Shown: positions 1-43,334 of the stretch, one piece after another
Layout of the letters: each line of letters opens with the position of its first letter
How positions within the stretch are numbered: position 1 is the first letter of the stretch
DNA from: a virus
Taxonomy: Duplodnaviria > Caudoviricetes
Virus record (IMG/VR): IMGVR_UViG_3300011441_000224
Location: 1-43,334 of that record
Direction: 5' to 3' (one strand)
DNA: 43,334 nt
Position numbers and translations under genes: made by a program
Notes under the pieces: model-generated
Seen by the model: the letters and a program-made list of their open reading frames with translations, nothing else
Told to the model about the DNA's origin: nothing
The model's database searches: none

Positions 1-54
1 CTCCTGCTCCTGCTCCTGCTCCAGCTCCCGCTCCTGCTCCAGCCATTTTCAAAG
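1..54. repeat. Terminal direct overlap with 43281-43334 (circular genome junction)
   Basis: 1-54 equals 43281-43334 except at two positions (11 T/A and 45 A/G). Confidence 0.85.
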
Positions 55-80
55 CCAACCTGTAGTTGAGTTGCGTTCAT
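1..80 (-). CDS. N-terminal part of a (W/R/G)-Ser dipeptide-repeat protein; continues across the junction to 43064
   Basis: ATG at 80, 2 nt after the upstream stop, reads MNATQLQVGFENGWSRSGSWSRSR. Joined through the 54-nt overlap it gives 297 nt in frame. Confidence 0.7.
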   Translation of the reverse strand, partial: MNATQLQVGFENGWSRSGSWSRSRSR

Positions 81-82
81 GG

Positions 83-469
83 CTACTTCAATTTGTCAGG
101 TAGCTTGTGGTCGAACGGGAATGCATCAATGATTGAGCCGAGGTTGATATAAGACGTACCGACCGGCTCAATCTCTGAGAACTCACCTGTTTTGAGAGCA
201 TTGGCAAACCTACCAGTGTCAGCAATCCATGAAGCATCCTCCAACTTCACGAACTGCCCCGATACAGCAACGACCCGTCCGACTTGGTAGAGGGTGACGG
301 TTCGGATGAAGTAGCATTTGCCGATCTCCAGGAAGTCAGTGACGGCTGATTGGGTAGGGATCATTTCGCCCTCGCCAATCAGGATCAGAGCTTTCTTCAG
401 AGCATCGAGGTCTTGTCCTTCTAAAAGCGCTACAGCCTTCTTTAGTTCGTCTAATTTAGTGTTGGTCAC
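83..469 (-). CDS. Conserved phage protein (DUF6948-like, Sm/SH3-like beta fold)
   Basis: Motif YFIRTVT...GRVV...LEDASWIADTGRF; AGGA RBS; adjacent to a low-complexity repeat gene. Confidence 0.6.
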   Translation of the reverse strand: MTNTKLDELKKAVALLEGQDLDALKKALILIGEGEMIPTQSAVTDFLEIGKCYFIRTVTLYQVGRVVAVSGQFVKLEDASWIADTGRFANALKTGEFSEIEPVGTSYINLGSIIDAFPFDHKLPDKLK

Positions 470-515
470 AATGTTGTCCTTTATTACTTATCAACAGCTT
501 AACACTGCAAAGCCA

Positions 516-544
516 TTGACACAAGTGGATTTATTTGCTATCTT
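516..544 (+). promoter_or_regulatory. Sigma70-type promoter
   Basis: TTGACA (516-521), 17 nt, TATCTT (539-544) with extended TGn. Confidence 0.75.
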
Positions 545-550
545 TGAATC

Positions 551-1056
551 GTACCTTGAAAACACAACGTTCCAGCTTCCACTCCAGGACAGAGTGAGTC
601 CAGCAGTTGTCTATTAGTACTAGCCGCAAGCTCGTATTAGTTGCACCTGCCCCGTACATGAGAAAGCCGCAAGCAATCTCTTGGCAACTCGGGTGCAAAG
701 GACTTCCATCCTGGCGCGGGAGCTGTAGCAACTCATCGGGCTACAGGGGAATAGTGAAAGCTAGTCATACCAGCGGCGACTTAACGAAGTCACCGTCCCC
801 TGCGGCCTGGTGAGAAGTCTGATGGTTGAACCGTGTGGGCGAGGAAGCGCCGATACTAGGGTTGAGCTTGCTCCCCTGGGGTGTGTAAAGCCTCCCGGCC
901 CAGCTATCAGACGAAAACCAACACATCAAAAGCTCTGGTGGCTGATGGGGGAGCGGAGCACGATGGACGCATCAGCAGGAAGCTACTATCCGTCCGGCGG
1001 CATGCTGACCCGTAGCTGAAATAAAGGCCGGGCCTCCCCACCAGCTCCCAGAGCAA
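551..1056 (+). ncRNA. Candidate large structured ncRNA or very long structured leader (~500 nt)
   Basis: Directly after the promoter, no credible ORF. Nested helices: 641-649/690-698, 723-729/740-746, 817-828/901-912, 932-938/1048-1054, plus a GAAA tetraloop and repeated GC-CGCAA-GC loops. Confidence 0.65.
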
Positions 1057-1078
1057 GCATTAAATAGGAGACACCGTA

Positions 1079-1291
1079 ATGGCGTCTGAAGTAGAGTCCG
1101 ACAAAAAGTCCACGTTCAACATTAAGGCCGTTCTTGGCTACATGGGATGGGCGATTATATACACCGCCATCATCGCCGGTGCCGGCTTCTATTACGGAGC
1201 CCAGAGCCAAGCCAAGGCTCAGGCCGACATTAAGGCAGCCGTCGAGCAAGCAACCGCTCCGGCTCCGCAGGCCCCTGTTTCTTTACAATAA
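1079..1291 (+). CDS. Small membrane-anchored protein (possible N-terminal half of a frameshift fusion to the transglycosylase)
   Basis: AGGAG RBS; one TM helix and an Ala/Gln/Pro linker. Confidence 0.75.
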   Translation: MASEVESDKKSTFNIKAVLGYMGWAIIYTAIIAGAGFYYGAQSQAKAQADIKAAVEQATAPAPQAPVSLQ

Positions 1292-1320
1292 AGCCTCTGC
1301 CCCCTACACCTAAGCCAGTA

Positions 1321-1622
1321 GTGGCCGGTGTAGAGCAGTGGAGGCCATTAGTCAGCAAGTACTTCCCCGCCAGTCAGGTGAACATAGCTCTGGCTGTGAT
1401 GCGAGGAGAGTCATCCGGGCGAGCTAACGCTACCAACTGGAATACAGATGGGTCTAGGGACTCAGGAATATTCCAAATCAACAGCATCCACCGTGCTCGG
1501 GTAAACGGCAACATAGACGCTCTGTACGCCCTGAGACCAACGTAAAAGTCGCCCACGCCATTTGGAGCGAACAAAGCTGGTGTCCTTGGGTAGCAGCCCG
1601 CAAGCTTGGATTTTGTAAGTAA
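1321..1622 (+). pseudogene. Lytic transglycosylase (SLT/lysozyme-like) split by a -1 frameshift near 1528-1530
   Basis: ALAVMRGESSG...DSGIFQINS motifs; the expected C-terminus (PETNVKVAHAIWSEQSWCPW) lies in the -1 frame and ends at TAA 1622. Confidence 0.75.
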
Positions 1623-1635
1623 GGAAGGAAAGTAC

Positions 1636-1794
1636 ATGCATATAAAAATCTACCGCAGGTTCCTAGTCTGGCGAATAGCCCTGATCGGGGGCAATGGTGA
1701 GATGATCATGCACAGTGAAGCCTACTACAGCGAGAGCAATGCCAGGCGGGAAGCGAACAAGCTTGCCCGCGAGCTCGACCTGGAGGTGCTGTGA
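1636..1794 (+). CDS. DUF1508/YegP-like small protein
   Basis: WRIALIGGNGEMIMHSEAYYSESNARR motif; AGGAAGG RBS. Confidence 0.7.
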   Translation: MHIKIYRRFLVWRIALIGGNGEMIMHSEAYYSESNARREANKLARELDLEVL

Positions 1795-2123
1795 CTACCC
1801 CACAGTCTGCAATAGACGCATTCACCGACGAGGTGAGAGCAGCACTTAACGACTTTGGAGCCGGTAGTTATTTGCTGGGCTGGAACCGAGGCAATCGCAA
1901 CAACGACCACTCAGCCGAAGCCATAGCCGCCCTCACCGCCGCCGCCAAGTCATACGCCCAGGCTATAGCTCTGGACGTAATCGGGGTAATGGACGTGGTT
2001 GATGACAGGCCGCAAATGGTCGGAGAGTCATTGGTGCAAGGGTACAGCTTCGCCCACATCCGCAACAGTCTACGAGCCAAACAGCTAGCCAAGCTGGAGC
2101 AACTAACCGAAGAAGGGGAGTGA
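1791..2123 (+). CDS. Hypothetical protein
   Basis: GGAGG RBS, GTGA overlap. Confidence 0.6.
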   Translation: MTTPQSAIDAFTDEVRAALNDFGAGSYLLGWNRGNRNNDHSAEAIAALTAAAKSYAQAIALDVIGVMDVVDDRPQMVGESLVQGYSFAHIRNSLRAKQLAKLEQLTEEGE

Positions 2124-2248
2124 AATGAGGCTATTCTGGGGCGATCACATCAACGACTGGCGGGTCTGGGGTTTGTGGATTAAGAAGACCTGGTTCATAG
2201 GATTTAGCGTGGTAGATGCCAACCACACTGACCTGGAGGCAAAGAGCG

Positions 2249-2635
2249 ATGAGTAGAGAGATTAAGTTTCGGGCATGGGACAAAAAAGAGAAGCGAATGC
2301 TCGCTCCCGATGCTCTGTCAGCAATGGACGTGTGGCTTGATCCACTCGGCGGCCATTTTGGCGACACCAGTCACTCTTATCCTGACGGCAGTGTTGATGT
2401 TTGGGACTACAACCGCTATACCCCCATGCAATACACCGGCCTCAAGGATAAGAACGGTGATAAAGAAGTATATGAATGTGATATAATGGATACTGATGGC
2501 AACGTAATAGGAAATCAGTATGAAACACCAACCCTACTCCAAGAAAAAACTAATCTCCTTATACAAGGCTTTGGCACAAGAGCTTGGCTCACAACCTACA
2601 AGGAAGCAGTGGAACGAGGATGCAAAGATGCCTAG
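2249..2635 (+). CDS. YopX family protein
   Basis: REIKFRAWDK...MQYTGLKDKNG.KEVYE.DI...VIGNQYE. Confidence 0.8.
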   Translation: MSREIKFRAWDKKEKRMLAPDALSAMDVWLDPLGGHFGDTSHSYPDGSVDVWDYNRYTPMQYTGLKDKNGDKEVYECDIMDTDGNVIGNQYETPTLLQEKTNLLIQGFGTRAWLTTYKEAVERGCKDA

Positions 2636-3062
2636 CGATATGCCTATAAGAATGCACTTTGGCACCTGGAACGCTTTTGTTATTGCCTGTGGCTTCAAGC
2701 CATACAAGCCATATCTATCTCAATTAGCCGAGAAGAACAAGGTGTTGGCTCACAAGGGCAAAAGGAGTATGGCGTGGAAAGGTGGCAAGCACACTGACCG
2801 ATTAGGCTATGTGCAGGTATGGAAACCAGAACATCCTAATGCTCGTATGGCTGGCTATATCCACGAACATCGTCTAGTTATGTCAGAACATTTAGGCAGA
2901 CCCCTAAAGAAGTTTGAGAACGTACACCACATAAACGGCAAGCGTGACGACAATAGGCTAGATAACCTTGAACTTTGGGTAACGATGCAACCGTCAGGCC
3001 AACGACCTCAAGATTTAGTTAAATTCGCAAAGGAGATACTAAATGCGTACCCTGAAGTTTAG
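2520..3062 (+). CDS. HNH homing endonuclease with an N-terminal homing-endonuclease-associated repeat
   Basis: EHRLVMSEHLGRPL...VHHINGKRDDNRLDNLELW; N-terminal LG..PT...FGTWNAF motif. Confidence 0.85.
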   Translation: MKHQPYSKKKLISLYKALAQELGSQPTRKQWNEDAKMPSDMPIRMHFGTWNAFVIACGFKPYKPYLSQLAEKNKVLAHKGKRSMAWKGGKHTDRLGYVQVWKPEHPNARMAGYIHEHRLVMSEHLGRPLKKFENVHHINGKRDDNRLDNLELWVTMQPSGQRPQDLVKFAKEILNAYPEV

Positions 3063-3477
3063 ATATTGGGACACTAAAAACAAGAAGTTTGACACTGATA
3101 TTGGTTTATATCTCATAGGGGGTGTTGACTTGGCTAACACACTACCAGAAGGTTACGAGATTACCCAGTTCACGGGGCTTACTGACCGCCAAGGCAAAGA
3201 GATTTATGAGGGGGATATTGTTCAGTTGCCCTACATCACTCCGTTTGGTGATCTCGGGGGCGACGGTGGCGTAGACGAGCTCGGGGAAGTCGTATTTGCT
3301 CAGGGCGCATTTATGCTCCACATGAACTTTGAACCTGAACCCCGTTCAATGCTAAGAATGATTGAACGCAACAAGGGCGAGTATGTTTCAAACTATGGCA
3401 ACACGACCATCTACAGCGACAAGACGCTATTTGAGGTCATCGGCAACATATGGGAAAACCCGGAGCTACTCAAGTGA
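3043..3477 (+). CDS. YopX family protein
   Basis: LKFRYWD...QFTGLTDRQGKEIYEGDIV...EVIGNIWENPELL. Confidence 0.9.
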   Translation: MRTLKFRYWDTKNKKFDTDIGLYLIGGVDLANTLPEGYEITQFTGLTDRQGKEIYEGDIVQLPYITPFGDLGGDGGVDELGEVVFAQGAFMLHMNFEPEPRSMLRMIERNKGEYVSNYGNTTIYSDKTLFEVIGNIWENPELLK

Positions 3478-3512
3478 CTCAATCACCCGACTATAACAAG
3501 GAGAACAAATGA

Positions 3513-3773
3513 ATGAGAACGTGCATTGTCTACCGTACCGCAGCTAAGGAGTTGAAGTCTGAGTTTGAAAAGGACAACTATAACGCCGCCAACCAACCCC
3601 AGTTTGAAGCCGCAGAGTTCTCTGATGGTCGAGTAGCCCAGCGTTGGTTAACACCGACAGGCTCATGCGTCTGGTGGGATAGCTGGCAAAACCTTTGTGC
3701 GGTTCACATCTACGCTCACCCCGATTATGGGACGAGAGTTGAGTGGTCGGATGGCACCGTGGAGGAGCTATGA
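3513..3773 (+). CDS. Hypothetical phage protein
   Basis: AGGAG RBS; EFSDGRVAQRWLT motif recalled from phage proteins. Confidence 0.65.
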   Translation: MRTCIVYRTAAKELKSEFEKDNYNAANQPQFEAAEFSDGRVAQRWLTPTGSCVWWDSWQNLCAVHIYAHPDYGTRVEWSDGTVEEL

Positions 3774-4102
3774 CATCACCCGACTTAAGCCCCAAAGAGG
3801 CTTTAGAAGAACGCGTGACCGAGATGGTAGCTATATATCTTAAAGGCATACACCACCCTGACGAAGACCCGCTGGAAAACGACCTTCGAGCAATGAAAAA
3901 TACCCAAGACCTAAAAGCCGCAATTGCCGATCTAGTGCTTGAGGAACGCCAATCCACCCGGAGCAGGGAGATTGACTGGTTAGACCGCGTCCTGTCAAAC
4001 CCAGATGAGGTTTTGAGGTCACTTATCAAGCAACAGCGTGCTTGGTTGGCCGAACTTGAGCAACTAACCCCACCCAGTGACCCTAAAGAGGAGCAACCAT
4101 GA
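3770..4102 (+). CDS. Hypothetical protein
   Basis: GGAGG RBS, ATGA overlap. Confidence 0.6.
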   Translation: MTSPDLSPKEALEERVTEMVAIYLKGIHHPDEDPLENDLRAMKNTQDLKAAIADLVLEERQSTRSREIDWLDRVLSNPDEVLRSLIKQQRAWLAELEQLTPPSDPKEEQP

Positions 4103-4563
4103 AGACACCAACCCAACCCACAAAAGGAATCGGACCCGATGATGGGCAAGGCAACCATACCCCCGAGAGGTGGTGTCCAGATTGCACAGGGGTTCTAGAG
4201 GAATGTTCCAAGTGTGGTTTTTGCCACCATGGCTCACCCGGTAATCAATTCTGTGGCACAGGCACACTACAGCCCTCAGAGCCACCACTAAAGATGTGGT
4301 GTGAGCAATGCGGTTACGACCACGTTGCTGTGAGCAGACTAGACCTAGACAAGCAGATAGACGGGCTACTGTACGGCTATTACCAGGCTCAGCTTTCAGC
4401 CGGTGGCAAAACTAGGTATTACCGAGAGCTCATCAAACAGCGCATCATCCAAGCCCGTGACACCTCCCGCAAGCAAGCGCTGTTAGCACGACTAAACCAA
4501 ATTGATTGGCCAGGTGGCGAAATGCCTTATGAGGTGGAGAAAGTAATTGAGGAAACATTATAA
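4099..4563 (+). CDS. Hypothetical Cys-rich (Zn-binding) protein
   Basis: Three CxxC pairs; GAGG RBS. Confidence 0.6.
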   Translation: MKTPTQPTKGIGPDDGQGNHTPERWCPDCTGVLEECSKCGFCHHGSPGNQFCGTGTLQPSEPPLKMWCEQCGYDHVAVSRLDLDKQIDGLLYGYYQAQLSAGGKTRYYRELIKQRIIQARDTSRKQALLARLNQIDWPGGEMPYEVEKVIEETL

Positions 4564-4664
4564 TGGACACAGCTATTGGCAAGTTAAATTTGATCGTCCA
4601 TGAGAAAGGCGAATGGCACAATAAAGCCTCTACCAAACCAATTAATGAAACGATAGGAGGATAG

Positions 4665-4901
4665 ATGGAAGACAAGCTGCCACCAGAGACAATACAGATC
4701 GACTTCCAGAACAGGTACATACAAAATGAGGCTTGGTTTGAAGTCAGCCGTTATTATCCCGATCTAGTAGCCCCCGGTGAAGTTAAAGATCCAGACCCAA
4801 GATCCCACATTTTGATCATCAACAGCTATGGGCGGTTGCGAAAGCTATACACTGAAGCCGGTAGGTACGAGGATGTTTCAGATGGAGGTCCTGTCAAATG
4901 A
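4665..4901 (+). CDS. Hypothetical protein
   Basis: AGGAGG RBS. Confidence 0.6.
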   Translation: MEDKLPPETIQIDFQNRYIQNEAWFEVSRYYPDLVAPGEVKDPDPRSHILIINSYGRLRKLYTEAGRYEDVSDGGPVK

Positions 4902-4945
4902 ACTGGAACGCCGCAAGAGGCAATGAGATACTACGGAGACGTTGA

Positions 4946-5083
4946 ATGAACTGGGGAATATTCTTAATCAGCTTTGGTGTCCTATCCTTGCTTCTCATGA
5001 GACTCGCGGAAGAGGATAGAGTTTTTGCTGCAATGTTTTGGGCGGCCATAATCGCCGCTGGGACAGGCATGGTATTTAGATGA
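4946..5083 (+). CDS. Small two-TM membrane protein (45 aa)
   Basis: Read by hand: MNWGIFLISFGVLSLLLMRLAEEDRVFAAMFWAAIIAAGTGMVFR; translationally coupled. Confidence 0.5.
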   Translation: MNWGIFLISFGVLSLLLMRLAEEDRVFAAMFWAAIIAAGTGMVFR

Positions 5084-5199
5084 ACTGGACTAGCTTCTTT
5101 ATAGGCTTCATCACGGGTTACCTGGGATTATTAATAGTTTGGGCTATTTTCGTAGCTGACCTACCAAGTCAGCTGAAGTGGCCGGGAGATAAAAAATGA
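5080..5199 (+). CDS. Small membrane protein (39 aa)
   Basis: Read by hand: MNWTSFFIGFITGYLGLLIVWAIFVADLPSQLKWPGDKK; ATGA overlaps at both ends. Confidence 0.5.
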   Translation: MNWTSFFIGFITGYLGLLIVWAIFVADLPSQLKWPGDKK

Positions 5200-5522
5200 G
5201 TAAAGAAGAGATTTTGACCAAGGCGATAGAGAAAGCGATTGCGAACGGCTTAGATTGGAATAAGCTTCTGGGCGGCACCAAAGGTTACACAGAGCATATT
5301 GATCCTCGCTTCTACCTCGACGGTTGGTCAGTGGGCGCAGTGTATTGGTTAATCTTCAACCACGACTTCGCTAAGGCGCTGTGGGGTGATGGCTGGATGC
5401 CAGCGCTTGAAGACATCGCGAACGGCTACCCCGAAAGCGAGGCGCAACCAGATTGGCAATACCATCTCCAGCAGATGGTTATAGCTGACGATCCGATTAA
5501 GTACCTGGGTGAACACATATGA
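5196..5522 (+). CDS. Conserved hypothetical phage protein
   Basis: EILTKAIEKAIANG...IFNHDFAKALWG...WQYHLQQMV..DDPIKYL. Confidence 0.75.
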   Translation: MSKEEILTKAIEKAIANGLDWNKLLGGTKGYTEHIDPRFYLDGWSVGAVYWLIFNHDFAKALWGDGWMPALEDIANGYPESEAQPDWQYHLQQMVIADDPIKYLGEHI

Positions 5523-5788
5523 GCAAGCCCAGCCGGCGCAAGTGGCAAGATATCTCTGATATCTTGACCGATAAGGGCATGGAAGCCTTGAAGGCCGGCC
5601 AGTGGGAGCTATTGCCGTTCAAAGTAGGCGACGTGATGAAGTTCGACTTCGAAGGCAGTCCCAACCACTTGAGGATTATGCGTTTTGATAAGCGGGGCAA
5701 GATATGGGCCAAGGAAACGAGACTTTACCACCGTGACGAAATCAAGGTTGTTGACAGGACCGGCGAAGCAGCTCAGGATGAGAAGTAA
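5519..5788 (+). CDS. Hypothetical protein
   Basis: ATGA overlap, in the operon. Confidence 0.6.
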   Translation: MSKPSRRKWQDISDILTDKGMEALKAGQWELLPFKVGDVMKFDFEGSPNHLRIMRFDKRGKIWAKETRLYHRDEIKVVDRTGEAAQDEK

Positions 5789-5821
5789 TATCAGCTAACG
5801 GGCAGCGATGCTACAACCCTA

Positions 5822-6259
5822 ATGGCTAAGACTGGTCTGAATCCGCAGCAGGTTGATTTTCTATCCCGGTACATGAATCCGGAGTCTCCTTCGTATGGCA
5901 ATGCCTACGATTCTGCCGTTGGCGCCGGCTACTCAAAAGAGTATGCCAAAAACATTACCAAGCAGGCTCCTTGGCTATCGGAAATTCGTGGAAAAGGCTT
6001 GTGGACGGCTCAGGAGATCCTTGAGCGTCTCCAAATAGAAGCCGCCGGCCAGCACGCTAAGGACCGTATCAGGTCACTTGAGCTACTTGGTAAGGCGATG
6101 AAGCTTTTTGTGGAGCAGCATGGTGGCAAGGTCGAGCACGAGCATGTATTTAAGGATGTATCGGACCAAGAACTAGATGGAATCATTGAAAACCTTGTCT
6201 CAAGGCGACAAAAAGCAGCTGTTGCTAGCGTTGCAGGAAAAGAACAGACGCAGAGCTAG
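5822..6259 (+). CDS. terS: Terminase small subunit
   Basis: GLNPQQVDF...GNAYDSAVGAGYSKEYA...LELLGK; precedes TerL. Confidence 0.8.
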   Translation: MAKTGLNPQQVDFLSRYMNPESPSYGNAYDSAVGAGYSKEYAKNITKQAPWLSEIRGKGLWTAQEILERLQIEAAGQHAKDRIRSLELLGKAMKLFVEQHGGKVEHEHVFKDVSDQELDGIIENLVSRRQKAAVASVAGKEQTQS

Positions 6260-7658
6260 GACCGACTGCGTCTTCTTCATTAGGGAGTATCTGCATACTT
6301 TCGATCCGCGGCCGGATGTGTTTCCACATGACTTGCCATTTGACCTGTACGATTTCCAAGAGGAGACGGCCCTGGAACTGATCCAGGCGATTCGTGAGGG
6401 CTATGACGAGTTCATCGAGAAGTCCCGTGATATGGGGGTATCCTGGCTGACGTTAGCTGTGCTGTTTTGGATGTGGCTTTATGAGCCGGGCTTCCAGGCC
6501 TTGGTGGGCTCGCGCAAAGAGGACTACGTGGATAACGGCCAGCTGGACTCGCTGTTTGGCAAGTTTGACTACTTGATCAACCACATAAAAGATCTCCTGG
6601 TTTTACCCGAAGGGTTTGCCCTGGCGCGTCACCGGACTTACATGAAGCTGGTCAATCCCGAGAACGGCAACACGATCCAGGGTGAGAGTGCCAACAAGAA
6701 CTTCTCCCGCTCGGGTCGGTACACCGTGGTGGTCTTTGATGAGGTGGGCTTCTGGCCTGATGCTAGGCGCTCGTGGACAGCCGCCGGCGACGCTGCTAAG
6801 TGTCGTATCGCTATCACAACACCGCCGGACGAGCCAAGCTTTGCCAAGGCGATCCGATTCTCTGGCAAGGTTAAGGTGCTCACGCTGCACTGGCGCCGGC
6901 ACCCCAAGAAAGACCGGGCGTGGTACGACCGGGAGAAGTCCAGGCGTACCGAAGACGAAGTGCTGCACGAGTTGGACATTTCGTGGGAGTACTCATCGAC
7001 CGGTCGGCCGTACCCGGAGACTGACAAGCTCACATTCGGCAATTATCCCTATAACCCGACTCTACCACTTTACGTGGTGCTCGACGTCGGCTTGGACGGT
7101 ATCGCCATCGGGTGGTATCAGCCGGTCCAGAACAGTGACTGGATCACCTTGGTTGAGGCTTACGAGGTCACTGACTATGTGATCGAGCGCTGCTTGCCGT
7201 TCTTTGGTAAGGAGGTAGGGTCGCGCTTCACCTACACCGACAAGGACCTGGCGATTATCGAGCAGGTGAAGTACTGGAAGCCGGGGGTCTTCTTTGGTGA
7301 CCCATCGGGTAAGAGCCGCCACGTAGAGAGCGGTGTGAGCCCGTATGCGATCCTCCAGCAGCACGGAATCTATGTGCAGGTCAATGACGCCGAAAATGAA
7401 TGGGTGCCCCGTAGAGACGCTGCAAAGCGGTTGTACACGCATCTGAGAGTTAACGACACCGAAGGCACGCGCTGGTGGCATCAGTGTGTTAGAAGCGCCC
7501 GGTATCCAAAGCGGGACGAGAATTCACAGGCTACCACACCGATTAACAAGCCGGTGCATGACTGGACCAGTCACCACCGGACCCAGACGGAATTCTTCGC
7601 CGTTAACTACCAGCCAAAGGTGGAAGCCGAGGTATACAGCGACCCATTCTATGGCTAG
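6177..7658 (+). CDS. terL: Terminase large subunit
   Basis: IEKSRDMGVSW (Walker A-like), VVVFDE (Walker B), nuclease motifs LDVG, GDPSG and PVHDWTSH. Confidence 0.92.
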   Translation: MESLKTLSQGDKKQLLLALQEKNRRRARTDCVFFIREYLHTFDPRPDVFPHDLPFDLYDFQEETALELIQAIREGYDEFIEKSRDMGVSWLTLAVLFWMWLYEPGFQALVGSRKEDYVDNGQLDSLFGKFDYLINHIKDLLVLPEGFALARHRTYMKLVNPENGNTIQGESANKNFSRSGRYTVVVFDEVGFWPDARRSWTAAGDAAKCRIAITTPPDEPSFAKAIRFSGKVKVLTLHWRRHPKKDRAWYDREKSRRTEDEVLHELDISWEYSSTGRPYPETDKLTFGNYPYNPTLPLYVVLDVGLDGIAIGWYQPVQNSDWITLVEAYEVTDYVIERCLPFFGKEVGSRFTYTDKDLAIIEQVKYWKPGVFFGDPSGKSRHVESGVSPYAILQQHGIYVQVNDAENEWVPRRDAAKRLYTHLRVNDTEGTRWWHQCVRSARYPKRDENSQATTPINKPVHDWTSHHRTQTEFFAVNYQPKVEAEVYSDPFYG

Positions 7659-7688
7659 TTGCGTATAATGTGCATATAATCAAGCCAA

Positions 7689-9557
7689 ATGGAACCATCT
7701 ACTCAAGCAAAGCGAGTCGTCGACGACTATACGGCCTGGCGGGACTACACCAAGGAGCACCGCAAAGAGGTTGAGCGGTATTGGAAGCAATACAACAACC
7801 AACGTACCAAGCCGGCGTACAAGTCAAAGGTAAAGTTTGCCGTTGACCCGATGGTCCATCAGGTGGTGGAGTCGCGGGTCGACAATATTTACGGTTCGAG
7901 ACCGCAGTGGACGTTTATGCCTACCATGTCCGAGCAGGAGACGGATACTGATATTCTCTCAGGTATGGCCGAATATTCCTGGGACAAGGCCAATATGGAT
8001 CTCCATATTATGCCGATTGGCCGCGAGCAGGAGATCACCGGCAATGTGATCGTCTTCCACAACTGGGAAGACGGCTGCATGACTTATCAGCATATTCCGT
8101 GGCCGGACTGCATTGGTGACTGTGCCGCTCCGAACCCTTACGAGGCTAAGAAGGTCGGCTTCGTGCGCTACGCCATGATCGAAGACTTGAAGAAGGAGCT
8201 GCGGTTTGACCCGACCATTGGCGAGAAAGACGAGGACGGCAATCCGGAGGGTGCTTGGGTCAAGAAGTACAACGCGCGGGTGCTGGCTAAGGTTAAGACT
8301 TTTCCGTCACTCAGCCAGGGGGATGCTTCAGCTAAGGCAATGGCCGAGCGGATCTACCGTGCTTCTACCTTGCCCGAATCCGAGAAGGCGGGGCAGGTTC
8401 AGATTGTTCACATGCGTTACCTCGACAAGTTCATCGAGGTAGCTAACGAGCAGCAAGCCATCCTTGAGTTTGACAATCCATTCCAGGCTCCAGAGCGCGA
8501 GGTTGATGTCCAGGCTCAGGACGATGACGGCCAGAGATTATACGGCGACGAAGACCCGGAGGAGCTGGCCAACCGCGTAACTGAGGCGAACATAGCCGGC
8601 GAGCCACCGCCAGAGTTCACGGATGAGGAGATCGCCGAGGCAGCTGAGAAGCCAACCATGAAGATTACGGTCCCGGCTATTGAGCCGTTCCTAGGCTTCT
8701 CGATGGGCCGGTTGTACATCAACCCGGCGGCGATGATTGCCAAGGGCACGGTGGAGACGATCTCGGACCTGTACGAGGAGCTTCAAGACCACATTGGTAT
8801 TAAAAAAGATAACCTGGTTTACCGCGAGCAAAACGTTATCCTGTACGACGACAGTCAACCCGGGCTTGTTGGTAAGATGGCTAACGCCACGCCTAACTCA
8901 ATGGTGCCGGCTAGGGGTATCGCAGAAGGCAAGATTCCCTTGCATTGGTTGGAGAAGCCCGACCTAGCCGCGGACGCCGATGTTGAGATTAACCGCATCA
9001 AGCAGGAGATCCGGGATACTGCCCGTGTTGACCAGGTGATCCAAGGTGTGGCGGCTCAAAACGACCGGACAGCGACCGAGATTGACGCTCAGGTGGCCGG
9101 CGCCTCCAGCGGCTTCAAGACCCAGACCCGTACGCTTGGAGCCGGCCTATACAAGATGATGGGCGAGAACTTCTATAAGTTGAGCCAGATCTTTATGACT
9201 AAAGAACAGCTGGTGCGGGTAGTCGGTCCTAAGGGTGTCGAGTTTAAGAAATTCTCCCCCGACAATTACTTCGGACCGTATGACGTCAAAGTAGTCCTCA
9301 AGCAAGAAGCCGAGGCGGCGAAGAAGCAGGAGGCCGAACAAGCGCTGGCTGCCTTTGACCGGTTTAGGCAAAGTCCGAATTGGAACCAAGTTGAGCTTGA
9401 GAGGTACGTGGCCGAGAAGGCGTTGGACATCCCCGAAGACCGGCTCAAGCTTTTGATGAGCCCAGATCCCATGAATCAGGCTGCTTTGGCCGGAGCGCCG
9501 GTTGGTGACGTGGTTGGCGGTACTGCGCCCGGCTTACCGGCTGGTGGGCCAATGTAG
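7689..9557 (+). CDS. Portal protein (P22/podovirus-like)
   Basis: 622 aa, follows TerL; QGV...RTATEI motif; Pro/Gly tail. Confidence 0.85.
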   Translation: MEPSTQAKRVVDDYTAWRDYTKEHRKEVERYWKQYNNQRTKPAYKSKVKFAVDPMVHQVVESRVDNIYGSRPQWTFMPTMSEQETDTDILSGMAEYSWDKANMDLHIMPIGREQEITGNVIVFHNWEDGCMTYQHIPWPDCIGDCAAPNPYEAKKVGFVRYAMIEDLKKELRFDPTIGEKDEDGNPEGAWVKKYNARVLAKVKTFPSLSQGDASAKAMAERIYRASTLPESEKAGQVQIVHMRYLDKFIEVANEQQAILEFDNPFQAPEREVDVQAQDDDGQRLYGDEDPEELANRVTEANIAGEPPPEFTDEEIAEAAEKPTMKITVPAIEPFLGFSMGRLYINPAAMIAKGTVETISDLYEELQDHIGIKKDNLVYREQNVILYDDSQPGLVGKMANATPNSMVPARGIAEGKIPLHWLEKPDLAADADVEINRIKQEIRDTARVDQVIQGVAAQNDRTATEIDAQVAGASSGFKTQTRTLGAGLYKMMGENFYKLSQIFMTKEQLVRVVGPKGVEFKKFSPDNYFGPYDVKVVLKQEAEAAKKQEAEQALAAFDRFRQSPNWNQVELERYVAEKALDIPEDRLKLLMSPDPMNQAALAGAPVGDVVGGTAPGLPAGGPM

Positions 9558-9817
9558 TGGATGAGAAGGATATACAGCGTGTAGAGCAAGAGATTGCCGA
9601 GCGCAAGGTCAAGTACCAGGCGATCCAAAACACGCCTGGCATGGTTGATTTGTTGGCCTGGCTGGATGACGAGGCGGACAAGGCCAACCGGACGGCGAAG
9701 GTGGAGATGGATAACGCTGTGCGTAAAAGCCTCTATTTACAAAGTGCCTGTATTTATGAGAACGTGGAGGCACATCTTGCGAGCATGTTCTCGAAAGGTG
9801 AGCAAGACCGTAAGTAA
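9557..9817 (+). CDS. Small helical protein between portal and scaffold
   Basis: Position; NTPGMVDLLAWL motif. Confidence 0.6.
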   Translation: MDEKDIQRVEQEIAERKVKYQAIQNTPGMVDLLAWLDDEADKANRTAKVEMDNAVRKSLYLQSACIYENVEAHLASMFSKGEQDRK

Positions 9818-9829
9818 ATAAGGATATTT

Positions 9830-10564
9830 GTGTTGAGCGAGACAACTACAACCGACACTCAGGACGAAGTGGTGGCCGAGGAGAACTCAGAAGCCACTGA
9901 ATCGACTGAGACGGCAGAAGCCGATCAAACGCAAACCCAGACCGACCAAGATGGCGCGGCTGAGTCTGCTGATGAGGCAGACGCCGAAGCTGAGGCAAGA
10001 GCTAAGCAAGCTAGCCTCGATTGGCTGACCAAGAAGGCGAATATTGATCCCGGCGACCCGGATGCACTCCAAAAGGTTGCTGAGGTATGGCATAAGGCCG
10101 ATGAAGGTTTCCACCAATCACGCCAGGACCGGCGTACCCTGCAACAGCAGCTTGACGAGGGGGGCCAGGGCGATGAGGACGACCAAGGAGTCGATCCAGA
10201 GATCGCGGCTTTCAAACGTGAGATGGCTGAAGACAGGTTCTACCGTAGAAACCGGGATGCTGAAGGGCACGAAGATAAACTCTTCGCTGCTGCTAAGCAG
10301 TACCCGTCGCTAGCTCGGCAGTATAGTCAGGCTAGAACGACTGCGGACGCCATTGAAGCCCTAGAAGCTCTTTGGGCTATTTCCAAGGGCCAGGGTGTAG
10401 ATGATGCCGTAAACGCCGCCAAGAAAGATGGTCGGAAGCAGGCCGCGCAAGATATTGCGAAGGCCAGCCTTGCGGGTGCCCCGAAGGGCAACGCTACTGC
10501 TTCAGCCAATGGAGACAGGTCCGAGGACGAGGAACGCTTAGAGCGCTTCTCCAAATGGGACTAG
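9830..10564 (+). CDS. Capsid scaffolding protein
   Basis: Acidic, helical, directly upstream of the major capsid gene. Confidence 0.75.
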   Translation: MLSETTTTDTQDEVVAEENSEATESTETAEADQTQTQTDQDGAAESADEADAEAEARAKQASLDWLTKKANIDPGDPDALQKVAEVWHKADEGFHQSRQDRRTLQQQLDEGGQGDEDDQGVDPEIAAFKREMAEDRFYRRNRDAEGHEDKLFAAAKQYPSLARQYSQARTTADAIEALEALWAISKGQGVDDAVNAAKKDGRKQAAQDIAKASLAGAPKGNATASANGDRSEDEERLERFSKWD

Positions 10565-10610
10565 GCGAGGCCCAGCGGGTTTCCAGTATAAATAACTAGG
10601 AGACTCTCCA

Positions 10611-11459
10611 ATGGTAACTTACGCCACAGACGTATTGGGTAAGGTCGACGAACGATTTTACCTTGACTCTGTTGTCAAAGGCGTCACCAATCAAGACGTC
10701 ATGTTCGAGTTCTCGAACGGCAACAACGCCGTTACGATCTACACCGTCAATGTCACCACTGAAAATGATTACGTCCGTTCCGGCACTATGCGGTACGGTG
10801 TGCTCGTTGAGGTCGGTAACAGCACCCAAACCTTTGTGCTATCTCAGGACAAGTCGTTTGCCATCTCGGTAGACCGCGGAAACCTGGAAGATGCCAAGGG
10901 CGTTAACAACATCGATGAGGCGGTCAAGCGCCAAGTGCGTGAGGTGTCCGTTCCAACGAACGACATCTACGTGCTTAACATCGCGGCTACCTACGCGGTA
11001 GCTAACTCGCAGTCTGCTACGGCGGCTTTGAGCGCGTCGAACGCCTTTACCAAGATTCTCGACCAGCGTGCGGCTTTGATTGAGGCTAAGGTCATCTCAG
11101 ACAGTCGTAAGCCACAGATGACTCTGTTCATCACGCCTGCCGCCGAGGCTTTCCTATGGCTTGACCCGCTGTTCAAAGCTGCTTGTGACACTCGTACAGC
11201 TGACACCGCAAGTGGCCAGCTGGGCACCGTCATGGGTATGAACGTACGTGTCATTCCATCGACTTACCTGATCGCCAACGCTGGCTTCTTATTGGTTGCC
11301 AACACTGTGCTGATCAACCCGTACAAGTTCAACAAGATCAAGACGATGGACGGCGACTACTTCGGTATCGACGGCAGCGTTGGCTTCGGCCGCCGCTACT
11401 CGGACTGCTTTATCCGAGCTAACCGTGGTGTCGGTATCCGGCTACACAAGATTGCTTAA
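10611..11459 (+). CDS. Major capsid protein (HK97 fold)
   Basis: Strong AGGAG RBS; LSQDKSFAISVD, LFITP and GQLGTVMGMNV motifs. Confidence 0.85.
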   Translation: MVTYATDVLGKVDERFYLDSVVKGVTNQDVMFEFSNGNNAVTIYTVNVTTENDYVRSGTMRYGVLVEVGNSTQTFVLSQDKSFAISVDRGNLEDAKGVNNIDEAVKRQVREVSVPTNDIYVLNIAATYAVANSQSATAALSASNAFTKILDQRAALIEAKVISDSRKPQMTLFITPAAEAFLWLDPLFKAACDTRTADTASGQLGTVMGMNVRVIPSTYLIANAGFLLVANTVLINPYKFNKIKTMDGDYFGIDGSVGFGRRYSDCFIRANRGVGIRLHKIA

Positions 11460-11484
11460 CACTAACTAATAGGGAATAACGCAA

Positions 11485-12174
11485 ATGGACAACGAAACAA
11501 CCGGCTACAACGGGACACGTCCTCAGGCTGGCCGAGCGCTCATGGGTGAAACCCAGGGTGATACCGGTCAGGTCGGTGGCGATCCCGCCCGCAGGAAGGC
11601 TGGCCTGTACCGCCATCCAAACGGCACCGAGGTGATCACTCAACATGATCTATTGTTTGGAGACACCCAGAGCCGAGCGGCTGAACGCGCGGGCTTCGAG
11701 TACGTACGGGAAGTTGAGCCCGGTGAGATTAAGACCGTGGGGGCTCCGAGTGACAGTCATGCCGCTCAGCCCGAGCGTGCTTTGGAGGCTCAGACCTCAG
11801 AGCTGGCTGACTTACGTGCACGTTTGGCGGCTTTAGAGGCCGCTGACGCTACTCGCAAGAATGCGGCTGTCGCTGGTACGGAAGTGCCTGGCACAGAGCC
11901 TGTTAAGGGCGCAGAAGCAACCAAGCAGGCTGCTGCTGACAAGACCTCAGAGCAAACCGGCGTCCAGGTCGATCCAGCAACTGGCGACGTTGCCGCGCCA
12001 CCCGCTCCGGCTGTGAGCGATAAACCTCTGGACAATCAGAACCGGGAAGAGCTGAACGCTACAGCTCTGGCCGAAGGTTTGACCGAGGTTGAAGAGTACG
12101 AATCAAAAGCTAAGTTGGTTGAGGCGATTGAGGCTAAGCGTGCCGAGTTGCCGACTGACGGAGGTAATGAATAA
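11485..12174 (+). CDS. Head-associated protein with a C-terminal short helical (Rho-N-like) motif
   Basis: Position; NREELNATA...SKAKLVEAIE. Confidence 0.55.
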   Translation: MDNETTGYNGTRPQAGRALMGETQGDTGQVGGDPARRKAGLYRHPNGTEVITQHDLLFGDTQSRAAERAGFEYVREVEPGEIKTVGAPSDSHAAQPERALEAQTSELADLRARLAALEAADATRKNAAVAGTEVPGTEPVKGAEATKQAAADKTSEQTGVQVDPATGDVAAPPAPAVSDKPLDNQNREELNATALAEGLTEVEEYESKAKLVEAIEAKRAELPTDGGNE

Positions 12175-12614
12175 TGGCAAACCCAACAGTCCCCTATGTT
12201 GGCCAAGATGGCCGGCTGTGGATTAACGTTTCAGAAACCAAAACCCTGCTTGCAACCGAGTTTGGCTGGGTGCAGAACATCATCACGGACGGCCTGACCC
12301 TGACCGCTCCGGCTTCGGCCACTGTGCTGGCTGGTGCGGAGCTCATCCTCCGCAATGGTGGTGTGCCGAAAACCGGCGGCCCTGTCGGCTCTGGTGACAA
12401 TGGAAGCGTCGGCTTCATCCTCACCCCGGCGTCTGGCGATGGTGTGACCGGCAACGGCTTCACCGCCGCAGCGAACAAGGGCGTGACTTACGTCAAGGCC
12501 GAAGGCAGCGTGGGCGATGAAATGCGCCTTGCCTCTGGTGGTGCCAACACCGTTAAGGCGTGGAACGTCGCCGGCGTCAAAGGCAAACTCGCCGCTTGGA
12601 CACGCACCGCGTAA
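12174..12614 (+). CDS. Putative capsid decoration or virion protein
   Basis: GGAGG RBS, Gly-rich beta composition, last gene before a terminator. Confidence 0.55.
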   Translation: MANPTVPYVGQDGRLWINVSETKTLLATEFGWVQNIITDGLTLTAPASATVLAGAELILRNGGVPKTGGPVGSGDNGSVGFILTPASGDGVTGNGFTAAANKGVTYVKAEGSVGDEMRLASGGANTVKAWNVAGVKGKLAAWTRTA

Positions 12615-12640
12615 ACACAAAAAGTCCACAAACAGAGAGT

Positions 12641-12662
12641 GCGCCCTTCGGGGCGCTTTTTC
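12641..12662 (+). terminator. Rho-independent terminator
   Basis: GCGCCC-TTCG-GGGCGC-TTTTT. Confidence 0.9.
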
Positions 12663-12715
12663 TATTGCCTTTTCGAATTGGTTGGCGATAATAGAATCAT
12701 TAAGGAATCCTACTA

Positions 12716-13141
12716 ATGGCTGCGGGTGCATGGACATTTACCAACGGAGGTCGAACTAAACTACTGGATGGTACGTTCGACGTTGACTCAGATTCGTATA
12801 AGTGTGCTCTATTTCTCTCAACCTCCAACATTGGCGCAGCGAGTACAACTTATGCAGGTGTCACCAACGAACACGCTAACGCCAACGGATACACAACCGG
12901 CGGGATTGCGGTCACGCTGACTCTAGCGGGGACTACGACTGTTACTGTAGATATTTCAACCGATCCGGTCTGGACGGCTTCTGGTGGGTCAATCGTGGCT
13001 AGATTTGCGGTGATCTACGAAGTCTCAGGCAACGTGCTTTGTTACTGCTTGCTCGACTCGACTCCTGCGGATGTGACTGCTACGACTGGTAACACATTAA
13101 CCGTCGCCGCTCATGCCAGTGGCGTCTTTACGCTGGCTTAG
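12716..13141 (+). CDS. Virion structural protein
   Basis: D.DSDSYKCALF...NGYTTGG...WTASGGSI.AR.AVIY, a recurrent phage structural family. Confidence 0.7.
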   Translation: MAAGAWTFTNGGRTKLLDGTFDVDSDSYKCALFLSTSNIGAASTTYAGVTNEHANANGYTTGGIAVTLTLAGTTTVTVDISTDPVWTASGGSIVARFAVIYEVSGNVLCYCLLDSTPADVTATTGNTLTVAAHASGVFTLA

Positions 13142-13149
13142 GAGGCGAT

Positions 13150-13728
13150 ATGTCAAGGCAAAACTGGTCAGAAACAATAGCCTGGGCCACAGCAGCCGGT
13201 ACAGCGGTTGCTAACTCTACCACTGAGACTATCCTCTTTCCTAACGTCACGATCCCGGCTAACTTCATGCAGGACGGGCGAGCTCTTCGTCTGAGACTGT
13301 TTGGCGCCTACGGTACTACCTCGACGCCTACTATGATCTTTTCAGTTCGCTGGGGAGGCGTTGCCGGGACTGTACTTGCAAAGCAAGCCGCTAACGTCAC
13401 TACGTCAGGTACCGGTGGTGGAGCTTCGATGACCGCCCTATGGGAAGCTGAAATAATCATCCAGACTCGCTCTAACGGTTCTGCGGGTACTTTGTTCACC
13501 AACGGTACAACTACGTTTTACACCTCGACTCTACTCACCGCTGGTACGGTCACGAACTACGGCCAGACCGCGCCAATAGCTTCAGGCTCCACGGGCGGTA
13601 CTACGCCGGTTGCAGTTACGGCAGATCTTACGGCCGACACTGCTCTCTCTGTTACGGCCACCTGGGGTACGGCCAACTCTGCTAACTCGATCCGTGGCGA
13701 CCTCTATACCATTGAAGCTTTGAACTAG
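13150..13728 (+). CDS. Virion structural protein (Thr/Gly-rich beta domain)
   Basis: AGGAGG RBS; composition; position. Confidence 0.6.
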   Translation: MSRQNWSETIAWATAAGTAVANSTTETILFPNVTIPANFMQDGRALRLRLFGAYGTTSTPTMIFSVRWGGVAGTVLAKQAANVTTSGTGGGASMTALWEAEIIIQTRSNGSAGTLFTNGTTTFYTSTLLTAGTVTNYGQTAPIASGSTGGTTPVAVTADLTADTALSVTATWGTANSANSIRGDLYTIEALN

Positions 13729-13740
13729 GGGGTAGCCGAA

Positions 13741-14418
13741 ATGGCTACCAGATTCTACTTACCAAGTACAGGAGCGGCCGCAGTCTCGCCAGCATTCGAT
13801 GCTAGCTGGGAAGACACGACACTCGCAGACAGTCTACGACTACTTGTCAGGGACGAACCTACCGTACCCATTACAGCATTGGCAGACAAAACTAGCGGCG
13901 CGATACCGGCGGTAACGGCAGATTGGCTTCACCGGCAGTACGTGTCTGATCCAATCATAGCCCGCCAGCTTAGTACGAGTGACACGGTTAGGGCGATATT
14001 ACGGTGCAACGAGAGTGGCTCGGAGCTAAACGGTAGTCTGAGGTATGTCCTCAGGGTGGTCTCCAACGACGGTGCCACGTTTAGAGGGACGTTATGGACT
14101 GGTACAACTACTGAAATCAGTTCAGGGTCATCTAATACCAAGATAGCGGGCCCTACCGCGCTAAGCGCGGTAGCTGCCCAAACTGGCGACAGGCTCGTGC
14201 TTGAGGTCGGTGTGGGCGTAAACCCGTCATTGGCGGATCGCACCTTTACTTGTAGGTTCGGTAACTCGGCTTCGAGCGACTTTGCCTTCACGGCCGGGCT
14301 AACAACCGACCTAAATTCCTGGTTGGAACTATCCTGCAATCTCTTCACGCCCGACAACAACAACTACCAGTTCGTCAAAGTCGGTGACGGCATGGGAACA
14401 GGGGAACGGATACGATGA
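13741..14418 (+). CDS. Virion structural or adhesion protein
   Basis: MATRFYLPS...GDRLVLEVG beta-sandwich pattern. Confidence 0.6.
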   Translation: MATRFYLPSTGAAAVSPAFDASWEDTTLADSLRLLVRDEPTVPITALADKTSGAIPAVTADWLHRQYVSDPIIARQLSTSDTVRAILRCNESGSELNGSLRYVLRVVSNDGATFRGTLWTGTTTEISSGSSNTKIAGPTALSAVAAQTGDRLVLEVGVGVNPSLADRTFTCRFGNSASSDFAFTAGLTTDLNSWLELSCNLFTPDNNNYQFVKVGDGMGTGERIR

Positions 14419-15107
14419 GCGTTGCTCTATTCCAGTCTAAGATTAGGAACGATGCCCCCGGAGATGTTACATTCAACGCCCCTGTTCAGCCTGGAAGCCT
14501 CGTGATAGTGGCTATATCGTCTTTCGGTGCTCAGGTCCCCTCCAATGATGTGACCGACAACCAAAGCAATACATATACCCGAATTGCGTCGCTTGAAAAC
14601 GGTGGCGACGACTGGGTTGCAGTTTTCTATTGCGAAGAGGTTAAGTCCAACAGCGGGGCGTTTACTGTCACGAACGTCACCGGGTCTAGCCTTGCGATAT
14701 TTGAATACTGGGGTCTTGACAGGGTAGGCGTAGCATTCGATACCTCAGTAACGGGCTTCGACAGCAGCATCAGCGGCTCGGATGTAAATATAACTCCTAA
14801 CACTAACAAAACCTATGCGCCATCTTTGATCTTTGTCGCTCAGACGGACAACGGAGGCGGTGCGTACACCTCCAATACCAACTTTGTCACTCGTCAGACC
14901 GAAACTGATAGTGCAACCCATGAACGACTTGCTACGCAGGACCGCCTAGCGGCTCCAGTTGGAGCGGTTTCGGTGGCTGGATTCTCGGCTCCGGGTACTC
15001 AAATCTACGCGCTTATTGCTGCCTCTTTCTTCGCCAAGCCAGATGTTCCCTTGAATAATAATCGAGGCTTAAGGCCTGCAATCTTTACCCCAGGGATAGC
15101 GCGATGA
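14415..15107 (+). CDS. Virion structural or adhesion protein
   Basis: GSLVIVAI...VTDNQSNTYT motif. Confidence 0.6.
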   Translation: MSVALFQSKIRNDAPGDVTFNAPVQPGSLVIVAISSFGAQVPSNDVTDNQSNTYTRIASLENGGDDWVAVFYCEEVKSNSGAFTVTNVTGSSLAIFEYWGLDRVGVAFDTSVTGFDSSISGSDVNITPNTNKTYAPSLIFVAQTDNGGGAYTSNTNFVTRQTETDSATHERLATQDRLAAPVGAVSVAGFSAPGTQIYALIAASFFAKPDVPLNNNRGLRPAIFTPGIAR

Positions 15108-15901
15108 GCTTCCAACCGTTACGATCACCAAGGTTCAACAACGTCCTGGCCAACGAGCCAGCGGTGGTGGAAGACGAAAATGTTCTCGTCACTCCAGATA
15201 CCTTAGCCTTAGTCATCACAACCTTTGAGCCGACCATAGTCCTACCTCAGACAGTCACGCCGACCACAGCTGCGCTCACGATCACTACGTTTGCGCCGGT
15301 CATCAAGCTCACAGTTACACCATCGACGCTCGCTCTTATCTTGACCACGTTCGCTCCGACGATTTCAGTCAGTAACAACATCACAGCTACACCGACCACT
15401 CTTGCTTTAACCCTCACAACCTTTGCCCCAACGGTTACAGCTTCCGACAATCAGCTAGTCACACCTAGTACGCTGGCGCTCACCCTTACGACCTTTGCCC
15501 CACAGCTCAAATTGGTTGTAATCCCGTCCACTGCCGCTCTGACCCTGACTACGTTCGCACCGACCGTAACAGCGGCGGCCAATACAACTGTGACCCCTGG
15601 TGTTCTTGCGCTGGCTCTCTCCACATTCGCGCCAACCATTGCCATCACAGTACTAGTGGTTCCAACCACCCAAGCCTTGGTCCTAACAACCTTTGCCCCC
15701 ACGATCGTGACACCGGTGCTTGTGACGCCCACCTTCACCGCACTTGCGTTGACTACGTTTGCACCAGTAATTACGGTGGAGATGAGGTTCGTACCGTCCA
15801 CTCCAGGCTCTCCAGGGTCGTTTACAGTTCTTTCAGGCTCTGCCCCTGGGGTTTACGTGCCCGACCCGCCGGATTCACCGGGAAGCTTTACGCCGGTGTA
15901 G
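15104..15901 (+). CDS. Repeat-containing fibre-like protein
   Basis: Nine copies of VTPxTxALxLTTFAPT. Confidence 0.7.
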   Translation: MSFQPLRSPRFNNVLANEPAVVEDENVLVTPDTLALVITTFEPTIVLPQTVTPTTAALTITTFAPVIKLTVTPSTLALILTTFAPTISVSNNITATPTTLALTLTTFAPTVTASDNQLVTPSTLALTLTTFAPQLKLVVIPSTAALTLTTFAPTVTAAANTTVTPGVLALALSTFAPTIAITVLVVPTTQALVLTTFAPTIVTPVLVTPTFTALALTTFAPVITVEMRFVPSTPGSPGSFTVLSGSAPGVYVPDPPDSPGSFTPV

Positions 15902-15924
15902 AAAGCGGCATATAGTGATACCAA

Positions 15925-16632
15925 ATGACGACATCATATACAGTTGCACAATACAAAGCGTGGGTACGGGGCCGACTTCCAGGCCTCACCCTGGCGGACG
16001 CACTGCTTCTGGATGTTATCAGCTCAGCCAATCGGGACATCTGTAACGGCGAACCCTGGCCCTTCCTGGAGCGGTCATTCGAAGGCACGGCAGCATCCGG
16101 CAATCGAGAGTTTGACTTGCAGGCGACAATCTCAACCTTCCAAGTCCCGCTTGGCCTCAAGCTTACCGCTCCGGACAGCTCGGCCGTATCGGTCAGGTAC
16201 ATGACCTGGCAGGAGTATTACCGACTTTACCCGGACCCCGACCAGCTGACGGCCACCAGGCCCTGGATGTGGTCGCTTTATGGCACAACGCTTATTATCG
16301 GGCCAGCCAAGCTAGATCAGACGTACACGTTCCGCTTGCCGTACATCAAAGAGCCCACACCGCTCACGGCCGACGCCGACGTGGTGGATATCCCAGACGC
16401 CTTCGCCGAGGTTTTGATCGTCGCCGGGAAAGTCCGGGCGCTCAAGAGCAAGCGCAAATACAACGAGGCTCAGGTGGAGCAGCAGGAGTACGACGGCGGT
16501 GACGGAACAGGCGGTTTGCTTGGCAATATGAAGAGGCGGCTCGTGGCTCGCCAGGACGGGGAAGTAGTTGAGATGGGGAATGGGTATCAGTCTGTGATTC
16601 CTCGGGACCCATACGGCGATTATGAGACGTAG
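15925..16632 (+). CDS. Head-to-tail adaptor (podovirus)
   Basis: ANRDIC...WPFLE...IIGP...DIPDAF pattern. Confidence 0.7.
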   Translation: MTTSYTVAQYKAWVRGRLPGLTLADALLLDVISSANRDICNGEPWPFLERSFEGTAASGNREFDLQATISTFQVPLGLKLTAPDSSAVSVRYMTWQEYYRLYPDPDQLTATRPWMWSLYGTTLIIGPAKLDQTYTFRLPYIKEPTPLTADADVVDIPDAFAEVLIVAGKVRALKSKRKYNEAQVEQQEYDGGDGTGGLLGNMKRRLVARQDGEVVEMGNGYQSVIPRDPYGDYET

Positions 16633-18568
16633 GTTTATCAACACTGTTCCGGACGCGCTCACTGAGTTTGAAAGCTTGGACTTTTCGAGCGGCTACAACT
16701 CGTATGACGCCAATGATGTGGTCCCGCCTAATCAGCTGGTCTACGCCACTGATACCCGGATCTCTACCCTCGGCCGGCAAAAGACCCGCAAGGGCTGTGA
16801 CTTCTTGTCAGTGCCCGCCGGCGAGACGGTGGATGCTCAGCAGACGAGCACTACCGGTGCGGCCGATCAAAGTGTTGGGCCCGCCTTGTGGCTTGCCAAG
16901 AAGTGGACCGCTACGGCTACAGGTCGCTGTACCAAGCTAGAACTGCGTATAAAGAACGCCAGTGCCGCAACCGGCCCCATCCTCGTCTCACTGTATTCGG
17001 ACGCGTCTGGCAGCCCAGGAACGCTTCTAGGACAGACCTCTATACCGGCCGACACTCCAACCGGCGCCTACGGTTATCTCGCCTGTCGCCTGATCGAGGC
17101 TCCTCAGGTAACAAACACCACGGATTATTGGACTGTGGCCCACGTCCAAGATGACGGGTCCGGCGCCTACTCCTGGTCGTCGACCACCAACGCTGCTACT
17201 GCCAAGAGTTCTACGGACGGGCAAACGTGGTCGGCTACTGCGTTTGACCTTAACCACAAGGCGTACATCTCGACTGACTCCCCGGTGCTGGGTAAGTTTG
17301 AGGCCATCAAGTCAGACGGTACGGTCAAATGGCTTATCGCCTACAAGGAAGCCGCGGGGACGACAGCTGTTGCCTCAATCGATCTAATCACCGGCGCCTT
17401 GACGGACATCAAAACGGGGCTGAGCTCAAGTGCGACATTCTTTGACTTTGACCAGGTCCAGGATGTCGTGTACTACGTTAACGGCAAAGATGCTCCAAGG
17501 AAGTGGGATTTCACCACCGAGGCGGTGTATGGCGGGAGCCCGGCGATCTCTTCGCGGATCAAGTGGCACAAGAATCATATGTTTCTATTGCTGGCCGCCG
17601 ACCCGGCACAAACAATCTTTAGCGATGCGGGCACTCCGGAAACCTTTACTGACACAAACTTTATCTACATTCCGGCTCCTAAGTCCAATGACCCGGTTAT
17701 TAGCTGGTGGGTCCTGAACGACAACCTGTACTTCTTCACCAAGCGCACAAAGTGGGTGCTGTTTGGGTCCGACCTTTCCAATATGATTTTGCGTCAGGCT
17801 CCTGGGACGAAGGGCCTAAGTGCTGCCGACACATTATGTGGAACTCGCAACCATGCTTACTTCGCCTCAGACGATGGGCTCTATCGATTTAATGGATCAA
17901 CCGACGAGCTCTTGAGTGAAAAGATTACATCCGAATACTCTGCGGCGGCAAACCGAGATGATTGGGGTGGCTGCATTTTCGCCAACCGGTATTACGTTTT
18001 CTACACGCCGTCCGGTGGAGGCGCGAACTCCCGGTGCTGGGTGTATAACATCAACTACAACTCGATGGAGTCAAACGATACCGGGGCTTACGTCCAAAAG
18101 TGCGGTATCTGGTCGGACAAGATGATTCAGTGTTCCAGCGTGGTGGGGGCGATTTACTACGCCGAGCAAGAAAGTAACAATTACGAGACTCTTGGCTACC
18201 CGTTGGCCTGGGAGATCCGCAGTCGTTATGAGTTTTACAAGACTGTGGCAGCACTAAAAGAGATCGAGCAATGGTTGCCAAGATTCGCGGCCCAAAGCGG
18301 CGATTACTCGGTCACATGTCAGTATGACTTTGACTTCCTAAACTCACCCGTAAGCGTCGACGTTCCTTTGCAGAGCAGCGGATTCATCTGGGACGACCCA
18401 GGCACCATCTGGGATAGCTTCACCTGGGACGAGCTGGCTTTGATCGACCCCGAGCTGTATATGGAAGGCGAGGCCAAATATATCCAGAGACGGTACAAGC
18501 GAACAGGCGTGGCCACACCGGTGGAATTTCTTGGTGAATCGCAGTATCTTAGTATCAGGAGGCCGTAG
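16622..18568 (+). CDS. Tail nozzle or stabilisation protein (P22 gp10/T7 gp12-like) with an inserted beta-sandwich domain
   Basis: LDFSSGYN...TRKG N-terminus and beta-propeller-like repeats. Confidence 0.75.
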   Translation: MRRRFINTVPDALTEFESLDFSSGYNSYDANDVVPPNQLVYATDTRISTLGRQKTRKGCDFLSVPAGETVDAQQTSTTGAADQSVGPALWLAKKWTATATGRCTKLELRIKNASAATGPILVSLYSDASGSPGTLLGQTSIPADTPTGAYGYLACRLIEAPQVTNTTDYWTVAHVQDDGSGAYSWSSTTNAATAKSSTDGQTWSATAFDLNHKAYISTDSPVLGKFEAIKSDGTVKWLIAYKEAAGTTAVASIDLITGALTDIKTGLSSSATFFDFDQVQDVVYYVNGKDAPRKWDFTTEAVYGGSPAISSRIKWHKNHMFLLLAADPAQTIFSDAGTPETFTDTNFIYIPAPKSNDPVISWWVLNDNLYFFTKRTKWVLFGSDLSNMILRQAPGTKGLSAADTLCGTRNHAYFASDDGLYRFNGSTDELLSEKITSEYSAAANRDDWGGCIFANRYYVFYTPSGGGANSRCWVYNINYNSMESNDTGAYVQKCGIWSDKMIQCSSVVGAIYYAEQESNNYETLGYPLAWEIRSRYEFYKTVAALKEIEQWLPRFAAQSGDYSVTCQYDFDFLNSPVSVDVPLQSSGFIWDDPGTIWDSFTWDELALIDPELYMEGEAKYIQRRYKRTGVATPVEFLGESQYLSIRRP

Positions 18569-18578
18569 GTAAGCTCAA

Positions 18579-19364
18579 ATGGGTATCGTAACTGTCCCCC
18601 CAATTAACGCCGGAGTTGCCAAGCGGGCCGAGGTCATTGCAGCGATCGCCGCTATCGGTGATGAGTTCAATGGCCTTATAGACAATGCCAACGTCAAGGC
18701 CGGCGCGGCTATTGACGGTTCAAAACTTGCCAACGCTTCCGTAACAGGTACACAGTTAGGGACTTGGGACGGTTGGCTACCAGGTTCTGGTACCTGGACA
18801 TACGCTTCTCCCACTACCTTTACAGCCCCTGCGGCAGATGCGGCCGCTATGGGTGTCGGCGATAAGATTAAGATGACCAACTCCGGTACGAAGTACTTTT
18901 ACGTCATCGGAATCTCAGGCACAACCATCACGGTCACAGGTGGTACAGACTACACCGTGGCGAACGCCGCGATTACAACGCCGCTTTATTCTCACATGTC
19001 TACACCGGTCGGGTTTCCAAAGACCTTCAACTATACGCCGACCGTTACGTCGGGTTCGGGTACGTTTACGACTGTATCCGGTGTAATAATCTTCTGGATG
19101 ACGGGCGGTATCTGTAACCTTGAGGTGGCCATCACGATTACCACCAACGGGAGTGCGGCTACATCTGTAATATACATCCTCCCGATTACATCGGCGGTCA
19201 GTACCGGCTCTACAGGTGCCGGACGGGCTGACGGGGTATCGGGTAAAGGGTTACAGTGTAAGATCGCCTCGACTACCAGTATCTCTATGTTTAACTATGA
19301 CGGCACATATCCCGGCGCAACCGGAGAGGTGTTAAGGGGCTTTGCCTCTTACCCGGTGGCATAA
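18579..19364 (+). CDS. Tail fibre
   Basis: EFNGLIDNANVKAGAAIDGSKLA N-terminal module; Thr-rich tip. Confidence 0.7.
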   Translation: MGIVTVPPINAGVAKRAEVIAAIAAIGDEFNGLIDNANVKAGAAIDGSKLANASVTGTQLGTWDGWLPGSGTWTYASPTTFTAPAADAAAMGVGDKIKMTNSGTKYFYVIGISGTTITVTGGTDYTVANAAITTPLYSHMSTPVGFPKTFNYTPTVTSGSGTFTTVSGVIIFWMTGGICNLEVAITITTNGSAATSVIYILPITSAVSTGSTGAGRADGVSGKGLQCKIASTTSISMFNYDGTYPGATGEVLRGFASYPVA

Positions 19365-19840
19365 TGCCTCAGATTCCACATCGCATTACTGACACTCCCT
19401 GGGAGCAGGCCGCCCCGCTTCTTGATGACAACTTCGACAAGACTGTCCAGGACATTGGAGACTTAGGAGCTAAATTCAGCCAGGGCATGGCAATTTACAG
19501 CACTACGTCGCTCAGTCCAGGTAGTATGAATACCGCATCTATAGATGTGACGGCAGATCCGCCTGATCCCCATATAGTACCTGGGCGGCTTGAAATCATT
19601 CCCCGCGTAGAAGTGTGGGAAGACAACAACCTAGACGATGATTACCTAGTTGGGTACAACAACAGTCAGTCGGACGGGTGTCAGGTAACTGTATGGGTGC
19701 AACGTCGACGTTCAAACGATCCTGATGCGTTAGCGACTTTTACTGTTCAGCTGTTCAATAACGACAGCTCCTCCCACACATACTACGTGAAGGCCGATGT
19801 CAGTTATCAACCAGCTCCATCAACGGGGAACTTTAGGTAA
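19364..19840 (+). CDS. Putative tail-associated protein
   Basis: TAATG coupling; position. Confidence 0.55.
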   Translation: MPQIPHRITDTPWEQAAPLLDDNFDKTVQDIGDLGAKFSQGMAIYSTTSLSPGSMNTASIDVTADPPDPHIVPGRLEIIPRVEVWEDNNLDDDYLVGYNNSQSDGCQVTVWVQRRRSNDPDALATFTVQLFNNDSSSHTYYVKADVSYQPAPSTGNFR

Positions 19841-20034
19841 TGGGCTTCAAGATCTCCGAGAGTGGCGGAAGTTGGATTGTTGGCCAGGACGGTGGGGGTC
19901 TCTCTATCCATGGGCTGACAATTTCTTACGAGGAATATGTCAAATTTAAGGATCACCCCGATAAAGTGGCGGAGAAGTATGAGAGGCGAGGCGGTAAGAT
20001 TGTTGCAAAAGTTAAGCCCAAAGACCTAAAGTAA
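19840..20034 (+). CDS. Hypothetical protein
   Basis: TAATG coupling. Confidence 0.55.
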   Translation: MGFKISESGGSWIVGQDGGGLSIHGLTISYEEYVKFKDHPDKVAEKYERRGGKIVAKVKPKDLK

Positions 20035-20038
20035 TGTT

Positions 20039-20251
20039 ATGGACAAAGTTTTTGCTAGCATAGTCGACAAGAGAGAGGCGCCAAGTCGCGACGATATCGC
20101 AAGACTGCTGACGTCTATCGCTCCTCCTGGCAAGAAGCAAGGTCTGAAGCGTCAGGTGGTTGAGCGGCTATACGAGGCTACCTCAGCTCGCTTATCGAGC
20201 CCACAGGGGCATAGTGCATTGGATAACCTAACCTCGTATGAGGCCTATTAA
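20039..20251 (+). CDS. Hypothetical protein
   Basis: In the operon. Confidence 0.5.
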   Translation: MDKVFASIVDKREAPSRDDIARLLTSIAPPGKKQGLKRQVVERLYEATSARLSSPQGHSALDNLTSYEAY

Positions 20252-20892
20252 TGCCGCGAACGCTCGACGAAATCCGGCGTAGCCTTAGTAGTTTGTACGA
20301 TCCTCAGCGTGCTTTGGTGGAACAAGAGAAGGCTGCTTTACCGGGTGAAGAGACCGCGGCCATCTCTGCGGCGGATGCCAAGCTCAAGTTGGCTAACGAA
20401 GACATTGTGCGCCAGGCCAATGATCGGGGGGTGCTGTTCTCGGGTGATCCGACCGAGCGGTCGATCAAATACGCGGCAACGGAGTACGCTCCGACGATCG
20501 CTGGCATTAAGGCCAATACTCTCTCCAGGCGGACGCGTCTAGACGCCGGCCTAGTGGACATTGCCGGTGCTCAGTCACGCGAAGCTCGGGACATCTACCA
20601 AGGCGAAGCCAAGGCCGAGTCTGATGCTGCGTACAGAGCAGAGCAACTGGCGATCAAGCGGCAAGCAGCTGCCCAGAAGGCATCGGCGGGGCGCAAACCA
20701 ACCAGGCAAGACGAGATCTATTCCAGCTTTTCTGAGGACCTGCAGGGCGCCTTCAACGGGTTTGCCGCTCGGCCAACGTTCTATACTGAGAAATACATCA
20801 TTCCGCAGCTCCAAGCTGCCTACCCGGAACTTAGCCCGTCCAAAATTCAGCAGTTGGTTTACTCTTTCCGTAAAGCCAACTTTGGAGCCTAG
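20251..20892 (+). CDS. Putative internal virion or ejection protein
   Basis: Helical, Ala/Gln-rich, ANDRGVLFSG motif; precedes the large ejection protein. Confidence 0.6.
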   Translation: MPRTLDEIRRSLSSLYDPQRALVEQEKAALPGEETAAISAADAKLKLANEDIVRQANDRGVLFSGDPTERSIKYAATEYAPTIAGIKANTLSRRTRLDAGLVDIAGAQSREARDIYQGEAKAESDAAYRAEQLAIKRQAAAQKASAGRKPTRQDEIYSSFSEDLQGAFNGFAARPTFYTEKYIIPQLQAAYPELSPSKIQQLVYSFRKANFGA

Positions 20893-20894
20893 CC

Positions 20895-23800
20895 GTGGGA
20901 CGGCTATATAATACCGGCTCGCCGGCGCCGACCCGTGGTGGTGGGGGACGTATTCAGTGGGGCTCGGCTCCAGCTTCGGCTTCGGCCGCTCCCGCCCCAA
21001 CGCCATTAGACGCCAAGCTTGTCAGCTCTTTTAGGTCGCTGCCCGCTGATAACCGTAGGAGTGTGCTAAGGCGCCTCCAGACCAAGAGTGATGCTGATTC
21101 GGTTCGCAAGTTCAAACTATTGGCTCCACTTGTCGACAAGGATGTGCCGAACGAGCCCGACTACAAGGATAAATCGCTCAGCAGCAAGCTGTATCGGGCA
21201 GGCCAGGCGGTCAAGGGCTTTGCCAGGGACCAGTTCACGTCGCTACTGGGTGAGGGTACGGCCGGTGAAGAGGTGGACCGGAGTAGCGGCAAGCCGGTCA
21301 TTACACGTGCCGGTCGGGCTGAGACTCAGGCTGATGTAGCACTTAGAGGGATACAAGGTCGTACTTTGATGGCCGGTGGAGCGGGCAAGACGTTTGTGAG
21401 CACGGCGGGCAAGAATGCTGCGGTCGGGGCTGGCTACAATACGGCCGAGTCGTTGAAGTCCAGCAATACACAAGATAAAACGGTTGGTCAAGTGGCAAAG
21501 GGTACGGCAAAGTCCGCCGCTGAAGGCGCGGCGTTCGGTGGGGCTGCAGGCATTGTCGGCAAAGGCCTGTCTGTGGCCGTTAACGCCCGGAAGATTGTCG
21601 GTAAGGCTGCCAAGACGGACAGTCAGTTCCAGGCTTCGCTACAGCAAGCGGCTCGTGACCTTGGTACAACCGTCCAGGCTAGTCCTGCCAAAGGAATTAA
21701 CCGTGTAACCGAAAAGGGTATCAAAGACTACAAGGGTGACCTCAGCGAGGTGAAGGACGCGGTGCGCGGCACGATCGTGCTTAAAGACCCGTCCAAAGTT
21801 GATGAGGTAGTGACGGCTCTCAGGCAGCGCTATAACGTCACGCGGGTAAAGAACACTCTTGATCGCCCCGGCTACGGAGACGTCAAGGTTAACGTGGCAT
21901 TATCTAAAGGCCAAACCGGCGAGATCATACTGGCGACTCCGGAGATGATAGCCGCTAAGGCTTCCGGTGGTCACAAACTGTATAAGCAGGCTCGGACAAT
22001 GAAAGAGGGACCAGAACGGTCCCGTCTAGAACAAGAGCTAACCAAAATCTATGAGGAAGCTAGCTCTTCGACTCAGCGGCGCTTGAATAAGGGACTTGAT
22101 AGCAACTTAGAAAGCCAGACCGGAGCACCGGTCTCAACTAAAAGTTTGAATGTAATTGTTGATACTGACATAACTACTCCTAAACATACTGTAACACAAA
22201 AGGGACCAATAGGACAAGATATAGGCCAGGATGTGTTGCCCAATGAGTCGAGGTTTGATCCCTCGTCCCGTCTAAAGCAGTATGACGAGAGCTTACAAGC
22301 CACGATGAAGAACATCGAGCAAGACCCGGCTTATCTTGAGCGACTGAAGGAGCAAGGCGGTGGCAGGGTGATCTCAAATAGGGAGACCTACGCCAAAGCA
22401 CGCGAGCTCGGTCCGATGGATGAGGCCGAGATCATAGGCGCTAAGGCCGGCGACAAGATTGACGCGGTCAACGTCGTCCGGGCCAAGGCAACAGTGGATA
22501 CTGCAGCCAAAGAGTTCACGGATTTCTGGGAGTCAAAGGAGTGGACGCCGGCCCAGTTGCAGGAGCGTATAGAGCGCCTATCCAAGCTAGAGGCTGGGTA
22601 CCACGTCATCTCCGCTGAGCCGGGTCGGGCAACCCAGATCCAAAACTCGTTCATTGATGAGGCCTTTAGGCGAGCTCAGAAGCTGAAGGAGCTGTTGGAG
22701 GGCACCAAAGGCCCGAAGGCCGATGAGTTGATCGAGAAAGAGCTAGCCGATTTCGACAAGGCTGTGGCTAAGGCCGGAGGAGTATACGAGCCCGGCACAC
22801 TCCAAAGAGTCCGAAGCTGGATTGAGGAATATGCCACCGCGGCAAAGCTCACCAGTCCGCTTACCCACGCGATTAACTTAGGCTCAAACCTCTTAACCGC
22901 TCCGGTAAGGGTGGCTGAGAATATCGTCTCTACGGGTATAGGGACTATACAGGGTAAGACGACTCTGGCTCAGCTGAAGCATGTGTTTGGCACATACCAG
23001 GGTTTCAAGGCTGCGACGAAGCAACTGGTGGCTGATCTAAAGCAAGCCGTGGACGTCAAAGCTCCTGACCTAAAGCCTGACGGTACGAAGATGGAGAACG
23101 CCGCAGCCATCCCGGGTAAAGCAGGTAAGGCTATTCGAACACCGTTCAACTTGCTACAAGCATCCGACAACTTTATGAAAGCACTACTTCGAGACTCCGA
23201 GCTGCACATGAGAGGGTATGAGAAGGCATTCCAAGAGGGCTTTAAGGGTCGGGAGCTAGCCCGACGGGTAGCGGAGTTGGTGGACAACCCTACACCCGAG
23301 CTCATCGCCCGTGCAGAGAAGGTTGCCAAGGAGTTCACTTATACCAGTGATCCCGGCCCGATAACCAAGAAGATCGCTTCATTGGTGAATACTATTCCCG
23401 GCGGGAGATTGTTGGTGCCATTCATCTCTACGCCAACCAACATTGCTAAGTTCCAAATACAACGTCACCCCCTGGGGCTGTTCACACCCACTAATATCAA
23501 TGCTCTGCGAAAAGGCACCAACCTCGACCGCCGTGAGGCTGTCGCCCGACTGACCGTAGGTACGGGCTTAGCTGTTGGTGGGTTGATGGCTGCCTTTGGT
23601 GCTAAAGAGAATATCACCGGGCCAGCACCTACGAACAAGGGTGAGAAGGATGTGTTCTACAGTTCCGGCAAGAAACCCTACGCTATAAAGATTGGCAATC
23701 GTTGGGTAGCGTACAACCGGTTCTCGCCGATCGGTAGCTACCTCACTCAGGCGGTTGGCTTACGCGACAAGATGATCGAGAATGAGCGGAAGTCCATCAA

Positions 23801-24473
23801 GAAGGGTGTGGAGGTGGATGAGCTAGGATCGCTCCTGGTCGCCTTCGGGACTGCTACTGCCAAGGGTATGACTGACCTACCGTTCGTCCAGGGTGTATCT
23901 AGCGTGATCGAGCTACTAGGCGATCCCAGCGAGTTCAACGCTAACCGGGTGGTCGGTGGAGTGCTGACTGGCCTTATCCCGAATATCGGCCGGGACATTG
24001 CTTCAGCTGGAGACGAGTTTGCACGTGACGCCCGGTCGATAGGGGACCAGGTCAAACAGATGATTCCTGGGCTGCGGAACAAGACCAGTGAGCGTATGGA
24101 TATATTCGGCGAGCCACAACGACAGTCTGGTGGGCCGGCTGAGCGTGGGTTCTTGAAGATAACCTCGACTGACAAATCAGATAGGCTTACTCAAGCCCTA
24201 GAGGACGCTGCGTTCTTCCCGTCACCACCGAGCGAGAAGCAGCGGAACGTCACCCTAACAGCCGCGGAGTACAAGCGGTTCCGTGTTGAGTCGGGCAAGC
24301 GGTTCAGGAGCAAGCTGGAGGCTGCTATCGGCGACGCGGCTTACCGAGACTTGCCGCGCGATCGCAAGTCGAAGACCCTGGAAGCTGCATTGTCGGATGC
24401 ACGAAGTGATATTTTGGATGACATACTTGGAGAGCCCGCTAAGTCCAGTAGCCCGAGAGTAAAGCGGTACTAA
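20895..24473 (+). CDS. Large polyvalent DNA-ejection-type protein with an internal RelA/SpoT-like domain (~21618-22070)
   Basis: 1192 aa; KGINRVTEK, DAVRGTI, GYGDVKVNV, GEIILATPEM and GHKLYKQAR motifs; C-terminal LVPFISTPTNI and YAIKIGNRWVAY motifs. Confidence 0.75.
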   Translation: MGRLYNTGSPAPTRGGGGRIQWGSAPASASAAPAPTPLDAKLVSSFRSLPADNRRSVLRRLQTKSDADSVRKFKLLAPLVDKDVPNEPDYKDKSLSSKLYRAGQAVKGFARDQFTSLLGEGTAGEEVDRSSGKPVITRAGRAETQADVALRGIQGRTLMAGGAGKTFVSTAGKNAAVGAGYNTAESLKSSNTQDKTVGQVAKGTAKSAAEGAAFGGAAGIVGKGLSVAVNARKIVGKAAKTDSQFQASLQQAARDLGTTVQASPAKGINRVTEKGIKDYKGDLSEVKDAVRGTIVLKDPSKVDEVVTALRQRYNVTRVKNTLDRPGYGDVKVNVALSKGQTGEIILATPEMIAAKASGGHKLYKQARTMKEGPERSRLEQELTKIYEEASSSTQRRLNKGLDSNLESQTGAPVSTKSLNVIVDTDITTPKHTVTQKGPIGQDIGQDVLPNESRFDPSSRLKQYDESLQATMKNIEQDPAYLERLKEQGGGRVISNRETYAKARELGPMDEAEIIGAKAGDKIDAVNVVRAKATVDTAAKEFTDFWESKEWTPAQLQERIERLSKLEAGYHVISAEPGRATQIQNSFIDEAFRRAQKLKELLEGTKGPKADELIEKELADFDKAVAKAGGVYEPGTLQRVRSWIEEYATAAKLTSPLTHAINLGSNLLTAPVRVAENIVSTGIGTIQGKTTLAQLKHVFGTYQGFKAATKQLVADLKQAVDVKAPDLKPDGTKMENAAAIPGKAGKAIRTPFNLLQASDNFMKALLRDSELHMRGYEKAFQEGFKGRELARRVAELVDNPTPELIARAEKVAKEFTYTSDPGPITKKIASLVNTIPGGRLLVPFISTPTNIAKFQIQRHPLGLFTPTNINALRKGTNLDRREAVARLTVGTGLAVGGLMAAFGAKENITGPAPTNKGEKDVFYSSGKKPYAIKIGNRWVAYNRFSPIGSYLTQAVGLRDKMIENERKSIKKGVEVDELGSLLVAFGTATAKGMTDLPFVQGVSSVIELLGDPSEFNANRVVGGVLTGLIPNIGRDIASAGDEFARDARSIGDQVKQMIPGLRNKTSERMDIFGEPQRQSGGPAERGFLKITSTDKSDRLTQALEDAAFFPSPPSEKQRNVTLTAAEYKRFRVESGKRFRSKLEAAIGDAAYRDLPRDRKSKTLEAALSDARSDILDDILGEPAKSSSPRVKRY

Positions 24474-24610
24474 CCGAGTAAGCCCCATTCCGTGTTGGGA
24501 TCGCTGTTGCCACTGGAGATGAGATTCGCAATCACGATGATCCCCAGCACGAACCAGAAGACGTAGCTGAACCCTAACCAGACGTTGAAGATGAGGCCTT
24601 TAAACTTCAT
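24470..24610 (-). CDS. Small antisense membrane protein (46 aa)
   Basis: Read by hand: MKFKGLIFNVWLGFSYVFWFVLGIIVIANLISSGNSDPNTEWGLLG; has its own TTGACA...TATAAG promoter. Confidence 0.55.
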   Translation of the reverse strand: MKFKGLIFNVWLGFSYVFWFVLGIIVIANLISSGNSDPNTEWGLLG

Positions 24611-24617
24611 AGTTCAA

Positions 24618-24670
24618 TCTTATAACACAATCCTCTGTTGACTGTCAAGGAGAAAGTTTGGATATTATCT
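24618..24670. promoter_or_regulatory. Divergent promoters sharing a palindromic -35 (TTGAC-T-GTCAA)
   Basis: Minus strand TTGACA...TGTTATAAG; plus strand TTGACT...TATTAT. Confidence 0.5.
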
Positions 24671-24766
24671 TACTATGTGGCAATGTGAGTATATGTGGGC
24701 TATAAGACATGTCGGGCAACAAAGTACGTAGTGTGATCCCACCCAGATTAATCAAGGAGTACAAGA

Positions 24767-25132
24767 ATGATTTACCAAGGTACATTTTCAAAGAACGGTT
24801 CTGGTAATAAGACTGTTGCTCTACTACCCTTTGCCCCCAAGGCCTTGCGATTTAAGATCCTCAAACCAGGTACTCCTGACTCAAATATCGTCTTCCTGGC
24901 TGGTGGGTATACGGATGGCTCTACCAGTAATGGTTTTGCTATTATTAATAACTCGGGAGCCATTACTACCTATGAAGATGGTGCTAAGTGTCTTCTAGGA
25001 TATGACGTAGTGGGCGGGGTGAACACAAAGGTTCTTGAAGCGACGTTTGTCTCCTTCGGTTCTAGCAGCTTTACCCTCAATTTCACGGCTGCTGATGCTA
25101 CTTATCAAATTCAGGTAGACATATTGGGATGA
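24767..25132 (+). CDS. Putative virion or fibre protein
   Basis: AAGGAG RBS; LPFAPKAL...SSSFTLNF beta pattern. Confidence 0.55.
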   Translation: MIYQGTFSKNGSGNKTVALLPFAPKALRFKILKPGTPDSNIVFLAGGYTDGSTSNGFAIINNSGAITTYEDGAKCLLGYDVVGGVNTKVLEATFVSFGSSSFTLNFTAADATYQIQVDILG

Positions 25133-25467
25133 CCGCAAAGGAAGTTGACACCAAGTATATGGAGGAGCCAGCTAAGCGTTGGGAGTTTGCCTCACTTGAA
25201 GACAAGGTTATCAATCAGTCCAAATTGCTGGAAACGTTCAATCTGAAATTGGAGGCACTGCTCAAGGGGCAGGTGACTTTGCAGTACGTAGATGAGCGCT
25301 TACGAGAGCATTCTGCGGCCGTTGCCATTTTAGTAGAAGATCATCGCAAAGCACTTGATGCTCGTTATGGCGTGATTAGAGCATCCATGATTACTATCGC
25401 CGTTGTGGCGCTAACAGCCATTGTCACTACTGCTATTACCTGGCTGGCGCAGCGTTTAGGGGGCTAG
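25129..25467 (+). CDS. Coiled-coil protein with a C-terminal TM helix (lysis region)
   Basis: Hydrophobic C-terminus. Confidence 0.6.
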   Translation: MTAKEVDTKYMEEPAKRWEFASLEDKVINQSKLLETFNLKLEALLKGQVTLQYVDERLREHSAAVAILVEDHRKALDARYGVIRASMITIAVVALTAIVTTAITWLAQRLGG

Positions 25468-25468
25468 T

Positions 25469-25906
25469 ATGAGGCGCAGCTATGTTCTGGTGATCTGTTT
25501 GCTACTCGCTACCATAGTAATGAACGTCCTGACGCTATATTTGATGGTCAATAGACCGACCGAGGAAAAAATACATAAGATCATTGCTGACTCTGCCCAA
25601 TCGCTGGTCTCTCAGGATCAGATGGATCGGCGCTTGGGAGAGATCTCTATGCCTAAACCGATACCTGGCTCGCAGGGACCACCGGGTGTTGAAGGAGCTC
25701 AGGGAGCTCAGGGAGCTCAGGGGGCTCAAGGGGCGCAGGGCGCTCAGGGCGACTCAGGGCCTGCCGGTCTGCAAGGTGTAAAAGGTGACGTTGGCGAACC
25801 TGGAAACCCAGGCCGTGAGATAGAACTAGCTCGTGATCCAGACACAGGCGATTTATACATGCGCTACGTTGGCGACACTCTCTGGTCGCTTGTGGAGGCC
25901 CCATGA
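25469..25906 (+). CDS. Membrane-anchored collagen-like protein
   Basis: N-terminal TM; Gly-X-Y run including six GAQ triplets (9-nt GGAGCTCAG-type repeats). Confidence 0.75.
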   Translation: MRRSYVLVICLLLATIVMNVLTLYLMVNRPTEEKIHKIIADSAQSLVSQDQMDRRLGEISMPKPIPGSQGPPGVEGAQGAQGAQGAQGAQGAQGDSGPAGLQGVKGDVGEPGNPGREIELARDPDTGDLYMRYVGDTLWSLVEAP

Positions 25907-26337
25907 ACCAAGTTACCGCAGAGAGGCAGCGCTCAGATGCTAGTGGCGTGAATCTGCGCAAGACTCACCCAACTCTGTACCGGACCTATATGACATTCGC
26001 TTTGATCAGTATTGGGTTGGGGCTGAATTTCCTACTGACCAACCCGACCTTTAACCCCTACCATATCGACAAGGCAATTATTGGTTCGATCTTTGTATTC
26101 ATTGGCTTGATCAAACTGGTATTTCTAAACATCTTTAGGCACCTGAGGCTGATAAGAATAGCCCTGGCGATAAATATAGCCTTCATGATTTTTTGGGGTG
26201 TGGGCAGTAGCTTCACTTTCTTCCAGGGCAAAACCAGCCTACAGCTTTTTGTTCTTTACATCGGACTGTCGGCTTTGGAGCTTTGGTTGTTACAAGAATC
26301 CCCAGTCAACCCTATGACCGAAAAGGAACGGTCATGA
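25903..26337 (+). CDS. Four-TM membrane protein
   Basis: Four hydrophobic segments; GGAGG RBS. Confidence 0.7.
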   Translation: MNQVTAERQRSDASGVNLRKTHPTLYRTYMTFALISIGLGLNFLLTNPTFNPYHIDKAIIGSIFVFIGLIKLVFLNIFRHLRLIRIALAINIAFMIFWGVGSSFTFFQGKTSLQLFVLYIGLSALELWLLQESPVNPMTEKERS

Positions 26338-26660
26338 GTTTTTGGCAAGAACCTTGGGTGGTTAGTATTTTAATCGGTCTGCCTAGCTCGATAATTGCCC
26401 TCTTGGGTTTGAGACGGGCGTTTAAAGCCGACAAGGTCTCCGAACAATTAGGTGCCGCTTCAGGTTCGGCTCAGTCAATAGCCCAGGCTTTTGAGGGTCT
26501 AAACAAAGTGATTGAAAGCCTCAATGCCTATATCCTCATTCTCCAAGCCGATAAGAGAGTCGCCGCCGAAGACATTAAGATTCTGACGGTTCAGCGAGAC
26601 GCACTTCAGAAGGAGTTAAACAGGATGTACCGGAAGTACGGTGACAGCAATCAGGCGTAA
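26334..26660 (+). CDS. N-terminal TM plus coiled-coil protein
   Basis: ATGA overlap; hydrophobic N-terminus. Confidence 0.65.
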   Translation: MSFWQEPWVVSILIGLPSSIIALLGLRRAFKADKVSEQLGAASGSAQSIAQAFEGLNKVIESLNAYILILQADKRVAAEDIKILTVQRDALQKELNRMYRKYGDSNQA

Positions 26661-26710
26661 ATTGGCTTGCTGAGAATATGCTAATATGTCAGTAATAACG
26701 GAATCGCATT

Positions 26711-27400
26711 GTGCGCTTGCCTTTTTCCGGCAGCTATAGGCTAACTCAAGGGTTCGGAGAGAATCCAGCTATCTATGCTCAGTTTGGGTTGAAGGGTCAT
26801 AACGGGATCGACTGGGGTTTGCCCAGCGGGACGCCGGTTCTAGCGATGGAGTCTGGCACAGCTCGCGTCCTAGAGGACCTTGCGGGTTACGGGCACTACA
26901 TTGAAGTCACCGGCAGATACAAGATCGCCTACGCCCATCTCCAAAAAGCCCTCATCTTTAGTGGACCTGTTAACGAGGGGCAAGCCATCGGTATCTCGGA
27001 CAACTCTGGGTTTTCCACAGCCCCGCATCTTCACATCACCGTCAAACCAATCCCGCAGAATAACAATAACGGCTACTTCGGGGCGACTGACCCGATGCCA
27101 TTAATAACAGGAGACAATATGGCAGGCTTCAACAAAATCAACGCCCAGGCCGCAGTCAAGAACACTTATAACTGGATAGCTGGTATCGAGCCAACCCCTG
27201 AACAGCTTGAATACTGGAGCAACCAGCTGGTCAAAGACGCGAACATCATGGACGACTTCGAGTACCAGGTTCGCATTGGCCCTGGTATGGAACACCAGCG
27301 TAGAGCCCAAAATTACGACGCTGATGTAGCGGCAGCTAAGGCCCAGGGCGACCCCAAAGCGTCCGCAGTGGTGGCGGCTATCAAGGAAGCGATCAAATGA
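26711..27400 (+). CDS. Endolysin, peptidase M23 family
   Basis: HNGID, YAHL and GFSTAPHLH zinc motifs. Confidence 0.9.
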   Translation: MRLPFSGSYRLTQGFGENPAIYAQFGLKGHNGIDWGLPSGTPVLAMESGTARVLEDLAGYGHYIEVTGRYKIAYAHLQKALIFSGPVNEGQAIGISDNSGFSTAPHLHITVKPIPQNNNNGYFGATDPMPLITGDNMAGFNKINAQAAVKNTYNWIAGIEPTPEQLEYWSNQLVKDANIMDDFEYQVRIGPGMEHQRRAQNYDADVAAAKAQGDPKASAVVAAIKEAIK

Positions 27401-27705
27401 AAGACAAGATTACCAAGCTGGCCGACCCCGTGTTCCGGGCTAACCCCAGGTGGATTATCGAGCAGCTCAGGGGCGAAAACGCCCTCTTACGCGATCTATT
27501 ATCCAACCTACAAGTCCAGCTAAGAGAACTAAAAGGCAAACGAAACCCAACCCAACCAGGGTCCATAACAGTGTCAGTTCCGCAATGGCTTTTGAATGGT
27601 CCACGACCTTCCTCTACTTATTCAAACGATACGGCAAACCGCTGTCCCTGCCTAGATTCGCTTTCTTGTTCACATCATTTAACCAAAGGAAGGAGGTTGA
27701 TATGA
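27397..27705 (+). CDS. Hypothetical protein
   Basis: ATGA overlaps at both ends. Confidence 0.45.
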   Translation: MKDKITKLADPVFRANPRWIIEQLRGENALLRDLLSNLQVQLRELKGKRNPTQPGSITVSVPQWLLNGPRPSSTYSNDTANRCPCLDSLSCSHHLTKGRRLI

Positions 27706-27938
27706 GTGCCTTAACCAAGGGCATTTTCTGGGCAGATACGGCCGAACGCGCGGTAAAGACCGCAGCACAAACAGCTGTGGCGCTTTTGACCGTAGACGGC
27801 GTTAACCTGATCCAAATGGATTGGAGAGGTTTCTTAGCAGCCGTTGGCCTGGCCACGCTGTTATCAGTCCTGACCAGCATCTCGTCTGCCGGCAGCGGTA
27901 ACTCCGCTTCGCTAGTGGTCGACGCTAAAGCAAAATAG
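27702..27938 (+). CDS. Holin, r1t family
   Basis: FWADTAERAVKTAAQTAVA...DW...ATLLSVLTSI; AGGAGG RBS. Confidence 0.88.
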   Translation: MSALTKGIFWADTAERAVKTAAQTAVALLTVDGVNLIQMDWRGFLAAVGLATLLSVLTSISSAGSGNSASLVVDAKAK

Positions 27939-27957
27939 TTAAACAAGGAACTGTTCT

Positions 27958-28332
27958 ATGAAGAAAATAGGTTTAATTGTCCCCCTGTCCGCAGCAGCAT
28001 TGTTGATTGGAGGGTTTGCAGCAGCAAGTCAGAATAACTCTGACCACTCGTTCCAATTCCCGTGTCTGCCGCACCTAGCGGTGCTTTTCAACAACCCGCA
28101 CTGCCAAAGTCCTAGCCCCTCGCCCTCGGTATCGCCTAGCGCATCGCCGTCAGCAACGCCTTCAGAGTCCCCACAACCGTCGGAATCACCGTCTCCGTCC
28201 GTCACACCAGAACCAACCCCAACGCCTTCTACAACGCCCACAGCGACGCCAGAACCTATCGGCGGCGGAACAGGGGTAGACGAGGGGCCCACAGAGTTAC
28301 CTTCCGTTGGCGGGCATGCGACGACCCGCTAG
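27958..28332 (+). CDS. Secreted Ser/Pro/Thr-rich protein
   Basis: Signal peptide; SPSPSP and TPEP linker; ends ELPSVG. Confidence 0.65.
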   Translation: MKKIGLIVPLSAAALLIGGFAAASQNNSDHSFQFPCLPHLAVLFNNPHCQSPSPSPSVSPSASPSATPSESPQPSESPSPSVTPEPTPTPSTTPTATPEPIGGGTGVDEGPTELPSVGGHATTR

Positions 28333-28741
28333 TGCAAAATTTCTCGCAAAGGTAATCGAAGTCGAGGATGGATGTTGGGGTTGGTGGGGCTCTATAACCC
28401 ATGGTTATACCACCTTTCGGGTCTGCGGCAAGAATATCTATGGCCATCGATTTAGCTACGAGTTCTTCGTCGGGTCTATACCCGAGGGTTTAGAGATAGA
28501 CCACCTCTGCAAAAACAAGTCGTGCGTCAACCCTAATCACCTAGAAGCCGTAACTCATAAAGAGAATATCTGGCGGGCTACCAGGCAAGGTGACTGCATA
28601 CGGGGTCACGGCTGGAAGAATGTCTACATTGTTAAGAGCAATGGTGAGCGCCAATGTATAGATTGCAAGAAAGAAGTGTTCAAACACTGGAAGATTAGGC
28701 AGCAGTTTCTGTACGGTTTGCATGTCTTGAATAGCGTATAA
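28316..28741 (+). CDS. HNH endonuclease
   Basis: CWGW.G...HRFSYE...IDHLCKNKSCVNPNHLEAVT, plus a C-terminal Zn motif. Confidence 0.9.
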   Translation: MRRPASAKFLAKVIEVEDGCWGWWGSITHGYTTFRVCGKNIYGHRFSYEFFVGSIPEGLEIDHLCKNKSCVNPNHLEAVTHKENIWRATRQGDCIRGHGWKNVYIVKSNGERQCIDCKKEVFKHWKIRQQFLYGLHVLNSV

Positions 28742-28857
28742 TAGTAATTGTGTGGTAAGTGAATTAAGCGGGACGATGGGCCGTGGTTTTTGCACCACAC
28801 CTGGTCCTGGGCCGTAGAGAGGTATCACTCTGCCCGCGCCCTCAAATTTTGTGCAGG

Positions 28858-28907
28858 AAGTCCGGCCGTCAACTCGTTAGGAGTTCATGGGCCGGACTTT
28901 ATTTTTG
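28858..28907 (+). terminator. Hairpin terminator
   Basis: AAGTCCGGCC...GGCCGGACTT followed by TATTTTT. Confidence 0.7.
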
Positions 28908-28963
28908 TCTTAATATGATTTAAAACAAGGGCACACCGTACCCCAAACGAAAGGCGGTGTGCC

Positions 28964-29188
28964 ATGTTCCTTGAAAGTCTCCCTGACCTCGTAAAGCGTA
29001 TGCCCCTTCGTGAAGCCATGAAGGAGTGGAAACGCCAGTGTATTCAGGCTCAACGAGAGATCGAGGACTCGATCCTCAGAGCGTCGATCCGACCAGAAGC
29101 TACGGCCTACCTAAAAGAGGTCGCAGATCAAATCCTGGACTTCCGCAACGCGGGTCATTACACGACGTTAGGCGATTTGCCTGACTAA
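28964..29188 (+). CDS. Hypothetical protein
   Basis: AAGGCGGTG RBS-like; flanked by terminators. Confidence 0.6.
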   Translation: MFLESLPDLVKRMPLREAMKEWKRQCIQAQREIEDSILRASIRPEATAYLKEVADQILDFRNAGHYTTLGDLPD

Positions 29189-29249
29189 GAAGTCCGGGGG
29201 TTGGCTTCCCTGCAACCTCCGGGCCTAACGGCTGGCGACAAACAGCCGA

Positions 29250-29276
29250 GAGGCCCGCGGAGATACCGCGGGCCTC
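29250..29276. terminator. 11-bp perfect hairpin between convergent genes
   Basis: GAGGCCCGCGG-AGATA-CCGCGGGCCTC. Confidence 0.7.
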
Positions 29277-29285
29277 GACTACGTT

Positions 29286-29483
29286 CTAGTTCTTCTTTCG
29301 TCGCCGTCTGTCCTCCAGTATTTCTTTACTAGGCGCATCTGAAATATCCATCCACGACGGCCTTGGCTGCTGATGCTCCGGATTCACAAACACTACCGGC
29401 GGCTCCTTTGGGAGCTCCACAGGCTTCCCCGTTTGCGGGCATACCGGTTTTATGTGGCTTTTGCCGCAGCTACAGTCAAACAT
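29286..29483 (-). CDS. Small Cys-containing protein
   Basis: TAATG-coupled to the upstream gene. Confidence 0.5.
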   Translation of the reverse strand: MFDCSCGKSHIKPVCPQTGKPVELPKEPPVVFVNPEHQQPRPSWMDISDAPSKEILEDRRRRKKN

Positions 29484-29632
29484 TACTTGTTGAAAACAAG
29501 AGGGCCGACAAGAATCAAGATACCGGCAATCATCGCGCCAATACCCAAAACCAGGGCCGGGATGGGAACGCCGAAGTAAACCAGGGCGAGCAGAATCAGA
29601 AAGATTCCTAATACCAGGTTACCGATGTTCAT
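29483..29632 (-). CDS. Small two-TM membrane protein (49 aa)
   Basis: Read by hand: MNIGNLVLGIFLILLALVYFGVPIPALVLGIGAMIAGILILVGPLVFNK; AAGGA RBS. Confidence 0.6.
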   Translation of the reverse strand: MNIGNLVLGIFLILLALVYFGVPIPALVLGIGAMIAGILILVGPLVFNK

Positions 29633-29667
29633 GTGAGTTATCCTTTTATGCGATTATTATACTATGA

Positions 29668-29780
29668 CTTTGCTCCATCTCTGCCCAACTTGCTTTCGCG
29701 CCATCCTGCGCGGCGCACCTTGTCATTGGTGTGCGAGAGAAGCAGATCGGCAATCCCGCATAGCGGCAAAGGAGCTAAAG
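29668..29780 (+). ncRNA. Candidate ~115-nt multibranch RNA or DNA structure
   Basis: Six nested helices, closed by 29668-76/29771-80; TATACT just upstream. Confidence 0.4.
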
Positions 29781-29831
29781 CGCCTCCGAGCATCAACACC
29801 TAAGCACGGCTAGTTCCTCGACCCTCGGGGC

Positions 29832-30146
29832 ATGAAGATAGATGGGATGGTGGCCATTGGCCGCAGCATCGGCTCTGAGCCGATGAACGAGGCTACCTGG
29901 CGTAGCTTCATCGAAGACACCCACGTCAAGGTTCAAGAAGCCGGCGGCGCCATCTACGGCGTCGCTTACGGTGAGGGTGTCTGGGAAGGCCGGGAAGCGA
30001 CGGCCTTCGTTTTGTTTGGTGGGGCTGAGGCGAAAGAGCTGGAAGCAGCTCTATCCTTCCTGGCCCTGACCTACTCTCAGAGAGCCATCGCGATCCTGGT
30101 TGGCGAGAACCGCCTGGTTGAGCCGAGGCTGTATGTCACTAACTGA
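29832..30146 (+). CDS. Hypothetical protein (ferredoxin-like fold?)
   Basis: ORF with GEGVWEG.E and YSQRAIA motifs. Confidence 0.6.
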   Translation: MKIDGMVAIGRSIGSEPMNEATWRSFIEDTHVKVQEAGGAIYGVAYGEGVWEGREATAFVLFGGAEAKELEAALSFLALTYSQRAIAILVGENRLVEPRLYVTN

Positions 30147-30324
30147 GTGGATCGAGCGGGAGCTGGCCAAAGCTCCCGCTCTTTCGTCTGCTCGTCTTGT
30201 AAAGCTGCGGGCTATTCTAACCAGCGTACAACGACCGAGTTCGGATCAAATTCCCGCTTCCATTGAGGGGCCGGACGAATCCTCACCTGGCAAAGAGTCG
30301 CGATCGTGGCCCGTTGCAGCATGA
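30133..30324 (+). CDS. Putative recombination directionality factor (phiRv1 Rv1584c-like)
   Basis: WIERELAKAPALSSARLVKLRAIL resembles recalled YLIRTLAAAPPLTDEQRTRLAELL; convergent with the integrase. Confidence 0.5.
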   Translation: MSLTEWIERELAKAPALSSARLVKLRAILTSVQRPSSDQIPASIEGPDESSPGKESRSWPVAA

Positions 30325-31534
30325 GCGAGGCGTCGTCGAAGGCCTGAACCGGATCGGGAGCTGAAAACACACTTGGGCGAGAGGACCTCGTTAGCAGGGC
30401 TTGGATCTCTTCGATCTGAGTCCTGATTTTTTGTGAGGCTATAGCGTACCGTTGACCGTCGATCAGGCCGGCGTCGTAGTCCTCAGCTATTAACTGAAGT
30501 CTCTCCTGGAGCGCTTTCAGGACGTCCAGCGCTTCGGACGACTCAGTGTCGGCCTGGAGTAGGTCTCGGAGATCCGGCATAGCCAGACGGCCTCTAATGA
30601 GCTTCAAAACGAGGTTGTCGATATGGGTTTGGGACCGGGTGAAGTGAAGTCGGCACTGGTACCGCTTACCCGTCCAAGCTCTCACGATGGCGTCACAAAC
30701 GTCACAGACGTACAGGCCCGAGCCGAGATGCTTCCGGTCTGTCCCCCGCTGAGTTCTCCGCAGCGGATCGCTCAACCGGGCTTGTACGAGGTCGAAAGTG
30801 GTTTCATCCACCAGGGGAGTCCACCCGCCAGACTTACCCGTGACCTGGCCTTGGTAGATGGCTCGGCCGGCATACCTGGGGTTTACCAGTATCCCGCGGA
30901 CGGTAGAGGAGTTCCATCTGTCGCCGTGGCGGGGAGGGATCACCCCGTTCAACCAAGTGGCAACGCCCTTAAGCGAGTCACCCTCGCTAAACCTAGCGAA
31001 TATCTGGCTGACAACTTGGGCCTCTTCTTCTACCAGCTCACCTTTAGCGGTGTAACCGGTAAGCCTTACCCCCAAAGGCGGGCGGCCCAATTGCGAGCGC
31101 TGAAGTGCAGCCCGGCGTTGGCGGTCGGCTTTTACTTGGATCTCATGAGCCGCTACTGATCCAAGAATGCTGGCGGTCAAACGACCAGCCGCTGTGGAGA
31201 GATCCACCTCCGACCCGCGCACCAGGGCAACGATCAGGCCGCGCTCTTCGCCAACCTCCAGTAGCCGCAGGAGGTCCCGGTTATTGCGGCTCAGCCGGTC
31301 AAGCGACCAGGCCACCAGGACCCGCGCTCGCCCGGTCTGCACGTCGTCCATGACCGCCTCGAACCCTGGGCGCCGGACCTTGCCCGACCCTGAGAGATCG
31401 TTGTCCTGGTGGACAGCAACGACTGTCCAACCGCGCCGAGCCGCTAGTGCCAGGCAGTCAGCCTCCTGGCGGGCTACGGCCTCGCCCTCGCCGGTGAAGT
31501 CACGCGACTGCCGGACGTACACCACACACTCCAT
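30212..31534 (-). CDS. Large serine integrase (phiRv1/actinobacterial type)
   Basis: YVRQS catalytic Ser, DRLSR, recombinase domain (ILVNPRYAG), Zn ribbon (CDVC). Start set at ATG 31534, 6 nt after a TATGCT -10 (leaderless). Confidence 0.93.
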   Translation of the reverse strand: MECVVYVRQSRDFTGEGEAVARQEADCLALAARRGWTVVAVHQDNDLSGSGKVRRPGFEAVMDDVQTGRARVLVAWSLDRLSRNNRDLLRLLEVGEERGLIVALVRGSEVDLSTAAGRLTASILGSVAAHEIQVKADRQRRAALQRSQLGRPPLGVRLTGYTAKGELVEEEAQVVSQIFARFSEGDSLKGVATWLNGVIPPRHGDRWNSSTVRGILVNPRYAGRAIYQGQVTGKSGGWTPLVDETTFDLVQARLSDPLRRTQRGTDRKHLGSGLYVCDVCDAIVRAWTGKRYQCRLHFTRSQTHIDNLVLKLIRGRLAMPDLRDLLQADTESSEALDVLKALQERLQLIAEDYDAGLIDGQRYAIASQKIRTQIEEIQALLTRSSRPSVFSAPDPVQAFDDASLMLQRATIATLCQVRIRPAPQWKREFDPNSVVVRWLE

Positions 31535-31766
31535 GTATCGAGCATACATGATCTGTTGGTTGATCTCCGAACTCCGTCGAATTCCGTTTCGCAATATAAG
31601 CCAAACTACGTTTAAGTGGACAAACCCCCTACAAGATTGCCACGATCGACCTGCTCACAAGCAGCAAATCAGCAAATTCCGACATTTTGGTTTTGGCTAC
31701 TCGCCTTCCTACCCTTGCAGGTTACCCAGACGGCCTGGGAGAAGGAGGTCAGAAGGAGGACCCAAG

Positions 31767-32216
31767 ATGACGCCAGAGGAGCGTGACACAGAGTACCTCA
31801 CGGACGAACTGAAGAGACTGGTTGGAACAGGGGCGAGCCTAGAGTGGCTACCCCTCATGCCAACCCTCCGGGGCCTAGCCCAGATCGACGAAGAAGCAGA
31901 CATGAAGGTTATCGGGAAGACAATGTTGAGCTTCCTGGTAGAAGGTATCGAGTCGCTACATGGCTCGTATGAGTTCCGGGGTAAGTGGTACCCCGCCACA
32001 ACGATGAACACTGTATATCGCGTCCTCCTGGCGATTGGACAGTACTCAAACACGAACGCACCGGGTAGAAGGTCCCGGGCGCTCATGCTTCTTAATCTAG
32101 GGAAAAGCACCAACACCTGGCGTTGTGATGACCGCCTAGAGCGGGACTTCCTGGAGATCCTGGCAAGTCATATTGTTAATAGTGCATCCTCTAGTTCAGA
32201 GGATGTCGCTGCTTAG
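31767..32216 (+). CDS. Hypothetical protein divergent from the integrase (possible regulator)
   Basis: AAGGAGG RBS before ATG 31767. Confidence 0.6.
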   Translation: MTPEERDTEYLTDELKRLVGTGASLEWLPLMPTLRGLAQIDEEADMKVIGKTMLSFLVEGIESLHGSYEFRGKWYPATTMNTVYRVLLAIGQYSNTNAPGRRSRALMLLNLGKSTNTWRCDDRLERDFLEILASHIVNSASSSSEDVAA

Positions 32217-32685
32217 GGAAGTTCAAGACAGCAAACTCACCGAATAGAACTGAGGCTGCCGTATCGTAAACACGAGCGGCAGCCTTGGACTTTGTGAACC
32301 TGCCTAAGTATATGGTTTCCCCGTCCTTCTTGAGCATGGCTACCCACTTGCCTTGGTGCAGATGTACGCCCTTGTAACCGCTGGAATTGGTATCTGGCTT
32401 CAGGAAGTTCGCTCCATTTTGGGCTCTTGTACATATCCTCAGATTATTTCTCTGGTTGTTGAGTTTGTTGTGGTCGATGTGGTCAACCTCTAAACCTTCG
32501 GGGTTCCCGCATATTAGCCGTGCCATGAGGACGATTCTTCTCTTCTTACCAATGCCTACGAATGTGGCGGCATAACCGCGCCCGGCGAGGACCCATTGGA
32601 ACCCAGCCAAGTATTCGAAGTCTTCATCATCAACTAACGCGTACTTGCCTTCACCATTCTTGCCAGTTAGTGCTATTCTTTTCAT
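32191..32685 (-). CDS. HNH-AP2 domain endonuclease
   Basis: VDHIDHNKLNNQRNNLRICT plus SSGYKGV...YLGRF...AARVYD.AA..LFGEFA.LNFP. Confidence 0.9.
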   Translation of the reverse strand: MKRIALTGKNGEGKYALVDDEDFEYLAGFQWVLAGRGYAATFVGIGKKRRIVLMARLICGNPEGLEVDHIDHNKLNNQRNNLRICTRAQNGANFLKPDTNSSGYKGVHLHQGKWVAMLKKDGETIYLGRFTKSKAAARVYDTAASVLFGEFAVLNFPKQRHPLN

Positions 32686-32843
32686 AGGGTGCCGCCTCCA
32701 GTGCGGCATCTTAATTGTTTCCCTAATTATAGTCTCTGCACCTCTGCAAAGCTACACGCTGACACCAAAGCATCGGCTAAAAAGCAAGCGTCCCCGTGGT
32801 CTCCTGTTGTTGCCGAGAAAGTACTCCGACAAGGGAGGCAAAG

Positions 32844-33173
32844 ATGGACGACGAACAGAGCCTAAGTCAGTGGATCAACAGCGGGCCCAGCCCCCACTAC
32901 GAGGGTGGCAGCCAAGTAGCCCGCAGGTCTGCACCCGTTCCTTCAAGTTGGAGCGGTCAGCGCGTAGCCAAAGCGGATGCTTACGCGGTCGAAGAACGGA
33001 TGTACAACGTCGGTCGTCTGGCAATCCGTGGAGTCGAGAGCATCGTGGACATCCACGAGTGCATCAACTCTCTCGGGAACATTCACCCCATCTTGGCGGG
33101 TGAGCTCAGGCCGGTGGAAGAAACCGTCGCTTTGTGCGTGCCCGAACTCATTATCAGATACATGGGGCGATGA
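32844..33173 (+). CDS. Hypothetical protein, first gene of the transfer operon
   Basis: GGGAGG RBS. Confidence 0.65.
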   Translation: MDDEQSLSQWINSGPSPHYEGGSQVARRSAPVPSSWSGQRVAKADAYAVEERMYNVGRLAIRGVESIVDIHECINSLGNIHPILAGELRPVEETVALCVPELIIRYMGR

Positions 33174-33364
33174 TGCACGGCGTCGTGGTGTTTTCCATGG
33201 TGTGTTTCTACCTCGCTGTATTGATGATTATTGTGACCGCGCTGGCTTGTGAGCGATACTACAACCTCAAGAAAAGGATGGAAGGCGACCTCCACATGGT
33301 TGACCATCTGTACGACAGAGCCCGCAGGGAGATTGATGGGAGGGTCGACCAGTGGCGAAGATAA
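33170..33364 (+). CDS. Small membrane protein
   Basis: ATGA overlap; N-terminal TM. Confidence 0.55.
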   Translation: MMHGVVVFSMVCFYLAVLMIIVTALACERYYNLKKRMEGDLHMVDHLYDRARREIDGRVDQWRR

Positions 33365-33510
33365 AAGCTTACCTTATCTACGCGGTCATAATTGTTGTCG
33401 CTCTCAGGATCATCCTGTGGGCCGTTGAACCGATGGTTCCGTATCTGGTCGCCCTACTCATCTTAGTAGGGATCTTAGGGCTTGCTGTTCGTGGTAAAAG
33501 AAAGTTATAG
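33352..33510 (+). CDS. Small two-TM membrane protein (52 aa)
   Basis: Read by hand: MAKIKAYLIYAVIIVVALRIILWAVEPMVPYLVALLILVGILGLAVRGKRKL; GGGAGG RBS. Confidence 0.6.
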   Translation: MAKIKAYLIYAVIIVVALRIILWAVEPMVPYLVALLILVGILGLAVRGKRKL

Positions 33511-33517
33511 GTAAGAC

Positions 33518-35662
33518 ATGGACTACATGCTGACATTGTGGCTGGTCCTAGGCGCTGGACTCCTTGGAGTGCTGGTCCTCCTCATAGTGTGGGGTGTCAG
33601 GGCGTTCTTCCAAAACCGGGCCGACCACATGCGAAGAACTTACGAGCTCGGTTTCCCTAGAGGGATGACCGAAGCTCACGTCCTAGATTTTGTTAGGTCA
33701 GCCATTGGAGAGATCCCCAGACCCAAACTTCTCCAGCCCGTTTACCCGATGGTGTTTGAAAAATACGCCGACCACGAAGGGAAACATTACTACCTACACA
33801 TGCCTGGTCACGTTCGTACCAAAGTAGACAAGCTTTTAGACAAGAAAATTGAGGGTATCACGATTGAACAGGTTAGAGACGCAGACGACCTGGTGATAAA
33901 TGCGGAATGGGAATATACAACTGAGCTTGATCTAAAGGGTGACGGCCCTTTGAGGATTCTGAGTGCTCAGGGTGTGGCTTCGAGTCTGGATGCGAACTTC
34001 GACTCCCTGGACGAGGGTGAAGCCCTCCTAATGCAGTGGGTGGTGTTCCCTGACATCCCTCGAAAACCCGAGGAAGGTTATAAGGACAAGGTTAAAGACC
34101 ACACCATGAACGCTCAACTCAGGCTCGCCTCCAAGGGTGAGGATGCGAAGGAAATGATAATGAACTTGGGCGGGACGTTTAGCGGGGTCAGTTCGGATAA
34201 GGCAGTTTTCTTAAAACGAATCATGTTTGACGTTCCAGGGAGGATCGCAAGACGCAGTAGCCAGTGGGGGTTCCCGGTTTATCTAAACGCTCCCGAGTTT
34301 ACTGCCTTGATGGGCTGGCCTTTGGACGGAAGGACGGGGAATATCGTGGCGCGGTCCCTACCAGCAACGGCTCAACACAAGACCGGGGCCATCGTTCTAG
34401 GAGCTTCCAATCATCCTAAAACCAGGGGGCAACTTATCACCATGCCCCATGAATCTGGGGATACGCACTTTGCCATCATGGGCGGATCGGGTACAGGCAA
34501 GTCGGAGTTTGCCGGCAATCTGTTTATCCAGAAGATATCCGATCCTGAGACTGCGGGTTTTTTGCTTGAACCAGCAGGGGACTTGGCTTGGAAAGTACTC
34601 AACTCAATTCCGGCTCACAGAGCAAGAGACGTAATCTTTTTTGATCCGCTTGACCGGCAGTGGCCCATAGGTCTCAATCCTTTACGGGGGAGTGATCCTG
34701 AGAGGGTCACAGGTCATATGGTCGGGGTGTTTAAACACCGGTTTGCTGAGACCTGGAGCGCTCACATGCAGAGGGTGTTTACAGCAGCTATCAGCACTTC
34801 GACCCTGCTTGATTTAACACTTTACGGGACGATGCAATTACTGGTGAACAAATCATTTCGCCAGTCCCAACTACGCAAGTTGAAGCGAACACAGCACCCT
34901 GAACTGTTTCAAGAGTGGGACTGGATGGAAGACCAGCGTACTGGAGCTGTGGACTCATCTGTGGCAAGACTCCAAACCCTACTAGGTCCGACGTCTTCGA
35001 TGACCCGAAACATCCTCTCTCAGAAGAAGGGGTTGGATTTTGACTGGATTATCCGTGAGCACAAAATCCTGATAGCTCCACTTCCCGCAGGGCAGATGGG
35101 TTCGATCAACGCTTCAGTTATCGGAGAAATCATCCGAGAGGGAGCCTGGAACGCAGCCATACGCCAACGCCCGGATCAAGCTGAACGCAGCCTTGTCTTA
35201 ATGGACGAGTTTCAGCACTTCGCGGAATTCTCTAGTTCAAAGTCAGATCCGTTTGCCGAGGCTAGGAAATACAAGCAGCAGTACATCATCGCCAACCAGT
35301 TTATAAAACAACTTGGAGATCAGGCTCCGACCATCTTTAACAACGTCGCTACTCAGATGGTGTTTCGGATGGGTGACGAAGACGCTAAAAAGCTCAAGGA
35401 CAGATACGCGCCTCTGTCAGACGAGGACATCTTAAACCTCCCCAAATACCACGCAGCTATTCGGATGATGACTGAGGCGGGCATGGCCCCAGTGGTGACT
35501 CTTAAGACTCCGCCACCAGCCCAACGTACAGGCTATGCCAAGTGGATCATCGAGAATACCCGCGCCAACTTTGCCCGGCCCGTGAGTGAAGTCGTAGCGG
35601 AGGTCATGGAGCACCACAAGGCCGCAGAACCTAAACAGAAACCGGATATAGCATGGGAGTAG
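33518..35662 (+). CDS. Type IV coupling protein-like ATPase (VirD4/TraG/TrwB, HerA-FtsK superfamily)
   Basis: N-terminal TM; Walker A GGSGTGKS; Walker B LVLMDEFQHF; EARKY and ANQ motifs. Confidence 0.88.
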   Translation: MDYMLTLWLVLGAGLLGVLVLLIVWGVRAFFQNRADHMRRTYELGFPRGMTEAHVLDFVRSAIGEIPRPKLLQPVYPMVFEKYADHEGKHYYLHMPGHVRTKVDKLLDKKIEGITIEQVRDADDLVINAEWEYTTELDLKGDGPLRILSAQGVASSLDANFDSLDEGEALLMQWVVFPDIPRKPEEGYKDKVKDHTMNAQLRLASKGEDAKEMIMNLGGTFSGVSSDKAVFLKRIMFDVPGRIARRSSQWGFPVYLNAPEFTALMGWPLDGRTGNIVARSLPATAQHKTGAIVLGASNHPKTRGQLITMPHESGDTHFAIMGGSGTGKSEFAGNLFIQKISDPETAGFLLEPAGDLAWKVLNSIPAHRARDVIFFDPLDRQWPIGLNPLRGSDPERVTGHMVGVFKHRFAETWSAHMQRVFTAAISTSTLLDLTLYGTMQLLVNKSFRQSQLRKLKRTQHPELFQEWDWMEDQRTGAVDSSVARLQTLLGPTSSMTRNILSQKKGLDFDWIIREHKILIAPLPAGQMGSINASVIGEIIREGAWNAAIRQRPDQAERSLVLMDEFQHFAEFSSSKSDPFAEARKYKQQYIIANQFIKQLGDQAPTIFNNVATQMVFRMGDEDAKKLKDRYAPLSDEDILNLPKYHAAIRMMTEAGMAPVVTLKTPPPAQRTGYAKWIIENTRANFARPVSEVVAEVMEHHKAAEPKQKPDIAWE

Positions 35663-36369
35663 AGATGAACCTTGTAGGGATCAGGTGGGCGGCTCGTCTT
35701 ACCCTCGTGTGTGCTGTGGCGGCCTCTGTGAGTGCCAACATACTTCATGCCGAGCCTAACCCGATTAGTCAGGCTATCGCAGCCTGGCCGCCCCTGGCGC
35801 TTTTACTGACGATAGAGCTCGTATCACGAGTTCCGGTACACCGAAGATCACTGGCCGGGATGAGGATTGCGGCGACCACGATTATCTCAGGGATAGCGGC
35901 CTGGGTGTCTTACTGGCATATGGTGGGAGTGGCGGCAAAGTATGGTGAAACCGATGCGTCGCCTTATCTCTTGCCAATCAGCGTAGATGGCTTAATTATT
36001 GTGGCTTCTATCTGCCTTGTAGAATTAGCCCGGAAACCAGAAAGCCGCCCGGAGGCGGCTGACCTGTCTGGCTATCTTGCGAAGTCCACAGGTGGACTTA
36101 TCACCGAACAGGAACCTTTGAACGGGGGCACGCCCCCAAACTCTAGAGTGGCTTCATTATCTCACGAAGATCAACAAACGCCAAACCGCCAATCGGTACT
36201 AGTTGATCGCCCCACCAAGCAAGCAGCCGACGACCTGAAGCAGAAAGCGATCCAGTGGGTCAAGGACTACCAAGGTCCGAGAACACTGACAGGCCCGATG
36301 GTGGGGGCCGAGTTTGGTCGTGGACGTTCGTGGGGCCAAGAGATTTTGAGGAAGGCAGAGACGTTATGA
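35653..36369 (+). CDS. DUF2637 membrane protein with a C-terminal HTH-like tail
   Basis: AASVSANILHA...IAAWPPLALL...AAWVSYWHM...LLPISVDGL. Confidence 0.8.
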   Translation: MGVEMNLVGIRWAARLTLVCAVAASVSANILHAEPNPISQAIAAWPPLALLLTIELVSRVPVHRRSLAGMRIAATTIISGIAAWVSYWHMVGVAAKYGETDASPYLLPISVDGLIIVASICLVELARKPESRPEAADLSGYLAKSTGGLITEQEPLNGGTPPNSRVASLSHEDQQTPNRQSVLVDRPTKQAADDLKQKAIQWVKDYQGPRTLTGPMVGAEFGRGRSWGQEILRKAETL

Positions 36370-36475
36370 AAAGTCTTGTTTTCGCGCCTTGTGACCTCCT
36401 TGGTATCGACCAACCCTTACCAGGCTCGTTTAGGCAGCTCAGACACTGTGGCCGGCGCAAGACGGGATTGTTGTC

Positions 36476-37129
36476 ATGACCCAGCTGCTCAGACTCTCTC
36501 CCCGCTACGAGGCCATCCGTCGGACCGTCGAACGCTTCGGCCAAGTCACCAGCTCTCAAGTCCGCAGATTGCACTTCACCACAGGGACTCAGATGGGGCG
36601 TAAGAACCGTTGTCAGGTCTCACTACAGCGTTTGGTCGAGCTTGGCTTCCTAGACCACGCAGCACGTCCTAAGGGCGGCTGGCAGGGCGGGAGTGGAGAG
36701 TACGTGTTCATCATCCCCAGGCGTAGGAGACCAAGACCCGACTGGCATACGTTGGACATTGTCGAGTTGTACGTCCGGCTAACTGAAGTAACGACGCTAA
36801 TCTTTCGGCCCGAGTACTTTGCCCACCAAAGATACGGTGGGTTGTTGTTAAAGCCTGACGGGTACATCCAGATCGGTGTTAAGAAGTATTGGCTTGAAAT
36901 GGACGAGTCATCCTGGTACCCCGGTAAGCTTAACGAGAAGATGAAAAGTTATCTGTCGGTGTTTGAGAGGTGGGAGAGGGACAAGGATGGGAAGATTCCC
37001 GGTGTGTTGTGGGTGTGCCATGATGAGCCTCGCAAAGATGAAATCCAGTCAGTTATACACAAGACAAGTGAGCCTGATCTGTTCCGGGTTGTGCTGTTCG
37101 AGGACGCGGTTAAGTTCATGGTAGGGTGA
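36476..37129 (+). CDS. Replication-relaxation family protein (Replic_Relax, MOBC-like relaxase)
   Basis: N-terminal wHTH (VTSSQVRRLHF...LQRLVELGFL), HTLDIVELY, PDG...LEMD...K. Confidence 0.85.
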   Translation: MTQLLRLSPRYEAIRRTVERFGQVTSSQVRRLHFTTGTQMGRKNRCQVSLQRLVELGFLDHAARPKGGWQGGSGEYVFIIPRRRRPRPDWHTLDIVELYVRLTEVTTLIFRPEYFAHQRYGGLLLKPDGYIQIGVKKYWLEMDESSWYPGKLNEKMKSYLSVFERWERDKDGKIPGVLWVCHDEPRKDEIQSVIHKTSEPDLFRVVLFEDAVKFMVG

Positions 37130-37132
37130 GCT

Positions 37133-37315
37133 GTGAAATATTCGTATGAAGTCAGGGTTGGGGATAACCACCACCAGGGTAACTTCGAGTCAGACCTCCG
37201 CCTCGGTAACGACGATGACCATGACGAGCTGTATCAACAGGCCGCAGAACTAGCTAGGGTCCACGGTGACTTTGATAACGACAGTCTCAGGGTGAGGTTG
37301 AGATACCCACAATAA
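37133..37315 (+). CDS. Hypothetical protein
   Basis: Last ORF of the operon, followed by the CCCCGTG/CACGGGG hairpin. Confidence 0.5.
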   Translation: MKYSYEVRVGDNHHQGNFESDLRLGNDDDHDELYQQAAELARVHGDFDNDSLRVRLRYPQ

Positions 37316-37528
37316 AAACCCCGTGGTGTTGTTCACGGGGCTAACAACTTGTGAGGCCGGGACAAAGTACTAGTACATAGGTACCTAGTCCTATATTACA
37401 CTACGTTTGAGGAAGTAAAACGCAGCAGGGAATAGTAGAAAGTGCAGCGCAAGCACCCAAAGCTACCGAGGCTCACACATTGCGCGGGCCCAAGCGAATA
37501 TCGGTCAGCTATCCACTTCCTCAAGGAC

Positions 37529-37579
37529 TTATCCACAACCAAAAAAGCGCTTGACCCGCAAAGGGTTCGGCGCTTTAAT
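37529..37579 (+). promoter_or_regulatory. Perfect DnaA box adjacent to a sigma70 promoter
   Basis: TTATCCACA 37529-37537; TTGACC 37551-56, 17 nt, TTTAAT 37574-79. Confidence 0.6.
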
Positions 37580-37586
37580 GGAGTAT

Positions 37587-37898
37587 ATGAATACAACTAA
37601 TCACACTCTAGATGAAAAGCGGCCGCCTGTAAAGCAGGTCGGCTATTTTGTTGACAAAATCGACCCGAACCAAATAGACCGAATCTGCGACCTATACTTG
37701 GAGATTTACGGCAGCGAACCTGGCCGAAAAGGGCTGGATAAGATCGGAGGGCTAAGTGGGTTTGATGCCCAAGTCAAGATCGAAACCCTAGAAATGATGC
37801 TGCGTATACAGACGGAAGATCCCACCATCCCTAAGGGAAATAATGGTTTAAAGAGCCAGTGTAAGAAGAGGGTGTTAAAGAAATACGGTCTGAGATAG
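37587..37898 (+). CDS. Hypothetical protein
   Basis: ATG just after the promoter. Confidence 0.55.
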   Translation: MNTTNHTLDEKRPPVKQVGYFVDKIDPNQIDRICDLYLEIYGSEPGRKGLDKIGGLSGFDAQVKIETLEMMLRIQTEDPTIPKGNNGLKSQCKKRVLKKYGLR

Positions 37899-38141
37899 TT
37901 TGCTGTTTGGCGAGGGGCCGAACGGTTCCTCGTTAGGCCACAAGCCTATAAATGAATACGACGCTTAACACTGGGATCACTTACTAACGTACCAGACACG
38001 TTTACGCCCGTCTGGTGGGCTAGGGACTACGGCTCCACAACTCGACCCTCACCCTTACAAGTCTGTCTTGGTTCGGGGATGGTGATTAGCATTAAGGCCC
38101 CCACCCGAAAAGCCGAAGGCTTTGAGGGGGCAGGACAGTCT

Positions 38142-38417
38142 ATGGAATCTTTATGGAAACAACCTCATAAGAAGCTCTCCAAAGCCCAAGAGTGGATCAA
38201 GTTTCGAGTTGCCTACTTGTCCAAGCACGTCAAAGAAAATGGCTGGTACGAGTGCATGAACTGTCACAGGTGGATCAAATACCCAGAGGTAGACCATGTT
38301 CAAAGGAGGGGAAGTCATGCGGAGCTGGTGTTTGACGAATCAAACTTAGCTATCCTCTGCAATGAGGCCCCAAACTACTGCCATGCGCGTAAAGACAGCG
38401 GCATGGTAATAAAATAG
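38142..38417 (+). CDS. Small HNH nuclease (NinG-like)
   Basis: CMNC...EVDHV...NLAILC...CH. Confidence 0.75.
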   Translation: MESLWKQPHKKLSKAQEWIKFRVAYLSKHVKENGWYECMNCHRWIKYPEVDHVQRRGSHAELVFDESNLAILCNEAPNYCHARKDSGMVIK

Positions 38418-38483
38418 CCCCCGAACCTAGCGCAAGGGATTGCATTTAGTCCGGGGAGCTCCATCCATAATAACACATTGCTA

Positions 38484-38511
38484 TTGACATGCTGAAACAT
38501 AAGCATATAAT
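38484..38511 (+). promoter_or_regulatory. Consensus sigma70 promoter
   Basis: TTGACA, 16 nt, TATAAT. Confidence 0.8.
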
Positions 38512-38540
38512 TGATAGTAAGATAAGCAAGGGAAAATCTA

Positions 38541-38705
38541 ATGACTCGTCATATTAAACCAACTTACGTCCGCCGGCCCATACAAGATCTTCAGGTCAAC
38601 CGCAGGGAGTCCGTTCTAGTCTGGGTTGTAATTGGGGTAGTCGTTGCTCTAGCCCTATGGTTCGGGTTGTTCCGTCTTGAAGGCAACTTACCGGGGGAAC
38701 TCTAA
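38541..38705 (+). CDS. Small membrane protein (54 aa)
   Basis: Read by hand; one TM; TAATG-coupled. Confidence 0.55.
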   Translation: MTRHIKPTYVRRPIQDLQVNRRESVLVWVVIGVVVALALWFGLFRLEGNLPGEL

Positions 38706-38980
38706 TGGAGCCAACTATCAACTTACTGGATGACGCCTTAGGCGCTCCACGTTCAATCCAAACTCAATGCCCATACTGCCGAGATTGGAAAGAAGTCACG
38801 GGGTTTCACGACTGCCATGCAGCCCAACAGGCCAAAGCTCATATCGACGATGTTATCGCAAGCATCAAACGCAACCAGGATGAATTCATCCGCGGTGGCC
38901 GGGAGATCCTCTCTACCCCCGAAGAAGATGAGAGGCGTAAGTACAAGCAAATAAGATTAAGCAGGACATACATGCAATGA
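38705..38980 (+). CDS. Hypothetical Zn-binding protein
   Basis: CPYC...HDC. Confidence 0.55.
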   Translation: MEPTINLLDDALGAPRSIQTQCPYCRDWKEVTGFHDCHAAQQAKAHIDDVIASIKRNQDEFIRGGREILSTPEEDERRKYKQIRLSRTYMQ

Positions 38981-39453
38981 GTTACAAGATCAAGAACATC
39001 GGCCCCGACAAAGAGATCACCACTAACAACGGAACCTTTAAGGTTTACTCCCTCCAGTTTGACGGCGATGAGTCATGGGTCGAGTTAATGCAAAAGCCGA
39101 CCACTCCGGCACCGACTGTTGGTCAAGAGTTAGAGGGCACAATCGAGACCACTCAGTACGGCAAGCGCTTCAAGCGCGTACAAGCCGCTGGAAGCTTCCA
39201 GGGCGGCCGGACCAACGATCCTGAAACAAGGGGCTCCATCGAGCGCCAGAGCGCTCTAAAAGCCGCTGTAGACACCGTACAGAATCACTACGTCACCACA
39301 GGCGACAAGCCGGGGACTCTACCTGAGTACCGGGTTGAGGTTCTAATCACGGCCAAAGAGTTTGCAGGCTTCTTGGCTAACGCCAACCCTGGTACAACGA
39401 TCAAAGCGGATGACAACCAACCGCCGGCTGAGAACTACAATGAGCCGGCCTGA
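38977..39453 (+). CDS. Putative ssDNA-binding or recombination protein
   Basis: OB-like N-terminus, SIERQSALKAAV helix, acidic tail. Confidence 0.45.
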   Translation: MSYKIKNIGPDKEITTNNGTFKVYSLQFDGDESWVELMQKPTTPAPTVGQELEGTIETTQYGKRFKRVQAAGSFQGGRTNDPETRGSIERQSALKAAVDTVQNHYVTTGDKPGTLPEYRVEVLITAKEFAGFLANANPGTTIKADDNQPPAENYNEPA

Positions 39454-39865
39454 TATCAGCGAAGTAGTAGCAGCCGTTCGCAAATATAACGAACAGTTTG
39501 CGGATGGGACCATTCGATTGGCAGACCTTGACCAGCTGTCTAATGTGGCGACGCGACTAGGTGCCTACAAAGTTTACTTGGGTGAGTACCTGGCTGAGCT
39601 GGAACGGGATGCGGATTTGGCTGAAGCTCATCGTGAGCAGGTCCGGGAACGGGCCTATAGGGATGCTCGGGAAGGCGGGAAGACCCAAGCTGACTCGGAC
39701 AACATCAAGCGGCTTGAGGGCGATCTAGCAACAGCTGAATGGATCGAGGCTAAGTACCAGTTCAAGACCGTGGCCAATCTCTGGCGGGATTCCGACCGGC
39801 TAATTGACACGTTGCGGAGCCGACTGAGTTATAAGAAGACTGAGATGCGGGACTCGAACCAATGA
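39440..39865 (+). CDS. Coiled-coil protein (UvsY-like?)
   Basis: Helical; ends IDTLRSRLSYKKTEM. Confidence 0.5.
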   Translation: MSRPDISEVVAAVRKYNEQFADGTIRLADLDQLSNVATRLGAYKVYLGEYLAELERDADLAEAHREQVRERAYRDAREGGKTQADSDNIKRLEGDLATAEWIEAKYQFKTVANLWRDSDRLIDTLRSRLSYKKTEMRDSNQ

Positions 39866-39979
39866 GACTTTACTGCGCCCTATGCAGAATCCAATTAATC
39901 GGCAACCTATTGCTCCACGTAGCAAGACGCCATCCCGACGCATATAGACTAATGAAAAGTAATAAACAGAGGTGAAAAG

Positions 39980-40297
39980 ATGGATCAGATGACTTTAGAA
40001 CTAGTGGAGGTGACGGAAGAGGCGATCGAAAGGGCCAGAGCACACGCTCACGCTGCCTGGTTACTAGAAGCTGAGTTCGTTATTAAAATGCTCGCCGCTA
40101 CTGGCCGGGCATTTACGACAGACGACGCTTGGTTCCGGCTAGATAAGAGCGGCCACACTACTCACGAGCCGAGGGCTTTGGGTGCGGTGATGCGAGACTT
40201 TGTAAGAGGTGGGCAGATCGTCCACACCGGGGAGTACTGGCCATCTGAGCGACGCGAATGCCATCGTCGGCCCGTGGCTGTTTGGATAGGGCGATGA
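39980..40297 (+). CDS. Hypothetical wHTH-like phage protein
   Basis: GAGGTG RBS; FTTDDAW...EPRALGAVM...CHRRPVAVW. Confidence 0.65.
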   Translation: MDQMTLELVEVTEEAIERARAHAHAAWLLEAEFVIKMLAATGRAFTTDDAWFRLDKSGHTTHEPRALGAVMRDFVRGGQIVHTGEYWPSERRECHRRPVAVWIGR

Positions 40298-40457
40298 TGA
40301 ACGTCATCACCGCGGTACTGCTGACGCTAATCGTGATCCCGACCTTCGACATTAAGTTAGGTGGCCTTCAGACCGTAGTGACTTGCGTTAGTGTCGCGTT
40401 TGTGGTATCTGTCTTAGAAAAGCATAGTGGTAATGATAAATAAAGGGAGAAGGTGAG

Positions 40458-40682
40458 ATGGGTGGGAGCGTTGAAGGAGCTAGAATCGCAGAGCAGACTA
40501 TGATCTCAGAGATGGGCGAGGAGAATTACCGAGCGTGGAGAAAAGAAATAGGGCGCAAAGGTAGACTAGCCGGGGTCGCCAGCGGGGGATCTAAAAGAGG
40601 TGGGTTTGCTGCAGACCCGGAGCTTGCTAAAGAAGCCGGCCGTATTGGGGGCCGCGTAAGCAAGCGGAGGAAGATGACGTGA
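40458..40682 (+). CDS. KGG-repeat / general-stress-like small basic protein
   Basis: EIGRKG...GGFAADPELAKEAGRIGGRVSKR. Confidence 0.75.
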   Translation: MGGSVEGARIAEQTMISEMGEENYRAWRKEIGRKGRLAGVASGGSKRGGFAADPELAKEAGRIGGRVSKRRKMT

Positions 40683-40867
40683 CCCGGCTAAACCACATGG
40701 AGGACGTCGTGTACCGAGCTTCCACCGAGCCACAGGCGTTTTTCTGCCGGCTGGACATTGTCGAGAGCCCATGTTGCAAGGCACTCTCTGTTATTCAGAC
40801 GGGGCCACAGTTCAATCATCGCCTCAAGCCTATCCGGCGCTGTGTACGTTGTCGTAATCCGTTCTGA
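40679..40867 (+). CDS. Small Cys-rich protein
   Basis: SPCC...RCVRC; GTGA overlap. Confidence 0.5.
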   Translation: MTRLNHMEDVVYRASTEPQAFFCRLDIVESPCCKALSVIQTGPQFNHRLKPIRRCVRCRNPF

Positions 40868-40872
40868 GAAAT

Positions 40873-40904
40873 GAGCCCCGGCCAAAAGAATGACCGGGGC
40901 TTTT
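40873..40904. terminator. Terminator between convergent units
   Basis: AGCCCCGG...CCGGGGCT-TTT. Confidence 0.75.
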
Positions 40905-40907
40905 GTG

Positions 40908-41240
40908 TCAGGCCTGAGCCTGAGTTGCTTCAGCGGCCTCTATGGCGCGCTGATATGCGTTCATCACCTCTTGCGAGACGCGGCCTTTGACAGCCACAGT
41001 ATATCCGTGAGCCTGCGCCCACTGACGAATTGCCTCCCTTTCGGGATCGGGTCCGGTAGTTGGCTTTCGCTCTACCACCGTACCGGCTGCGAAGTACTTG
41101 TCGAGGTACTTCATTAGTTTGTCGAACTCTGGCTTAGCCAGGTCGATAGTGACAGCCTTGTCATTGACCACAATCTTGTAGGTCTCAGCACCGGCCTCAC
41201 CAGATAAATCACAGCGTACAAGGTACTCGCGCATTTGCAT
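40908..41240 (-). CDS. lsr2: Lsr2 family nucleoid protein / xenogeneic silencer
   Basis: CDLSG...IDL dimerisation domain; IRQWAQAHGYTVAVKGRV DNA-binding domain; GGAGGTG RBS. Confidence 0.88.
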   Translation of the reverse strand: MQMREYLVRCDLSGEAGAETYKIVVNDKAVTIDLAKPEFDKLMKYLDKYFAAGTVVERKPTTGPDPEREAIRQWAQAHGYTVAVKGRVSQEVMNAYQRAIEAAEATQAQA

Positions 41241-41587
41241 CACCTCCCGGCGTAGCGCGTATTCGTATATTGGATCATTAAATGCGTTGCCGTCAAATGG
41301 CACCAAAAACCGAACATCAATTTGTTAGAGTTGTTGCTAGGCTTTTACCGACCCACGTAAGGTATGGCCTTAAAAGTCAAGCACTTAGCCTCAGGTATAG
41401 AAAATGGGTCGCACATTAAAATAGTGTACGACCCATTGTGCGACAGCGGGCCGCCCACACGCTAAGTGCTTAATCGTACCCGGCTCTAGAAAGAGAAGGG
41501 GACCCCCGCGTGGAGGCGGTGACTGAGTGTAGCACAAAAAGTAGAGCCGTCCGCACCCCAGGGGACGACCCTACTTCTTCACACCCG

Positions 41588-41776
41588 TTAAATGCCTTCT
41601 ATATTCTTCCAGCGCTTCGACCACTTCCTATAAGACCTGGTGAACTCGCCGTACTCTCTGCCCTCGTGGATGATCCGTGCCCGCCTAACCAGCGACTCCC
41701 TGCCTGACAGGATTAGGTAAGCGGACACTTTGGCGTCTTCTAAAGTTTTATCTTTCAGGATCACTACCAACTTCAT
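41588..41776 (-). CDS. Hypothetical protein
   Basis: GAGAGG RBS. Confidence 0.5.
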   Translation of the reverse strand: MKLVVILKDKTLEDAKVSAYLILSGRESLVRRARIIHEGREYGEFTRSYRKWSKRWKNIEGI

Positions 41777-41915
41777 CGCCTCTCCAAACGCCTAGGATGG
41801 TGATTTCCGGCCTCGCTTTATCGCCGTGGTGGCAGGTGCCTTCCCTTTGACCCCAGAATTGCCCACTGAAGAATCCCATGAACAGGATGGCGGTCAAGAT
41901 GATCATTCCGGCCAT
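41748..41915 (-). CDS. Small protein with a hydrophobic N-terminus (55 aa)
   Basis: Read by hand: AGGAGAG RBS, MAGMIILTAILFMGFFSGQFW... Confidence 0.4.
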   Translation of the reverse strand: MAGMIILTAILFMGFFSGQFWGQREGTCHHGDKARPEITILGVWRGDEVGSDPER

Positions 41916-42197
41916 TCAACTCTCCTAATCGGGTTACAGCCGTCTCTACTTTGGCTGTGGTTTTCGAGATGCGCCCGGAGCTGAAGCTCCCAGTCGAGCT
42001 GCTCGACACCTTCGGGTGCTAACCAACGATGACTCGAATCTGAGTAATGCATGTCCTCGTCTCTGGGCGTTAGCCAGCTCATCTAGCCTCCTTAGATGCC
42101 CGGGGGCCGAGCCCACCAGCCCGACCCCCGGTTCCCCCAACCCCCGCCAGCAACGCTCGGAGCAGCTACAGACGGTCTGAGCAGGGGTCGAACCTAC

Positions 42198-42238
42198 CAT
42201 GGATAGCATGGAAAGCAAGGGTTCCATGCCAGGCATGT
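42198..42238. promoter_or_regulatory. Putative GntR operator array
   Basis: CA(T/A)G at 42198, 42207, 42216, 42225 and 42234 (exact 9-bp period). Confidence 0.55.
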
Positions 42239-42262
42239 CAGCCTCCGTGCGAACCTGCGTAA

Positions 42263-42490
42263 GTGACGCCCCTGTACCAAGTGGTCATACACGACATAGA
42301 GCGTCAGATCGCCGCAGGACTGCTTAAACCCGGCGACCGGATTGGCTCGACCAGGGAGCTGTGTGCGCACTACGAGGTGTCCAAGACGGTCATAGCCCAG
42401 GCACTCACCATCCTCAAGGCTCAGGGCGTGCTAGAAGGCGCTCAGGGGCGCGGCGTGTTCATAGTTGATAACTCTGGCGCTAACGGCTAA
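42263..42490 (+). CDS. GntR-family winged-helix regulator (DNA-binding domain only)
   Basis: PLYQVVIHDIERQIAAGLLKPGDRIGSTRELCAHYEVS...GRGVFI. Confidence 0.9.
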   Translation: MTPLYQVVIHDIERQIAAGLLKPGDRIGSTRELCAHYEVSKTVIAQALTILKAQGVLEGAQGRGVFIVDNSGANG

Positions 42491-42516
42491 CCTCCGCCTA
42501 ACCAAGGGAGAGTGTT

Positions 42517-42885
42517 ATGGCCAGAGTTACTCGGTACATAGATGACTACAGTCAGAAAGAGCTGACTGAGGATGACGGGCAGACGGTCCACATCCAGGTA
42601 GGGGAAGACCACTGGGAGATGGATATGGGGGCTGACAGCCTCGGGAAGTTGCTCAAGGTGATGCTGCCTTGGACCGATAAGGCGATCAGCGTGGACGCAC
42701 CCAGACTGGAGCCGCGTAGGGGGCGAGGACGGTCTTCTGGAGCTGTAACCCGCACCAAGCTACCCGGTAAGGGACCGGAGTTCCTCCAGGCCGTGAGGAC
42801 GTGGGCAAGGGCCAACGGGTATGAACTATCAGACCGAGGGCGTATCAAGGCTGAGATTATGGATGCTTTTGAGGCAGCCCACTGA
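42517..42885 (+). CDS. lsr2: Lsr2 family protein (second copy)
   Basis: YIDD...WEMDM; AVRTWARANGYELSDRGRIKAEIMDAFEAAH with the RGR AT-hook. Confidence 0.9.
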   Translation: MARVTRYIDDYSQKELTEDDGQTVHIQVGEDHWEMDMGADSLGKLLKVMLPWTDKAISVDAPRLEPRRGRGRSSGAVTRTKLPGKGPEFLQAVRTWARANGYELSDRGRIKAEIMDAFEAAH

Positions 42886-42888
42886 CGA

Positions 42889-43062
42889 TTAGCTGTGCTG
42901 TGACCTGATTCGGCGTGGGTCATCACCGTCCTTGAACGGCTTGCCCCTTGGCTGGTCTTTCCAATTGCCCCGCCGCATTAGGATACGTTTCACTAACTTG
43001 TAGAGAAGTTGCCCTGGTCGCATGTCGGTCAGGGCTTTTTCTAGTGCGATGTAGTCGATCAT
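42889..43062 (-). CDS. Hypothetical protein (57 aa)
   Basis: ATG 43062 follows the stop of the repeat gene. Confidence 0.55.
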   Translation of the reverse strand: MIDYIALEKALTDMRPGQLLYKLVKRILMRRGNWKDQPRGKPFKDGDDPRRIRSQHS

Positions 43063-43063
43063 C

Positions 43064-43334
43064 TCAGTAGCTCCCGCTCCCGCTCCTGCTCCAGCTCCCG
43101 CTCCCGCTCCCGCTCCCGCTCCTGCTCCAGCTCCCGCTCCCGCTCCAGCTCCCGCTCCCGCTCCTGCTCCCGCTCCTGCTCCAGCTCCCGCTCCCGCTCC
43201 AGCTCCTGCTCCAGCTCCCGCTCCTGCTCCAGCTCCTGCTCCTGCTCCTGCTCCAGCTCCTGCTCCAGCTCCCGCTCCTGCTCCTGCTCCAGCTCCTGCT
43301 CCAGCTCCCGCTCCTGCTCCAGCCGTTTTCAAAG
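43064..43334 (-). CDS. C-terminal part of the (W/R/G)-Ser repeat protein
   Basis: About 42 NGGAGC hexamers ending ...GSY-TGA at 43064. Confidence 0.65.
   Translation of the reverse strand, partial: FENGWSRSGSWSRSWSRSRSGSWSRSWSRSRSRSWSRSGSWSRSWSGSGSWSRSGSRSGSGSWSGSGSWSRSGSGSGSGSWSRSGSGSY
43069..43323. repeat. Tandem hexamer repeat (GCTCCN)n
   Basis: Directly visible; only one position of the six varies. Confidence 0.95.

Follow-up and report, generated by a model that had tools for sequence, protein, structure and literature searches.

A short-tailed phage genome carrying a recurring cassette of actinobacterial integrase, coupling protein, relaxase-like and Lsr2 genes

We found that the window, the whole stretch of 43,334 nucleotides analysed here, is a circular 43.3-kb short-tailed phage genome that carries a cassette consisting of an actinobacterial serine integrase, a VirD4-type coupling protein (T4CP), a predicted MOBC-like relaxase and two Lsr2 genes. 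It probably represents a hybrid of phage and mobilisable element, which would borrow a conjugation channel to reach actinobacterial chromosomes and would be silenced there by its own Lsr2.

Judged by its gene content, the window is a temperate tailed phage of the short-tailed type. It encodes, all on the forward strand, terS, TerL and an SU10-type portal (5822..9557, Pfam/PHROG), the major capsid protein (10611..11459, PHROG 422), an SU10-type adaptor with a short-tail stabilisation protein (15925..18568; Pfam SU10_adaptor, PHROG 511), internal virion (ejection) proteins (20251..24473, PHROG 6651) and an M23 endolysin with an r1t holin (26711..27938, Pfam). Neither tape measure nor tail tube was found in the window with Pfam and PHROG, nor did spanin or LysB families match in Pfam. 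TerL is 74% identical to that of the relative G001, the capsid protein 70-71% to those of G002-G004 and 51% to that of a Mycobacteroides abscessus prophage (G014), and the tail protein 36% to that of G014 and 45% to that of G020. An earlier note, made from the letters alone, had named the holin and an SLT protein, on both of which Pfam agrees, and had described the starts of terS, portal and adaptor as SD-poor: none of the three indeed has an SD, and a -10-like hexamer lies beside the starts of portal and adaptor. The AT-rich TTGACA/TATAAT promoters that it saw in the backbone found no backing, as such sites with at most two mismatches (7 in the window, several of them intergenic) show no excess over the 2-7 in 10 Markov controls.

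The large serine integrase (30212..31534, reverse strand; Pfam Resolvase and Recombinase) is 54-55% identical to proteins of Micromonospora and Actinoplanes, and 26-30% to the serine integrases of G018, G019 and G027. All 14 organism names carried by its best 120 homologues belong to Actinomycetia, as do all five among the 63 matches of Lsr2 copy 2 (42517..42885), in line with the mainly actinobacterial affiliation suggested earlier for both families. Its start, with a TANNNT hexamer 6 nt before the ATG and no SD, is probably leaderless, as had been proposed. Since the records of the proviruses G018 and G019 have their ends in the stretch that separates the integrase from the T4CP side of the cassette, the putative divergent promoter gap at 31535..31766 (no strand assigned) is a candidate attP, in which no inverted repeat passed our filter. 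A small ORF overlapping the 3' end of the integrase (30133..30324 within ORF 30100-30324, forward strand, recognised by sequence) had been called RDF-like, a presumed resemblance to which neither Pfam nor PHROG contributed a match.

The cassette operon opens with an unknown protein (31767..32216, forward), a 32% identical homologue of which lies upstream of the G001 T4CP, and contains an inserted HNH homing endonuclease (32191..32709, reverse; Pfam HNH_3). The T4CP (33518..35662, forward; Pfam TrwB_AAD_bind) is 44%, 30% and 24% identical to those of G018, G001 and G014, respectively; the Atlas clusters nearest to it are mostly Actinomycetota, and Patescibacteria clusters are also close. It is followed by a DUF2637 membrane protein (35653..36369, forward), which Pfam recognised as the earlier note had done and which belongs to PHROG 733, labelled excisionase.

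A Replic_Relax protein (36476..37129, forward; Pfam) combines a winged helix with a restriction-endonuclease-like domain. The gene list of the earlier note did not contain it. Its structure model (pLDDT 91) matched, all with middling scores, wHTH proteins (Z up to 8.1), BstEII (Z 7.6, rmsd 3.5, 125 aligned) and EcoO109I (Z 7.6, rmsd 2.9, 103 aligned), and H91, D128, E141 and K155 are invariant across 33 aligned sequences. By architecture, it is a putative MOBC-like relaxase. The protein may instead serve replication, since proteins of replication fall under the same Pfam family name and no replication initiator is recognisable in the window. No VirB family was detected among the 81 window ORFs (Pfam), and the VirB4-type family PF19044 occurs in 0 of 11 cassette genomes. 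With a putative relaxase present and a mating channel absent, the cassette would thus constitute a mobilisation unit; like an integrative mobilisable element, the window has a site-specific integrase and no complete mating-pair-formation system.

Pfam also bore out the remaining assignments: the two Lsr2 genes (40908..41240, reverse, Pfam Lsr2 and Lsr2_DNA-bd; 42517..42885, forward), a GntR-family regulator (42263..42490, forward) and a KGG-repeat protein of the early region (40458..40682, forward), which has 38-43% identical homologues in G001, G004, G018 and G019. Temperate actinophages of lower GC content are enriched in Lsr2, according to the available part of PMC8612146.

Relatives with the same mosaic, proposed earlier as a check, do exist. 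T4CP and Lsr2 occur together in 11 genomes, 10 of which also have the relaxase (the one without a match is 47% complete), compared with a relaxase in 2 of 18 other genomes. G050 and G058 possess a relaxase-like gene and no T4CP match, and the relaxase and T4CP genes of G014 and G027 are far apart. In relatives selected by capsid or tail, Lsr2 and T4CP are found together or not at all: both were present in 2 of 14 viral records, a count for which 25 metagenome loci were not searched whole, and in 3 of 44 records (two of these three were found through the relaxase), with neither in the other 41. Thirteen further, more distant T4CP records include Lsr2 in five cases and lack it in eight; many records are incomplete. 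To judge from sequence comparisons, the cassette travels among virion modules that are not related to each other. It sits on short-tailed and long-tailed modules alike, its integrases are of actinobacterial type, be they serine or tyrosine, and its carriers are scattered over the capsid and tail trees (FastTree). A single cassette clade, a 100/100 branch of window, G001 and G014 in a first tail tree of 20 rows chosen by capsid, vanished with tail-selected relatives and is rejected. GC content is 53-58% in six cassette genomes versus 41-50% in 19 cassette-less relatives.

Three of the 11 cassette genomes are prophages, residing in M. abscessus (G014), Arthrobacter (G018) and Nakamurella (G019), which provides the prophage matches sought. 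The G014 proteins carry the M. abscessus name, and its capsid gene occurs on 10 contigs of up to 1.64 Mb. None of its virion genes matches any Mycobacterium phage record, and we know of no short-tailed mycobacteriophages. The ends of G014 carry the two halves of a host tRNA-Leu(TAA), which is split around a 12-nt core next to a FadD32-like gene; the GC content of G014 is 55% versus 64-69% in the left host flank. G014 encodes a tRNA-Leu(TAA) of its own, a layout that fits tRNA-dependent lysogeny as described in the available part of PMC10865867, and its core matches attB-15 (PMC10654092 supplement). The terms 'podo' and 'Lsr2' are absent from the main texts of PMC9934374 and PMC10654092 and from the six supplements of the latter. 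Cassette prophages in three actinobacterial genera thus demonstrate, for relatives, the actinobacterial integration half of the two-phylum element envisaged in the earlier note; its Saccharibacteria half gained no support, as neither any backbone gene nor KGG or SLT, all ascribed to that lineage, received a Patescibacteria label. The lysogenic host of the window itself would be an Actinomycetia bacterium, by extension from relatives at 24-51% identity.

The hybrid could spread in four steps. The MOBC-like relaxase would nick an oriT on the circle, and the T4CP would pass the strand on to a borrowed type IV secretion channel acting in trans. In the recipient, the actinobacterial integrase would then insert the circle into the chromosome, where phage Lsr2 would bind the low-GC genome and keep it silent, or titrate host Lsr2. 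The channel could be lent, and the particles made, by an actinobacterium that harbours a conjugative element or by a Saccharibacteria epibiont.

Saccharibacteria are epibionts living on actinobacteria, and we tentatively consider it possible that the phage shuttles between the two phyla. The virion would infect the epibiont, and the phage would make up for what the chromosomal type IV secretion system (T4SS) of this cell lacks, a relaxase and a coupling protein. The genome would thereby be pumped into the actinobacterial host, integrate by its actinobacterial integrase and be silenced by its own Lsr2, so that the actinobacterial chromosome would be the reservoir from which the phage returns. 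No link to the TM7 phage was found in the phage collection. The best 120 capsid homologues are all without an organism name, and neither the cluster look-up nor the Atlas supplied a host name for the capsid. Our literature search found no paper joining Saccharibacteria, phage and Lsr2 and no description of an integrase/T4CP/relaxase/Lsr2 phage cassette; PMC11659515 has no phage content.

Rather unlikely, in our estimation, is that these are ordinary uncultured temperate actinophages infecting as particles, with T4CP and Replic_Relax as integrative-element cargo or reused for replication. The prophages in three actinobacterial genera agree with it, WhiB in the cassette-less G043 and G032 and DUF5753 plus HTH_17/MerR-type regulators in G050 point to actinobacterial hosts beyond the cassette, and the virion genes of G014 and G018 reach a GC3 of 0.61-0.78. 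A GTDB scan with the capsid (4-row alignment, two patterns, low sensitivity) likewise returned no Patescibacteria, only two Bacillota at 34% and 26%. However, the backbone does not cluster with cultured actinophages, whereas clustering with ordinary ones would have refuted the earlier note: there were none among 24 records matching the capsid, none among two matching the tail and none among the 30 listed of 138 TerL matches. Capsid and tail were not found in any cultured actinophage among 50,697 phage records, apart from a 22% match to a Streptomyces minor-tail protein, despite the heavy sampling of Mycobacterium and Arthrobacter. Nor would this reading explain why T4CP, Lsr2 and actinobacterial integrase are so strictly coupled, and no LysB-like family was detected among 48 G014 ORFs scanned, which is a hint only with regard to particle infection of an actinobacterium.

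Very improbable is a Saccharibacteria phage that gathered actinobacterial genes across the contact and never lived in an actinobacterium. The backbone is unlike cultured phages, and the early and lysis genes presumably resemble those of Saccharibacteria prophages. T4CP homologues, moreover, are very common in Patescibacteria according to the available part of PMC12102498, which also gives MOBC counts. This explanation is already weakened by the clean, site-specific cassette prophages with att halves in actinobacterial isolates.

The assembly itself is consistent. The ends of the window overlap by 54 nt at 96% identity, which upholds the circle claimed earlier; the overlap lies within a tandem-repeat gene (43065..43334, across the join into 1-80; reverse strand, Ser-Arg-Ser-Trp-Gly frame), and a similar repeat gene in G001 adjoins the homologue of window ORF 83-469. 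Run X1, which may be the source, gave one 43,084-nt unitig at 19.5x covering window positions 23041-43040. Run X2 showed depth in 29 of 30 bins, with all 62 pieces 99+% identical to the window and a single contig bridging 29470-29854; runs X3 and X4 held small shares of the window only and were left out. GC3 reveals no compositional seam within the window (0.56-0.71 in cassette genes versus 0.61-0.72 in TerL, portal, capsid, tail and internal virion genes), and no tRNA genes were found in it. A chimeric assembly of phage and actinobacterial mobile element, which the origin of the contig from a short-read metagenome and its IMG/VR entry (linear, 76% complete) might suggest and which the earlier note expected to betray itself by coverage breaks at module edges, is refuted by the single unitig, the same sequence in a second run and the same kind of mosaic in 10 other genomes, as recurring in G001.

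Even when read cautiously, our data point to hybrids of phage and mobilisable element that recur as a class in Actinomycetia. One of them, a short-tailed prophage, resides in a mycobacterium of clinical importance and has no match among the deposited Mycobacterium phages. As three cultured lysogens exist, the entry route is directly testable. If the shuttle were true, it would account both for the absence of relatives from culture and for the presence in M. abscessus of a short-tailed prophage that lacks LysB, and it would show that DNA can pass into the host through a Patescibacteria T4SS. Along an epibiont route, genes could also flow between CPR bacteria and the cells they live on. The Patescibacteria T4SS, which is essential but unexplained, would have a substrate, and CPR phages, of which none had been isolated according to the available part of PMC13578794, could be obtained from culture.

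Several known systems resemble the proposed hybrid. The uncultured podovirus MW202692 from Manatee Spring (capsid 64%, tail 30%) has its virion genes in the same order, but no cassette and a GC content of 45%. As in the tRNA-dependent lysogeny covered by the accessible text of PMC10865867, G014 splits a tRNA-Leu(TAA) at a short core and has its own copy, and this core matches attB-15 of M. abscessus, cluster HD (PMC10654092 supplement), whereas the window has a serine integrase and no tRNA. Published accounts of one phage and both symbionts, in the portions available, resemble the shuttle in that one phage meets both partners; their basis is particle binding or spacer matches, and those portions describe neither a conjugative cassette nor such a backbone integrated in an actinobacterial chromosome. 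Temperate Lsr2 actinobacteriophages (PMC8612146, available part) and CgpS/CGP3 silencing likewise involve a phage Lsr2 on a temperate genome GC-poorer than its host, but the cassette phages share no capsid or tail with cultured actinophages and possess T4CP and relaxase, and G014 shows a short-tailed layout in a host with mycolic acids. Another familiar class are the integrative mobilisable elements with MOBC relaxase and T4CP, which combine integrase, relaxase and coupling protein without a mating channel, as the window would do with its putative relaxase, and need a T4SS in trans, as we propose here. In contrast to these elements, the unit in the window belongs to a complete tailed-phage genome, is coupled to Lsr2 and occurs on unrelated virion modules.

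Among the window's 81 ORFs, Pfam and PHROG scans picked out the virion module of a short-tailed phage, made up of terS, TerL, SU10-type portal and adaptor, capsid, proteins for stabilisation and ejection, M23 endolysin and r1t holin, and a cassette for integration, transfer and silencing. Besides the serine integrase, coupling protein (T4CP), DUF2637 and KGG proteins, two Lsr2 genes and GntR already named in the earlier note, this region encodes a Replic_Relax protein, here called relaxase. The RDF assignment of an ORF in that note was not confirmed, and neither was an excess of promoters (7 sites in the window vs 2-7 in controls). We read the window as a real and recurrent phage/mobilisable-element hybrid that probably lysogenises Actinomycetia, and consider the mechanism proposed below fairly probable; our literature searches found no description of such a hybrid.

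The cassette recurs as a unit. Lsr2 and T4CP occur together in 2 of 14 viral records selected by capsid or TerL, a count that leaves out 25 metagenome loci not searchable whole; 44 records (42 found via the tail, two via the relaxase) include three with both and 41 with neither, and a T4CP scan yielded 13 additional records, five of them with Lsr2. The cassette genomes total 11, window included, and ten encode the relaxase, vs 2 of 18 others; a VirB4-type ATPase was found in none of the 11. Virion modules are short-tailed in the window, G001, G014, G027 and G069, and long-tailed, with tape-measure-like genes read by eye, in G018, G019, G066 and G068. Better-sampled capsid and tail trees scatter the cassette genomes, overriding the single cassette grouping of an earlier tree. 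GC content is 53-58% in six cassette genomes, vs 41-50% in 19 relatives without the cassette; G050 and G058, with only part of the set, reach 54-55%.

Other accessory genes accompany some of these genomes. Four carry ArdC-like anti-restriction genes, whose family is familiar from conjugative elements; these were called by Pfam ArdcN in G014 (L204 329-1327) and G058 (L313 12507-13313) and by homology in G027 (L288 5999-6802) and G019 (L286 763-1626); the window ORFs gave no ArdC-like match. In G001, an AbiTii-like gene, a DNA methylase-Mrr fusion and a Swt1-like HEPN gene (L081 9098-14547) adjoin two Lsr2 genes and form a defence island.

That the window is an ordinary uncultured actinophage is unlikely, and is the alternative to which we give most weight. 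Clustering with ordinary actinophages, named in the earlier note as a result that would speak against its proposal, did not show for the window's virion-side backbone: no cultured actinophage relative was found (for TerL, among the matches listed), apart from one match of 22%. The virion region of G014, a Mycobacteroides abscessus prophage, matched no Mycobacterium phage record, and no LysB-like family was detected in the 48 of its ORFs that were scanned.

A Saccharibacteria phage that collects genes is very improbable. As for the Saccharibacteria half of the two-phylum proposal, the window's early, lysis and tail genes may resemble those of Saccharibacteria prophages, but WhiB in two cassette-less relatives (G043, L300 7581-7865, 48% GC; G032, L302 9177-9461, 42% GC), actinobacterial-type regulators in G050 and a GC3 of up to 0.78 in G018 virion genes argue against this resemblance. 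The Saccharibacteria label was confirmed for none of the window genes, and a low-sensitivity capsid scan of GTDB returned two distant Bacillota only. The provirus G050 (L289-L290) combines a related tail, relaxase, DUF5753 XRE, HATPase and two HTH_17/MerR regulators with two ORFs like divergent Lsr2 N-termini, which lack a Pfam match. Capsid P0313, 70% identical to that of the window, lies on a 403-kb contig, probably within a prophage. A short tyrosine integrase, at most 33% identical to cultured-phage integrases, is common to G002, G022, G029, G031 and G055, and the capsid relative G002 ends in a CCA-adding/poly(A) polymerase family gene (L092 716-1732).

A chimeric assembly can practically be dismissed, since 23041-43040 lies within a single 43,084-nt unitig (19.5x) of run X1, possibly the source of the window, a contig of run X2 bridges the junction near 29.7 kb where a coverage break had been considered, X2 covers 29 of the 30 bins and shows zero differences, and G001 (TerL 74% identical) carries the same set (homologue of the 31767 gene 32%, T4CP 30%, relaxase 36%, KGG, two Lsr2). 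By GC3, no boundary separates the cassette genes from the virion genes. The 43,334 bp are the entire virus record, whose termini overlap by 54 nt (96% identical) within a tandem-repeat gene. Three minus-strand genes span this join (42889-43334, 1-469), namely 83-469, a Ser-Arg-Trp repeat gene and a 57-aa ORF; in G001 the 83-469 homologue and the repeat gene lie on the KGG strand, a difference that suggests inversion. The SLT ORF ends at 1545 and its SLT-like C-terminal part runs on in a different frame (1321-1620, by eye, outside the run-comparison check), so that either the gene is disrupted or the assembly is wrong at this point. Repeats also mark a virion protein (15104-15901, 42-nt unit seven times) and a collagen-repeat protein of the lysis region (25469-25906).

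In the relaxase model (pLDDT 91), fold matches of middling Z identify a winged helix and a domain resembling restriction endonucleases, presumably the MOBC relaxase architecture. With relaxase and T4CP present and a channel absent, the cassette appears to be a mobilisable unit dependent on a borrowed T4SS. The relaxase would nick the phage DNA, which would be passed to the borrowed channel; the phage genome would integrate, and Lsr2 may silence it, at about ten GC points below the host. Lsr2 is enriched among temperate actinophages of lower GC, according to PMC8612146. The channel could be lent by an actinobacterial conjugative element, or equally well by an epibiont T4SS. PMC12102498 describes widespread chromosomal T4SS in Patescibacteria, mostly without relaxase and essential for epibiotic growth in one strain that was tested; MOBC is the commonest of their few relaxases (58 of 109), and 39 have a T4CP gene nearby. 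The two-phylum reading is coherent because the cassette provides what this T4SS lacks, and within the hybrid reading an epibiont shuttle is a tentative possibility, somewhat less probable than its absence. PMC10746230 and PMC13578794 offer precedents for phages contacting both symbiosis partners, and according to PMC11880426 a member of the Saccharibacteria is known to parasitise a mycolic-acid host.

Of the two-phylum proposal, the Saccharibacteria half was not confirmed, and an actinobacterial host was borne out for relatives of the window: G014, the Arthrobacter prophage G018 and the Nakamurella prophage G019, the latter two with a serine integrase at the prophage end. Named homologues of the window integrase (14 named, best 120) and Lsr2 (5 named, 63 matches) all belong to Actinomycetia. 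G014 shares with the window its capsid (51% identity), tail (36%), portal (26%), T4CP (24%), relaxase (26%) and Lsr2 (36%). Its proteins bear the name Mycobacteroides abscessus, its capsid is present on 10 contigs, the largest of 1.64 Mb, and a FadD32-like gene adjoins it. This short-tailed prophage (L203 2337-2411, L205 about 2627-2672) is flanked by two tRNA-Leu(TAA) halves with a 12-nt core at each end, which matches attB-15 in the PMC10654092 supplement. Its integrase shares 42-44% identity with tyrosine integrases of actinophages, and some 9 kb separate it from the att end. G014 also encodes its own tRNA-Leu(TAA), and the whole arrangement corresponds to the tRNA-dependent lysogeny outlined in PMC10865867.
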